Shown: positions 1-64,000 of the stretch, in pieces | Position numbering within the stretch: the first letter of the stretch is position 1 | How the letters are laid out: each line of letters begins with the position of its first letter | Assembly: GCF_037042905.1 (NCBI RefSeq) | Contig: NC_087245.1 | Coordinates: 33,358,001-33,422,000 of the forward strand | Direction: 5' to 3' | Length of the DNA: 64,000 nt | Source of the DNA: Lytechinus pictus | Taxonomy: Eukaryota | Notes under the pieces: model-generated | The model's database searches: none | Told to the model about the DNA's origin: nothing | Seen by the model: the letters and a program-made list of their open reading frames with translations, nothing else | Made by a program: the position numbers and the translations under genes

Positions 1-1821
1 TTCCTAACGCCCTTTCTGTTTCATCTCTACAGATATGGAATAATTTGTGTTTCATAATACATAAACGCAAACTGCGCTCTTAATGTGACGCCACTAAGAC
101 GCATCAATCTTGAGATTGTACTCAACATCATGTAGTAATCACAGTTTTTTTTCATTCAAAGTCCTTTGAAACCTCCTATTCACACTACAGTTTTCATGAG
201 ATATCACTTAGTGAGCACTACTAATTAATATTTTTTCATCCCAACAGTCACCGTACTGTTATACATTTTCTTAAAATAAATCTTTCAATTCTTAACTCCT
301 GCGCTAACTTTTATGTCTTTTTTAAAGGAAAAAATTGTCAACTCGCAGGCCTTTCCTGATAATAAACATAAGTGGCTGCATATCATGAAATGCATTAATT
401 GGGAGGAAAATACACTGAGCAGAACTCTGACTAAAGGCAACAGCTAAATCTATATCAAAGTGTTTTCGTAAGCTCCCATAAGTGACCCAATATTTCCTGA
501 CAATGGTAATTCATGTCAATGATAATCATTTTGTTTTTATTAGGCCTATCTTGTAGCAATGTTTCAAAAGGTCTTGTTTGAGGAGACTACCACCATCTGA
601 TCTGTCTATTCAGCATCCCAATTGAAGCTCAAGTCATATGGACTAAGGGGGGCTTTGTTGTCAAAGGGAGATGTCATACCAACTCTTTCATGAGGCTGTC
701 CCAAGGAATCTTCCAAATTATTGGAGATATCTTCAGCTATTTCAATCATGCTAACAATGTTTCACAACACAGCGGAGGTAAAAGGCATTTTTGCATCCAA
801 AATATCACCCAATTTTTTTAATATTTGAAATGAAAAAAAAATCATACTTGAGGCGAGATTTTCATCCTTAAAAGGATTCAATATGACATCCATTTAAAAA
901 CAAAACATTGATTTTAATATAAACAATTTTGATACATTGATCATTGAGGGAATGGTCAATAATGATTCAAAATAATATTTTTTCTATTAAGGGGTGGGTG
1001 GGCATGGCACAGTTAAAACCTATATATTTGACTAAAATATTATGTAGACTTACATCTTCCATGAACAAGGAAATTTCACCAGTCATCTAAAAAAGAATTA
1101 TCCTTATTACTTCAAATTCTAATGTAAAGCTCTTCAATTAACAAGAAATTAAGATAAGAAGGAAAATACATCAAAAATTTTTCTAATCCATGAAAAAAAT
1201 AAGAAGCAAATCATTGGAAAGCCATCACCATCCTACAGGCAGAGATGCGTATATCCGTTGAGTGTTTTGATTCAGCACATGATCAAAGGGCAATCACCCC
1301 TTGGCCAATGAATGGACTGACTCGCAATATAAAGCACACGCAGAGTATACCATCCAATCATATCCAACACAAGATATTAACTCCTTTTGTCCACGACCTG
1401 TTCAATTACCGACCAATAAAAAGCATGAAAGTGAAGAGCGATTGCCTGCAAGCAATATAAAAAGCCTCCTCGACGATTGTTGTTTTGTTGTATCAAACAG
1501 ATGTAACTCATGCCATCAAACCAGTGTTCAAGCAAGTTCCAGTTTGTAAATACACACAGGCTCATGAGCATAAAATAAAGGAATGGTCAATTACCAACAC
1601 AACATATAAATATACCAGTCTGTTCAGCTATATTGGCGTAAATTCCAGCTTGTGCAATGTTGGACAGTATGGCAAATAAACAGAGGCAAATTAAATGCAG
1701 ACTTGACGATCAGCCCAAATGAAAATGGAAATTAAAAATGTAACACCCGTTCAGCTGGCATAATCCCAACGTTCTCCCAATGCTGAAGAAACGTGCCAAC
1801 CAAAAGTGAGCAGGCCCTTAC

Positions 1822-1875
1822 CAGTGGCGATCGCAGCTGTGACACCATGATGATGCGTGAGATGGGAGTACGCAT
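1822..1875 (-). CDS. Possible alternative first coding exon (MRTPISRIIMVSQLRSPL) of the minus-strand gene
   Basis: GC-richer island; ATG-initiated 18 codons ending at a strong phase-0 donor CTG|GTAAGG, the same phase as the exon at 46313-46459. Confidence 0.3.
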
Positions 1876-2348
1876 CACTGATTCCCCGTTAAACAAAGTA
1901 CACTAGGGCTGACACTGACCGATCATTTGGAGGATGAATGGGGACTGAGAGAGATGACAAAAATCTAGCACCTTTTCATATATGACATTTAATCATGAAA
2001 CTATGACATATATTTTCACAGAACATATATCTACATTCAATCTCCATTCTGAAGGGAAAAGGGTGTACTTTTATTGATTAACATACTTTATTCACCAATC
2101 ATTCATGTATCCAATTTTAAACTGCTTCGGTCAACTAACTTCAATAAGTCAATACAGTAAGCATGATTATTTATAAATCACTTCAAAATATGCTTGTTAT
2201 CCCATTTAAAGAATAACAATTAAGTGTTCAGTCATCTTTAGTATTAGGCAATGGGTTAAATGATATACATGTAGCCAATTAGTTTGAAGTGGACAATGTA
2301 AAAGAGCTTTCCTGATTGAAAATTAATGTAACTTCGTTGTCTCACCTG

Positions 2349-2481
2349 GGTCCCGTAACACAAAGGTTAATTAGCATTTAATCGTATGCTTGATTTTTAC
2401 GATTGATTGTACATTGTAGTCAATGGAATCAATCGTACAAAAATGTTCTACAATCATTGCTAAGCTTTGTGTTACGGGCCC
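2349..2481. mobile_element. Harbinger-type MITE, family A (~135 bp)
   Basis: TIRs GGTCCCGTAACACAAAG / CTTTGTGTTACGGGCCC; further copies at ~48248 and ~53912. Confidence 0.8.
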
Positions 2482-2528
2482 AGGTCTATGCAGTGGTTTC
2501 TTTATTAGATCGCAGATGGATAAACCAG

Positions 2529-2796
2529 GGTCACGTCTTACAAAGAGTTGCGATTGATCTGATGAAACTCAACTATGGAAAGCCAGCAACACCCACATCT
2601 AAAAATATGTTTGTTCAAAAAATGTTCTAGATATGATGTATTTTCATAAATTCATTGAATTCTTGACAATTTGGTGTGTTTGCCTTTGTTTACAAAGGAC
2701 ATTTTTGCACATTTCCTGAAAAAAAATTGGCATTGATGGATTTCCACAGACTTACGATTGATTGGATCAATCGTAACTCTTTGTAAGATAGGGCCT
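2529..2796. mobile_element. Harbinger-type MITE (~270 bp)
   Basis: TIRs GTCTTACAAAGAGTTGCGATTGATC / GATCAATCGTAACTCTTTGTAAGA; flanked by CAG/TAG. Confidence 0.7.
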
Positions 2797-4000
2797 AGGC
2801 AAGTTTATATAAGTACTTTTGAAAAATTAATTTATTACTTATCCAGCCAAAAAAGGGGCTAATTACAAAATGGTTTATTTTATGAATATGATACCATGCC
2901 AAATTTAGAATTAGAATTAACAGTCAATTACTCAGTACTTTATAGATCACACAAATGGCACTCTTTTTAATGAATGCATTACTTTAATGAAAAAGCCTCA
3001 TATTTCGATTTGCAATGAACCTTTTGATCTCAAGTTTGAGCAAACATGTGTGGCTTACAAAATTCAGAAGTCGATAGATAGACATGGTTTTAGTGCTGAA
3101 TGTGAAAAGGGTAGAGGGCAGGTTAGCGCAGTGACCTGGATACAATATGGCCTACTCAAGAAATAGAATTAAATTTTCACTAATCCTTCAAGAAATCAAT
3201 ATGGGCAGTTATGAAAAGTATATAAATTTATTGTGCTTATACTTACAAACACTACGGTAGCAGTAACAATGTATGAGGCAGATCTCGTAAAATAATCTGT
3301 GGAATGATCAAGTGGTCATTTTTTTTTGGGGGGGGGGGCTTTGGCGATCACTTTTAAATCCACAATTAAAAATGCTCAGTAACACGGCTGCAAAATATCC
3401 TTTGAAGTGTATATCCATATCAGAAATCTTTAAATCAGTTTTAAGGGGGAAAAAGGAAGGGATTACTTATCATCATTATCTTGGTAGAGCAGACAAATAC
3501 TGAAAAACGGGGAAAGGTTGGCATTGAAGTAAAAAGATATACCTCATTACATTTTATGAATTCTGATTATTGTTACATAACACCAAAATCTTGATTGTAA
3601 TTGCAAAAGCAATGACATTTTCATTTCAATTGAAATTATATGTCCCTGATTTTTGCAATGTCTATATATATTTGTATATAAATGTTAAGAGCAAGGACCT
3701 AAACATTGCGTGGGTGCTTTTTGTGTATAATTGAAAGGGTGCTTATACATATTCTATGTACCTTGGCCAAGTGTAAGAGAAGACAAAATAGTGTTTCCCT
3801 ACACCCCTGCCAGATCTGATTACGAACTACACGCGCTTCAATTTCACTAACCAAGACAAATTACATAATGCGACACTAAATATTGGCTGATTTTAACCAA
3901 TAATGAAGTTGATCTCATAAATGTGGCCTCGGCCGCTTCAGGCTAAATGAATTTCCTGTCAAAAGCTGCAACTCCGCAGAGATGGTGATCATGTTGATCA

Positions 4001-4144
4001 GGGACCAGTTGCAGAGAAGTCTGCAATCAAACGCAACTCCAAAAACCAAACACTACTTTATTTTTAACCAATCAGAAGTGCACATATGGGAGTTGCATTT
4101 GATTTTTTGTTTGTTTTCTTTCAGACATTTCTGCAACAGGGCCC
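4001..4144. mobile_element. Harbinger-type MITE, family B
   Basis: TIRs GGACCAGTTGCAGA / TCTGCAACAGGGCCC; CAG/CAG TSD; related copy at ~9684. Confidence 0.7.
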
Positions 4145-4933
4145 CAGGCGATGTTTTGAAAATAGCAAGCATCATGCCCAACCCTCACTTGTTTTTCTAA
4201 CATGGAAGCCCCACCAAATAGTTTATCATGTTCTAATAATTCTAATTTGTGATTATTCATGATGGTGATCATCTGGGGGCTTGTGGGTATGTAAACAGGT
4301 AATGATAAAGGTCTATGTTGTGATAACTGCATTTCCAGCTCAATGTGAATCAGTTTCAGAGTTCCATAGACTAAGAATAGGATTAAATTTTTCACTTTCA
4401 TTAAATTTACGTTTAGGATGTAAAGCCTCTAATATAATAAGAATAAAATAAATGTTTGATCCAAAGGAGACATATTTTACAATCTATATATCCAACTCAT
4501 TCAAAAGCAAGTTTTTATTTAGTTATAAATCATATCTATTTTTCAAATCAATAGTCAGAATCCATATCCTCCTCAAATAAGGTAACAAATAATTAATTGA
4601 TGTACCAAACCACTCCAATAGATTAACTGACTGTTATTCAATAGGATGAATGGAATTGAAACATTAATCAATCTAATTCCCATTATAATTGCTGGCTAAG
4701 TGGCTCAAGGCCATACTCACCACTCTAAATTGGGACAACCATGCAAATATATTACAGATGCATCAATGGTGCTTAAATAGGATAAAATTTGGTCAGTTAA
4801 TTGGCCTATATAATTATACTTAGGCATGGAATGCATACAGGTGTGGCTATTGTTGTTTAGAATCAATCAGATGCGAATCCGGGAAGGGGGGGGGGCTGAA
4901 AAAGGGGCAATTACCCAGTAATTTGCTACAAAC

Positions 4934-5941
4934 CGGGGGGGGGGGGGGACTTCCCCCGGGGGGCCAGTCAAATATATTGCTGTACACACACGTGACCAAA
5001 AAATGCGTTTAAAGGGGTGTTTTTTCAGTTTTGGACGCGGGCCGCGCGTGCACTTGTTAAGGGTATCAAAAACACAGATTTTCAAGAAAAAGGGTGGTTT
5101 TGAAAGACTGGTCAATGGTTAATCGCGGGATCAAAGGTATTTAGGGTATGTTTTTTCCCCAGAACTTTTTTTTTAAAGACTAGCCAAACGTGTTTAGGGT
5201 ATGTTTTGTCCCCAAGCTTTTTCCCCGAGGTCATATTTTGGCGACAACTTGTTTAGGGGCCAAAATGTGTAAATAAAGCCCGCGAAAAACTTGTTTTTCG
5301 GGGGTTATTTTGCACACAGAGAAAAACTCGTTTAGGGGGTGTTTGGAAATTCCTTGGTCACGCGTGTGTACAGCAATATATTTGACTGGCCCCCCCGGGG
5401 AACTTCCATTGACGAGTGGATACCATGCGTGACCATGGGGTTTCGAAAAGCACCCTAAACAAGTATTTTCCATATTCTGAAAATGCACCCCTTAGCAAGT
5501 ACTGGCGTGTGAAACCCTACCCTTCACAAGTATTGGAAACAAAACGGTACCCTTGAAAAATATTCCCTGAATTGACCCCCTAAACAAGTACAACTTTGTA
5601 TTTATTATGTCACGGACGTCGGCTAGCTTTACATTTACTTTCATTGGGTTTAGTACCACTCCACAGATGTCGCTCAAAGACCATACACATGTAGTGTTTG
5701 GGCAAAAAGGATATCCTTTATAAAGCATATTTTAGTCTTTTTATACCCTCACAAATTGGACCGTAAACAGTTTTCCGAGCCAAATATATATCCTTTTTTC
5801 ATTATTTAAGTGTTTTTGACACCCTTATTACGTTACGTACGTAACGTGCCCTATCTTGAAAATAGATCCTTTTTACATGTTTTTTTAGTCACGCATAGTA
5901 TCCACTAGGTCAATGGAAGTGCCCCCCCCCCTCCTCCTGGG
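4934..5941. mobile_element. Poly-G-ended non-autonomous DNA transposon (outer element of a nest)
   Basis: TIR G(n)..ACTTCCATTGAC.AGTGGATAC.ATGCGTGAC / GTCACGCAT.GTATCCACT.GTCAATGGAAGTGC(n); 8-bp TSD CTACAAAC/CTCCAAAC. Confidence 0.75.
4955..5399. mobile_element. CCCGGG-ended non-autonomous DNA transposon nested in the left TIR of the outer element
   Basis: ~43-bp TIR CCCGGGGGGCCAGTCAAATATATTGCTGTACACAC.CGTGACCAA; 8-bp TSD GGACTTCC/GAACTTCC. Confidence 0.85.
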
Positions 5942-6019
5942 CTCCAAACTAGCATTACGCTTCCCATATTTTTAAGAGAAAGTGTCTCTCCTCTGTGAAG
6001 TTATCAACTAATGTTTAAA

Positions 6020-6119
6020 GAGTCTTATTTAAAAAGTCTTTGGTGTGACTAAGCCAGGGATTGAACCCATGACCTTCCATTCACGAGGCAGGCACTCTAC
6101 CACTGAGCCACCATGCCGG
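6020..6119 (-). mobile_element. tRNA-derived SINE head
   Basis: Minus strand GGCATGGTGGCTCAGTGGTAGAG (A box) ... GGGTTCAATCCCTGG (B box), then non-tRNA sequence (AGTCACACCAAAGACTTT). Confidence 0.75.
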
Positions 6120-6744
6120 TCAAAATGTGAATAGGAGATCACGTTCACTGGAAATAGAAATATGGATTTTTGCTTTTCACAGGCATACGATTCATACCGG
6201 GGAACCATGAAGAAATACTTGATACAAAATACGTATTGAATTGAACTCACACTCACAGCCTCTTGTTGCTTGAGTTGGGAAATGTTAATATATGTTGAAA
6301 AGTATACAAGCACATTGAGACAGAAATGTCAAGTGTGAACAGATCCAATAATCTATATAATGTCCTTGAAGCAAGTGTAACTCCAGGTGCCGTTCTATCC
6401 TATCAATATAGAGCTGTAATATTTATTGGATTGTACATTCATTCATCTCCCAACCCGCCATGCCAGAAACTCGGTTTTCATTAAATTCATCTCAGGTCGA
6501 TAAATCCTTCAAGTTTACTTTTGGTTCACAGGGAATTAATCATGACAATATTTCATATAATCTTATCAAAAATAATTTTGTCCGACTAATATTTTATATA
6601 GTACTTTGCAATCCTTAAACACCATTCATGATATGAGAGTTTATTCCAAACATAGGATAGTAAAAGGCATCTACACATCATTATGCATCTATAGAACATA
6701 GATCTATCCTCAGAGCTGTCATCCAGCTTGAGTTTGATCTACCA

Positions 6745-6840
6745 TTTCCAGCGATCAGGGCAATCGAGCACCTGCCTGGTACCAGCTTACCTCACCTGGA
6801 TCAGGAGCAGCACAATTTAGATTAATTTCTTGCTGAAATA
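6745..6840 (-). mobile_element. Degenerate SINE fragment, same family as 53456-53881
   Basis: Shares CCTCACCTGG and TTGCTGAA segments with the 53.5-53.9 kb element. Confidence 0.45.
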
Positions 6841-7511
6841 AATGCTGGATCAACAGTGATGAATACAAATAGAAAGCAATAACTTCTTAATATAACTTCT
6901 ATTTACAGTCATAATTGTCATATGATCACGATGTGATACAGCTTAACATCTACGCAGGACCATGCTCCGTAAAGATTTATTACATGATCAATTTCTTTTA
7001 AAAGCTTTATACTCATCACCAACTCAGGAGCATTAAAATATATTTTGAATCTTAAACACCTATAATATCAAGGAACTGAGAGCTTGCAGTAGAATATAGA
7101 AATTATTTTAAATAAAACTTAATTTTACATAACGAGAAGTCCAACAATTTATCTGAATTAACTTGGAATTCCCTCAACCATAATCATGTTATCCTCCATT
7201 AACAGTGCATGACTATTCTCAAAAGTACACCTAATATAGCTCCATATATTTCAATTTTACAGCATATCTGTAGCTATACGTACACTTAGGTAATAAGTGG
7301 TGACAGTCATTGAAGGTTGATTCATATTCTGGCAATATGACCTCTAAAAGGTGATTAATTTTGTCAGATATCAAGGCACTTGGTAATTTTCTCTGTCAAT
7401 GAACTTTCAACGGACGACGTTATAACCAACTCTCAAGTGGAATCATAATATTTTTTTGAATAGATGGGTTGGTTGACTATTAATTCACACAACTCTTCAT
7501 ACTAGACTTTA

Positions 7512-7966
7512 GGGGGGGTTACAAGAAAATATTTGCAATCAATCACAAATTTTCTGTTGCAAATTCATAATTACTAGATCAATTGTATCTGTAGCATATC
7601 AGTAATCAGTCACATATTTACAATCAATGGCAACACATACACTACAAAAACTCCGGTGTTGATTTAACACCAGCCCGGAATCTATATATGTCCAAACCAG
7701 AGAAGTGTTAAATAACACCGGTTTTGGTATTAGTCTAACACCAGCATGACCAGATAGGTGTTTATACAACACCAATTAGTTTTAAAACAGCATCGGTTTG
7801 ATTCCAAACTGGTGTTGTTTCAATACTTCTCTGGTGTGGACATATATAGATTCCGAGCTGGTGTTAAATCAACACCGGAGTTTTTGCAATGTATGACTGA
7901 TTTAGGGACTGAAAATAGACACTGGAAATAGACTTGTGATTGATTGTAAGTTTCTTGCAACGCCCC
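7512..7966. mobile_element. Degenerate Harbinger-type MITE hosting a nested insertion
   Basis: TIRs GGGG.GTTACAAGAAA..TTGCAATCAATCACAA / TTGTGATTGATTGTAAGTTTCTTGCAACGCCCC. Confidence 0.6.
7640..7891. mobile_element. TA-flanked CACT-terminated palindromic MITE (EnSpm/CACTA-like or Tc1-like)
   Basis: ~80-bp TIRs CACTACAAAAACTCCGGTGTTGATTTAACACCAGC; TA on both sides; second copy at 51147-51367. Confidence 0.85.
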
Positions 7967-9683
7967 ATTAGTCTTATAGAAATTAAAATAGAGTTCTTAC
8001 ATGATTCAGATGAATATATATATTCATCTCGCGGATCCCTTCCCATTTGCCGTTAATATTTTTGCATGTCTTTCACATATGTATTTTTAGATGTTTTCAT
8101 GAAATGTATGTATGTAAATCCCAAAGCAAATTTCCTTTATGGACTCGAATAAAATTGAATTGAAAACAATAGAGATATTTCATTTCATGTGCAAACCTCT
8201 AAATCTAGATGTCCCACTATATTCATTTGGGGAGGGGCAGTTTTTTTTCACCTAATAATCTGGACGTGATCTAACTGACCATCACCAGAGCTGGTTCATC
8301 AACTAAAAGGTCATTTCAATTTTCATCTGTACTATTAAAAAATCTTTTTGGCCATTCCATTTTCTTAATGACAGGTAGGCCAGTATTGATGAGAGCTTGT
8401 CCGATGGTAGTAATTAGAGTAGGCAGTGTCATGATAGTCTATAATTGCAGACACTGTTGAATTAATGATGATGATTATGATACAATAATGATGGAGATGA
8501 TGACAAAAAATATTATTACAAAAATACTAAAAACTTAAATTGATAATAACAATGCAATACAGTAATCATAATCATAACAAGGCTGGCTTTGTCAAGCTTT
8601 ACACTTTTTGTTAAAAATCCAGATTACACTGTATATATAAATAACTGCAAGAATGATGAAACGATCCTCAATTTGGTTGAATATAGGAATTTGACAAAAC
8701 ACCAAAGCATCTGGTTGTACAGCTAATGTTATGTAACCACAAAACAGTTGCAACCTACATGTACACATTCGTTTTTTAACACTTGATTGGAATCAGAAAA
8801 ATGTTAACTTTAACCAAAATGATATAGCTTGTATTTCATTCCCCCAATAACAAATATTATTCATAACATTTATGCATTATGTACTCTATAATATAGATAT
8901 TTTTTTACAATTCATGTACGTCAATCCCAAAAAGAATTTATAAGCTGATACAGAAAGTATATTACAGTGGTTTTTTTCATACGATATCTCTCAATCAGAT
9001 TTTAAACATCTCCTGGTAGGCTGGTAATAAAATGATCTTGAATGAAAAAGTTCGCTACCTGTTTTTTTTCTTTATACAACCACACAATTTTAGAACTGTG
9101 ATACAATCCTAACCAAGAAAATGGAAATAACTTTCAAGGTTTCGAAGGCATTTATAATAAACTGTTGTATGTCAAAGACATGTTTTTTTTATGTTTGAAT
9201 GAGTGAATCATTTGTTGTGCATGAAAATCATATTCAATACAGGTACTTTATTGTTTGTACAAATTGTTAAAATTAAAATTCCCTCTTTGGAATGAAATAC
9301 TGTTAATGCAATGACATGAAAAGTTCAATATTTACAATCCCAGCTGGTCTGAACATATTAACACTGATCAATCACCTACAGTTTCATTTAAAAAGTAACG
9401 TCCTCATAATTCATGGTGAATGGGTAGATTTTTTTTTAGACAGTAAAGAGTTTAGGACAGATAACATCAAAGCCAGTAATTAACTTTTCACTACTGTATG
9501 GAAATTAATCTATAGCTTGTAATGTGTAATTCTCTATCAATTTAAACAAATACTTCAAAAATTCAAACAATTATTTTTTCAAGCAATAAATATTATGAAT
9601 TTATCATTGTTGTTTAAATTGATTATTCTGAACCAAAAAATCTATTACAATCCTAAATCTAATCCTATGAGATGTCAAGACCC

Positions 9684-9988
9684 GGAGCCCGTTGCAGAAA
9701 GAGTTGCAATCAAACGCAACTCTAAAAACCAATCAACAGCGCGCATTTTGGAGTTGCGATTGATTTTTTGACTTGCGTTTAAACGCAACTCTTTGTGCAA
9801 TGGACCCCAGAGCAGATGTCGCAGGAGAATATGTCATGTCACCCTTCATATACCTATTTTCAACCAATCACCAGCGCGCATTTTGGAGTTGCAATTGATT
9901 TTTTTACTTGCGTTTAAACGCAACTCTTTGTGCAACGGACCCCAGAGCAGATGTCGCAGGAGAATATATCATGCATGTCACCCTTCAT
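9684..9988. mobile_element. Family-B MITE with tandem duplication of its right half plus flank
   Basis: ~9727-9848 repeated at ~9862-9988. Confidence 0.75.
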
Positions 9989-10035
9989 TTACCTTTCTAT
10001 AAGTTCATATAGTAAAGTAAACATTACTGTACATA

Positions 10036-10987
10036 CACTCTAAGAATTTTCTATAACCAACTCCAAGTGTGAACTGAGCAACTGTTGGTTAAATACAATC
10101 ACAAGTCATTTTGCATGCATTTTTTTCTAAACCAACAGTTGGTAGGTTCACACTTTACAGGGTGGTTAAATCGTTTCTGAGATTGTACAGCATTGCTTCT
10201 CAGCTGTTATCCTACCATACCTTGCTCTTGAATCAGAATTACTTGAAGACAGAAACAGAGTGAAAGTGATATGAATGTTGATAATAACCCCAATTCCTAC
10301 ATGCAAATCACAGAATAGAGCAGCAATCGTTTGTATATGAAACCAAATGCCGCGCAAATTGGGCGGCAAATAATCAAATTTATGATGCATGAAATTGGTC
10401 CAGTTAGTCTGCTTACCGGTCCTGATATAGGACTTCTTTAAGAAATTGGTCAGATCAGAGATCAGGTCTGATGTTGATTTCAATATTACCATAATGCAGA
10501 CAGATATTAATTCAAATTTCCTTATTTTGCATTATCTAGTTCCAAATTGTCAAAATTCAGTCTCAAATATGTATAATGATATTTTTAGGTTATATGTTTA
10601 ATGATGTATTTAGGTTCAATATAACTGTTTTCCATTTTTTCTCTCTCTCTTTCTTTCTCAGCGCTAAGAGACTTAACTGTAATTTGCACTACAGTAATTA
10701 GATTAAATTCCTTTCAAAATCATATCTCTTTTGTAAAGTCTCCATATATCATCAATAAATGTAGAATATCAAATATTACAACATCAGTATGAATATATAA
10801 TTTGGAAAATAAAGTGCTTAACCAACACTTTCCATAGCTTGTATTCATGTGATGATTTTCAGCACCAAGGGTGCTCATAATGTTTTGTCGTGCTGTTCTT
10901 AGCACCTCATGCACTGCAAATCAGCAACTGAAATGCTGTAACTATACACGTTCTTAAAAGTGCTGCTTTAGAACTATTCTTAGAGTG
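10036..10987. mobile_element. TA-flanked CACT-terminated non-autonomous element (~950 bp)
   Basis: TIR CACTCTAAGAAT / ATTCTTAGAGTG with TA on both sides. Confidence 0.6.
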
Positions 10988-12077
10988 TAACAGTCTCCAG
11001 TAATCAATGGTAATATATGTTTGTGGCAAATATAATTCAGTCAATTTCTTTTCCCAAATTGATCTGTTACCCAATTTTGGCAAAAACTGTGTAACAAGAA
11101 TTGTTCAAAATGATTTTCAAAACCTCTCGAATTACAACCTAAAATAATTCCCTTCTTTCTTCATTTGAAATAACAGTATGATTAGAGTTGGAGATATAAT
11201 GATACCACTGATAGAATGCCATGGTAAGAGACGAAAAACAACAGAAAATGAAATAAAGGAATAAAAGAAGTTGACAAAATGCTAAAACTGAAAAGCACCG
11301 CCTCAAAAGAAAAAAGGTTTTTGATAACAAATAAAATCAGGATCTATTAATGTTACAGCTTTGTCATTTTGTTTTCATTTTCAAGATTTAGACATTTTAT
11401 GACTACAATTGACAAAAGGAGTGGGACGGGTGGGGTACTTTGTGAGAGAAGTGCTTAAGAAATTCAAATACATTTAATTGGCGCCAATGAAAATCAGATA
11501 GTGATACATTAAGTTATGTTTGTATTCATACCAAAAATAATAAGATATTCTAATCTGGGATCAAATCTTTGATTCGTTTTCCATGTTAAGTATAAAAATA
11601 ATGTTTCTACCACATTTTGTCAGACTATGTAAACATTATACATATATCATAAAGATCAGTATTTCAATTGTGATATTTGAAAAGATAAATTGTGATTAAA
11701 ATCTCTGAATTCAACTAAACGTTCTATTTGAATAGCAAATAGATTTATAAAATTGGCCATAAGAGAATTCAGCTGAATGCCAAAAAGAAAGCAAGATTAC
11801 CACCAGCTAGGAAGTTCAAAGCTCCACAATATTACATCGCAGCTTGCCGAAATTAAAAGCACTCGATCAAAACTCCACATTCGATAATGCAAATTCCACA
11901 AAAACATTATGAAACTAATCCTGGTTTGATAGAATTGATCCCACCACTGTACACAGAGTTGTGGATACCAAAGGCATGCAGGCTACACAAGTTCTCATGC
12001 CAGAGGCTGAGATATAAACACTTGTTTGCGGATCCTCCTTACAAGATGTACTAATGAACTTGGGTATGTACACGTGT

Positions 12078-12332
12078 GTAGAGAGAGGAAGGTCGCTTGT
12101 TAATGAGGAGGGACGAGAAAGGGGATTGAAGAAGAGGAAAGAGAGAGATAGGAGAGGGGAGGAGAGAGGTGGGGGGTTGAGAGAGAATGAGATAGAAGAT
12201 AAAGGATGAGAGAGGATAATAATGAGATACGAGAAGAGAAGATGAGAGAGAATGAGAATAAGATATAGAGATGAGAAAGAGAGATGAATAGAGAGGAATG
12301 TGACAGAAGGATGGAGAATGGGGGGGGGAGAG
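12078..12332. repeat. GA-rich polypurine low-complexity tract
   Basis: Near-continuous purine run. Confidence 0.8.
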
Positions 12333-13930
12333 CTAATTAGAACTAAGAACTAGCTGTGAAGAAATTGAGCATTTATGGAGAACGCCTCCTCGTTGACAAC
12401 AATGCTTGAAAATTTCTTAATCTTCATCATTGGCAAAGTAAACTTGAAATGGGTTGCTGAACAGAAAAATATACTTGGATCCATGTAGATTTGCGAGCTT
12501 AGTGCGAGATATATTTTCTATTAACCTCTTGGACTCTGATTTCTGGATTTCCTATAGGCTTTGTATATGGATCACCAGGTTCCAGCAGACAACGGGTTAA
12601 GCTCAATTTTACGACAATGCCTGAAGTAGATAAGCCTATATTTTAACATCCCTGCAAAGAGATCTGTTGGTGCTACACCCCATTCCAGGTTAAACAAAAA
12701 AAGAATTGTAACCCCCCCAAAAAAAAAAATTAGTGTTTAAATGAACCCCCAAATTTGCAGTAGGCACTATTGTATTTGCAAAATATTGAAAACCCACTGT
12801 CACAAACTATTCTCTTATTATTATTGTAATAGTATTTGCTACACATGCAAGGAAAACTAAATTTGTGAATTTGTAAAAGCTTGTAATCTCAAATCAATCC
12901 TGTGATAAGAGATAGATGAATTCCTGTTTGCCTTCTGGATGAGTGTCTGCAATTAAGTAATTAGTGCTACGGGTGTCTTCCTATGAAAACATATAATGGG
13001 TATTGCACTAGGGATGATGAAAAGCAGATTGAGGTAAAAGTAAGAGACGGATAAATCATCAATAGATGAATGAACAAAAACAGAAAGAGACAGATATATA
13101 TAAAGCATGGAAGAGAAAGGGAGAGTGAAAGATATTGGGGTGGATATGGAGAGAGAGATAGAGAGAAAAGGGGACAAAATGAGGAGTAATGTTCATTCAA
13201 AGCAGAAAGAAAGGTGCAAATAATTATGCAGCAAAAGTACACAGTAAATTTCAATTTGCATGCAAAAAAATCTTAATCCTCTTACATGAGGAATTTATAT
13301 AAGTTTAGCTTGAAATTTTATCCTTCTATGGTACTTTAATCTTTTTTAATGACAACATCAAACTGATGAGGTACCTGAAGTACATTTGCAATACTTTACA
13401 AATTTCCAGAACAAACAAGTGTCCTATCCTATTCTTCATCCCAGGCTTTACGTGTGTTTTACACTTCTTTGCTTAATTGGATTGAGGAGGAAAATATCAA
13501 ACACTGAAGCTATATTGTGGATATCTTAGTCTTCATAGAAATAAATAGCTAACTTGCAATATCATGGTTCAGGAAGAAGAGAATATTTCACAGAAAGTCT
13601 TGAGATAAGGTTACACGACTGGTGTTTAATTATACTGAAGAACTTCCCATAAATAGCTTGCCTGGTATGAGTAATGAGAATTCTAAATGGTAAAAAACTC
13701 ATTTAGGCTATCAATACTCTGGTTATTACTTTTGAAACGGGTGCAAAGGAAGGCTGGTAAACAATATTTTAATCAAAGATTATTGAAATAAATTCAATGT
13801 TGTGCTTCATAGATAGAGAATAAGTAAAAGACACATAAATAAATTGAAATTTGACTGACTGCAGGGGGGGTGTTAGAAAACAAAGGCAATATACCAAATC
13901 ACAAAAGGGGAAGGAGAGATTACAAGTGAG

Positions 13931-14100
13931 TGTGTGTGTATTTGAGTTTTGTCAGACGTGTATCATTCAGATATGATTTACGTCTGGGACGGACCTTTAA
14001 CGTCACCATCCAAAAGACGTGACCAGGGCTCGAACCTCTGCATCAATTTGTAACTTCCCCGCATGGCTTAGATTACAGGCGCACAGCCACAACGCCCAGT
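13931..14100 (-). mobile_element. SINE with 7SL(SRP)-RNA-like head, copy 1
   Basis: Minus strand CTGGGCGTTGTGGCTGTGCGCCTGTAATCTAAGCCATGCGGGGAAG...GGTTCGAGCCC...(CA)n tail; 11-bp TSD TTACAAGTGAG at 13920-13930 and 14101-14111. Confidence 0.85.
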
Positions 14101-16439
14101 TTACAAGTGAGGGGGGAGTGGAAGGGGTGTGGTGGGAGGATGTGGAGAGAAAATTGGTAGAGGGCAAGGAGAGAAGACAGGGAAGAGTGAAGGGGAGTGA
14201 CACCTTAAAAGTTAGTCATACTACGTACTGTATATCAAAATACAGGACAGTTTCACAGCAAGAGAATTTTTAAAATACTTTGATCAGAATATCAGAATGT
14301 AAAACGGAATAACATGCTGATGGTTGAAAAATTGATGTTTATTAATATAGGAAACCAAATTAATTGATAGGATTGTGCAGCAAATGCTAATGACACAAAC
14401 TAAAAAAAAAAAGAAAGAAAGCTAGGACATACAAGGGACTCTAAACTGTAAACTGATCAGGGACTGAAACTACCGAGTTAAACTTTAGCTAGTTTAATGA
14501 GGTATCGAAGCCAAGATACAGCTCATCACCAGGAAACTCATCTCCTTTTCCTCCCACTTGTCTCGTTATTTGAGAAAAGAAAGATTGATGCCTCGTCCAT
14601 TATCAGACCTCTTGCAGGGAAAACCAAACAGACTTGCAGTCCCTGGTTCAACAAATGTAAAGCATTTGTTTTCTGCTGACAGTAAGAAATAAATAGGAAA
14701 ATTCTGCCTACACATATGCATCTGATGTATTTCTTAATACAAGAAATATACTTTAACAGAAAAATGGGATTTGGTAATATAAAAAAATTAGAAGGGGGGG
14801 ATGGGCAGACTTAACTATATTGGAATACACATGTTTTTCTGGTTAAGACTGATACATGCATAGCAATTCTAAGGTATCAAAACTGCTCGCCAAAATGGGA
14901 TAATTATAATAGAATGTCATCTGAGGAAAGCATTTTTTTCTATTAAATAAAAGTGGTTTTGCATGTGTTCAGTGATATACTTGAGTGCCCCCCCCCCCCA
15001 TTGCCCCAGCTCCAGATAAAGCACTATGATGCATTATGAATAATATGTTCATTAACTTTCATACACAATAAAGCTACTATATGAAATGGCTAAATAGCTG
15101 AAAATGTACTTTAATTAGAATGGCCTGGAATAAGGCGAAATACTAGTAGGCCTCAGCATATAATGTTAAAGTAAAAGCAAGAGGTTCTAACCTATACGAG
15201 GAAAAGTGATGGATTACCAAAGCAAACAGTTGCCATGGTAATAAGTGAGGACACTCTCCAGTGTATCAATCTAAATGCAGACAATGTGGGCGGGAAGTGG
15301 TGCATGAACATTCTACTCTGATTCCCATTTTACCAGTCTGTGATCTTTCACCGACCCCCATCACCAACCGAGGGCGAAAGATGGGGAACATGGGAATCGC
15401 AGCAACCAAACAACAACATTCCCAGGCAGATCCGTTGATTCAAAGTACCAGTATGCACACAAAAAAATTGAATATCCCACGTGTAACAACAAAAACACTA
15501 CATACCCTCCTCCACTGGGAATGACCTTTGACCCATTCTCTCGGAGCGGAACATTAAGTTTGAAACAAAGTCTTGAGGAAACTATGAAGCCAGTGGTGCA
15601 ATTGTAGAATTAATGGATGACGGCAAAGCATGAGGAACGTTCTAAGGAATCAAAGCTACCAAACGAATAGGATTAACCTCGGATGCTGCAAACCAAGGCG
15701 GATGGATGAGGGAGCCCGAGGCAGCTGTGATGGCTTGCGAATGATATTTCAAGCTCACAGCTAGAGAGTTTGGAGTTCTTTTTCTCCCTTTTTTGGCAGT
15801 CTGTTTGTGGAACAGTGACCCTGGGTGTTGGATGACAATGGGAGTTGGAGAGCCCTTTGGGTTCTATTGGGTAATGTTTGGGTTCTAGATGAGACCAGGC
15901 TTCTTCCATGGTGCAATTGGAGGAGGTTCACCAAGTTCATTGGCAGGATTCCAAAATTACTTTTATCCTCTAAATGATAGAATTACTTTATTACACATTA
16001 TCCCTGGAATAAATTTCTCTGAAAATCATAAATGATTCTATGCTAACTGCCAATTATCTTATATATTCATGTACACTAAAAAATACACTTGTTTTACAAA
16101 GCAAAATCATCAAAACCCCTTCAGGCGATGCTTGACAATTCCATCACTTCAATTCTAAAATAATTATAAAAAAAGGGACTAAACTCCACGAGGACTATCT
16201 TTTAATTTGAAAAGCAGCCTTGAATAAATATGTGACATTGATCAATTATGGAATGGTCAAGTAAAACCCAGTAAGACGCATTAAGAGAAAGTGATGGTAA
16301 TCATTACAACAATGGAGTGAATAAAGATATGAAATAATCATAAATTACCTCTTCCCTAAGTTCTTCTACTTTCATCTACATGTATTTCAAAAATGTAACC
16401 TATTAGAATCATTCCAACTGCTGTATTATAGCAAATTCT

Positions 16440-18435
16440 AGGCAGTACTCTAATGGAAGAGGAAGTTAAAGATATTTTATGTACTTTAGATGCTTCAAAA
16501 TCTCATGGGTATGATAATTTGCCAGTTAGATTGATCAAGGATGCAGCACCTTTCATTGCTTCTCTGTTGACTTATATGTTCAATTTATCATTAGAATTGG
16601 GCAAATTCCCAGATGCCCTAAAGGTAGCAAAAGTGACCCCCCTGTATAAAAAGGGTTCGAAGGATGACCCAGGCAATTATAGACCCATTTCAGTTTTACC
16701 AGTTATTGCAAAAATCTTTGAAAAATTAGATAATATGCGTCTCATGGCCTTTCTAGACTCCAGTGATATTTTGTATAGACATCAGTATGGCTTTCGTAAG
16801 AGATATAGTACGAAATTATCAGTAATAAATTTGGTAAACACATTATTGAAGGCGATTGATAAAGGTGAAATAACCATAGGTATATTTATAGATTTCAAAA
16901 AGGCGTTTGACACAATCAATCATAACATACTCTACGAAAAATTAAAGCATTATGGAATAAGAGGTATTGTATTGCAGTGGTTCCAGAATTACTTAATGGA
17001 CCGATCGCAGGTTTTATGTTACAAAGATGAAATGTCCAGTAGTAGAAGGATAACATGTGGTGTTCCCCAAGGATCAGTCCTGGGGCCAACACTCTTTTTA
17101 TTATATATTTAATGACTTACCAAGATCAACTGATTTTTTCCAGTTTAGACTTTTTGCAGATGATTCAAATATTTTCCATACTTTCCCCAAATGTCAAAAA
17201 GATATTGATATGAACTATGTAAGTAAGAAATTAAAAGAGGTGTATAGTTGGTGTATACTTAATAAATTAACCACAAATTTGAAGAAAACTAATTATATGA
17301 TAATAAAAGGACCAAGACGATCTATTGAAATTGAAGGTGTATTAACTTTATGTGAAACAGTTATAGAAAAAGTACATGTGGCATCTTTTGTAGGAATTCA
17401 AATCGATGAATCTTTGTTGTGGAAAAACCAGATCCAATGTATTGATAAATGCATTAGGCGGAAAATTGGTTTGCTTTTTAAATTACGTTACTATGTACCA
17501 CGGCATGTTCTAATGCTTTTGTATAAATGTTTTATACAACCACACATATCTTTTGGAATTGAAGTTTGGGGAAGTAGCTACAGGAGCCACCTAAATCGTA
17601 TATATTTGGCGCAGAAAATGGCTATGAGAGCAATTACATTTTCTCCACTTAGAACAAGCTCTACGCCACTATTCGTCAGTCTGGGGGTATTAGGTGTTTA
17701 TGACTTGCATAAACTTGCAGTATCAACATTTGTTTATGATTTACACAAGGAACATTTACCACATTCTGTAAAGCAATACTTTGAGATGTTAAATCATAGT
17801 TACAAAACCAGAGGCAGAGAACATTCCATGCTAAGACTTCCCAAATGTAACACTACACATGGCACTTTTTCTATATCTTTTATTGGAGCAAAGTTTTGGA
17901 ATAGTTTGCCCCAGAGTATACGAGAGAAAAGAACACGGTTTTCATTTCGTAAAAATCTGAAAAATTACTTGATTAATGAAGTTTGATGATTGATATGAGT
18001 TTGGAAAAAAAATAAAATAAAACAAAGTTGTTTTAGAAGTAGATACATTGAACTTTGATCCTTTTGGGAAACCATTCTCGACTAGCACTTGTGCTAACTT
18101 TTGGTTCTCCCTTTAACAGCATTTCATTTGGTACAAAATCACCCATACCATTTATAATTTATGTTCATGCATACAATCAATTTTTATGGTGATTTGCTTC
18201 TTGCCAGGTGAAACTGCATCAAGACAAAACACATGATGTTACTCTTTTGTATTATATGCTGATATCACATGCGGTATTATATTGTGTTTTTATCTAGACT
18301 ATGATTATGTTATGTTATGAATTGCATTTATATGATTCATGTTATATAACACATTCTTGTAAATATGTATTACACATATATTCATTCATGTAAATATGTT
18401 AATGTTGTTAATAAATTCAACTCAACTCAACTCAA
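16440..18435 (+). mobile_element. 5'-truncated non-LTR retrotransposon (CR1/L2/Crack group)
   Basis: RT ORF, 3' UTR with stem-loop (~18066-18111), AATAAA then (CTCAA)n tail at ~18410-18435. Confidence 0.9.
16453..17986 (+). pseudogene. LINE ORF2 reverse transcriptase, truncated, one +1 frameshift at ~17110
   Basis: Motifs NYRPISVLP, QYGFR, FIDFKKAFDTI, GVPQGSVLGP, LYI/NDL (split by an extra T), FADD. Confidence 0.92.
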
Positions 18436-19223
18436 GTGCAAAATTAATTTGTCAACTAATTTAACTTAAAACCTAACCATATCTTAGTGAGGCCATGCTG
18501 CAGTGTTTGACCTAGAAATATTAATGGTAACAAGGGGACACTCGGGAGGAATCATATTTCCATCTTTACAGAAAGCAGGAGGGGGTCTATTAGGCACTCT
18601 ACAATGAATAATTGGGTCAATTTGACAACAGTCTGTGTCTGGTTGGATCAATTAATGGAAAGAGGGTGATGACAGGAAATAGTACAATTTAGACTTAAGG
18701 TTAACCTTCACCTAATTTCAATAGAGGGGGGCAAATCAATTTATTCTCCCCTACCCCCTTTTGTTTGGCAGACCAAAGATTTCTCCAATGATAAGACTCT
18801 GGACAAGACACTCGGCTTATATTATATCAAAGGAATGCCTCTTCTTACAAGATTTTTTTTTAAATTGGCTTTCATTTGCTATGTCTTACCAACCTAGCAA
18901 AAGCACACAAAATTTAAAAGTTCCATTTAATTTGTCGGTGTTCTTGTATACGTTGCCATTACTTTTTTCAGAATTGATGCAATTTTAACACATTGCCAAA
19001 GTCAGCTGTCAACAGGTTCATACTGAAATATCAAAATAGAAGTTATTTTTCATGTTTGTACAGGAGCATCAACTGAATTTCTTGAAGATCTGCAGGGGAG
19101 TCTACTGAGGTATGTGATGACTGCCAGGAACATGTGTACACCTGGGGGATAAGTGCATGACAGGTGTACGTGAGGGAATTCCCCTGAAATGTACACCACA
19201 TGGGTCAGATCATGGACCTACTA

Positions 19224-20034
19224 GGCTGCGTTTATGCGACCTCAAGCCAGAATCATGATTTGAATCATGATTTGAATCATGATTCAAAACACAAACATGA
19301 ATCACAATATCACAGAATCAGCGTTTAGACGACCTTCATTCCAATGCTGTTTCTCCTCAGATTCGGGCCAATCCAGTGCGCATCACTAGTGCGCAGTTTG
19401 ACAGAGGAAGTTTTTCGCACGTGTTTCGGCTCTCGAAAATTCTTTTGCTTCCATCAGAATTCAGTCTATACCTCATTTTGTTTACTTCTATCATAAAGGG
19501 TCCATATGCTTCTATTCATCTTGTTAGCTTATCCAAAATGGTGTTCGGAAGTGAATTTCAGCGTAGATCCAATTTGATATTGATACTGTATACTCAACAA
19601 CAACTGAGATCATTGTCTGTCCAGTTAATTCATTTAGAACTTGAAGTTGAAGACATGACCAAAAAATGAAAAGTAGTGGACGATGCGATGACCAACACAG
19701 AACTTGAACATGACAAGAAATGAATAGTCATGTACATACAATGAGCATATAGAGCGCCTAGAGCTTGGCAAGAGTCAAACCGAAAGTAGCCCGACACAAC
19801 AGTGAGGTCATATAATCATGATTGTAATCACGATATCGTTTATTCGAACATTTTCGTACGTGATTCTGCAGAAACGTCTTTCCAAACGCCCCTTTTTTCG
19901 TGTTTCATGTTTGTGATTCTAATCATGATTATATTCAATTTCGACTAAACGCAATCGTGATTCTGCAGAATCATGATTTGAATCATGATTCAAATCATGA
20001 TTCTAGGGTAAAAAAGTGGCGGATAAACGCACCC
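19224..20034. mobile_element. PIF/Harbinger-type non-autonomous element
   Basis: TIR GGCTGCGTTTATGCG / CGGATAAACGCACCC; 3-bp TSD CTA; subterminal arrays of the palindrome AATCATGATT. Confidence 0.8.
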
Positions 20035-20550
20035 CTAGATGCGCTCATGCTGCATTGTTTATTAACAATATGAGGGTATTCACATCAATATATGTATAGA
20101 ATGAATCATAAATTTCTCTCAAACTGCAGTTAAAGTATGATATATAGCTTACCCCCTGCAAACAGGTAGAAAGGGAACTAAATCAATGAACACAACAGAT
20201 TGCAGTCCCCTTTCCTCCTACATTATTAGTCTACTATACCTACAAGTACTAGTAGGCCTCTGTTGAAAAATATATTTCAAAACTAAATCAAAAGCAAAAT
20301 TTGCTTGTTTTACGGATCAAAAATACAAAACATAATTTCCATAAGCAACTAGTATAATTGGAAAGAATGTAGATTTCACAAAATAAAATAAACAATACAT
20401 TCCACAATATTATGACTTAATTTTACCAGAAGAAGTTAATACTACTTTATATTCTGCATCTATTTTGTGGTGTACATAGGTCCCGAGACGTAAAAGTATT
20501 CAGAATTTTTTTTAAAGTCCTGAATGATATCAAACTTAATTGTAAACCAG

Positions 20551-20668
20551 GGACCCACTATGGGGGCAACTACCAACATGGCTCAGCAGCCAATCACAAT
20601 CAAGGTTTCCATGGTAGTTACAATAATGGCAAAGTTAACATAGTTGCAACTCTTTGTGCAACAGGCCC
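20551..20668. mobile_element. Degenerate Harbinger-type MITE
   Basis: Right end GCAACTCTTTGTGCAACAGGCCC as in family B; CAG/TAG flanks. Confidence 0.45.
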
Positions 20669-21130
20669 TAGATCTCCTTCATCATAGCATGGACCTAGTA
20701 GTAGGTCCATGATCATAGATACCCAAATACCTAATCTATTAGTTCAGTACTGACAATATACAAATATTGAATGTTTTAACAGGTAGAGTAAAACTATTTG
20801 CCCAGAGGTGATAAAATCAGTGCTACTAGTTCCATGTACTCCAGGACTGTTTTACAATTGTGGTGATCTGAAAATTGTTATCTCTAAACTACACAAATAT
20901 ATCAATCGCAATTTGAGTTTGATTTTAATCTATAAAAACTCTTTATAATATGCCCACCCACCCCTCCCCCCTTCCCCTTCCCCCGATCTACTTTAGTAGG
21001 CCTTCCAAGTCCATGGATACAGGTATAATTAACAGCCTATATGTCCAGTCAATAGTTTTCAATGTATGCCTACGAGTCAATAGTGGCTATAAAAACTTTG
21101 TGTTTGATCATTTAATTGCCTATAATCTCA

Positions 21131-21530
21131 TACCCCTTTCATAAACCCAATAAAACACAATTATGCGGCTAATAGCAGCATAATTTGGTCGTAAAATCAG
21201 AGGAGGACAAGAGTTATCCGCATTATTCTGATGCTGCTATTATCCGCATAATAGCAGCATCGGGACAAGATTTTGAGTTTATGAACGTATTTCCAAATAA
21301 TGCGGATAATTGCCATGGTGCGGTCACAAGGTCACCCTTTTCCAACACAACCGCATCGGAGGGGGCGTGTCCAGTTGTCATGACGATTATCAGCCTTTTT
21401 CAGGACGGGCGCTCGTAAAAATAATGCGGATAATTTTTGGAGTTTGTGAACGCAATTTTTATTGAATTATCCGCATTACTCTTAGGCGGCTAATTGGAGG
21501 ATAGGTTTTATTGGGTTTATGAAAGGGGTA
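21131..21530. mobile_element. Harbinger-type MITE
   Basis: TIR TACCCCTTTCATAAACCCAATAAAAC / GTTTTATTGGGTTTATGAAAGGGGTA; TCA/TTA flanks; internal ATGCGGATAA repeats. Confidence 0.8.
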
Positions 21531-21592
21531 TTATTGTGAGGCAAATACTATGGACTAGACTGCATCTACTGGACCTGCAGTAATGCTACTAA

Positions 21593-21760
21593 TACCTTGG
21601 TCACATATGACCTACATGTACGGCGGCCGTACGGCGAGTCAAAAACAGCCATTTTATTAATTTTTATTCAAACCATCTATATGTAGCTGGTACAAAAAAT
21701 GTTAAAACGGCTGTTTTCGACTCGCCGTACGGCCGCCGTAGATCAGTTGTGACCAAGGTA
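21593..21760. mobile_element. Palindromic Harbinger-type MITE
   Basis: TIR TACCTTGGTCACA..TACGGCGGCCGTACGGCGAGTC; perfect TAA TSD. Confidence 0.85.
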
Positions 21761-21883
21761 TAACCTCAACATAGATTTTCAGTGAACTTCCTTCAACAAA
21801 TAACATTTTACCTGTTAATTTAAATGAATCAAATCAATTTTAATATACAAATCCAATTTTGTATAGGCACGTGCATGGGTGTA

Positions 21884-22105
21884 CACTCTAAATATCAAGG
21901 ATTTAGAACAAAAAAAAATTCCTGAGAGACTGTGTGTGAATAGTGACCAGCCGAACATTAGCCCTTTCAACACTTGAATCTAAATCTAAAAGATTTGAAA
22001 GTAAATCTCTTGAGATTTCAAATTTAAAAACAAACCTATTGATCAGCTGGTCACTATCCACAGTCAATATGGATTTATTTCAAATCCTTGTTGAAATTTA
22101 GAGTG
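21884..22105. mobile_element. TA-flanked CACT-terminated MITE
   Basis: TIR CACTCTAAAT..CAAGGATTT / AAATCCTTG..ATTTAGAGTG. Confidence 0.7.
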
Positions 22106-23264
22106 TATATATGCAGTTTGAGATGTGTATTGTGTTGCCAACTCTAAAAAAATAATGTGTGTAGTCTCTTGAAAATGAGGAAAAGAGACATTGCAAACTC
22201 AAATTGAATCTAAATTGAAATAAAGCTGACAGGGTAAGCAAGAACTTGATCTTTTCTAAAAATAAACTCTACAATCATTTTGTGTACAGACCAATGAGGT
22301 TATGTACTATTTTTTTGAAATAGCGTACAAGTTGTAGAAAGCCTAGCACCTGTTATCCTGTAGTCTGCTATCTAAACCTGGTTAAGGATATGATAAGATC
22401 ATAGATGGATACAAAAACAACAGCAGCAGCAGCAGCAGAATATCATTTCTTAGTGAAGAACTTTAACTTCAACAAAACCAAGACAATTTCTAGCTTTCAT
22501 TCAAACAATTTCAAATATATAAATGAGAATGGATTAAACCCAATAGAAAATCATGCATTTTTCATCAATTTAATATATCCAAAAATAGAGGTGTATTATT
22601 CATAATTGGATATGATTGAGAGTGAGAGTGGGGAAAAAAGAAAGTGTGTATTCACATACATTGTATCTTTGGGGGAAAGGTGCTATAAAATGTTATTTAA
22701 AATCATGAGGGGAAGGGAGAGAGAGAGGGGGGGGTGTGAAGGAGGTGAGGAAGGAGAGAAAATTAAAAGATTGTGAGTATATATATACATGGTGTGGCAG
22801 AAATGAAAGAAAGGCACAAAACAGATATAGAAATTCACTAATTTTTTAATAATTTCAGGCCTTTCATAACACACATACAAGAAGAAAGGAGAGGTAAAAA
22901 AATGAGAACCAAGAATATAAAAGAATACTGTGTGAAATAAAACACTCTGAATTACAATTCAATATAAATCAAGAGGCTGATTGGTGACAAGTAATAAATC
23001 TTAAAAGATTTATTTGTCTCAAATGATTTAAATCAAAATCTGTAACAGTCAAATTTTAATCCAATGTCTGACATGACTGGTTAATGACCACGACTGATGA
23101 CCTGGATTTATCTTAAATCCATGAGGAAATAATCAAGCAAAAATCATAAAGAATAATAAATATTTGAGATACACATAGTATCAAACAAAAAGAGCAAAAA
23201 AGGGATAATATTCAATACATGTACATCTGCCAACTTCTTCTTCAAAATTAGGAATGCTAACTAC

Positions 23265-24159
23265 AACAAGTGGAATGCCTCTGGCCGTCTCACCTGCATC
23301 ACGCGATTCAATATAGCAGCAGTGCTGATTTTGAAAACTACTATAACTCGCACAAGATGTTCAGTGATACTTGGTTACTCTTATTTCCACGTTTTATGAA
23401 CTAGACCAATACACTTATAGAGATATGATGGCAATTCAACAAATACCCCCAACGTGGCCAAAGTTCTTTGACCTTACATGACCTTTGAACTTGATCATGT
23501 GACCTGAAACTCGCACAGGATGTTCAGTGATACTTGATTACTATTATGTCCAAGTTTTATGAACTAGACCAACACACTTTCAAATTTATGGCTGTAATTC
23601 AACAAATACCCCAATTTGGCCAAAGTTCATTGACCCTAAATGACCTTTGACCTTGATCATGTGACCTGAAACTTGCACAGGATGTTCAGTAATACTTGAT
23701 TACTATTATGTCCAAGTTTCATGAATCAGATCCATAAACTTTCAAAGTTATGATGGTAATTCAACAGATACCCCCAATTCGGCCAAAGTTCATTGACCCT
23801 AAATGACCTTTGACCTTGGTCATGTGATGTGAAACTCATGCAGGATGTTCAGTGATACTTGATTAACCTTATGTATAAGTTTCATGAACTAGGTCCATAT
23901 ATTTTCTAAGTTATGATGACATTTCAAAAACTTAACCTTAGGTTAAGATTTTGATGTTGATTCCCCCAACATGGTCTAAGTTCATTGACCCTAAATGACC
24001 TTTGACCTTGGTCATGTGACATGAAACTCAGGCAGGATGTTCAGTAATACTTGATTAACCTTATGGCCAAGTTTCATGAACTAGGTCCATATACTTTCTA
24101 AGTTATGCTGTCATTTCAAAAACTTAACCTCAGGTTAAGATTTGATGTTGACGCCGCCG

Positions 24160-24196
<37 letters not shown>

Positions 24197-24252
24197 CGCC
24201 GTCGGAAAAGCGGCGCCTATAGTCTCACTCTGCTATGCAGGTGAGACAAAAA
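23265..24252 (+). mobile_element. Helentron-associated (HINE/DINE-1-like) element with internal tandem array
   Basis: Subterminal IR GTCTCACCTGCA / TGCAGGTGAGAC, 3' hairpin, (GCC)n tract, ~160-bp tandem units with TGACCTTTGACCT. Confidence 0.75.
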
Positions 24253-24264
24253 TGAATCACTATA

Positions 24265-24662
24265 GGCGTTGCTGCACCAGCCCGAGTTTGCTCAATCTCG
24301 AGATTTTAGCGTGATCGGCGCTCTTCGTGATTAATCTCGAGATTCAAGAAACCCGTCTTCACCATCGCAAGAAGAACGATTCCTGCTCGAGCGAGGCATC
24401 GATGCATTATGGTCTGACGCCGTGAATAAATAATCCCGAGTGCGTCTGCACCTACGAATTAGCGCGATAATTCGTAAAATAGCGCACTATTTTGCAAATA
24501 ATCCCAAGTTGACTTGGGATTGCAATCTCGAGATTAATCCTACGAACTAGCGCGATAATTGCGTCTCCATTACAAATAATCTCGAGATTGTTCAGACTGG
24601 GATGATTTGCCGGATCAGAAATAGCGCGCTAATTTGAAAACTCGGGCTGGTGCAGACGGCCC
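24265..24662. mobile_element. Harbinger-type MITE
   Basis: TIR CTGCACCAGCCCGAGTTT / AAACTCGGGCTGGTGCAG; internal AATCTCGAGATT palindromes. Confidence 0.75.
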
Positions 24663-26499
24663 TTATGAATGCAATTGTATCCTTGCCAATGCATTACATC
24701 ATTGATGTGACAAAGGATTAGATGTTAACACATCCAACAGAAAGGTGTTTGCTCAAAGCATCTCCTTGACTAAATGACCTCACCTCACATTAATCGCATT
24801 GCTCCATACACACTTACTGAAAAAAATACCATGAGGAATGGTTCTAAATCTTGCCTTGTGTCCATTGAAAGTACACACCACTGTCATACCAAATATGTTC
24901 TTATTCTCTCTACTCCTTGACTAACTTTTCTCCAGCTAACTTGATTAATAGGTTCGATGAAATATCTAGCATCAATACCCGAGTTAATCCAACTTTCTGT
25001 GAATGGGGAACAGGCTTATGTTCAAACTAACCGTTTTGATAAAGTACCATAAACATCAGTGTCAAAAAGAGTAGGACAAAGAATTTGAAAAGAAAACTGC
25101 AGCTAAAAATCCTTGATTTTACTTACATCTTATCAATATCCTTGATTCAATTTAAAAAAATTAAGATAAATCTCCTTTTCTGAAAAACCTGCAATTTTTT
25201 TTTAAACACCGGAAGATGCAAAAATATCCATAAGAATTCCTCTGCAGCTGGACAGTTAATGATCCTCTGCTATTCCAAACAATAAAACCTCTAACCGCCT
25301 ACCTGTTAGCTTGCAAATAAGACATTTTATTTCCCTCTTTTTTCTCTCTCCTTTTCAAGATAGGCAACGAGGGTTCATTCCACTTCAGTTTATAAGTTAA
25401 CACTACAATGTGAATACAACTACTAGAATGGCCCAAAGGTGTTGAAGCAAACATAATAGCTGTTCAAAAATGAAAGAGCTAAATGAAGTATTTTGATGGC
25501 ATTCAATGAAGCATGGGTAAATTCCTCTTTGAATTTAAGAAAACAAGTCATTACATCTCTCAATGGGCTTTTAATGGTTAGAGTAGATGGATAGGGTACA
25601 AGTATATGTATCATTGTGGTGTGTTTGAAATTTGTTTTCTTTAAAAAAAAATAGGGCAACAAAATATAAAGAAAATGTAACAATTACATGTGAAAAGTAA
25701 GCTGTACCCCTCCCCCACTCCGTCCCAATTTGAAGCCAGGTCAGGGAAAAAATAATCAAAACAAAAAACTTTGAAGGGCTGTTTTTTTTTTTAGATCATT
25801 CAAAATGTGCTAACTTTATCATAATTACACTTAATCCTATGGGAGTATCCAGGGCTCTTTTTACCTTTTCGGGTCTATTTTGGGGGCAAAGTTGTCCTCC
25901 ACCCCAGGTAACTTTCCCTGAGCCAGGGGCACATTTTCTTTTAAAAAGTCTGACTTTAATCTGATATGCCCAAGCTAAAAATAGCATATCATCAACTTGT
26001 CACCTTCATCCCATCCTGCACACTACATATTTCTTAATAAAGCACACATTCAAGTACTTTGAAATTTTATTTAAATGAAAATTTGTTAAACTGTACAAAG
26101 AAGGATGTATGAAGAAATAGACTGTACTTTGTCCATGCCTTGATGTGAAAGTCCTACAGCAATGCTTAATTGTTCTATTGATTGTATATTTTGAATTACA
26201 TTAGAACATCTTCATACTTCAAGGTACAGTAGGTAAGCCATTTAAAACATAACCTTGTGAGGTGCAAATGCTCTAAATAATACTACTTGCATCGGGGAAT
26301 TACATCATTGAGCTAATAGAAGACCGGTACAAGATGAAAGCTAGGAAAATGGATAGTTTGACTGGCTTCGGTAATATTGGCACCATTCAAGGATGTTAGC
26401 TAGCTTCTCCACGGCCAATCACCCAATTTTATCTATCAAGGAGCTTACATTTGTAAAGCATTTAGAGATGTCATTCCGATGTATAAGACCAGAAGATAA

Positions 26500-27136
26500 T
26501 CATGATCATCATTCATTATCATCATCATTATCATCTCCACCATTATCATCATCATCATCATCAGCATCATCATCATCATCACCATCACCATCTTCCCCAT
26601 TGATCATCATCATCATCACCATCATCAACATCACTATCATCATCACCATCACCATCACCATTTTCCCATTGATCATCATCATCACCATCATCATCATTAT
26701 CATCTCCACCATTATCATCATCATCATCATCATCACCATCACCATCTTCCCCATTGATCATCATCATCATCACCATCATCAACATCACTATCATCATCAC
26801 CATCACCATCACCATTTTCCCATTGATCATCATCATCACCATCATCATCATTATCATCTCCACCATTATCATCATCATCATCATCATCACCATCACCATC
26901 TTCCCCATTGATCATCATCATCATCACCATCATCAACATCACTATCATCATCACCATCACCATCACCATTTTCCCATTGATCATCATCATCACCATCATC
27001 ATCATTATCATCTCCACCATTATCATCATCATCATCATCATCACCATCACCATCTTCCCCATTGATCATCATCATCATCACCATCATCAACATCACTATC
27101 ATCATCACCATCACCATCACCATTTTCCCATTGATC

Positions 27137-27168
<32 letters not shown>

Positions 27169-27385
27169 CATTATTATTATCATCAACATCATCATCATTA
27201 CCATCACCATCACCATTTTCCCATTGATCATCATCATCATCATCATCACCATCACCATCATCATCACCATCATCATCATCACCATCTTCCCCATTGATCA
27301 TCATCATCACCATTATCATCATCATCATCACCATTGATCATCATCATCTCCATTATTATCATCATCATCATCATTATTACCATTA
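26500..27385. repeat. (CAT)n microsatellite with 154-bp higher-order repeat
   Basis: Blocks recur at 154-bp spacing, punctuated by CCCATTGAT. Confidence 0.9.
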
Positions 27386-28925
27386 TGTTATGATATTTTG
27401 AAGTAAGAACCAATTATACTCCATTTCCCATTTAACCTTTAGTCTTTATTTATGATGTAATTTAAACATAAAATCAGACACACTCTGAAAAGTCATGATA
27501 TGATTATGCTCACTATCTCCCCTCAATATCACTCCCCTCTGGGATTCTTCTTAATTGTAAAACTATTTAGAAATAGGCCTACTTAAAATAAAATAAAAAA
27601 AGGGGTTGTTACAACCCTTACCCATTACCCAAGGGAAGTATAAGGAATGCAAAATGTGCCATGCCACAAATCAGTAGTGCTGTTATTGTTAAGAAAATTA
27701 TCTGTCGATATATTGCTATAACTATCTTTATGACAAAAAAACATGATCAATACGCATTTTTCATGCATTATAGCGATGTCACATAATCGTGTTGGTCAAA
27801 ATTTGTATCTGCCACTGCTTTAAAATCTAGTGGCTAGTAAGTATTCATATTTTGTTGAGTTTTGGAGTAATTTCTGTTGCTGTTCTTTGTATTTTGAGGA
27901 AAATATGTTTTCTGTGATTTTCCGCTTGAAAAGCCACTTTCAAAAGGCCATTTCCATGAATTCTGTGATATCGCGGAAAATCACTATGTCCCTACATAGT
28001 AGTGGGTATTAAATCGACAATGAGGGAAAGGTTATCGATATTGCTCAGTGGCAAAAAACAAGCGATTATCGACAAGACTAGCGATAAAAAGGTTATCGAT
28101 AACAGCAGTACAAATCAGAGACAGAAATATAAAGAGAGAGAGAAAGGATGGATCTGCAATAAAGAGCACAGCTCTCACATGAATGGGATCACACACAAGA
28201 GGGCGGCATTGCATTAAAATCAATGGGCGGGCTTATCAAAAATCACCTTGTGTAAAGTGTGAGGGCTGGTTCTTGGGATGATATGGCTGTGTTACATGTA
28301 GGTCCATGGTTAAATTTATAACTGTTAATGAATTTTAAAGTATCCACATCTCATGTTTTATTTCCATTGATTGTATCCATTGTATTCATGTCAACCTAAA
28401 GTACAATACCTTGCACATTGCTGTGAAATATGAAATTTGTAAACAAATATGAAATTGAAAATGAGAGTGGCTGAAATTAGCAGAGTTCGATACTTGACAA
28501 CCTTTGCATTACAAACACAATCAGATGGGAAAAATCATAAATATATGTAAAATCATATACAATTAAATTTTGTAAACAAAATGGTAAAATCGAATTCCAC
28601 GTTTGAAACTGATGAACCAAAAATGACAAATATCAGCTGTAATCACATTGAAAATCAATTTGATAAAAATATATCTGATTAGACCACATTCATGAATATA
28701 AAAAATGAGGACTTGTGAATGGGGAAAATTCAGTCATTAACCCTAATCACCTAGCTTTGTTACATTGATGCTCATCTACATTATGAAACTAATGAGCCAT
28801 AACATGTATATAAAGTTGGGTTGCTAAATACATTTATGAGTTTTCTGAAGGATGGGTCAATGTACTTTTTACCGTGTACACTCCATGAAAGCTGTATTAA
28901 AATTCTAACTGATATACATGTAAGC

Positions 28926-29555
28926 AATGATGGTGATGGTGGTGATCATAGTGATGATGGTGATGGTGATGATGATGACGATGCTGTTGAAGATGATGAT
29001 AACGGTGATAATCCTACTGATGAAGATGATGGTGTTGATGATAATAATGTTGGTGATGATGATGATGATGATAATGATGATGATGCTGACGATGATGATG
29101 ATGATGATAATAAAGATGATGGTGTGGGTGGTAATCAGAGTTATGAGATGGGTAATGACGATGGTGGTGGGCAATGATGGATGCTGATGATGATGATCAT
29201 GATAATGGTGATGATAATGATGATGCTGAGGATGATGATGATGATAATGGTGATGATGATGACAATGATAATGATGGTGATGATGATGATGATGATCTTG
29301 ACGATAATGATGATGATGGGGCTACTGATGGGGCTACCCTGTATAAATAAAATGAAATAAATAAATAAATAAAAAATAAATAGATGATGATCGTGAGGAC
29401 CATGAAGATGATGGTGATGATGATGAGGATGATAATGAGGGTGGTGAGGATATGGTGTGTGTGGTAATCATAGTTATGAGATGGGTAATGACGATGGTGG
29501 TGGTGGTGGTGGGCGATGATGGATGATGATGATGATGATGCTGATGGTGATAATG
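28926..29555. repeat. (GAT)n degenerate microsatellite with internal duplication
   Basis: GAT repeats; GGTAATCA.AGTTATGAGATGGGTAATGACGATGG occurs twice. Confidence 0.9.
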
Positions 29556-30914
29556 ATTATAACAAATGAGACTCAAGAAAAACCAGATATAATGAAATCC
29601 TGTACAAAATGCTATAATATACAAATTGATATACATTTCATATTTCTGAGTGATTACAAGTAATCAGGGCCTAATTAGGAAAACTTGACAGTCATATATT
29701 TAGCAAAGAACACATTGTTTCAAAGTTTGATTTCACTTTCAGACAAATTAAAACAAAATTCTACCATGATAGCAATTATGCACAGACTCAAGAAATCTCC
29801 ATGAATGCTTGGTGAATCAATTTGATAGCACACAAAATCTTTATTGGTTATTTGTTTTATTCCATTTTATCATCAATTCCGAAGATTTTCATTTTCGGAA
29901 AAGCAAATTCAGTTGTTGTTTTTTTCAATTGCTCTAAAATTTACATAAATGCTTTCCTGTGGACTGTACAAAACATAAGACAAAGCAACATAAAATGGCA
30001 AAATATGTTTGACAAAATTAATATATAACTGACAAACTAGTACAAATGCATGTATGCAAGTGTCACTTTGCAAATCAATCTAAACACTGCAAACTGGTTC
30101 AAATTAGGTTGTCTGCTAATTAATGGAAGCAGCAGGTATTGGATTTTGCTTTGTAACAAGTATTTTTTAAATGTATTTTGATCATCACATTTTTTACTGA
30201 GAACACCTGCAGAAATTGTGATTTCAGTTCCTTCTGAATTCTTGATTTTAAAAAATGTTTTATGAATCAAAGAAACCTGAGGACTTTTTTATTTAAAAAA
30301 ATTATAAAGAAATGTTATTTTCAACATTTGAAGAATACATTAACAAAAAATTTGAATTAACCTGGTCACACCAATCTCATCGGAGAGTACTATGCTGAAT
30401 GTGAACGGGACACAATATCAACAACATCTAATGAATTAGATTGCTGGCTGGCGATAGATCTATGATTATATCTGAATTTTGTTCTCCCCATACAGAAGCT
30501 CTTGTATGTAGCAAAATGTGAAATGGAAATGACTTTTGCAAGAATAATGTCATTCATTTTGAATTGACAATTTCGAAGTTGATGTCAAAACAGAATTCAT
30601 ATTGCAACATAAATTAAAAGGAAGAGAATAGGGGGAATAATATTCTAGCACTTGATTTCCAAAGCCTGCATTACAATGAAAATTGGTAGGATGTAAGATA
30701 AACATTTTCAACAGAGTGAACAGTGGAGGGGATTCAATTATTTTTCTTCTTCCTTTTTTCTTGCAGGATCAATAGGAAAAATTACTTTTTACATCTAAAG
30801 ATGATGTTTTCATGCATATACCATGTTGTAATAGTAACATCATTTGGAACTGAATATTGATGCTTTCATTTAATCAATACAACAATGTTATACAACTCAT
30901 CTAGGCATACAGGT

Positions 30915-31439
30915 CCCGGGGGGGGGGGGGGGGGACTCGACCAAAAAAGTGGTAGGGGTGTGCCGCGGGCGAGACAAAAAACGGGGGCCTTGGAGCGGGC
31001 TTATTGTAAAAAGGAGGGTCCTCGGAGCGGGCTTCGGAACTACCAATGTTTGTGAAAACGGGGGTCCTTGGAACGGATCGCCAGCGTGTGAGTGCGTACG
31101 CATCCCTATGGATCGGGCATGCGTGCATGATGCAGCTAGCGCGGCCTCCGCCGGGCGCGCTCGCGCAGAGGCGATGGTCGGACAGCGCTCTGCGGCCGCT
31201 TTTCACCAAAATTGCAGCTCATTGTAGCAGATCAATGCGACCGGAGCGGATTTCTTTTTTCTTTTTTCTCGATAAGAAGAAAATGCTATGCTTTGGAGTG
31301 GCTTTCTTTGTTCTTTTTCTCAATAAAACAAAAATGCTATGCCTTGGAACAGAAATTTGAGTGTAAAAATGGGGGTCCCCTCCGCGGCACATACCCACTA
31401 TGCATTATATACTGAGTGCCCCCCCCCCCCCCCCCCGGG
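30915..31439. mobile_element. CCCGGG/poly-G-ended non-autonomous DNA transposon
   Basis: CCCGGG(G)nACTC ... GAGTG(C)nGGG; perfect 8-bp TSD ATACAGGT; GC-rich body. Confidence 0.9.
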
Positions 31440-32592
31440 ATACAGGTATGTACACATGGTCTTTAAAGTTAATGTATAACTTAATGGTGGGTCATTAATT
31501 TCTAGCACGAAAGAAATCTCGCTTATTTCCTCCTCACATGAGGAATATTTACAAAGGCTGCTACCAGCAAACACTTGCAAAAAGGATCAGAGAAAATTCA
31601 CTCCTGGAGTATTTGATTTTGGACACCAACATATAGCAAAATGTAAATTTACACTTCTTACTGACATGATCAAAGAAAACAAATCTTTTAGTTTCATATA
31701 AGGAGTAGTGAAAACGGGGTGAATATTTTGGCAATGTAAATGATCATATTTACAGTGTTCATTTTAAATGAAAAAAATTATTCCACTGTTAAAAATATGA
31801 TCTGAGACTGTGAAATCTCCCGGTAATTTCCTACCGGAAAATACACAGTATGTTCACAGTGTGGAACACAATACAAAATCATCTTCACACTTTTAAATTT
31901 GAGCAATCCAACAGTGTGAATCACATATTCACAAAGTTGACCGTGTGAACACACTGTGTACAGTTACATTGTTGAAGTGTCCACAGCATGAAAATATCTT
32001 CACAGTGTTGAATTTTAGAATTTTAATAATTGGTGTGAACTAGACTTTAATTTGTCATGTGGACGAATTAGGTTGTCTGTCGTAGATAGATAAACAAACA
32101 CAATTATTTAAACAGATTAGATTGAAAGATAAATAGACATACAGATAGACAAACATATTTAAACAGATACATATAAGATTTTAATAAGATTTTTTTTTTC
32201 AATTCAATTCAAATAAACTTCTATTTTCTTCCATTTCAAAACATTTTTCACAAACATAAATTCATACAAAAATCAAATTGTTGTGAAGAATATAAATATG
32301 TACATGTTAGGTTTAAAGAAGAAGGTTTAGGTTTAAAGATAAGATAGATGGATGGCTGGCTAGATGGAGAGATAAATGATAGGTGGATATATTCATAGAA
32401 GATAGACCATGTGGTGAGTAGACGAACTGATGATAGATCAATGGTCGTAGATGAGTTGGCATCTGGACGAATTGGCATTAGACGATTGGAAATAAACCAT
32501 ACGGACGGACGCATTGCAGAAAGAGTTTGTTTAATTTTTGGAGTTTTGTTTGATCACAACTCATTCATTGATTTGTTATCGGCTTAAATCTG

Positions 32593-32730
32593 GGTCCAGT
32601 TTCATCAAGACTTTTTATAACAAAAAAAATACTTGTTATAACAAAATGCACATTTCTATCAACTAATCAGATTGACGGATTTCAATAGCTTTTCACTGTT
32701 ATTTTAAGAAGTGTTATATGAAACGGACCC
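32593..32730. mobile_element. Harbinger-type MITE
   Basis: TIR GGTCCAGTTTCAT / ATGAAACGGACCC; CTG/CTG TSD. Confidence 0.7.
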
Positions 32731-33462
32731 CTGATTGATAAAAGAACTCTATGAAAACAGCAGGTTGTGTGCCAGTGAAAGGTAGAGCTTTTGCTCATCT
32801 GTGTACAAAATATATCATGAAAAAAAAGAAATATCACAATATTGTTTTCATCCTTCCCTTTAAGAACCTGCCCAGTTGGTGTTATTTGATTTCAGTTAAG
32901 ACCACCATCCATTGGTATTTAGGTCTCACATCCAATGGAGACTGCAAGAATGTCTAGCCACCAAATAAAAAAAGCTAAATATATCAAGCTATGAAAGAAC
33001 GGGTGAAACCATTCTATGCAAATGTTCAATACACTGCACATTCAACTGCCTCCCTCACTACAGAATGACTGGCTATTGAAAATGTTGTTTTCAGCTTGTT
33101 TTGTGTATTGTTCGGGCTGGTCCAGTGAGAAAATGCCAATTTTGCTTTATGAATTTTGATATGTTGGATATAAGAAATATTGTACATACATAACCTTGCA
33201 AAAATATGTTGAGTGATTTTTTTTTCTATCGACCCTTAATTCTATGATCTATCCCCTCATTTCAATCCTCCCACCGGACCCACCCTCCCTATTCCTCTTT
33301 CTTTTATTCTATCTTCCTTTCTTATTCCTTCCTTCCTACTTCCCTTGCTTTCTTCCTTCCTCTATTTCTTTCTTTCTTTCTTCCTTCCTTCCTTCCTTTC
33401 TGTCTTTTTTCTTTCCCTTTCTTTCTCTCTCTCTCTTCTTTCTCAATTCCTTTCTCCAATTC

Positions 33463-33959
33463 TATGCTTTTCACACTGCACTTTTTGTCCTAAATTGGTG
33501 GGGCTAAGGGGGGGGGGTCTTAGCCCCACCAATATCCCGGGGTTAAGCTTAGCCCACTTCGTTTTCACACTACGTTTTAGCAAAGTGGGCTAGCACGGGA
33601 AATAGTGCGGTACTATCTGGCCCTGCAAAAAAGCAGGGTTAGCCGGCATATTGCGGTGCTAGCACCACACTTGCGGTGCTAAGAGATGCAGTGTGAATCG
33701 AAACCGGGCTAAGGAAAAGTGGGGCTAAGCATTAGCCAATCACAGAAGTCGAAATTGCACGTTAATCGCGCTCTGTATGGTAAAATCATCAATATTTATG
33801 AGCTGTGTGATTGCCTGGGGTTAAGGCGTTAACCCCGGCTAAGCAAATAGTATGGGGTTAAGAAAGACAGTGTGAATCGAAAAAAGGATAGTATGGGGTT
33901 AAGGATAGTCCGGGGTTAAGGATAGTATGGGGTTAAGGAAATGCAGTGTGAAAAGCATA
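33463..33959. mobile_element. Harbinger-type MITE rich in GGGGTTAAG motifs, copy 1
   Basis: TIR TATGCTTTTCACACTGCA / TGCAGTGTGAAAAGCATA; highly similar copy at 40549-41050. Confidence 0.88.
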
Positions 33960-34937
33960 TTACAATGCCTCATCTCTCTCTCCCACTCTCCTTATATCCT
34001 CACTCTCACTGATCCTTCAAACCTTCTCCCAGTCACACTCTCCTCTTTTCTCATACAGCTCCATTTGATTGTGAAGAAACAGCTTTTCCCCCAAAAGAAC
34101 ACAAAAGGAACATTATTCACATTATCTCCATGTACATACAAGATCTCAGTTTCTTATATATCACATAATCCTCTCCTTGATATAGAAATATACTGAGCCA
34201 TCATCAGCAGTTCCAAAAGAACCAATTTCAGGTGAATTCTTACAAGTTTGAAAGAAACATTTCATTCCATATAACTCTCTAATTGTTACAATCAGAGAAC
34301 ATAATCTGCAGCAGTAGGAAAAGAGCACATATGATTTATTTTAAGCCCTACATATGTTACTACTCCTGTGGGAGTAAAGCAAGGTTTCCACTTTGGCGAG
34401 TTAACATCGCGAGTTATGGCGAGTTATAGCGAGTTGCCAAAATGAGGCACTCGCGATAACTCGCATAAAGCTCACCATGAAACTCGGGATAACTCGCGAC
34501 AACTCGGCAGAGCTCGGCGGAGCTCGTTCAAGCTCGGGACAACTCTCCTTGAAGTCGTGAGCTGTTTCAAAATTTTTGAACATGTTCAAAAATTTTGCTA
34601 ACTCGCTGTAACTCGTGCTGAACTCACCTAAACTCGTTATATACTCGCAGCACTCGCAATAACTCGTAAGAAGCTCGAGATAAACTCACAATAACTCGTA
34701 ATAACTCGCCACATCTGAGTATACGCGAGTGCGTTCCGAGTTTTCAAGAGCGATATACGAGCATTGCGATCGTTTTACGAGTCAAATGGAGGTGCCCACG
34801 AGATTAGCGCGACTTTAGATCGAGCACCCCGAGTTACAGCGAGTTTCGTATGAGTTTATTCCGAGTGCGTTGCAATAGCTCAGAGGCATGCCAGCTGAAT
34901 GATAAATGTCCAGTGATCTATATTTTCCCCACATATA

Positions 34938-36033
34938 AACCCCTCAAAAAAAGTTTGAAATCTGAGTTTGGCCATTAATTTCTCCCAACTCCAAAATTTA
35001 CACATTGCACATTTGACATCATTTAAAAGGTCATTCAATTTCCTTTACAATGATACCATGCTTGTTATGATCATGCCATCACGAAAAGAGCAGGATTCAA
35101 AAGTGTTGGATAAAGTCTGAATTGAAAAGCTGCAAAACGAGCAAAAAAGTTTGGAAATCTGAGTTTGGCCATTAATTTATCCCGACTCCGAATTTTACAC
35201 AATGCATATTTGATATCTTTCAAAAGATCATTTGATTCTCTTTTAAATGATCCCATGCTTGTTATGATCATGCCATCAAAAAAAGAACAAAATTAATAAG
35301 TGTTGGATGAGGTCTCAAGTAAAAAGCTGCAAAACGAGCATAAGTAATCATGAAGGGTCAATACAGAACATGATGTTTTTGTCTGTGTCAATAAAGATGA
35401 AAATCCATTCAAATCAAACCCCTGCTTTTTCATTTCATAATGTTTTGTTGTGGTTTATGTTTGTTTGTTGTGTGTTTGCTTGTGCAGAGGTGTGTTTGAT
35501 TCCATTTGAATGTTGATATTAAGGTGCATGAAAACAATTGCTGAGAATCTCACTCATCATCATGGAAGAAAAGAACAGTGACTTTCAATATTGTGTCATT
35601 TTGCAAATTTTGAATTTTGACCTTGCCCCGCATTTCAAGGCACTGCACCTCCATGTGAGCCATAATCATATCATGTAGGGTATCATTTAAAGACACTTAA
35701 ATGATCTATTCATTAATATTAATTAAACTTGATATTTACTAAAACCGAGGCGGGATTACCGATCAAACTCAAAAGAAACCGCTTAAAATACTCACTCATC
35801 AAAGGAACAGTGACTTTCAATACTGTGTCTCTTTGCAACTTAATTTTGATTTTTGACCTTGCCCTACATTTCAAGGCACTGCACCTCCATGTGAACCATA
35901 ATCATATCATGTAGGGTATCATTTAAAGACACTTAAATGATCTATTCATTGATATTAATAACAATTGATATTTACTAAAACTGAGGAGGGAGTTTTGATT
36001 AAAGTCGGATTTCCAAACTTTTTTTGAGGAGTT
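34938..36033. mobile_element. Nested TIR element with internal tandem duplications
   Basis: TIR AACCCCTCAAAAAAAGTTTGAAATC / GATTTCCAAACTTTTTTTGAGGAGTT; ~195-bp and ~232-bp internal duplications. Confidence 0.65.
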
Positions 36034-36319
36034 ATTTTAAAGTGAGAGCACATTTTAACTGACCCACGCAATGTACACGTACTTTTAAAAAGGCTGTTTC
36101 CACTGCATTATTACAACTTTCAACAAATAAGGAGAGAAATATGCCTCGATCCAAAAGATCCAAGAGTTGTGGCCATTCAGATAGGGAAACAGCGAAAGAA
36201 GATGACATTCAAACAAGGGTAGAAGAAGTGCAGGAAGAGACAATTGAAACGGAAGAGGAGGTCAATGACGAGCAGAGCCAAGGTAAAAAAACAAGACATC
36301 AAACTGGACAATTAAGGTC

Positions 36320-37430
36320 CAAGTGGAGCGCCTCTGCATCACGCTTTCCAATATAGAAGTAGTGCTGACTCTGAAAACTATTGTAAAATAATTATTCACA
36401 AAAACACCATTCATACATTGATACAATACTACGTTCATTTACAATAAATGACATTTGACCTTTATCATTTGACCTAAGACTTGTCAGTGATACTAGATTA
36501 CCCCTATATCCACATTTTATAAACTGTATCTAAACTTTGAAAGTTATGACAGTAATATAGTATCAATCTCCAAATGGCCAAAGTTCAATAACCTTAAATG
36601 ACCTTTGACTTTGGTCATGTGACCTGAAACTGGCATGAAATGTTCGGTGATACTTGACTACTCTAATATCCAAGTTGATGAATCATATCCATAAGCTTTC
36701 AAAGTTATGATGGTAATTCAACAAATACCCCCAACATGGCCAAAGTTTATTGACCATAAATGACCTTTGACCTTCGTCATGTGACCTGAAACTCGCACAG
36801 GATGTTCAGGAATACTTGATTACTCTTATATCTAAGATTCATGAATCAGATCTATAAACTTTTAAAGTTATGATGGTAATTCAACAGATCACCCGAACAT
36901 CACTAAAGTTCATTGACCTTTGACCTTGGACATGTGACCTGATATCCGCACAGGATGTTTAGTGATACCTGATTACTCTTATGTTCAAGTTTCATGAATC
37001 AGATTCATAAACTTTCAAAGTTATAATGTTAATTTAACAAATACCCCAATTGGCCAAAGTCCATTGACCCTAATTGACCTTAGTCATGTGACTTGAAACT
37101 CAAGCAGGATGTTTATATACTTTAATAACCTTATGTCCACGTTTCATGAACTAGGTTCATATATTTTCTAAGTTATGATGACATTTCAAAAACTTAACCG
37201 TAGGTTAAGACTTTGATGTTGATTCCCTAAACATGGTCTACGTTCATTGACCATAAATGACCTCTGACCTTGGTCTTGTGACCTGAAACTCGAAAAGAAT
37301 ATTTTGTAATGCTTGATAAACCTTATGGTCAAGTTTCATGAACTAGGTCCAAATACTTTCTCAGTTATGATGCCATTTCAAAAACTTAACCTTCGGTTAA
37401 GATTTGGTGTTGACGCCCCCTCCGCCGGCA
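36320..37430 (+). mobile_element. HINE-like element, diverged and 3'-truncated copy of 23265-24252
   Basis: Same CAAGTGGA..GCCTCTG start and same TGACCTTTGACCT tandem units. Confidence 0.8.
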
Positions 37431-38534
37431 TCCATCTTTGAGTGCCAAAAATGTGCATTTCCCACCCCTAGGTCGTATGAAACTCTTATCACTCGTAACA
37501 AAATCTTTATAACTCGTTCATAGCTCGCTTTAAGTCGTATAAAGGTCACCGCAACTCATACTAAGCTCGGCCTGACTCGTTTCGCGCTCGGTTCACTCGT
37601 ACAACGAGCGTAGTGAACTCGATGTTGAGTTGTTTGTCACTCAAACAAATTCCAGGGAAAAATGTAAATTTCACGCGAGCTTGTGCGAGCTAAGGCGAGT
37701 TAGAGCTCGCGCAGCTCGCGTATGACTCGCAACTCCAACTCGCCAAAGTGGAAACCTTGCTTTAGACATGAATTACAATGCATATTTACAACTTAACTTT
37801 TTCCAAAAACATCATTTCAATAGAAATACAAAAATGTATCAAACATCACACAAAAAGAAAAAAATTTAATTCCAAATCAACAACCAAAATAACAAATTCA
37901 ATAAAAAAATACTTTTACTGGTCATGCTGGTAGTCTAGAGGAGAAATGTATGTTATCAATATTTGTGGTTAAAGATGTGAATATTATGTATTATAGCAAT
38001 GAAGTGTGTTCAAAACAGATTACACTTATCCTTACTACTTTTTACCAATTCAAAGCTTTGTCAAGAGGTTAAGTATATGGAGTTTAAAGCCCAATATCTG
38101 AGTTCATCCCATCCCCCATAGGCCTATTGAAATGGGTTTTGTGCAAATATATATTCCTCAAATGGGATATGTTCAATGAGGTTAAATTTGTTTTAAGGCA
38201 CATGTGGAAAATAATATTTCAAGGGCCCTTTTTTTTAAAATCCTGAATGCTACATGATCAATTATATTGTAATATATCCCCCCCCCGCTTCAACATTATT
38301 ATTTTTTCCTATTATATGGGTCTAATGAGTAATTGATGTGGATTATGTTGTAAATTTTTTTTTTTTTAAGTGGTCTGTCTCTGACAGATCACCTCTTAAT
38401 TTCGTCAGAATTTTCCTTACTATTTATTTCTTTATTTTTCACACCAATGTTTGTCGCCAACTTTTCTCTGAATTAGCTCTATCAATTTAGCTGAATTTTT
38501 TGTCATATATAAAGTCTATCATAGAGACGCGGTA

Positions 38535-39430
38535 TAGTCACGTATTGTATTACCGGACACTATTGTGATTCCGGACGCGCATATAAATGCGTTCGAAAAC
38601 AATTTCGTACCGTAAGACTTCCGCAATTCATTTTCACAGATCAATACATAGAACAAGATTGCAAAAACAAGGCGAAAAAAAATCAAATTTCTACCTTATT
38701 TATCTCTAAAATGACAGAAAATGCTTAAAATATCATATAACATAGTTTTGCATTAACAATTGAATGAATTGATATATTTTCTAACGGAAATACGGGCCTG
38801 ATTTGCCGAATTTCAATCTCGTCGGCTCCTTCGATCGAATGATGAGGTGAGGTGTATTGTGGGTGATCGTCGACGGCTAGTTCTCAATGTACCGTGCGCG
38901 AGGTTTCCCGTGAGTCGAGTAGAGCCGTCGACGATCGGCTGCGCATCGATAGAACTTGATGAGCGTCACGATACGAACGAGCACTGAAAAGTGCCATGAA
39001 ACATGCAGCTAACCAAAAAATAAAAAATAAATTAAGTTATCAAACACGAATTTATTACCAACATCTGCTCAGATTCGATATAAAAAAAGCAAACAAAAAG
39101 TTAGAATTTATTCATGATATGATATAAGAAGAAAAAAATCACAGAAATTTATTCTTACATCATTATAATCAAGGATATCTTTACCCGTCCGGCGCGCGTC
39201 CGGAATCATGATGTAATTTGTCGCGCACGAAAATAATTGTTTTTCGTGGAGGGGTATGCGGCAAGTGCGATGCAAAGAAAATGGTTGGTAAATATAAAAT
39301 AATTTTATCATATTAATAATTTTCATAATATTTGGAATAGCAAGTGCGAATTTTTCTTGATTGTATTTCCTCTAGTTGTCATTTTTAAAGCACTGAAATA
39401 AAGGTGTCCAGCAATAGGATACACTGCCAT
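38535..39430. mobile_element. Nested non-autonomous TIR element
   Basis: Imperfect TIR GTATTGTATTACCGGACAC / GTGTCCAGCAATAGGATAC; internal inverted ATTCCGGACGCGC. Confidence 0.45.
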
Positions 39431-40548
39431 ACTAAGCTTTTCAAGGTCATCAGGTTATGATGACGTCTTCTACGTGCCATTTTGTAAAATTCTTGATTTG
39501 ATCATATCAACATAATGGATCATCAATAATCAATCATATTTACATCAAATAAACTTTAGGTCAAAGGTCAATGTTATTAAAAGTCATGTAGAGATCATGA
39601 TGCGTGCGTACGTGGGCGTCAAAATCGTCTATAAATAATATTGGGTACGTTTCAGGTCATTTTAAGCATATCAACATTTTGCGCGCCCACGTATGTGTAC
39701 GCGTTTTCATGTGTAATGGCGTTACGCAGCAAAAAATTGCTTTTTTTGCTATGTGTTTCCATTGATGATATAATTCTGATCAAATTGATACCTCGATCAG
39801 CTTTCTACGATCATTAATGAGGGAATGAGCACCCATTAAAGTTTGCAGCACGCATGCGCACAAACTCATTCCATAGGCTCTATATGGGTAAAAACATGCC
39901 TATTGAAAATTCACTGTAGCTCTTCAGAACAAAGGGACCCCAAATCTTTTTTTCATATTTTGATAGAGAATGAATCATAGATATGATTTCATGTGTCGTT
40001 TGACCCTCACTTATATCATGACGTCATTAAAATGGCGTCGGAACTCAAAATTTCCATTTTGTGTGTTATGATGTTATCATAATTATGCAAATTTGGCTCT
40101 AACTCCGTGAATATTGGTCCATTTTCGCCCAAGTTTGGATATGTTGTAGCTTAGGTCTTACTTTTCATAAATTATTGCCGTCATCTTCATTTTGATAAAT
40201 GGATCATCCTGAAAACTTGAAATTTTTAGAGGCATGTAATTTTTGCTTATTTTGCGTGTAATCTCTATGGGAGATGACTTTTTAACAAAACTGGATTCTA
40301 CAATCCTCTATTTCGTGAGCTATATCTCCAATTTTGCTTGTTAGTTTTCCTTGAGCTTTTAGTATGTTGCAGCTGAGATTACAAGCTTTCGCAAATGTTC
40401 CTTCATTTTCAAATCAGATGCCGGGATCATGCCCGTATTTTACTTGCAAAATCGGAGTTGAGATTCTCATACTTTGCATACTTGTAAAGTCTATGGGAAA
40501 TATTGTAGGTCAATCGGTAAGGTGTGAGACTTACATAGATCTCATTCA

Positions 40549-41050
40549 TATGCTTTTCACACTGCACTTTTTTCCCTTAATCCCAGGAAATTGGTGGGGC
40601 TAAGGGGGGTCTTTGCCCCACCAATTTCCCGGGGTTAAGCTTAGCCCACTTCGTTTTCACACTACGTTTTAGCAAAGTGGGCTAGCACGGTAAATAGTAC
40701 GGTACTATCTGGCCCTGCAAAAAAGCAGGGTTAGCCGGCTTATTGTGGTGCTAGAACCACAATTGCGGTGCTAAGAGATGCAGTGTGAAACGAAACAGGG
40801 CTAAGGAAAGTGGGGCTAAGCATTAGCCAATCACAGAAGTCGAAATTGCACGTTAATCGCGCTCTGTATGGTAAAATCATCAATATTTATGAGCTGTGTG
40901 ATTGACCGGGGTTAAGGCGTTAACCCCGGCTAAGCAAATAGTACGGGGTTAAGAAAGACAGTGTGCATCCAAAAAAAGATAGTATGGGGTCAAGGATAGT
41001 CCGGCATTAGGGATAGTATGGGGTTAAGGAAATGCAGTGTGAAAAGCATA
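40549..41050. mobile_element. Harbinger-type MITE rich in GGGGTTAAG motifs, copy 2
   Basis: Same TIRs and body as 33463-33959; TCA/TAA flanks. Confidence 0.88.
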
Positions 41051-41129
41051 TAAGTCATGTGGGCACGAGTTCGAGTCCAAGGGTGAACATGATTTTTGTT
41101 TTCTTTTTTGTTTTACTATCTCGCACATG

Positions 41130-41152
41130 ATCTTTTATAACAATTCCAATTA

Positions 41153-41184
<32 letters not shown>

Positions 41185-42160
41185 TATATCTATCTTGTAT
41201 CTATCTGTTTGATATGTCTGTCTATCTATCCATTTATTTTTCAATCTAATATCTATTTATCTGTTTAAATAATGATGTATGTTTATCTATCCACCTATCT
41301 TTTATTTATCCACCAATCCATCTATCTTTCTATCTATCTTTCTATCTATCTTTCTATCTATCTATCCATCTATCTTTCTATCTATCTTTCTATCTATCTT
41401 TCTATCTATCTATCCATCTATCTTTCGGTCTATCTATTTATCTATCTATCCATCTATTTATCTATCCATCTATCTATATATATGTTATATCTATCTGTTT
41501 GAAAATGTATGCATATCTGTATGTCTATCTTTTTATCTTTCATTCTAATATCTATTGATCTTTTTAAATAATTATGTCTGTTTATTTGTCTGTCTATTTA
41601 TCTAATATCTATCTATCTATAATCTATTTATTAAATTTGTTTAATAAGCTGTTCTATCTTTCTATCTATTTGTCTATCAATAAATATATCAATCTATCTT
41701 TTATCTGTCTGTCTGTCTATCTATATATCTATCTATCCATCTTTCTATTTATCTATCTGTCTATCTATCTATCAGTGTATGTACCTATGTATCTATCTGT
41801 CTCTGAATCTATACAGTGCTTATCAAATATAATATCATAATCACCGTAATCATCATCATATTTGTCATCAATCATGATCTACTGTATCTATCTATCTCAT
41901 GTCTATCTGTCTATCTATCAAATACCTACTTATCTGTTTATATCTCTGTGTCTATCTATCTATCTATTTTCTTATCTATCTATATATCAATACACATCTG
42001 TCTATATTCTATTAATCTATCCACCTATCATTTATCTATTTATCTATCTTTCTTATATGTATCTCTTTAAATATGTATGTCTATCTGTCTGTCTATTTAT
42101 CTTTCAATCTAATATCTACTCATTTGTTTAAATAATAATGTCTGCTTATCTATTTATCTA
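41130..42160. repeat. (TATC)n degenerate microsatellite
   Basis: About 1 kb of TATC/TCTG repeats. Confidence 0.9.
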
Positions 42161-42161
42161 C

Positions 42162-42626
42162 GACAGACCACCTAGTTCGTCCGCATGACGAATTAAAATC
42201 TAGTTTTCTTGTATAATTTTTCTCAAAATCTAGTTATTATTTAATTTCAAAACGTGTAGCATTTATTTAACATACAATGTATATAATGTAGGCCTATCTA
42301 TGTTTCACTTTACTTCTGCCAATTTTCTCTTTAGTACCTTTTCTCCCTCTCTCCATTTATGCCAAATTTTCCTTTACTCTTTCCCTCTCTGCTCTCTCGA
42401 CAGACCACCTAGTTCGTCCGCATGACGGATTAAAATCTAGTGTTCTTGTATTATTTTTCTCAAAATCTAGTTATTATTTAATTTCAAAACGTGTAGTATT
42501 TAAAATACAATGCATATAATGTAGGCCTATCTATGTTTCACTTTACTTCTGCCAATTTTCTCATTAGTACTTTTTCTCCCTCTCTCTATTCATGCCAACT
42601 TTGCCTTTACTCTTTCCCTCTCTGCT
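42162..42626. repeat. ~236-bp tandem duplication spanning an element end and its flank
   Basis: CGACAGACCACCTAGTTCGTCCGCATGACG...CCCTCTCTGCTC occurs twice head-to-tail. Confidence 0.85.
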
Positions 42627-42759
42627 CATTCGCTAATACTTTCCCGCCTTTTTAGGGGTAGCACTAATACCAATTCATGCACCCTTTAGGAATTATTTTG
42701 TACCTTGATGTGCACCACTGCACTTTTATTGTTAGATAGAAAGTCCAATGACATTCTAA

Positions 42760-43313
42760 TACCCTTTTTACACAGGATTTTCTTAACCCCGGACTATCGC
42801 TAACCCCGTACTATCCTTAACCCCGTACTATTTTTTTTCCCTTTTCACACATGCCAAATTGTTATCGCTAACCCCGGATAAGGAATGCTTGCTTTTCACA
42901 CACGAAACTCGCTAACCCCGGACTAGTGGTTTTTGTCGATCATTCGTAGTACAAGTACTTCACTCGTACCTTTATACACACGCTAAAATTTCCTTAACCC
43001 CGTACTATAGGTGGGGCTAAATTGCCATTTAGCCCCACCTATAGTACGGGGTTAAGCTTAGCCCACTTTCGTTTTACACTAGCGATCTTAACCCCGTACT
43101 ATCGCTCTTAGCACCGCAATTGCTGGGATAACCCTGCTTTTTTGCAGGGCCAAATAATCCCGTACTAAAGGTGGGGTTAGCCCACTTTGCAAAAATGCTG
43201 TGTAAAAAGAAAGTGGGCTAAGCTTAACCCCGTACTATAGGTGGGGCTAAATGGCAATTTAGCCCCACCTATAGTACGGGGTTAAGGAAATTTTAGCTTG
43301 TGTAAAAAGGGTA
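42760..43313. mobile_element. Harbinger-type MITE with TAACCCCG arrays and internal hairpins
   Basis: TIR TACCCTTTTTACACA / TGTGTAAAAAGGGTA; TAA/TTA flanks. Confidence 0.85.
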
Positions 43314-44366
43314 TTACTGTTTATTGTTGGATGAGGAAACTTTTCCCTCTAAAAGAAAGTTTGATTTTGAGATATAGAAGTAAGTTTATTAATATACTCT
43401 TATTTTAGTAAAGTGGTTGTTTATATTTTGTTACTATCATACAGAGGCTGTTTCAGTTGTGATTTTATTTTTGTTCAACTGCACTATCAAGCACAAGCAC
43501 CAGACACACAAATCGCCTGTGAATGTGAAGGACACAGGTCTACCCTGAAGAAGAAGAAGATAAAGGAATTCACGAAACCTCAGCCCTCCTGTCTGTATTG
43601 TGCAGTCGTGGCACGAACCCTTTCAATGGTGTCAGGAGTTGGGTCATCAAACAAGAAAAAATTGATTTACAACAATTATAAGATACCAACATACCCCTTA
43701 AATTAGAATGAGGAACATCAAGTCTTCTACCAATCCTGTCAAGAAAATTAATTAGCGAATTCTCTCTTCCACTCTGAGCCCTAGAAGTATGTCAACATAT
43801 GGTTCCACATGAAGTAACTGATTGGTTTACAACATTGAACTAATATACTATCCTGACATCTTTTCATTCCATGAAGCTCCTCTTAAAATTAAAAGTCAAT
43901 TTAAGATGAGAATTAGAAAAGAGTTGAATTATATGAGGAATGATCCCCAACACAACATGCTATTTGGCATTCCACCAACATTAAGTACATAAGATTTAAA
44001 ATTGAAAATAAACCTTTTCATTATTTAATGTTAGGGCAGTACTACATTTACAAATTATGGCTGAATAACAATCTGAATTAGAAAATGAAAAAAATATAAC
44101 ATTTAACATTTTAAGTCACAGCCACTTTAAATAGCATTAGCCCAAGTCCCACACCAAACAGAATTAAATTGTATTTAGCTCCTTACTAAGAATGTATCAA
44201 TTTTTAATCACAGAGTCTTATAGTGCACACCCACTGAATGTTCTGCATCAATTTACAGAATCAATATTCCTACATGTACAAAGGAACATGACTATGGAAC
44301 CATTAAAAGCACTGACCTGTTTTTCAATATAAGATTTTTATTAAAATAATACAACAAAAATATATA

Positions 44367-44620
44367 CAGTTGAGGCCAGAAGTTTACAAACACCCAGGAA
44401 AGTTAAAGAAAAGTTGACACTTGCCAAATATCATAAAATTTACTGTATCTTAAAAAGTATTTGTGCTATCATGACAAATTTGATATCAAACAAATGAGTA
44501 TGTCATGCCCCTTTATCACATTGCTTTGTCATCAGGAGCTGAAAAATATTTAAGTGTCATTACATCCAGTCCTCGCTGGAGTGAGCATGACTTGTGTATA
44601 TTCTGAGGAAATGATAATGT
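44367..44620 (+). mobile_element. Tc1/mariner left-end fragment
   Basis: TA|CAGTTGAGGCCAGAAGTTTACA resembles Tc1-family (Sleeping Beauty-like) termini; no partner TIR found. Confidence 0.5.
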
Positions 44621-46312
44621 CGACTGTTTAATCGAACAAAATATCTTCAGCAGAGAAGGGAAATGGTGATCTGCCCCAAAAGAGCTACCATTCATCTGTA
44701 TACGACAAAAGGCAGAGCAAAGTTTTTGGGTTCTTTTTATCCAAGACTGTTTCAAAAGAGGTCAGTACTCAGAGACCTAGATTATCCAGTTCACTGGGCC
44801 ATGACAAATCACTTTCATCTTCTTTTTTTTTCACTCAAAGTTTACAAATAATTGTCCCTTTTTTATAGTCTCTATTTTAGCCTACTATGTCACTGGCTGT
44901 CTCAAATTCTCCTTCCTCTCTGTTTCTCTCCCCCCTCTCTCTCTCTCCCACCCCCCACTCCTTTCCTTCTTTTCACCCTCCTTTTCTCTGTCTCCTTTAT
45001 CCATCATGTTTCTCAATTTCTCTCTCCATTCTTGCACCTTCTGTCAATCTCTTTTTTTCTCTCATTCAGTTATCACTGATGACATAAAATACACCAATCT
45101 GTGAATGGTCACAATAAGTCAAACCTGTCTTTTTTACCACTGATCTATATAGTGAAAACCTACCATTAGTGGCCATCAAAATTGACTTCTAAATTTGAAG
45201 GAAAAAAATCAAAGCGGACGAGGAGTACTGAGAAGAGACAAAGTGACTGCTTTTACTACATGTTTATCACTTATTATCTGTTGATAAGTTGTATTTTTTC
45301 TAATGTAAACAAATAATGTCTTAGACCAAAAGCTTCGGTCTCTGTTATGTTGGTTGTTCCGCTGAACTCTGTTGGCTCCACTCACCAAATACAGAGACCG
45401 AAGTTCTAGCTCGATCTGTACAGGGGACTCAATGGCCATCGGATAAAACAGGGAAGTGAAGTTGCGCGACAGCCGAAGTAAGTCAATGTTTTTTCCCCTG
45501 TTAAGTTTATTTTTCCCCGTTTTGGTGCATTTCAGGCCAAAATGGAATAATAATCTTTATTTTGGTACAGTTCCCTTTCTATATAGATTTATGAAATAAA
45601 GACAAAAATTGATGAGCCCCTTCGGAGGGATTTTGCATTGTTAAACCCCTAATGGTGGCTGCACGATAGCGAGCCGTCTGTGTACGAGGAGAAATTTAAA
45701 AAAAAATTAAAATGTTTAAAAACTCCTCGAAACAGACGGCTGCCAGCTGTCTAATAATGTCTGTGCTGCTTTATTTATTTTTTATTTTTATTTTCAACTT
45801 AAAAGATTTGTTACACAACAAAATCATGAAAACCCAATTAAAAAATCTGGCCTAATCATGACAATGTAGTCTCAATCTATCATGTCATGTGATGGAAGCT
45901 GTCTAACGTTAGGGTCTAATGTTAGGCCACCTGTCAAGAATCAGTGACAATTTTTTCTGTTTCCTTTGCTTGGTTGGCCTTCAGGTTGGACTGTATTTAA
46001 ACTGGGGAAAGACAGAGAAGGCCTTACTTTTCATTGCCCATGCCGTTGCTTTAGGTGCCGGCAGAAGCAAACCGAGGCAGGTGAAGATCAACTGTGGTAC
46101 GGCACTGGCAGGGCAAGATCACAGCGAAGACCGGAGGAGTTCCGGGGATGTTGCGTTCCACTATATGGAACCCGACATCATCATTGTCTCAAAACCACGT
46201 CGTCACTTCAGATAAAGAGAACCATGCCTTAATCCACTCGCATCATCTGATCACATTGTCATCGACATAAAAATACAACTAACTAAAAGAATATACAGAT
46301 AGACCTACTCAC

Positions 46313-46459
46313 CGTTTCAATTTCGAGAGAGATATCTGAATCCGAATCATAATCTTCCAGGCATGCCAGTCCGAAACTTCCCAGCTGGTCACTCCATTTT
46401 TCGTCCCACTTCCTCGCAAGGTGGTACAGCCTGTGTTCCTTCCCATCCGACCAGCTCAT
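46313..46459 (-). CDS. Probable first coding exon of an unidentified gene extending leftwards (MSWSDGKEHRLYHLARKWDEKWSDQLGSFGLACLEDYDSDSDISLEIET)
   Basis: ATG, 49 open codons, canonical donor ACG|GTGAGT (phase 0); lies in a unique CpG-richer region. Confidence 0.6.
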
Positions 46460-46639
46460 ATTTCAAGCAAACCGATGTCCTAAAAATCCCTGGTATAAAT
46501 CCAAATACTTCGTCCCGATGATGCCAGATGAAATTAAGAAGATCTCCTCACAAACATTCAGATCTCCGATACTGGATAGCAAACATTCACACCTCCGATT
46601 GGATTGGCCCCGGGGTCAACAAAAATAAAATAATTTCAG

Positions 46640-46910
46640 ACACACACACCTGTTTTAAAGTGCAGGTACATTTGCGCGCCGTACATGATTATATACAAAC
46701 TATGCAATTGGCAGAAGTTATTGTGTTCGATATAATTTTTCGATGAATCGATCGGTTATATCGAACGGTTTGTCGTCTGTCGCTCAAAATTTCTTGCTCG
46801 GGCTCGGCCCCGTGTTCGACGAGTTTGACTCAAACGTCGTTTTCTAGCCTGAAATGTCTTCTGCTACTCGACATTGTAAAATATACAACGGCAGATGGCG
46901 CTAAAGCATA
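46640..46910 (-). promoter_or_regulatory. Putative promoter region of the minus-strand gene
   Basis: CpG-enriched; GCAGATGGCGCTA (CTCF/YY1-like) at ~46891-46903. Confidence 0.3.
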
Positions 46911-47399
46911 AATGTGCCCAGTGTCGTATAGATTCATTAGGCAAAACTAGCCCATAACCAATTTGTTGATTGCGAAAGAAACATTAACTGAAACAAAATT
47001 ATATGTCTCAACACTCAACGCTGTAACATATCTAACAACAGATGAAGCTAAAGCATGAATATCAAAGTTATCAATAAAACCAAATATCAATCAATCTTGC
47101 TTGATTTTATTAGAAAAAGAGCTGCAAAGTAGTACGGATTTTCCGTATTCAGTACTGAAAAATGAGAAGAATACTGATTTCTAAGGTTTCTGTTTTATGT
47201 GTTGTTCTATGGTATTTTTTGAAATATTAATTTCCTCACCAAAATACTGATTTTCAGCTTTTATAATACTTCAATTTTCATGTTCAGGTTGGCATATGCT
47301 TTATTGAAAGAGATGGTTGAGGATCAAGGAAAGCGGTGCCCGTGGATGGAACCACGTTCAAAGAAAAATATGACCCTTCATCTCGAACAATATTAGAAC

Positions 47400-47712
47400 A
47401 TGATCATTATATTCATCATTGATATCATCCCACTATCACCACTACCATCATCATCATCATCATCATCATGGCATCATCATCACCATCACCAACATCTACA
47501 TCATCATCATCATCATGACATCATCATCACCATCACCATCATCTATATCATCATCATCATCACCATCATCATGGCATCATCATCACCACCACCACCACCA
47601 CCAACATCATCATCACCATCCTCATTGTTATCACCATCATCATCACCATCCTCATCCTCTTTATCATCATCACCATCCTCCTCCTCCTCATCATCATAAT
47701 CACTGTCATCAT
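47400..47712. repeat. (CAT/CAC)n microsatellite
   Basis: Trinucleotide repeats. Confidence 0.9.
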
Positions 47713-47760
47713 TAGGCCTTTATTCACGAAGGAGCTCTTCTTACCAGAGACAGAACTGTG

Positions 47761-47929
47761 TGTGTATTTGAGTTTTGTCAGACGTGTATCAATCAGATAT
47801 GATTATTTACGTCTGGGACCGACCTTTAACGTTACCATCCGAAAGACGTGACCTCTGCATCGAACCTCTGCATCAATTTGTAACTTCCCCCGCATAGCTT
47901 GGATTACAGGCACACGCCACAACGCCCAG
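47761..47929 (-). mobile_element. SINE with 7SL(SRP)-RNA-like head, copy 2
   Basis: Minus strand CTGGGCGTTGTGGCGTGTGCCTGTAATCCAAGCTATGCGGGGGAAG...; TSD AGACAGAACTGTG at 47748-47760 and 47930-47942. Confidence 0.85.
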
Positions 47930-48247
47930 AGACAGAACTGTGAATATAATTCGATCACTTCTTATAATCCACTGAAAACGTCCATGGACCAATCGCTTTT
48001 GAGCCCACTCTCCCCCTTCCGTTTGCCAGCACATGGAAATGATACGATGAAATACACTTCTCAGTAAAACTTACATTTTAGTTCGATTTATTCCAATATG
48101 CCTGTCTTTTTTTCAATTTGATACCAGTACTGAAAATTTTAGTTCATAAGAAGAATAATTAAAAAAAGAGAGGGTAAAGTAAAGAAAGAATAAGAGTATT
48201 GCAATAAAATTGCATGTTCGTCGAACTCTGAACACTGAAAAAACCGG

Positions 48248-48376
48248 GGGCCCGTAACACAAAGCTTAGCATTGATCGTAGAACATTTTTCTTCGATTTC
48301 ATTGACTATATACAATGTACAATCAATCGTAAAAATCAAGTGTGTGATTAATTACTAACCTTTGTGTTACGGGACC
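48248..48376. mobile_element. Harbinger-type MITE, family A
   Basis: Inverted copy of 2349-2481; CGG/CGG TSD. Confidence 0.8.
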
Positions 48377-51146
48377 CGGGGTGTTAAAAGTGACACCAAT
48401 GGTGTCGAACTTATGCATTAAAAAAACTGACACCGTAGTAAAATGACCGGTGTGGTCATGTAAACAAATGGATACCACATAATGTACAGCATTCTTTTTT
48501 TTGCTCGACTGAGAATTTAAATGACGTCATTCGAGGCCCTCTTTTCCTATGAAAATACCCGTTGCCGCCCCCGCGTTTTGAAAAAACTCTCAACCGGTGC
48601 GACAACGTTCCAACAAAAGCTGTTATCAATATGCCTACATTTATTTATTTTTTATTTATTCATCGTTTCGTTTCAGAAAAGAGGTGGCTTTGTTCAGGAG
48701 TTTACAGATATGGGTAAGTTTAATCAATCCGATATGTATTATGATCATTATTTTATATTAAAAAACTCTCCGTGAAACAAAAGACTTAAAATATCGAATG
48801 TCCATAATAATGCAATGAAAAATATTCGTATTCAAGTTATAAATAATCATTTGCACATTAAACTACGACACAAGTCATCAATTCGTTGACTAATGAAAAT
48901 CTTTTGATTTGGTTTGGTAGGTTCTATTTACCGTATAACTACAAAACGCATGACACCGTGGTCATTTTAGGGAACTATAATGAAATATGTTGAGAGAAGA
49001 GATATGGATGGATCACTCTATTCAGAGCAATATAACAATTTAAAATATGCACAATCGTACTTGACCTCATTACCATTTGGAATGTGTTATATATTTGAAT
49101 CTGATATATGTCTGTGTTAAATGAATATGATTAATGTTAACGTATTTTATGATTGTGATTGACCTGCCATGCGTTCAAAATAGAACCATGGACCTAATAT
49201 ACTGTTGTGCTGAAAGTTAGTGAACCCCACCACAGGTTCCATGAGCCTAATTACAACAGGAGGGCTGAAGATATTCGTCCGACCCAACTCATTCGATTTT
49301 TTTTCAATTTGATATTGCTGATTGCCAAAAGTGTATGAATATAATTGAAAATCTAACACTGATTCTAGAAATGGTAACTATTGAACTTCCTTAGCCCAAA
49401 TTGGAAAGATATAAAATGACTTTGGAACTATTTTTTGGCTGGCGGAAGAATTGGGACTATTTTACTGTTTCAGTTTATAAATTTGATCCCATCATAGTTA
49501 TCTTCATAAATGGCGATTTATTTTTAAAATGAGCTGGCTACGATACCCTTCTCTGGTCAGATATGGAATGTCAGATATATATCCTATCGAATGGTAGTAA
49601 ACATTCGACCCTCTAATTTCACGTTTATTTGTTATGAATTTTACAAAAGTGCCATTTTAACACACAAGTCTATGGGGGAATGTTTTACGCGCGTGACACC
49701 CACAAAATCATAGAGTTATATAAAATGCACTCCTTCATCATGTTCATGCTGAGTGTTAAATGTAGACAACAACACGACAATGTCGGGCGAGCCCAGAGGA
49801 ACAAACGCTATTGAATATATTATTTTATCACCTGACTTCACAATCAATTACAATGACATGGCAGAACTTGAACACTTTTAAATATGTTCATTTTCTGGTG
49901 GGGGTTCACTAACTTTTTAGCACCACTGTATGTCAACATGTACTTGAACTCAATAAAGACATGATTTCAATGAACTAAATTTCCCAGAGATGTGTAAACA
50001 TAACGCATTATGCAACACTAATCCAATAATATGCCAACTATATGCTTGTAGAATGATTTTTCTATAACTATACTGTACACTATTCATACAGTTTTAAATG
50101 GTTGGTCAATGATTTAGCCAATCCATATCCAACATTGGTGCGTTTGCTGCCGATAAAATATTTGGGTAGTCACTGCCATAACTGTCTTTGCACTTGAGTT
50201 GCCTATCTCTGGGTGTGAAGATTGCCCAACATGAGTTGTTGTTTCTCATTGACAATATTTAACACACATTAATAGGCCTAGACAATGAACAATTTATGTG
50301 CTTAAGTTTGCCCAAAAAGATGAAGGACTCAGTAAAAACCACTATCGAATGTTATACTATGCAACTAATGTGTGTGAATTGTCCCGTAGTTGTTTAACAA
50401 ATTACAAAAAAGTGTTTGTTTTTTTATCTTAAACAACAAATTTTTTTTTTTTATGTAATCTTAAAAAAATCAACAACTTCTGTAAAGTTCATCATTGTAC
50501 ATTATAAAGTATCGAACGGCGTTTTTATTGTGCAACCCAGGCCTGGAAAGCATATTTATCGGACGTACAGGTATATTTTGCAAATATCAATGTGACCAAA
50601 CTTTTGTTAAGGGTATTACAAAATATCTTGTCAGCATTTATATAACTCGAATTGGATATGATCTTGACGATTGTTTTATGCCAAAATTCTAATTAAAAGT
50701 GTTGTATACATGGGCAACACAATTTTGGTTAGAATTTTGGCCTTACTGTGTTGGCCAGGAACAGAAGGGTTGCAATACGCGTCCAAGTAAGTACAATGTT
50801 TTGAGAAATTTATCATTCTAAAAAAAATAAAGAATAAAAAATAAGGGGCCAATAATTCAGGTGAATTAAAAACAAAAAGTGCAAAATAGACACAACCTTA
50901 GCTATCTACAGATTAAGGAGCGTATACACTTAGATACTTCCAAAACGTCGGCAGTATTTTCATCTTGTAACCTGGCGGATCAAACTTTGAAAGATGTGCG
51001 TTGATATGTGTGTTTTTTTTTTTTTCCGTTTTATTTCAGCAGGGTGTGTTCGTTCCGTGTGTTTTGTGTATGCAAAAGTGATGGTGCTGGGGTAAGGTGA
51101 AGGTGTGTGTCTGTGTGCGTGTTGATGTGGGTGAAATTGTATTATA

Positions 51147-51367
51147 CACTGCAAAAGCTCTGGTGTTAATTTAACACCAGCCCGGAATCTATATATGTCC
51201 ACACCAGTTTCGTTTTGGTCTAACACCAGAAAGGTGTTCATACAACACCAATTAGTATTAAAACAGCATCGGTTTGATTCCAAACTGGTGTTGTTTCAAT
51301 ACTTCTCTGGTGTATACATATATAGATTCCGGGCTGGTGTTAAATCAACACCGGAGTATTTGTAGTG
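51147..51367. mobile_element. TA-flanked CACT MITE, same family as 7640-7891
   Basis: Same TIRs; small internal deletion. Confidence 0.85.
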
Positions 51368-51407
51368 TACTTGGCTTGTAATGCAGTAACTCGTGTTACA
51401 TCAACAG

Positions 51408-51605
51408 GTGAATCGGGAAACAACTTGAGATTAAGGAAGAAGCGTTGGGTCATTCTCTTCGGTTTGTTCTTTGTGTCTTTTTTGGAAAATGGCATCATCA
51501 GATCCATTGCCCTCATCCTGGACGATCTCACTAAGGAGTTTGACATCACTGCCGCCCACCTTGGCACTCTTCTTGGACTTGTATTCGGTGCACCTCACTA
51601 TCTGG
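51408..51605 (+). CDS. SLC16/monocarboxylate-transporter-like MFS protein, first recognisable coding exon (TM1-2)
   Basis: RWVILFGLFFVSFLENGIIRSIALILDDLTKEF; CAG acceptor; G|GTAAGT phase-1 donor; start codon not identified. Confidence 0.8.
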
Positions 51606-52079
51606 GTAAGTCAATTTAAAAATACATTAGCAAAGTATTTTTTCAAATAATGAAAGTAGCAAGTTTTAGCCACACCTAATCAATTTTCCGGTCCCGCTGA
51701 AACGTAGGCCCCATGTAGGACCCTTTAAAAATGGGTGGCCGTGCTGGTCAAACTATCACCATCAGGGTTGGCGCATACGCCTATATAGGTTACACACTTT
51801 ATAAGAAATAGGGTTCCAAATTTAACCCTGTGGATTGGTAAAATAACAGCTCTCTTCAATGGTTGGTTATGCGCATATATTTATTCCTAATTAATTACAA
51901 AACAAAACAAAAATTTCAAGGTCATGTACTTTAAATATATACAAAGGCGAAACCAAGGTTAAGTAGCACGAAGCAAAGCGAAGTGATCGAACGAATGATT
52001 ACACATGATAGCATGCAATCACTGTACAAACATTGCCCTACTATCAATTCCTAGTATGTTCATATTTGATTCCTAGTAT

Positions 52080-52612
52080 GTTTATATTTTCATATTTACT
52101 ATCTAGATATTGGACTTCACCTGCTTAACTATTTTATACTCTGACATTTTTGTCAACATTATAGACTTTAGACCTGTATAAATTGTCTTTAGTTTCGAAA
52201 ACATTGCAAACTTAATTTACATATATATATATCATCTCCGTATGTTTATCTTTTTTTGCACCTTTCTTAATTTAACGAGCTATGTTTCTCGCTCTTCCGT
52301 TTCCCCTTGGTTTAAATCAGAATTTTATCTGCTGTGTGTTACTGCTCTTCTTCCACTCTTTTCTGTCCTTCATATTTCCCCTCACCCTTCCTTATCTACA
52401 TCACCCCCTATAATCTTCTTTCTCCTCTTATCTATACTCTGTTCATCTTTCCCTTAATATGCAAGGTTACTCAATGTGTTTGTCGTTTTATTTGTAAATG
52501 TTGTAATGTTTGATTTGCTATATCATTTGATAATTGCCATACTTTGTAAATCCAATGCAATTCAGCCAAATTGGCTGCGATATGTGGATATTTCAATAAA
52601 ACCTTAAACCAA
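52080..52612 (+). mobile_element. Degraded LINE 3' end in the MCT intron
   Basis: Stem-loop CAGCCAAATTGGCTG followed by AATAAA and a short repeat tail. Confidence 0.4.
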
Positions 52613-53455
52613 TCGCTAAACATGTAATGCCTACAATTAATTTGTCACACATAGTGATCTATCACTCATCACTCTACAAATTTAAATGATAAATCAGCAA
52701 TTGAACGATTTAGTCCAGTAGAACCTCAACATGACTGTCAAGTTGGGTATATATGCAATTTTTTTTGCCTAAAGTGGTAGTATAGGATGTCTTTTTCAAG
52801 AATGCGCAGGGTGCCACCTGGGCACCATTGGGCATTTTTTTATATTAACGTCATAAGCCACGCCCACTTTTTCACATTCCTCTCAATTATGATTTTTCTA
52901 TTTTACATAATAAACATATCATGTTTGGTATCAAATTAAAGCTAATGAAAAATCAAATTCTAATATATATCATAATTTCTACCCGACTTGTTAGAGGAGT
53001 GACAACCTCTTCTAAAAGTTGTATATACCACTTTAAATGGTTCAACGCAACACTTAAACTGAGGGATTCAGCGTTATGCAAGGTTGGGTATAAGATACGG
53101 AAAAGGTTCTCACTCCTCCAGCCTTCCTATTGCTGATTTAACGTTTCACTTTTTAGTGTGAGAGAATGAATAGATAGTTGATGTTAAGTGTACTATAACA
53201 AACACGATTATAATTGATTAAGTAAATTACTTACTATGATTCAAAATTAAATATTGCGCAGTAGGCATGGTAGACCTATTAGTTTTCCATGATTAGCAAG
53301 AACCAGATAGTCAGGAGAACTAGGGTGAAGGATATTTGAAAATGTTGAATACCATATATTTTTTTAATGGGGGGGGGGGGCATGGACTTTCCGTTGTCCG
53401 ATTTGCAAAGAATACAAAAAATAATAATCATTATAAAGCCATCTATCAGAAATGA

Positions 53456-53881
53456 TCTATACCAAGTCGCTCTATTATGATTACTAAGTATTTTTTTTTT
53501 AGCTCGAGGTGCCTTCCAGAACTTGGTGTAATCGAAAAATGAATTACCCATTCACCTCACCTGGGATGAGGGCGGTAAAATTCTTGTCATGCATTCAATT
53601 AAGTTTTGTGTATATTTGTTTTATATGCATGTATTTATGTTTTAAAGGACCCCATGGAAGAACAGTGGTATTTTATTAATACCGCTGAAATGGGCCATCC
53701 TCCATAATATGTACGTTATGTTAAATTGAGCATGTATATATTGTATTTTTTATATGGATATAAATACAAACAAACAAACAAACAAACAAAGTTTTGATAA
53801 CTTTATTGCTGAAGGAAAACACGGCGCGCCATGGCTGGGATTCGAATCCTCTGTTCAAACTATACCAGATCACGACGCCCC
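53456..53881 (-). mobile_element. tRNA-derived SINE interrupted by a LINE 3'-tail fragment (~53580-53790, + strand)
   Basis: Minus head GGGCGTCGTGATCTGGT...GATTCGAATCCCAGCCATGG; insert has a stem-loop and a (CAAA)n tail. Confidence 0.6.
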
Positions 53882-53911
53882 AAACAAAGTAAAGCAGGAA
53901 AAATCAACCAG

Positions 53912-54043
53912 GGGCCCGTAGCACAAAGCTTAGCAACAATCGTAGAACAATTATTTTCGACGATTGATTCCATAGACTAGAATGTACAATCAATCGTGAA
54001 AATTAAGCATACGATTAATCGCTAACCTTTGTGTGACGGGACC
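53912..54043. mobile_element. Harbinger-type MITE, family A
   Basis: Same TIRs and body; CAG/CAG TSD. Confidence 0.8.
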
Positions 54044-54060
54044 CAGAATATACTATAAAT

Positions 54061-54881
54061 GAAGAGCTCACTTGCAAAAGGGGTTAGGTCCATTTTTCAT
54101 CAAATTTGATTTTTTGGTCTCAATTTATAGATTTTTAGTAGCTCTATAAGATGATACCAAAGAAAATTTGAAATTCCTAATTAAAAGTAATCAAAAATGG
54201 CAAAGAAAAATCACTTTTTTCAAAAGGGGTTAGGTCCATTTCAGTTTAGTTACAAAAGGGATTAGGTCCACACCGAATTTTTTGGAAAAGAATATTTTAA
54301 AAAATATGAAGAAAGGTAGATTTCTTTTTATACCCAATTTTATGTTGTCATGGTAGGGAATCTTGAAAATTTAGTTTCGCATAAGAATATGCAATATAGC
54401 AGAATAAAAAAAAAATGATTTTCTTGGAGTGGACCTAAGCCCTTTTGCAAACAAACTCTTCTGAATAGCTCATTTGTCAAAAGGGGTTAGGTCCATTGTC
54501 CATAAATTTTATTGTTTTCTGTCTCAAAACCTCAAAATTTTTAGTCGCTTTGATGAAAACAAAGAAAATTTGAAATTTACATGAAAACGTGAAAAGAAGT
54601 GGAAAAGAAAAATCACGTTTTTTAACCAAAATAGATTGGATTCATTTAAGTTTACTTGCAAAAGGGCTTAGGTCCACAATGATAATTTTTAAAAGAATCT
54701 ATAGAAAAAAATTGAAGACAGGTAGATTTCTTTTATACCCAATGTTATGTTCACATGAGAGGGTAGTACGTCATGACAATTAAGTTTCTCATAAGAATAT
54801 TGCAGTAAGTGAGAATAAAAAACTTAGTTTTTCTTAGAATGGTCCAAAGTGGACCTAAGCCCTTTTGCAACTAAACTCTTC
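54061..54881. mobile_element. Head-to-tail dimer of a ~400-bp MITE with 4-bp TSD (Sola1-like)
   Basis: Units 54061-54461 and 54463-54881; TIR GAAGAG..TTGCAAAAGGG.TTAGGTCCA; AAAT on both outer flanks. Confidence 0.75.
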
Positions 54882-54946
54882 AAATATACATTTTCAAATA
54901 ATAAATAGTAATGTGACAGTAAATGAGATTGCCTTTTTTCAATCAG

Positions 54947-55087
54947 GATGGTTGAACATCCCTCTCCTACGAAGATTCTCGGTCCGGCAGCTCGTTATGT
55001 TTGGAGGGACGGTGTCAACCCTTGGACTCGTAACATCTTCGTGGGCTCAAACAGCCATCCAGTTTTCAGCTGCAATGTCAGCATATG
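54947..55087 (+). CDS. SLC16/MCT-like exon (TM3-4)
   Basis: GWLNIPLLRRFSVRQLVMFGG (MFS motif A-like); CAG|...G|GTAAG, phase 1-1. Confidence 0.88.
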
Positions 55088-55211
55088 GTAAGATTATGAA
55101 GTTCATACATTCGCAAAAAGCGTTTTTCTTGTAGGCCTACGTCGATATTGATCATCTGACGCGTAGTATTAGTAGTAATTGATTTAAATTCTGAAAAATA
55201 TAGAGAAAACC

Positions 55212-55890
55212 TTTTTGTCTCGCCTGAACGAAGTTCGGTAGAGACCTAGAAATCACTTTTCCTGTTGGTCCGTGAGTCTGTTCCAAAATATTAAAGTTTT
55301 TTTTCAACTTGCTCCCATTTCTGTATTTCTGCATCAATTAAGTTCATACTTGGTACATATGATCATTGAGTATTAACGCATGTAAGGGTGATGGGGTCAA
55401 AGGTCATCTAGGGGTCGAAAGGTCAAATGATATGAGGTCATGTCTGTTCCAAAAACGTTTTGGAACATACAAGACCTTGGTATATATGATCCTAGGGTAA
55501 TACCACATGTGTGTCCATGAGGGTGATGGGGTCAAAGGTCATCTAGGGGTCAAAAATGTCAAATGATGTGAGGTCATGTTTGTTCCAAAAATGTTAAAGT
55601 TTTTGTTCAACCTGCTCTCATTTCTTTATTTCTGTATCAATTATGACACTTTGTACGTATGATCCTAGGCTAATACCACATGTATGTCCATGAGGGTGAT
55701 GGGGTCAAAAGTAATTTAGGAGTCAAAAGGTCAAGTTTTTGTTCATCTTGCTCTCATTTCTTTATTTCTGCATCAATTATGTTGACATTTGGTACATATG
55801 ATCCTTGGGTATGATAAAATGATAAGGTCATATTGCATATTTTATCGATCGAGATATCAGGCGAGACTCGTGGTTCATGAACCACCTTGT
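55212..55890 (-). mobile_element. HINE-like element with GGTCAAAGGTCA tandem units
   Basis: Subterminal IR GTCTCGCCTG / CAGGCGAGAC, terminal hairpin, ends CTTGT. Confidence 0.7.
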
Positions 55891-56131
55891 AAAAAATAGG
55901 AGAAACATGCACAAATTCGCCAAATGAAGTTTGAAAAAAATTCAAGGTGTCATCAAGGGGGTGGGGTGGAATTGATAAAGAATAAACAAAATTATGGAAA
56001 TTTGTTCATTGCAATAAATTAGACACGCAGCATAGGCCTTCAGAATGTAACAGTTTTATTTATAGTAATGTGAGATAACCTTTGAACGATTTGTTTGAAA
56101 GATAATAGGACTACGTTCTCCATGTGATAGT

Positions 56132-56471
56132 CATCAGAGAGTAGAAAAGCAAGATGATCCTAGAGACTTGAGTTGAAGGCTGGCTTGAGTTTGAGAGTTG
56201 AGAGAGGCTTGAGTAGATGAGAGAAAGCTGGCTTGAGTCGGCGAGTTTAGTTGTGGAGCGGGAGCAGATGAGGAGACGTTTCGGGCAGGTTGACTCTCGG
56301 TCTTGGGAAGCCAGCCTTCTATTCAAGTCTCTATATTCTTGCCTACTTCTGCATCTTTTCTTCTCTTTCTGGTTGAAAGGACTACACTCATTTCCGAAAG
56401 ATAAGACCTACTCTGTTTTCTAAACGCCCACTTTCTCGCCTTTCTATGTCTCGTAAACCCTTTCCGTCACG
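56132..56471 (-). mobile_element. Possible LTR remnant
   Basis: TGTGA...TCACG termini with adjacent TGG (PBS-like) on the minus strand; no clean TSD. Confidence 0.3.
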
Positions 56472-56536
56472 TAAGAAACGTTAGTTCTTACCTTCTTACC
56501 TAGTTTTATTTTTCTTGTTCTCAATTTCTTGAACAG

Positions 56537-57505
56537 GGATCGGCAACATATTGATTTTGGTTCCAACAAACACTTGCCCAAAGGATTACTTCCCTAAGCT
56601 GGTAATGATCGCAACCGGTATTCTGTTATCCGGAGGAAGCATGGGTGTTACGGTGATGCCATGGTTCTTTAGAGAACTGCTTGTCGAATATGGTTGGAGG
56701 GGCTCTCTTTTGATACTTGGTGGATTAAACGCACACCTTGTTGTGGTAGCATCCTTGCAGGAACCAATGAAAAGGATGGATTCTTCCCAGGACTCGGACA
56801 AGAAAAGCCCATCCTCATCACGTGCTGGTGAAAATGAAAACGAATTATCAAGTTCGGATGATTTATCAAGATCCCATAAATATTTACATACAGTTACAAA
56901 TACTGCGGCATCTGAACCTTCTAAAGGTCAGCTAAGCTTTAATGATGATGATGGTGGACAAACGGATGGCCAGACTGTCAAGACTCGGAGCATTATTTCC
57001 AAAGGGTTCAAAACTACGACAAGATTCATTGGTTTAACAATCTTCAAAGATCACCCTCTCATGGCCTTGCTTTGCCTGCAAGCTTTCGTTTTTGGCCTCT
57101 CTTACATCGGTTGGCTGCTATACATTGTGCCCAATGCCCTCGCTAAAGGCCATTCTAGTCAGAAAGCAGTCCAAATATCGATCGTAGGAGGCGCTTTTAA
57201 CTTCATAGGTCGTTTGGGGATCGGCTTCTTCTGGTCCCGAAAATACATTAAGTTTAAACTCTGGTACTCTCTGATATGCCTCCTGTCGGCGGCTCTCTTC
57301 TGGATCAACTTTGTCGCGCAACGTTTCGAGATTCTGATGGTCTTATCTGCGTTCTATGGTGTATTAATGGGTGCCCTCGTGACATCTCAATTTCAGTTAG
57401 TGATGAATGTCGTTGGTGAAGATTCCCCTGATGATTATAAGACTGGAATGTCAATATTCTTCATAGGACGTGGCCTAAGTAGTCCGATTGCAGGAGCAAT
57501 ATTTG
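56537..57505 (+). CDS. SLC16/MCT-like large exon (TM4-11 and cytoplasmic loop)
   Basis: DYFPK..IATGILLSGGSMG, YGWRGSLLILGG, FIGRLGIG; CAG acceptor at 56536; G|GTAAGT donor. Confidence 0.93.
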
Positions 57506-58071
57506 GTAAGTTTCTTAATCCGAGGAGGCGGGACGTCATGCCTTCACAATTGAAGTGGAAGAGTAGATATCGTCCACAGTCGACAGAGGTGTCGGTAGAG
57601 ATGACGGTTTGGATGGGTAAACCATCGTATGCTATTAATGCATGGCAAAACGTTTTGACACCACTGTTGCTTTATGAAACAACGGGTGCATAGATCCGTC
57701 TTTGTATTTCATTGCCTAGTCCGATATTCACTGTCTCTGTCATTTTATTTCCCCTCTTTCATTCATAATCACAGACTCGACCTTTGCAGTATTGCATCGT
57801 CTGTTGTAATTGGCGAAGCCATACAACTTTCCCAATGATTGAATATAGTTTCAAAATTATGTTGATGGAACTTCGGTCGTTAAAATAAAGTGATACCTCT
57901 TTGAAGTACGCCTTGTTAATGTTGTCAAAGCGTATTGATAAGATTAGAAAGACCATTGTGAAAAAAAGCAAAGTTGTTGAAAATCCAGTATTATCTAAAG
58001 ACATAAAATCGGTAAGCAGCTATTATATGAATATTTGTATAATTGGAATCTTGTGTTCTTATTTCTTACAG

Positions 58072-58220
58072 GTCGTCTGTATGACATTACTAAATCATAC
58101 GATATATCGTTTGTTTTTATATCGGGATTGAACGTCCTCAACGCGTTCCTGTGTATAGCTCCATTATGTTGGTCTCGATGGCGACAACGGAAAAGATTGC
58201 GAATTGATGTAATTGAATAG
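58072..58220 (+). CDS. SLC16/MCT-like last coding exon (TM12)
   Basis: GRLYDITKSYDISF motif typical of MCTs; TTACAG acceptor, phase 1; TAG stop. Confidence 0.9.
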
Positions 58221-58679
58221 TAAGATAATATTGATAATCGATGGAGACATGAAATCAGCTGGGCCGACTATCTTATCTGCTAGAAATTGACGTGTCTAAG
58301 ATTACAAGCATTCAGTTATGCTAACATCCGTACGCAACTGTTCTTCCATTTCACATCATCATGGAATATTACGGTATATATACAGTTTTCGACTATATAT
58401 AGTTATTTGTTCTTTGCAGAGTTAATCCGATATTATGATTATTTTGTATACACAATACAAATGAATGCATGAAGGCCACTCTTAACAAGGTCTCTAAAGA
58501 CATTCATTGTGTTGAATGTTTTTTGTCCAATCAAAATAATAAGTATCAAATAATTCGAACGACCTTTAGACAGCACAATGCATATCTTTATATTTTATTT
58601 GAATGGTGAATAACTACTCATTCGAAATTATTACCAAATGTTTATGTGATGTAGTTTACGACGAAATACATGTATGTTA

Positions 58680-59400
58680 GATTTAGATTAAAAAATGATA
58701 TAATCGAAGTAACAGTGCAAATACATGTTCAAAATAATACATACAGTTCAATGACATTTCATAACAAATATTAAAGTTGAATTAACTGACTTGCCAAGAA
58801 AAGCAGAGCTTGTAAAAAAGGCAAGTCCCTGAACTTAGTTCCAATACTAATTAACATAACCTATGTACAAGAGACGGACGGAAAACGAACTTAAAATACG
58901 TAATCTACAAAATACCAAAATAGAGCGAATAAGCGACAACAAAACATGAAAATAATTATTTTACTGATAACGATAATAATGATAAATTTTAGGGAGAAAT
59001 TATAAGAGGGGAAACTGAAAATGAAAAGAGGAACATGGCAAGTACACAGGTTATTAACACTGTAGTTACATTATTTAGAATATACAATATTTGACAAATG
59101 TAGTTACAGTTATATGTTAGCTAGATTTGTTGGTGTGGAGTATTGACAAATTAGCATCTTTTAAAGTTTGCGCTTGAAAATATTAATGTTACTAATATCA
59201 TTGATCATATTTTATATTCAGGTTGAATAGTGCCATTATGAAATCCATTATACAATGTATTGTAGCTCACAAGTATGTTAATTTCAATGTATAAAAGATG
59301 AATAATATGCAATTGAAATGACAATGTCGTCTTCATAATGGTACCATAGTATCATATACATTACATTTATGTGGTATTCCATGTTTACATTGATAATTTT
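58680..59400 (-). mobile_element. Degraded LINE 3' remnant
   Basis: Stem-loop GACTTGCC...GGCAAGTC similar in layout to the 3' UTR at ~18070; degenerate FKRKL-type ORF2 end. Confidence 0.4.
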
Positions 59401-60981
59401 TTTAGGTTAAATACAAGCCATGTAGGCAGCTACCGATACATTTTTACAGAATAGTATGAAGTGCTTGTTCCTTTATTGTTGCAGGTGCATGATATCTTTA
59501 TTGGAGTGGCCGCACAAAAAAATCATCACATCAAATTTTGTTTAAATATTATGTTCCTGAAATGTAATACAGATCTCAATAAACGTAAATGATATACGCA
59601 TTATGCATGTGTTCTGTCTCCTTGCAAGTCTCTGGTTACAGTAGGCCTAAACTACACATCTACATACATCACATTTTCTCCAGCATCCGAAATTCAATTA
59701 GAATGAAGATATCTTTGAACTAAACAAAAAGAATTTTGCTTTAATTCGAAGAAGAAAATCGGGTAAATGTAGTTTGTATTAAGACTCACAACACAGTTGT
59801 GAAATATTAAAAAGAATTTAGCATCAAGATTCTTTCCTTATTTTTCAATTTGCCTTCTCAAATGGACAATAAAATGATATATAATTATGACACTATAACA
59901 TTAAGTGAAAGAAAAGTTACATATCACTTGATATTTGTAATATAAACATCAAACAATTATTGAAATTAGATTTTCGACGTTTTATTCGTTTACATTACGA
60001 AAGGAAACAGATGACCTGATAAGGCTTTCACAAAATGGCTGCCTATTTCTATTTAAAGATTCGCAATACAGGTCTTATACTACTGAAATAAAGTTCTTCC
60101 AAGAAGAACTTGGATAACATTAGCGACGAGAAAAAGAAATATAAAGTTACCATAGGCGTCTTCCCGACGTTTTCCTCTCATATTGCCGAAATTTCGACAG
60201 AACACAGTATCGCCTAGCTATGACCTATTTTTTTTTCAACATTTAAGACAGTAACATCGTTTATTAACTCTTCATTCGATGTTGATATTTAGATAACCCT
60301 TTTACATGTTACTCCACAATGATGATGATGATGATCCATTTTTACTGTTATATAACCTTAACATTGTGTTGAAATTAAGTCGATAATATTACTGCTGACA
60401 TGTAATTGATTTGCATAGTTTATCTCGTTTGTAAACTTCATTCCTTTTGTAAACATTCATGGACCAAATGAATGTCAAAATTCCCATCTTGAGATGTTTT
60501 TTTTTCAATGTATTCATTCATTAATTTGATTTGAAAAATTGTCTTTAAAAAGACATAATCTCGCCAAAAATACAACCCCTTTCATCAATACCTTATGACC
60601 CGATGAGCCCTTTTATCCGGCAGTACCATTATATACAGTACTTCCAGCCAATTAATATTGGCTGAAAGATTAACGTTAAATAACAGCAACGTTAACAAGT
60701 TGTCAGACATTTCTGACAACTTTTAAGATTACAAATGTTGATGAAATGCTCCTCAGAATATATTTAATAGTAAGTTGCATGTGCCAGCTACGTGCACCTT
60801 TCAGTTATAGTGAAAATATTCCGTCTCGAAAGTCACTTTTTACAGCATTTTCATTTCTGTTTCTATTAATAACCCATCATAACCACCCATGACCATATTC
60901 GGTCACACATGTATCGAGTAGGTTATCACGATGGTTGAATGTGGTCCAGTTTGCATGAGGCTATTATAATCAATACAATGT

Positions 60982-61458
60982 TCACGAGTGTGGGTTGAGA
61001 TAACCATCTTCATCAAAGACCATGAACAGACCTGTCGATTTCATCTTACTTGGTAACACGTTACTTTGCACCCGCGCACTCGATCGAGCGTTTGGAAGAA
61101 CATAACCTAATTCATCCTGGTCCACGGATTCCGCATTGCCCCTATCATCCGCAAGCGCTACACTTCCTTGAAGATTATCTGAAAGAACAGTATCGGTGGC
61201 GCTCTCGTAGTCACATTCAACATCGCGTATTGATCCGGGCTCTGGAGCGTTTTCGTACTGCCCACCGAGTTTGTTCTCTGGAATGCTTTCGTAAAATACC
61301 CCAGTGTTTTGTACATTTGTAGTTTCTTCATAATCCTCAGCTCCTGGCTGAGGTCCCGGAAGTGGTCTGGATAGAGTGGATTTTAGTGACATCCCTTGGT
61401 TCAGTCTGTCAACCTTATGGGACGGCGATCGAGACATGTCGAGGTAAGTGTGTGTCAC
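60982..61458 (-). CDS. Last coding exon of a single-pass membrane protein: tyrosine-rich cytoplasmic tail
   Basis: TTGTAG acceptor, phase 0; 158 codons to TGA; motifs YLDM, YEET, YESI, YENA, YESA, YVLP, YLNP. Confidence 0.8.
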   Translation of the reverse strand: MTHTYLDMSRSPSHKVDRLNQGMSLKSTLSRPLPGPQPGAEDYEETTNVQNTGVFYESIPENKLGGQYENAPEPGSIRDVECDYESATDTVLSDNLQGSVALADDRGNAESVDQDELGYVLPNARSSARVQSNVLPSKMKSTGLFMVFDEDGYLNPHS

Positions 61459-62634
61459 CTACAAGAAAATGGAAAAATAAAAGTAAAACAAATCTTGTGA
61501 CAACCTTTAGAATGATACACTTTGACCAAAATACGATCCATTCAGTCATAGTCTCATCAGATAAAACAACAGAAAAAAATTGCAAGTAAAACGAATGGGA
61601 TTTCCTTAACCAACCGTTGCTAGGCTCATTTTGATAATAAACCCTTTAGGTTGGTCGAAATATTTCTGAGAGCGCATTTGAATCAATAAACAGTCCCTTT
61701 TATCAACATTTTTATTTTTGATAAACCAAAAGTAGGATCTCTTGATAAATCAATTTCTATTATGCTTGTAATTGCTTACTTGAAGAGAGAAAATACTGTC
61801 CATATATAGCCTATATGGAATGTCCAAAATTCATCTTATTTTCTGCGAGGACATGCATACGGTTTTGGCAAAAATGGTCCGTAAAGAAAATTTCGCTGCA
61901 GGGCGAACCTGCCCCACCCTGGGGCAAGTTCACCGGTTAGGCGAGGCGAGTTCGCCCACAGGGAAAAACAGTTATATATGAAACAAATTGATGTGTTAAA
62001 AGACACCACACATTTTTTTTCATATTGAAACAACAACGAATTAGTTCGATAATCTATGAATAGTTATAATTATCTAGCACATATACCGATGTATTTGCAT
62101 GTCATGTCATGTTTATATGGATATTTATGTAGGTCTATGGGCGTAAGTGGGGAGGACCTGTCCAGTCACAAAAGGAGCGAACTAGCCCCCCCCCGGCAGC
62201 CATTTTCTTTTCTATTGTTTTTCGAAAAATGTACAAATGTACAACCTATTTTGAAGTATCAAAGGCATATTTCAGTTAGCAAATGTCACACCATTTTAAC
62301 AAATAAATATAACTGCATTCATGAGTGTCTATTAAAAAAAAAGAAATTTGATTTTTTGTTACAAAATGGCCTCGAAATGGACGAGTCGCCGTAATTTTTG
62401 GGAATTCCGAGCAGATGACCTCTCGCCAAGGTATGTTGCTACCTTGGGCAGGTTAACATTACATCAACATCAACAAAACCTATACATCCAGTCACAGCAA
62501 AGTGGAAAATCAAGTAGTGGGCGGACTTGCCCGGGGCGGATTAGCCCCGCTCTCCCCTATGGGGTGATTCGAACCCCCAACCCGACGAGCCAAGTGAACA
62601 AACCACGGCACTATGGTATTGTTTTGACACCTAC

Positions 62635-62789
62635 CTGCGTTCCATGAACCTCTTTATTAGACATGTGACCTCGGATCCGATAGACTACCCAGGATATTGC
62701 TATGATAAGAAGAAGAATGGCCAAGCCACCTGTAGTCCCCATGAAAACGAGGGTGGACGTTGTCGGTGGCACGCACTCCTGTGTAGCGA
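62635..62789 (-). CDS. Transmembrane exon of the same protein
   Basis: LVFMGTTGGLAILLLIIAISWVVY followed by RIR stop-transfer; CAG|GTAGGT phase-0 donor. Confidence 0.8.
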
Positions 62790-63172
62790 CTTCATGAGAG
62801 AAATAAAACATTATTAACTTAGGAAGCACTGAACATGCTGACAGCTTTGGAAGAGCTTTGAAAATTATTTGTTTGTGAAGCTTTCCTGTCCCCCCACTTT
62901 TTGTTGGTTTGATGGATGGATTGGTTCCCAAATATTTTATATGTCCTTCAATGAATCTGTTTAGTAATATTGTTATATTGCATTCAGTGTTAAGAGAAAT
63001 CATTACGACCTGCACTCTCTATTATTATGATTATTTGATTTGTTAAGTGAGAAAAATGTCTTGATTTGAATACATCTTCACTAATAATTTTTGGAGAGTT
63101 ATGTCGTCAATATTCAACCCCAAAATGGAAAGAGGACCATTTCTTAAAATAAGAGGCAAATTAATTCTTTAC

Positions 63173-63223
63173 CTTTTGATGTGGATGTCATATCCTTATC
63201 TTCTGATGACGTCAATTCCAAAT
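63173..63223 (-). CDS. 51-nt Ser/Thr-rich stalk exon (LELTSSEDKDMTSTSK)
   Basis: TACAG acceptor; AAG|GTAAAG donor; phase 1-1, in frame with the TM exon. Confidence 0.6.
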
Positions 63224-63609
63224 CTGTATCAAAATGAAAATAAGTGATTCAGAAGAGAAGAAAAGGGACGAAATGCATCTTTTACTCAAGACTTTCTATA
63301 TAAGGCGTGGATGTATAATCTAATAAAAATAATCATTTTTGTTTCGATTCTGCATATATAGGCACTACTATAAATTTACAAAGGTATACGTTTCAGGAAG
63401 AGCAATCTCAGTCTTAGTATTTTGTCCATGGTATGTATAGGACTGGTAAAATATCATCAGCAGAACAGCAACAAGGAAATATACATATTGTAGATATACT
63501 GTCTGATGATCCGTGATCATTCATTTCAATCAATGTCCACAACATACATATCCATGTAAGTATTAGAAAGTGAAAATAATTTTACAAAATAACAGTATAC
63601 GAATCTCAC

Positions 63610-63675
63610 GCAAGCAGACACAGTACTCCTTGGTAGTCGTTATCACTATGTGAAACATTGATTTCACATCCACAT
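63610..63675 (-). CDS. Possible further 66-nt upstream exon
   Basis: CAG acceptor, GTGAGA donor, open in the phase-1 frame. Confidence 0.3.
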
Positions 63676-64000
63676 CTGCTCCACAAAATGCGAAATATTA
63701 TAAGGAATATGATTAATCTGCTTAGAAAGACTGCTTTGATATTCATAACATTCTACCGAGGAAAAAAATAATGAAAATACAAAAAGTATTTTTTTAGAGT
63801 TAATGTATTCATGTTTTGTCTGAGGCACATTTTACCATTTTCCTGCAGGACGATATCTGCCATTATCGTTGCCGTCCATACCGATTACAAAATCAAATAA
63901 TCACTATATATATATATATATATATATATTTAATGATAATAATGATATAAATTTCATAGTCATTATAGACATAAGTGCTGACACAATACGTCAGCGTTTG

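What the first reader, a model, noticed from the sequence alone, without database searches (positions are those of the whole stretch)
13931..14100. Chimeric architecture of the SINE: 7SL head, B box, Deu/Nin-like core, (CA)n tail
Seen: after the 7SL-like head comes GAGGTTCGAGCCC (Pol III B box, about 60 nt from the 5' end), then GTCTTT(T/C)GGATGGT(G/A)ACGTTAAAGGTC.GTCCCAGACGTAAA. Known: 7SL genes need upstream elements, and Alu acquired an internal B box. From memory, the Deu/Nin SINE domain contains GTCTTTCGGATGAGACGTTAAACCGAGG...GACGTAAA. Inference: a 7SL 5' fragment replaced the 5' half of a tRNA-derived Deu/Nin SINE, giving a hybrid A box (7SL) and B box (tRNA) promoter. In copy 2 the sequence after GGTTCGA is replaced by a local repeat (TGCAGAGG).
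Basis: partly seen in the sequence, partly recalled or inferred. Interest (0 to 1): 0.7.

Follow-up and report, generated by a model that had tools for sequence, protein, structure and literature searches.

The report
Sea urchin SINE with swapped head
This is one copy of a young, abundant jumping element in a sea urchin that took the first 47 or so bases of signal-recognition-particle (7SL) RNA, the same small module that drives human Alu, and put them on the body and tail of an ordinary tRNA-type SINE, a design not described in the papers read here.

Summary
The chimeric architecture is real. Two copies (13931-14100 and 47757-47930, minus strand, 91% alike) carry 11- and 17-base target-site duplications, and contigs of two independent studies show the empty site. 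The first 47-48 bases match the SRP-RNA 5' domain (Rfam E 0.0064 and 8e-5), with helices, U-turn triad and loop-loop pairing kept; no 3' 7SL part follows. It has an A-box/B-box (tRNA-type) head without 7SL, then the same body and 3' hairpin (82 of 85 bases identical). Its B-box block is collinear (7 differences in 14 bases, all transitions), and a 10-base piece starting at the 7SL junction is shared. Head replacement is therefore the best reading. Corrections: only about 37 bases of the 5' Deu/Nin block are present, not the domain; L001's head is tRNA-type by its boxes only; no partner LINE was found. The head equals the 46-base minimal Alu domain shown in 2025 to suffice for retrotransposition. 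This scan noted the family many times on other pieces of this genome. The host is a Lytechinus-type sea urchin.

The parts
14101..14111 (+). Target-site duplication, copy on the 5' side of the element (11 bases)
   Evidence: Exact 11-base direct repeat with 13920-13930
14053..14100 (-). 7SL (SRP RNA) 5' Alu domain head, bases 1-48 (one extra base in loop 3 in this copy); holds the A-box-like stretch at 14097-14087
   Evidence: Rfam Metazoa_SRP model positions 1-44, E 0.0064, 18.2 bits, below gathering score 70; helix 3 6 of 8 pairs, helix 4 3 of 3, closing helix 3 of 3, loop-loop 4 of 4
14038..14052 (-). Spacer; its first 10 bases match the 3' part of the sibling's tRNA-type head
   Evidence: 9 of 10 identical to L001 226-235, p 0.009 against 5000 shuffles of the L001 head upstream of its B box, piece chosen after seeing the alignment
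14024..14037 (-). Pol III B-box block, most likely from the tRNA-type parent SINE
   Evidence: Fits the B-box pattern; gap-free and at the same distance from the body as in L001 250-263, 7 of 14 identical, all 7 differences transitions
13987..14023 (-). 5' block of the Deu/Nin (Inv) central domain, ~37 bases
   Evidence: Published-alignment pattern hit, 0 of 100 shuffles; by eye 26 of 37 columns identical to AmnSINE1 for this copy, 27 for copy 2, 28 for L001
13953..13986 (-). 3' hairpin, the likely recognition signal for the partner LINE's reverse transcriptase
   Evidence: z -5.0 (0 of 200 shuffles as stable); copy 2 z -4.2; L001 z -2.7 with a 9-base duplication confined to the loop
13931..13952 (-). 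A/C-rich linker and (CA)n tail
   Evidence: loose ends beyond 13930 are heterogeneous (agreement about 0.4) in all four runs, so the family ends here
13920..13930 (+). Target-site duplication, copy on the 3' side of the element
   Evidence: contigs of X1 and X4 run through it and leave the element out (tables 5 and 8)
47757..47930 (-). Second full-length copy; the bases after the B-box core are overwritten by a local 11-base repeat; 17-base duplication at 47744-47760 and 47926-47942
   Evidence: (Metazoa_SRP 1-44, E 8.2e-5, 24.4 bits)

Best explanation
A non-autonomous retroposon (SINE) family of Lytechinus-type sea urchins, born by head replacement. An older SINE with a tRNA-type A/B-box head, a short 5' Deu/Nin block and a hairpin tail lost the 5' part of its head and gained the first ~47 bases of 7SL RNA, most simply by template switching during reverse transcription. 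How it most likely works: RNA polymerase III transcribes it from the 7SL-derived A box and the parent-derived B box (inferred). The 5' domain folds as the Alu pseudoknot and binds SRP9/14, placing the RNA at ribosomes (inferred from the structure and from experiments on human Alu). The 3' hairpin plus A/C repeats is recognised by a LINE reverse transcriptase, which inserts new copies by target-primed reverse transcription (shown: target-site duplications, an empty site, very many dispersed copies; inferred: which LINE).
For: Mobility: duplications of 11 and 17 bases. One contig each in X1 and X4 (two samples, two studies) runs from the left flank through the duplication and joins to 14180, with too few letters left to hold the element (tables 5 and 8). 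Summed contig depth over the body is about 17,000-38,000 times that of the flank in 4 of 4 runs (the tool warns this is no copy number). Head: Rfam SRP positions 1-44 in both copies; G4, U23 and G24, the triad named in PMC12265939, and the GGC/GCY loop pair are present. Parent type: L001 has an A box at 182, a B box at 251 and no SRP match. Its body and tail are identical to copy 2 at 82 of 85 bases plus a 9-base loop duplication, blastn E 9e-32. A strict A box falls within 41 bases by chance at a rate of 0.006 in this window, and 0 of 25 B-box matches in the window have one 30-70 bases upstream. Junction: the 7SL part has no similarity to the L001 head (p 0.70 and 0.98), while the piece right after it has (p 0.009). 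B-box block collinear, all 7 differences transitions. Precedents: hagfish SINE1-1_EBu arose by putting 7SL on a tRNA SINE; 5S heads were put on tRNA DeuSINEs. The 46-base 5' Alu domain alone binds SRP9/14 and gives about 86% of Alu's retrotransposition.
Against: The sibling is one copy, from 1 match in the metagenome scan, of unknown host, with no target-site duplication of 7 or more bases found. ARAGORN and Rfam do not call its head tRNA. Its head-side similarity to the element (9 of 10, then a gap, then 7 of 14) is much weaker than the body's 96%, so L001 is a relative of the parent rather than the parent; over spacer plus B box together the local score is not significant (p 0.056 and 0.064). 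No tRNA-headed form appears in the window or among the best-supported loose ends in the four runs (622 further loose ends were not shown). The Rfam scores are far below the gathering score, and the isolated heads fold less stably than shuffles (z +1.8). The A-box-like stretch does not fit the strict tRNA A-box pattern. The host's own 7SL gene could not be examined (no genome held). No LINE with the tail was found.
Confidence: 0.76

Rival explanations
1. Independent assembly on a shared module: the body and tail (from the Deu block on) are a mobile module, for example a short non-autonomous LINE derivative, that was joined separately to a tRNA-type head (L001) and to a 7SL head plus a B box from some other tRNA-derived source. 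No direct head swap took place between these two families.
For: Identity falls from 96% to about 50-60% exactly at the first base of the Deu block; spacer plus B box together p about 0.06; module shuffling is common in such SINEs.
Against: Same gap-free distance from B box to body, all 7 differences transitions; a 9-of-10 piece starts right at the end of the 7SL part.
Confidence: 0.13
2. The B box and spacer come from 7SL itself: a longer 7SL 5' fragment decayed and gained a tRNA-like B box by mutation, and was joined to the body at the Deu block.
For: 7SL carries an internal B box at 76-86, near the position of the B box here; the host 7SL gene was not seen.
Against: Both Rfam alignments stop at model position 44; the printed human 7SL B box agrees with this one at only 6 of 11 positions (by eye); the spacer piece and B-box block are shared with the non-7SL sibling.
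Confidence: 0.05
3. The junction lies earlier (about base 36), and bases 37-70 come from the 5' block of a V-type SINE body, the B box having arisen by chance.
For: With the majority letter of the four runs at 14061, 13 bases after loop 4 equal a motif in several BivaV-SINE3 rows; by eye about 25 of 37 columns agree with one BivaV-SINE1 row.
Against: Noticed by eye among some 30,000 characters of alignments, with no statistical test; both window copies differ from that motif at the site; bases 43-48 are needed for helix 4 and the closing helix, which pair fully; the sibling explains the spacer and B box.
Confidence: 0.04
4. Not a self-propagating SINE but a set of independent chimeric retrocopies (7SL added anew to each insertion), or contamination by mammalian Alu.
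For: Summed depth falls steeply over the head (from 1.2 million to 38,000 in X1).
Against: Both copies and the loose-end consensus of all four runs have the same junction and the same 5' start. The fall in depth coincides with four differences private to copy 1, and a similar dip occurs at its 3-base deletion in the body. The flanks encode a protein 99% identical to a Lytechinus pictus protein. Neither a 3' 7SL part nor a poly(A) tail is present.
Confidence: 0.02

Closest known systems
SINE1-1_EBu (Ebu1-1), hagfish (Kojima 2020, PMC7245038; parts 1-3 of 4 of the text read, supplement searched, one supplement part read)
   Same: 7SL head placed on an older tRNA-derived SINE; LINE-type tail ending in a microsatellite; duplications of about 17 bases; young family.
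   Different: The hagfish element keeps both the 5' (96 bases) and 3' parts of 7SL, so a whole Alu domain and 7SL's own B box; it has no Deu block and a bipartite RTE tail. Here only the 47-base 5' domain is kept, and the B box and a Deu block come from the other parent.
Alu, B1, Tu and Urop (SINE1 of mammals; Kosushkin 2026, PMC13023118, parts 1-3 of 5 read)
   Same: 7SL 5' domain at the 5' end with an A box; that paper notes tree-shrew Tu units of dual 7SL and tRNA origin.
   Different: All arise by central deletion of 7SL, keep its 3' end and use L1 through a poly(A) tail. Here there is no 3' 7SL part and no poly(A), but a hairpin and (CA)n.
DeuSINEs / Nin / Inv domain SINEs: AmnSINE1, EbuSINE1, sea urchin SINE2-3_SP, BivaDeu-SINE1 (PMC4824008 passages and supplement file 2; PMC5804259 and PMC4758252 passages)
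   Same: 5' block of the domain, with its small hairpin-forming motif; some DeuSINEs also gained a new (5S) head over a partial tRNA head.
   Different: Deu is 330 bases in vertebrates, Nin about 120, the shortest listed form 70; here about 37. The second conserved block is at most an 8-base remnant that doubles as hairpin stem, and the third is absent. SINE2-3_SP itself could not be compared (sequence not in the files read).
SA46, the engineered minimal Alu domain (Moldovan 2025, PMC12199147; abstract and passages read)
   Same: Same extent: 7SL bases 1-46, binds SRP9/14 and supports retrotransposition without the 3' strand.
   Different: SA46 is a laboratory construct under a Pol II promoter with poly(A) and human L1; this is a natural element with its own Pol III boxes and a structured tail.
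Bivalve Meta/V/MD SINE tails (PMC4824008 supplement; PMC11481361 passages)
   Same: Terminal hairpin followed by an A-run and A/C repeats; duplications of 6-18 bases; linked in that paper to Nimb and CR1-Zenon LINEs.
   Different: Likeness of design only, seen by eye; 0 hits for 6 motifs of this element in the 8 supplement files of PMC11481361.

Membership tests
SINE (SINEBase definition) | Short (<1 kb), interspersed, non-tandem repeat | tested here: met
   170 and 174 bases, 34 kb apart, unrelated flanks
SINE (SINEBase definition) | [quoted passage not shown] | tested here: met
SINE (SINEBase definition) | At least 60% identity to tRNA, 5S or 7SL over at least 60 bases | tested here: not met
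   The 7SL match spans only 45-48 bases; no tRNA match. SINEBase allows exceptions if Pol III transcription is shown, which was not testable
SINE (SINEBase definition) | Signs of retroposition: target-site duplication, simple-repeat tail | tested here: met
   11 and 17 bases; (CA)n tail; empty site
SINE1 (7SL-headed SINE) | 5' end derived from 7SL RNA | tested here: met
   Rfam RF00017 positions 1-44, E 0.0064 and 8.2e-5, below the gathering score; helices, triad and loop-loop pair kept; host gene not seen
SINE1 of Alu/B1/Urop/Ebu1-1 build | Both 5' and 3' parts of 7SL kept around a central deletion (whole Alu domain) | tested here: not met
   No match to the 3' end of the SRP model in either copy; the rest of the element is shared with a non-7SL sibling
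SINE1 | Pol III transcription; SRP9/14 binding | not testable with these tools
   Only boxes and structure could be inspected
DeuSINE / Nin-SINE | 5' conserved block of the domain | tested here: met
   26-28 of 37 columns identical to AmnSINE1 by eye
DeuSINE / Nin-SINE | Central domain of 70-330 bases with the downstream blocks | tested here: not met
   Similarity ends after about 37 bases; at most an Inv-like 5' remnant
SINE2 (for sibling L001) | tRNA-derived head | tested here: inconclusive
   A and B boxes present; ARAGORN and Rfam give no tRNA match
Stringent-type SINE with a LINE partner | 3' end shared with an autonomous LINE | tested here: inconclusive
   Hairpin present; no LINE with this tail in the window or in the scanned collections; the host genome could not be searched

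The most novel reading that the evidence does not exclude
A natural version of the minimal 46-base Alu module: an invertebrate SINE that acquired only the SRP9/14-binding pseudoknot of 7SL, used it to reach ribosomes translating its partner LINE, and by that gain outgrew its tRNA-headed parent to tens of thousands of copies. It would show that the 5' domain alone, without helix 5 and without poly(A)/L1, is a portable enhancer of retrotransposition, and it would be the first well-defined 7SL-headed SINE outside vertebrates.
Probability: 0.35. Interest if true: 0.82.

Novelty: new variant of a known kind. Interest (0 to 1): 0.63.

Why it matters
Kosushkin 2026 states that 7SL-derived SINEs are known only from supraprimates, hagfish and the shrew mole, and that they share a central deletion keeping both ends of 7SL. 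This family breaks both rules: it is in an echinoderm and keeps only the 5' domain, cut at the length that Moldovan 2025 found sufficient in cell culture. With a tRNA-headed sibling that has the same body and tail, it offers a natural pair differing mainly in the head. That makes a long-standing question directly testable: does the Alu domain raise retrotransposition by ribosome targeting, also for SINEs whose LINE recognises a structured tail rather than poly(A)? The insertions are also presence/absence markers for Lytechinus.

Tried and rejected
No host genome is held, so host 7SL, copy number, sibling families and LINE 3' ends could not be searched there. Rfam at gathering score: 0 matches in the window. 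ARAGORN: 0 genes in the window and in L001. Rfam on the spacer and B box alone: 0 matches at E up to 10; on the L001 head: 0. The SNORD101, mir-1268, snoU2_19 and Yar hits (E 0.13-8.6) are below threshold and were set aside; mir-1268 resembles the head because it is itself Alu-like (recalled). Tail motif: 0 matches in viral, metagenome and genome contigs; hairpin motif 0 in viral contigs; Deu patterns 0 in viral and genome contigs. blastn against phages gave only E 6 chance hits. The RT fragment at 16432-17986 does not share the tail. Whole-element folding is no better than shuffles (z -0.56 and -0.52), nor is the Deu block (z -0.9 and -0.8). No RNA holder was listed among the sequencing runs. 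The fall in depth over the head was not taken as 5' truncation, because it follows copy 1's private differences and the tool may drop human-like contigs. The V-domain idea is kept only as a weak rival. Literature searches that found no description of this family. Repbase, Dfam and the SINEBase supplements were not available, nor file 1 of the PMC4824008 supplement; an entry there cannot be excluded. I recall a 2006 paper claiming an Alu-like SINE in amphioxus; it is not held, so I saw nothing of it. Kojima 2020 and Kosushkin 2026 do not list it among 7SL SINEs in the parts read.

Full report
Observation. The finding lies on the minus strand at 13931-14100. A self-comparison of the window gives one other copy, 47757-47929, 90.8% identical over 174 columns, with unrelated flanks. 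The local repeat in copy 2 is an 11-base direct repeat at 47851-47861 and 47864-47874. It leaves the B-box core intact.

Host. An exon at 56605-57504 is 99% identical to a Lytechinus pictus transporter and 94% to its L. variegatus counterpart. The window is thus from a Lytechinus-type sea urchin. No genome is held for it.

It is a mobile family. Copy 1 has an 11-base and copy 2 a 17-base target-site duplication. Four public DNA runs of organism A (3 samples, 3 studies) were laid on 13780-14250 at 80% likeness. Between 1,035 and 3,372 contigs per run fit, almost all on the element; summed depth over the body is 17,000-38,000 times that of the flank. The tool warns that this is no copy number. 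It does agree in order with 2 copies in 64 kb extrapolated to a genome near 1 Gb (size recalled), so tens of thousands of copies seems likelier than the roughly 1,400 given in earlier scan notes, which may count one chromosome-sized piece. One contig each in X1 and X4 crosses the left flank and the duplication and joins to 14180. In X1 only 131 letters of that contig remain after 13930, too few for the 170-base element, so the site is empty there. The join also omits 14112-14179, and the flank differs from the window by 8 letters and 7 gap positions in 151, so organism A is a sister species or a distant haplotype. Loose ends beyond the (CA)n tail are heterogeneous, which fixes the 3' end.

The head. 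Rfam's metazoan SRP model matches positions 1-44 of 299 in both copies (E 0.0064, 18.2 bits; E 8.2e-5, 24.4 bits; gathering score 70) and nothing further. In copy 1 helix 3 keeps 6 of 8 pairs (one of the two misses is unpaired in the Rfam consensus too), helix 4 keeps 3 of 3, the closing helix 3 of 3, and the two loops are complementary over 4 bases; copy 2 is the same except that its first base, which lies in the duplication, does not pair. G4, U23 and G24, the triad described as critical for SRP9/14 binding in PMC12265939 (passages), are present. Against this, the isolated heads fold less stably than shuffles (z +1.8); a protein-stabilised pseudoknot need not score well in such a test (own knowledge). 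The A-box-like stretch does not fit the strict tRNA pattern.

The Deu block. A 24-letter pattern built from that alignment hits both copies with one mismatch and nothing else; no shuffle gave a match. By eye, 26, 27 and 28 of 37 columns are identical to AmnSINE1 for copy 1, copy 2 and L001. Similarity then ends. The published domain spans 330 bases in vertebrates, about 120 as Nin and 70 in the shortest bivalve form, and Inv is described as the 5' end of Nin. The element is therefore not a DeuSINE in the full sense; it carries an Inv-like 5' remnant.

The sibling. A 23-letter body pattern gave 1 match in the metagenome collection, locus L001. There, an A box at 182 and a B box at 251 precede the same body. 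From the first base of the Deu block to the linker, L001 is identical to copy 2 at 82 of 85 bases and to copy 1 at 79 of 82, apart from a 9-base duplication in the hairpin loop and copy 1's 3-base deletion (blastn E 9e-32 and 8e-26). It ends in (CAAC)n. It has no SRP match, and the 7SL part of the element does not resemble its head (p 0.70 and 0.98). Directly after the 7SL part, 9 of 10 bases match the L001 head (p 0.009, chosen after the fact). The 14 bases from the B box to the body align without a gap, with 7 differences that are all transitions. This is the pattern expected if 7SL replaced the 5' part of a tRNA-type head and left its 3' part and B box. Limits: spacer and B box scored together are not significant (p about 0.06); ARAGORN and Rfam do not recognise the head as tRNA; no duplication flanks the copy; its host is unknown; and no such form was seen in the window or among the listed loose ends (622 not shown). 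L001 is best taken as a relative of the parent.

The tail. The hairpin is the only part with clear excess stability (z -5.0, -4.2 and -2.7 in the three sequences), and the changes among them fall in the loop and bulges. Such 3' stem-loops mark SINEs whose LINE recognises a specific tail. Its design, hairpin then A-run then A/C repeats, recalls bivalve Meta and V SINE tails, which PMC11481361 links to Nimb and CR1-Zenon LINEs. This is a lead by eye only. Sea urchin SINE2-3_SP is listed with a CR1 partner. The RT fragment in the window does not share the tail.

Mechanism. Shown: dispersed, high-copy, recently mobile; 7SL 5' domain only; body and tail shared with an A/B-box-headed SINE. Inferred: template switch as the origin (proposed for similar chimeras), a hybrid Pol III promoter, SRP9/14 binding, ribosome targeting, and the partner LINE. 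The inference on the head gains weight from Moldovan 2025: 7SL bases 1-46 alone bind SRP9/14 and give about 86% of Alu's retrotransposition, the 3' domain 7%. The natural cut here falls at base 47-48.

Comparison and novelty. It works like hagfish SINE1-1_EBu, but lacks the 3' part of 7SL that all 7SL SINEs in the two papers read retain, and it misses SINEBase's 60-base criterion. Those papers list no invertebrate example. Nine literature searches found no description of the family. Repbase, Dfam and the SINEBase supplements were out of reach, and a recalled 2006 amphioxus claim could not be read. Earlier notes of this scan describe the same family on other pieces of this genome. I formed my reading before seeing them and treat them as leads; their claim that the head matches the host's own 7SL gene could not be checked here. 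They led me to the shrew-mole paper. A search of the notes with L001 found no look-alike.

Papers seen. PMC7245038: text parts 1-3 of 4, supplement search, supplement 1 part 2. PMC13023118: parts 1-3 of 5. PMC4824008: passages, supplement file 2 whole. PMC4758252: passages, first parts of sections 9 and 11. PMC11481361: passages and supplement search. PMC5786205, PMC3531059, PMC5804259, PMC4494074, PMC3747384, PMC12265939, PMC12199147: passages (the last two with their abstracts).

Verdict. Observation confirmed; interpretation supported with the stated corrections. New variant of a known kind; interest 0.63.

Noticed in passing
L001:175-371 (+): tRNA-type SINE with long A-B spacing (about 58 bases), the same body and hairpin as the window element and a (CAAC)n tail; host unknown. 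If the host is not an echinoid, 96% identity of the body would need explaining.
   Followed up: partly
window 6036-6121 (-): Isolated tRNA-type SINE head with A and B boxes followed by the start of a Meta-like domain (compare); no second copy in the window.
   Followed up: partly
window 16432-17986 (+): 5'-truncated non-LTR retrotransposon, RT domain in two frames (Pfam RVT_1, E 2e-23); its 3' end does not share the SINE tail.
   Followed up: partly
window 14060-14066: Loose ends in all four runs show a variant two bases shorter in loop 4 of the head, and the majority letter at 14061 differs from both window copies: subfamily structure, or a difference between the window's genome and organism A.
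   Followed up: no
window 14112-14179: G-rich stretch beside the element has no cover in X1, X3 and X4 and is left out by the empty-site join; possibly a second insertion or expansion.
   Followed up: no
window 2345-2495, 48233-48380, 53912-54046; 7636-7895, 51144-51369; 21592-21761; 42969-43310: Several dispersed or palindromic repeats of 140-350 bases that look like MITEs.
   Followed up: no
window 23345-24165 and 36433-37427: Two related tandem arrays with a unit of roughly 155-165 bases.
   Followed up: no
window 51344-57693 (+): Exons of an MFS monocarboxylate-transporter-like gene; used only to place the host.
   Followed up: partly

Follow-up and report, generated by a model that had tools for sequence, protein, structure and literature searches.

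The window, by which we mean the whole stretch of 64,000 nucleotides of Lytechinus pictus that was analysed, contains part of a transporter-like gene, several repeats and fragments of retroelements, and two copies of a short element of about 170 nt that is the subject of this report (Table 1). The probable exons belong to a gene resembling MFS monocarboxylate transporters, and the two Atlas clusters nearest to the transporter exon are composed mostly of Echinodermata, a lead, short of proof, to the echinoderm host that an earlier, sequence-only reading had supposed. Both copies of the short element lie on the minus strand at the places that this reading had given them, each ends at its 3' side in (CA)n, and each is flanked by a target-site duplication (TSD) of its own, of 11 nt for the copy at 14 kb and of 13 nt for the copy at 47 kb, as that reading had also noted.

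Table 1. Positions of features in the window, followed by genomic loci (L numbers) mentioned in the text.
Feature	Position	Strand	Remark
7SL-derived head, 47-kb copy	47883..47929	-	whole 5' Alu domain (helix 3, the U-turn UGUAA, helix 4 and the closing strand), with the A box inside
Linker and B box	47853..47882 (B box 47857-47865)	-	tRNA-type T arm in long-form copies
Deu (Nin) start, first ~37 nt	47816..47852	-	hairpin; compared by eye with the sequences drawn in Fig. S4 of PMC7245038
Nested 3' hairpin	47779..47815	-	occurs also in an I-group LINE family, at its 3' end; presumed RT recognition signal
LINE-like terminal spacer and (CA)n tail	47761..47778	-	
TSD of 47-kb copy, 3' side	47748..47760	.	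exact match reaches 47744-47760
TSD of 47-kb copy, 5' side	47930..47942	.	exact match runs 4 nt into the element, 47926-47942
Second copy (14 kb)	13931..14100	-	head 14053-14100 with A1; B box 14027-14035; hairpin 13953-13986
TSD of second copy, 3' side	13920..13930	.	
TSD of second copy, 5' side	14101..14111	.	
T4 run inside 14-kb copy	14012-14015		
Transporter-like gene, exon(s)	56533-57693	+	MFS monocarboxylate-transporter-like
Probable further exons	51344-51619; 54859-55134		
Reverse-transcriptase fragments	16432-17986	+	CR1/L2-like look; two frames
Possible tRNA-headed SINE	~6029-6140	-	ORF translation reads like a tRNA head running into a Meta-like domain (from the ORF listing alone)
Dispersed tandem-type repeats, ~160 nt	23295-24154; 36568-37416		
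Repeat pair, ~450 nt	33512-33960; 40604-41051		95-96% identity
Head-to-tail SINE copies and dimers	L010:981-1993; L039, L041-L044; L017; L026		six mixed-subfamily copies within one 8-nt direct repeat (by eye); several dimers
Tandem array, 1.7 kb	L145-L155		~13 units, each with a 5'-truncated SINE tail and a 6-nt TSD
Diverged SINE copy near 7SL genes	L031:1291-1459; L035:1295-1463; L036:1316-1463		three 7SL genes in a cluster, each with the copy ~40 nt upstream
Downstream B boxes of 7SL genes	L031-L036, ~1820-1850 (gene orientation)		perfect, tRNA-type; 21-45 nt past the 7SL 3' end in 6 of 7 genes (not L037)
LINE family with Deu domain	L248, L255		RNase-H-bearing
tRNA-Lys genes	L098-L117, L122-L125		large tandem cluster
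tRNA-Arg(ACG) gene clusters	L323, L324		on two contigs
Recurrent target sites	L005, L006, L013, L017, L047; L003, L024, L066; L023, L278, L288; L062, L283		
fam13 end within another repeat	L311-L317, L319		short end, fixed and amplified afterwards

The element consists of four modules: nt 1-46/47 of 7SL RNA, a tRNA-type T arm with its B box, about 37 nt that match the start of a Deu domain, and a LINE-type 3' hairpin. The cores of the two window copies (164 and 159 nt) share 148 identities, and the copies agree with the 162-nt common form of the family at 157 and 153 positions; by this comparison, both are older variants of the family. The head of the 47-kb copy is without nucleotide A1, and a short duplication stands in place of the 3' strand of its T arm. 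The target is also matched by the initial 4 nt of this copy, which lengthens its TSD from 13 nt to an exact 17 nt, and such microhomology with the target at the 5' end would explain the missing A1. The 14-kb copy carries an internal T4 run, which would probably cause an early stop of Pol III transcription.

Family size, age and insertion junctions

A search of 812 Mb in 368 contigs returned 1,409 candidates, and the matches of the 40 that were scored lie on at least 18 contigs; the element is therefore neither human Alu contamination nor a product of chance. A 25-mer from the head, with up to two mismatches allowed, occurs at 1,346 places (7SL genes included) and an exact 25-mer from the tail at 875, and the reversed patterns of both, used as controls, occur at none. 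A degenerate pattern of the 3' hairpin occurs at 1,654 places, with about 100 exact matches, nearly all of them of the LINE type. From these counts of head, tail and hairpin patterns, we estimate the size of the family at about 1,300-1,500 copies. Among 60 aligned copies, which were the top-scoring ones and hence a biased set (six duplicate loci were left out), 27 are identical over the body, and the family is therefore young. In a look at sequencing runs, three organisms accounted for 0.21 of the sampled words and others for less, among them two runs labelled sea urchin or echinoderm metagenome at 0.07; these figures were not taken as evidence of taxon or species range.

Insertion junctions were examined in a sample enriched for variants and truncations, which was reduced from 121 copies to 97 solitary ones and then to the 93 with unique flanks. 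TSDs of at least 7 nt are present in 24 of the 93 (mismatched-flank control: mean 2.3, maximum 6), and TSDs of at least 10 nt in ten (control mean 0.2). The other 69 copies are without a TSD of 7 nt or longer, such that clean TSDs are untypical of the family. The TSDs start with CA or AC in 21 of the 24 cases, a preference that is partly built into the search; and 32 of the 93 copies start after position 3, a proportion that applies to this truncation-enriched sample and is not a genome rate. Several of the 5' truncations cluster at the Deu hairpin. TSDs in part of the copies, the (CA)n tail and 5' truncation are hallmarks of TPRT, as befits the retroposon that the element had been taken for. 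SINEBase defines a SINE as short, interspersed and present in at least 100 copies, and the family, at about 170 nt, is interspersed and exceeds that number.

Several loci depart from solitary insertion. Head-to-tail copies and dimers (Table 1) suggest serial template jumping. A tandem array includes a truncated SINE tail in each of its units, and an Rfam search with one unit (L147) yielded no match. The diverged copies upstream of three clustered 7SL genes have the same flanks and so represent one insertion that was duplicated along with the 7SL gene.

Head, body and tail of the element

An Rfam scan of the window returned no family at its gathering score, and in a focused scan the element matched Metazoa_SRP over approximately its first 50 nt. 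This match (E=5.3e-05, 25.6 bits) is the one that a 7SL derivation calls for, but it falls far under the gathering score of 70. The head was also compared with the host, whose genome contains seven full-length 7SL genes (272-283 bits). Against host 7SL, the head scores 61, and the best of 1,000 shuffles scores 34, which upholds the original proposal that the head comes from 7SL; in the comparison that included host tRNAs, it scores 65 against 7SL and only 12-14 against tRNA-Arg and tRNA-Lys. The head is not equidistant from the seven genes. It shares 41 of 46 positions with the gene L037 and 39 with each of the six others (the head of the 47-kb copy has 40 identities over 47 nt to L037 and 38 to L033), and the closing pair between positions 3 and 43/44 is U3 with A in both the head and L037, and C3 with G in the other six. 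Similarity to 7SL stops at nt 46-47, which is the end of the closing helix of the 5' domain: when the body of the element was compared with the rest of host 7SL, its score was reached by 6-29 of 200 shuffles, and the 3' end of 7SL was unmatched. Judged from these alignments, the head is the host's own 7SL RNA from nt 1 to nt 46/47, with L037 as the closest gene. Describing the element as Alu-like is appropriate only where the 5' half of that domain is meant, because its 3' strand is absent.

Other sources for the head were considered and rejected. A tRNA head is not indicated, ARAGORN having found no tRNA in the window and the scores against host tRNA-Lys and tRNA-Arg(ACG) being as low as stated; nor is a 5S head, 5S being absent from the Rfam matches of the element at E values as high as 10. 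A match to mir-1268 (E=0.65) was disregarded.

The structural features of the 5' Alu domain were counted in 72 of 75 full copies, three having been excluded for indels. Helix 3 is able to pair in 71 of the 72 and helix 4 in 70, while UGUAA is retained in 70 copies and A1 in 58; helices 3 and 4, the U-turn and the closing helix can each form in 70-72 copies, with the counts for helix 4 and for the closing pair eased by a G-rich strand and by the way in which the end of the head was located. Because the copies are recent, these counts may reflect common descent and are weak evidence of selection. The loop of helix 4 has 9-11 nt in the SINE as against 8-9 nt in the host and is the part that varies most among subfamilies. 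The closing helix falls outside the minimum-energy fold of the head, and the same holds for the host 7SL genes. One SRP14 exon was detected in the genome (E=2.5e-4).

The original view of the body, that it was unrelated to Alu, stands, and its parts can now be named: a B box of tRNA type, a fragment that resembles Deu and a hairpin like that of a LINE. The B-box consensus is present in both window copies. In long-form copies, 17 of 19 nt agree with the T arm of host tRNA-Arg(ACG) (score 30), and 0-4 of 300 shuffles do as well (three copies, two genes), a result that is biased because this tRNA was found with a SINE-derived pattern. The match to tRNA-Lys is weaker (9-110 of 300 shuffles); Lys and Arg(ACG) were the two tRNAs compared, and the search for tRNA families gave tRNA-Lys alone. 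Compared with nt 41-110 of 7SL, the middle segment is at chance level (150-292 of 300 shuffles as good). The putative Deu start agrees with AmnSINE1 in about 28 of 37 columns, aligned by eye to the sequence given in Fig. S4 of PMC7245038, and the rest of the domain is absent; against a host Deu copy it scores 35, the maximum of 500 shuffles being 27. A parent SINE with a tRNA head was looked for in loci totalling 442 kb and, by means of a Deu query, in 1.06 Mb, and neither search yielded one.

Related motifs occur elsewhere in the genome. The genes for tRNA-Lys and tRNA-Arg(ACG) are clustered (Table 1). In one RNase-H-bearing LINE family, the 3' UTR holds a B-box-like motif and a Deu domain in both copies examined. 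The B boxes located downstream of most host 7SL genes suggest an extragenic promoter element; the yeast U6 gene has such an element downstream.

The last ~55 nt of the SINE form a nested hairpin (z -3.15). Its closest counterpart among the LINE ends examined is the 3' end of one family, fam13 (L283, L284, L288, L292), which was reached by protein search from an RNase-H LINE: 44 of 55 columns are identical (score 58, shuffle maximum 31, n=500), the fam13 end folds into the same hairpin (z -4.08), and between the two hairpins two stem pairs have changed on both sides and one has become G-U. The resemblance, at about 80%, is not complete, and the SINE ends in (CA)n where the LINE ends in (CAA)n. 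Several of the RNase-H-bearing LINEs at the 70 loci examined (in 14 clusters; 150 of 257 candidates were scored) end in similar hairpins. The sister family fam11, which is 52-59% identical to fam13 over the RNase H region and has APE, RT and RNase H domains in its ORF2 (Pfam), shows the geometry of the SINE hairpin at lower identity, its tail score of 28 being under the fam13 shuffle maximum of 31. We take both families to be I-group (Nimb) LINEs, a label that derives from domain architecture rather than from an RT tree. An intact copy of fam11 (L306, minus strand) has stop-free frames of 364 and 1,239 aa, with a full SINE directly behind it; a convincing TSD shared by this composite was not found (best 8 nt, offset), and no copy among the fam13 loci found was intact.

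Insertion sites provide a line of evidence that is independent of the tail match. Scored inside repeated DNA, the 3' junction is shared exactly with a SINE copy by three of six fam13 ends and by one of nine fam11 ends, as compared to none of 43 ends in seven other RNase-H LINE families and one of 300 random 45-mers. In several interspersed repeats, a single nucleotide position has repeatedly received copies of the SINE and of I-group LINEs that differ in their 5' junctions (Table 1), and these sites are target hot spots.

A variant of the tail that is nearer to the SINE was set aside as a candidate: in eight of the nine loci examined, out of 12, it is a short fam13 end inside another repeat, and the ninth is a longer fam13 copy. 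At the loci listed in Table 1, that end was fixed within the repeat and amplified afterwards, and the variant probably owes the majority of its ~60 matches to this amplification.

Proposed origin and rival explanations

The explanation that we favor, with a probability of roughly 80%, is that the SINE is a chimeric, non-autonomous retroposon. Its birth would have involved a tRNA-headed, Deu-type SINE with an I-group tail, in which the 5' part was swapped for nt 1-46/47 of an L037-type 7SL RNA; the simplest route would be a switch of template by the reverse transcriptase, of the kind also proposed for the heads of 5S-tRNA SINEs (PMC4824008). Pol III would, very probably, start at A1, with the A box of the 7SL head and the B box of tRNA origin as its promoter. 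The head may then fold as the 5' Alu domain, bind SRP9/14 and carry the RNA to ribosomes, as has been proposed for Alu, a step to which we assign even odds. Finally, an I-group LINE of the same genome would provide the ORF2 protein that recognizes the nested 3' hairpin, and TPRT would be primed on CA microhomology. On the evidence of tails and targets, the partner belongs in all likelihood to the I group, and it is probably, if less surely, fam13 or its sister fam11.

The main rival to this scheme accepts the same origin and disputes what the head does: the 7SL piece would have supplied only a start site and an A box, binding of SRP9/14 would be lost or irrelevant, and mobilization would depend on the 3' hairpin alone. 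We rate this a serious possibility, somewhat short of even. A hairpin that is specific to its LINE means that the element, unlike Alu, need not compete for an RT that binds poly(A), and the helix-4 loop has been free to vary among successful subfamilies, to the point of a 2-nt deletion. However, the captured piece extends beyond the A box and ends where the 5' Alu domain closes, and the same domain, as Kojima argues (PMC7245038), has been kept in the RTE-driven hagfish element Ebu1-1. The source of the B box can also be disputed, in that it could have come from the 7SL locus itself, either from internal nt ~60-80 as in Alu or from a downstream element, with no tRNA SINE promoter involved. With gaps, the alignment to 7SL can be carried on as far as nt ~100, six of the seven host 7SL genes have a B box 21-45 nt past their 3' ends, and the B-box element downstream of L031 scores 26 against the middle segment (3 of 300 shuffles). 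Against this, the middle segment matches 7SL nt 41-110 no better than chance, its T-stem arms fit tRNA-Arg better, L037, the paralog nearest to the head, is without a downstream B box, and Deu domains are usually preceded by tRNA heads in the account of PMC7245038; we view a B box from the 7SL locus as improbable.

Slightly less improbable, although still unlikely, is a partner other than fam13 or fam11, either an unsampled sister family of the I group or a member of another clade. The tail identity of 80% and the different terminal repeat unit would accommodate such a partner, as would the extent of sampling, which covered the RNase-H candidates given above and 50 loci from 150 listed RT matches; the L1/Tx1-type and CR1/L2-type 3' ends at those 50 loci gave no match to the tail. 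But of 74 tail matches with non-SINE sequence upstream, none of the 21 examined lay behind a long ORF, and another 40 tail matches without the exact head were all SINE copies or truncations, so that no LINE with the exact tail of the SINE was among them; and target-site sharing was limited to fam13 and fam11. As for human Alu contamination, or a chance GC-rich likeness in an ordinary tRNA SINE, the one point in its favor is an Rfam score far under the gathering cut-off, and its probability is close to nil: the head tracks a host paralog, beats 1,000 shuffles and is embedded in host sequence at over 1,300 sites. The comparison with host 7SL refutes it, in agreement with the sequence-only reading, which had also dismissed contamination.

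Comparison with known systems

The published papers that we searched, a body of literature distinct from Repbase, Dfam and SINEBase, contained no invertebrate 7SL-derived SINE. The lineages to which such SINEs had been assigned at the outset, Euarchontoglires and hagfish, need to be extended by a third vertebrate one, Urop of the shrew mole: a February 2026 paper (PMC13023118), in its account of these elements, has them from supraprimates, hagfish and shrew mole only, all with both strands of the Alu domain. An invertebrate family with the 5' domain only would be a fourth independent origin of 7SL SINEs, and one of a different design. In sea urchins, SINE2-1 to SINE2-6_SP are classed as tRNA, Meta, CORE or Deu types, and since they are known here by type and not by sequence, the present family could already be catalogued as a SINE2, which we consider doubtful.

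Judged by its head, the family is a SINE1 in the Repbase sense of a 7SL-derived head; relative to the SINEBase threshold for SINE1 (at least 60% identity over at least 60 nt), its identity is sufficient and its 46-47 nt are too short. Like Alu, B1 and Tu of Euarchontoglires and like Urop, the element begins with the 5' Alu domain of 7SL RNA (PMC13023118). The ~183-nt central deletion, both 7SL ends, poly(A) and L1 that characterize those elements in the same paper are absent here. The 3' strand of the Alu domain, present in Alu, B1, Urop and Ebu1-1, was not found in the body of the SINE; the B box, which in those four derives from 7SL nt ~76-86, does not do so here; and in place of the poly(A) tail and L1 partner of Alu and B1 there is a (CA)n tail. 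Because the 3' strand, a 7SL-derived B box and poly(A) are all absent, the family lies outside the design that those elements share.

A close parallel is SINE1-1_EBu (Ebu1-1) of hagfish as described in PMC7245038, another young family in which a 7SL head was independently placed on an older SINE chassis, with a non-L1 partner engaged through a LINE-derived tail, a microsatellite 3' end and a similar copy number (2,363). The two differ in that Ebu1-1 has 7SL nt 1-96 and the 3' strand, i.e., the whole Alu domain, with its own B box, an RTE partner and TSDs of ~17 bp, whereas the present SINE combines nt 1-46/47 with a B box of tRNA type, a fragment of Deu and a tail of I-group type, and long TSDs are mostly absent from it. 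In DeuSINEs, including those with 5S-tRNA heads and the sea-urchin SINE2-3_SP (compared by its description), the Deu domain starts after a tRNA-type B box, as does the putative Deu fragment here, and the 5S-tRNA heads offer a precedent for replacement of the 5' half of a tRNA head by another Pol III RNA through a template switch (PMC4824008, PMC4758252). There, as those papers describe, it was 5S that was added and the Deu domain spans 70-330 nt; here it is 7SL and ~37 nt. For the tail, the parallel is with the Meta and V SINEs of bivalves, driven by Nimb (I-group) LINEs, in which tails of 35-61 nt are 72-95% identical to the LINE (PMC11481361), as compared to 55 nt and 80% here, although the heads reported for them are ordinary tRNA heads and not 7SL.

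The remaining comparison is with constructs rather than natural elements. Moldovan 2025 (PMC12199147) reports that the 46-nt 5' Alu domain (7SL nt 1-46) binds SRP9/14 and supports ~86% of Alu retrotransposition, and predicts that such a truncation would fail in evolution because it has no B box and hence no internal promoter. In the minimal domains SA46/AY46 of that study, the RNA begins with the 46-47-nt segment that also heads our SINE, but these constructs are artificial and rely on a CMV promoter, poly(A) and L1 ORF2p. The present family bears on the prediction that a truncation without a B box cannot succeed, in that here the B box was supplied from elsewhere. We raise, tentatively and as somewhat short of an even proposition, the idea that no 7SL-headed SINE has come to light outside vertebrates before this one and that it is a minimal Alu made by nature, in which selection would have kept exactly the 46-47-nt domain that binds SRP9/14, a borrowed tRNA B box would have rescued the promoter, and SRP9/14 would give access to ribosomes and so to the machinery of an I-group LINE, which the SINE would hijack. 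If this is true, ribosome targeting through SRP would be a general strategy of SINEs, independent of L1 and of poly(A). With a young family, a candidate LINE that has an intact ORF2, and the tractable embryos of echinoderms, a role for SRP beyond L1 and poly(A) is directly testable. Such a design separates two jobs of the Alu domain, those of promoter and of SRP9/14 binding, that are entangled in Alu.
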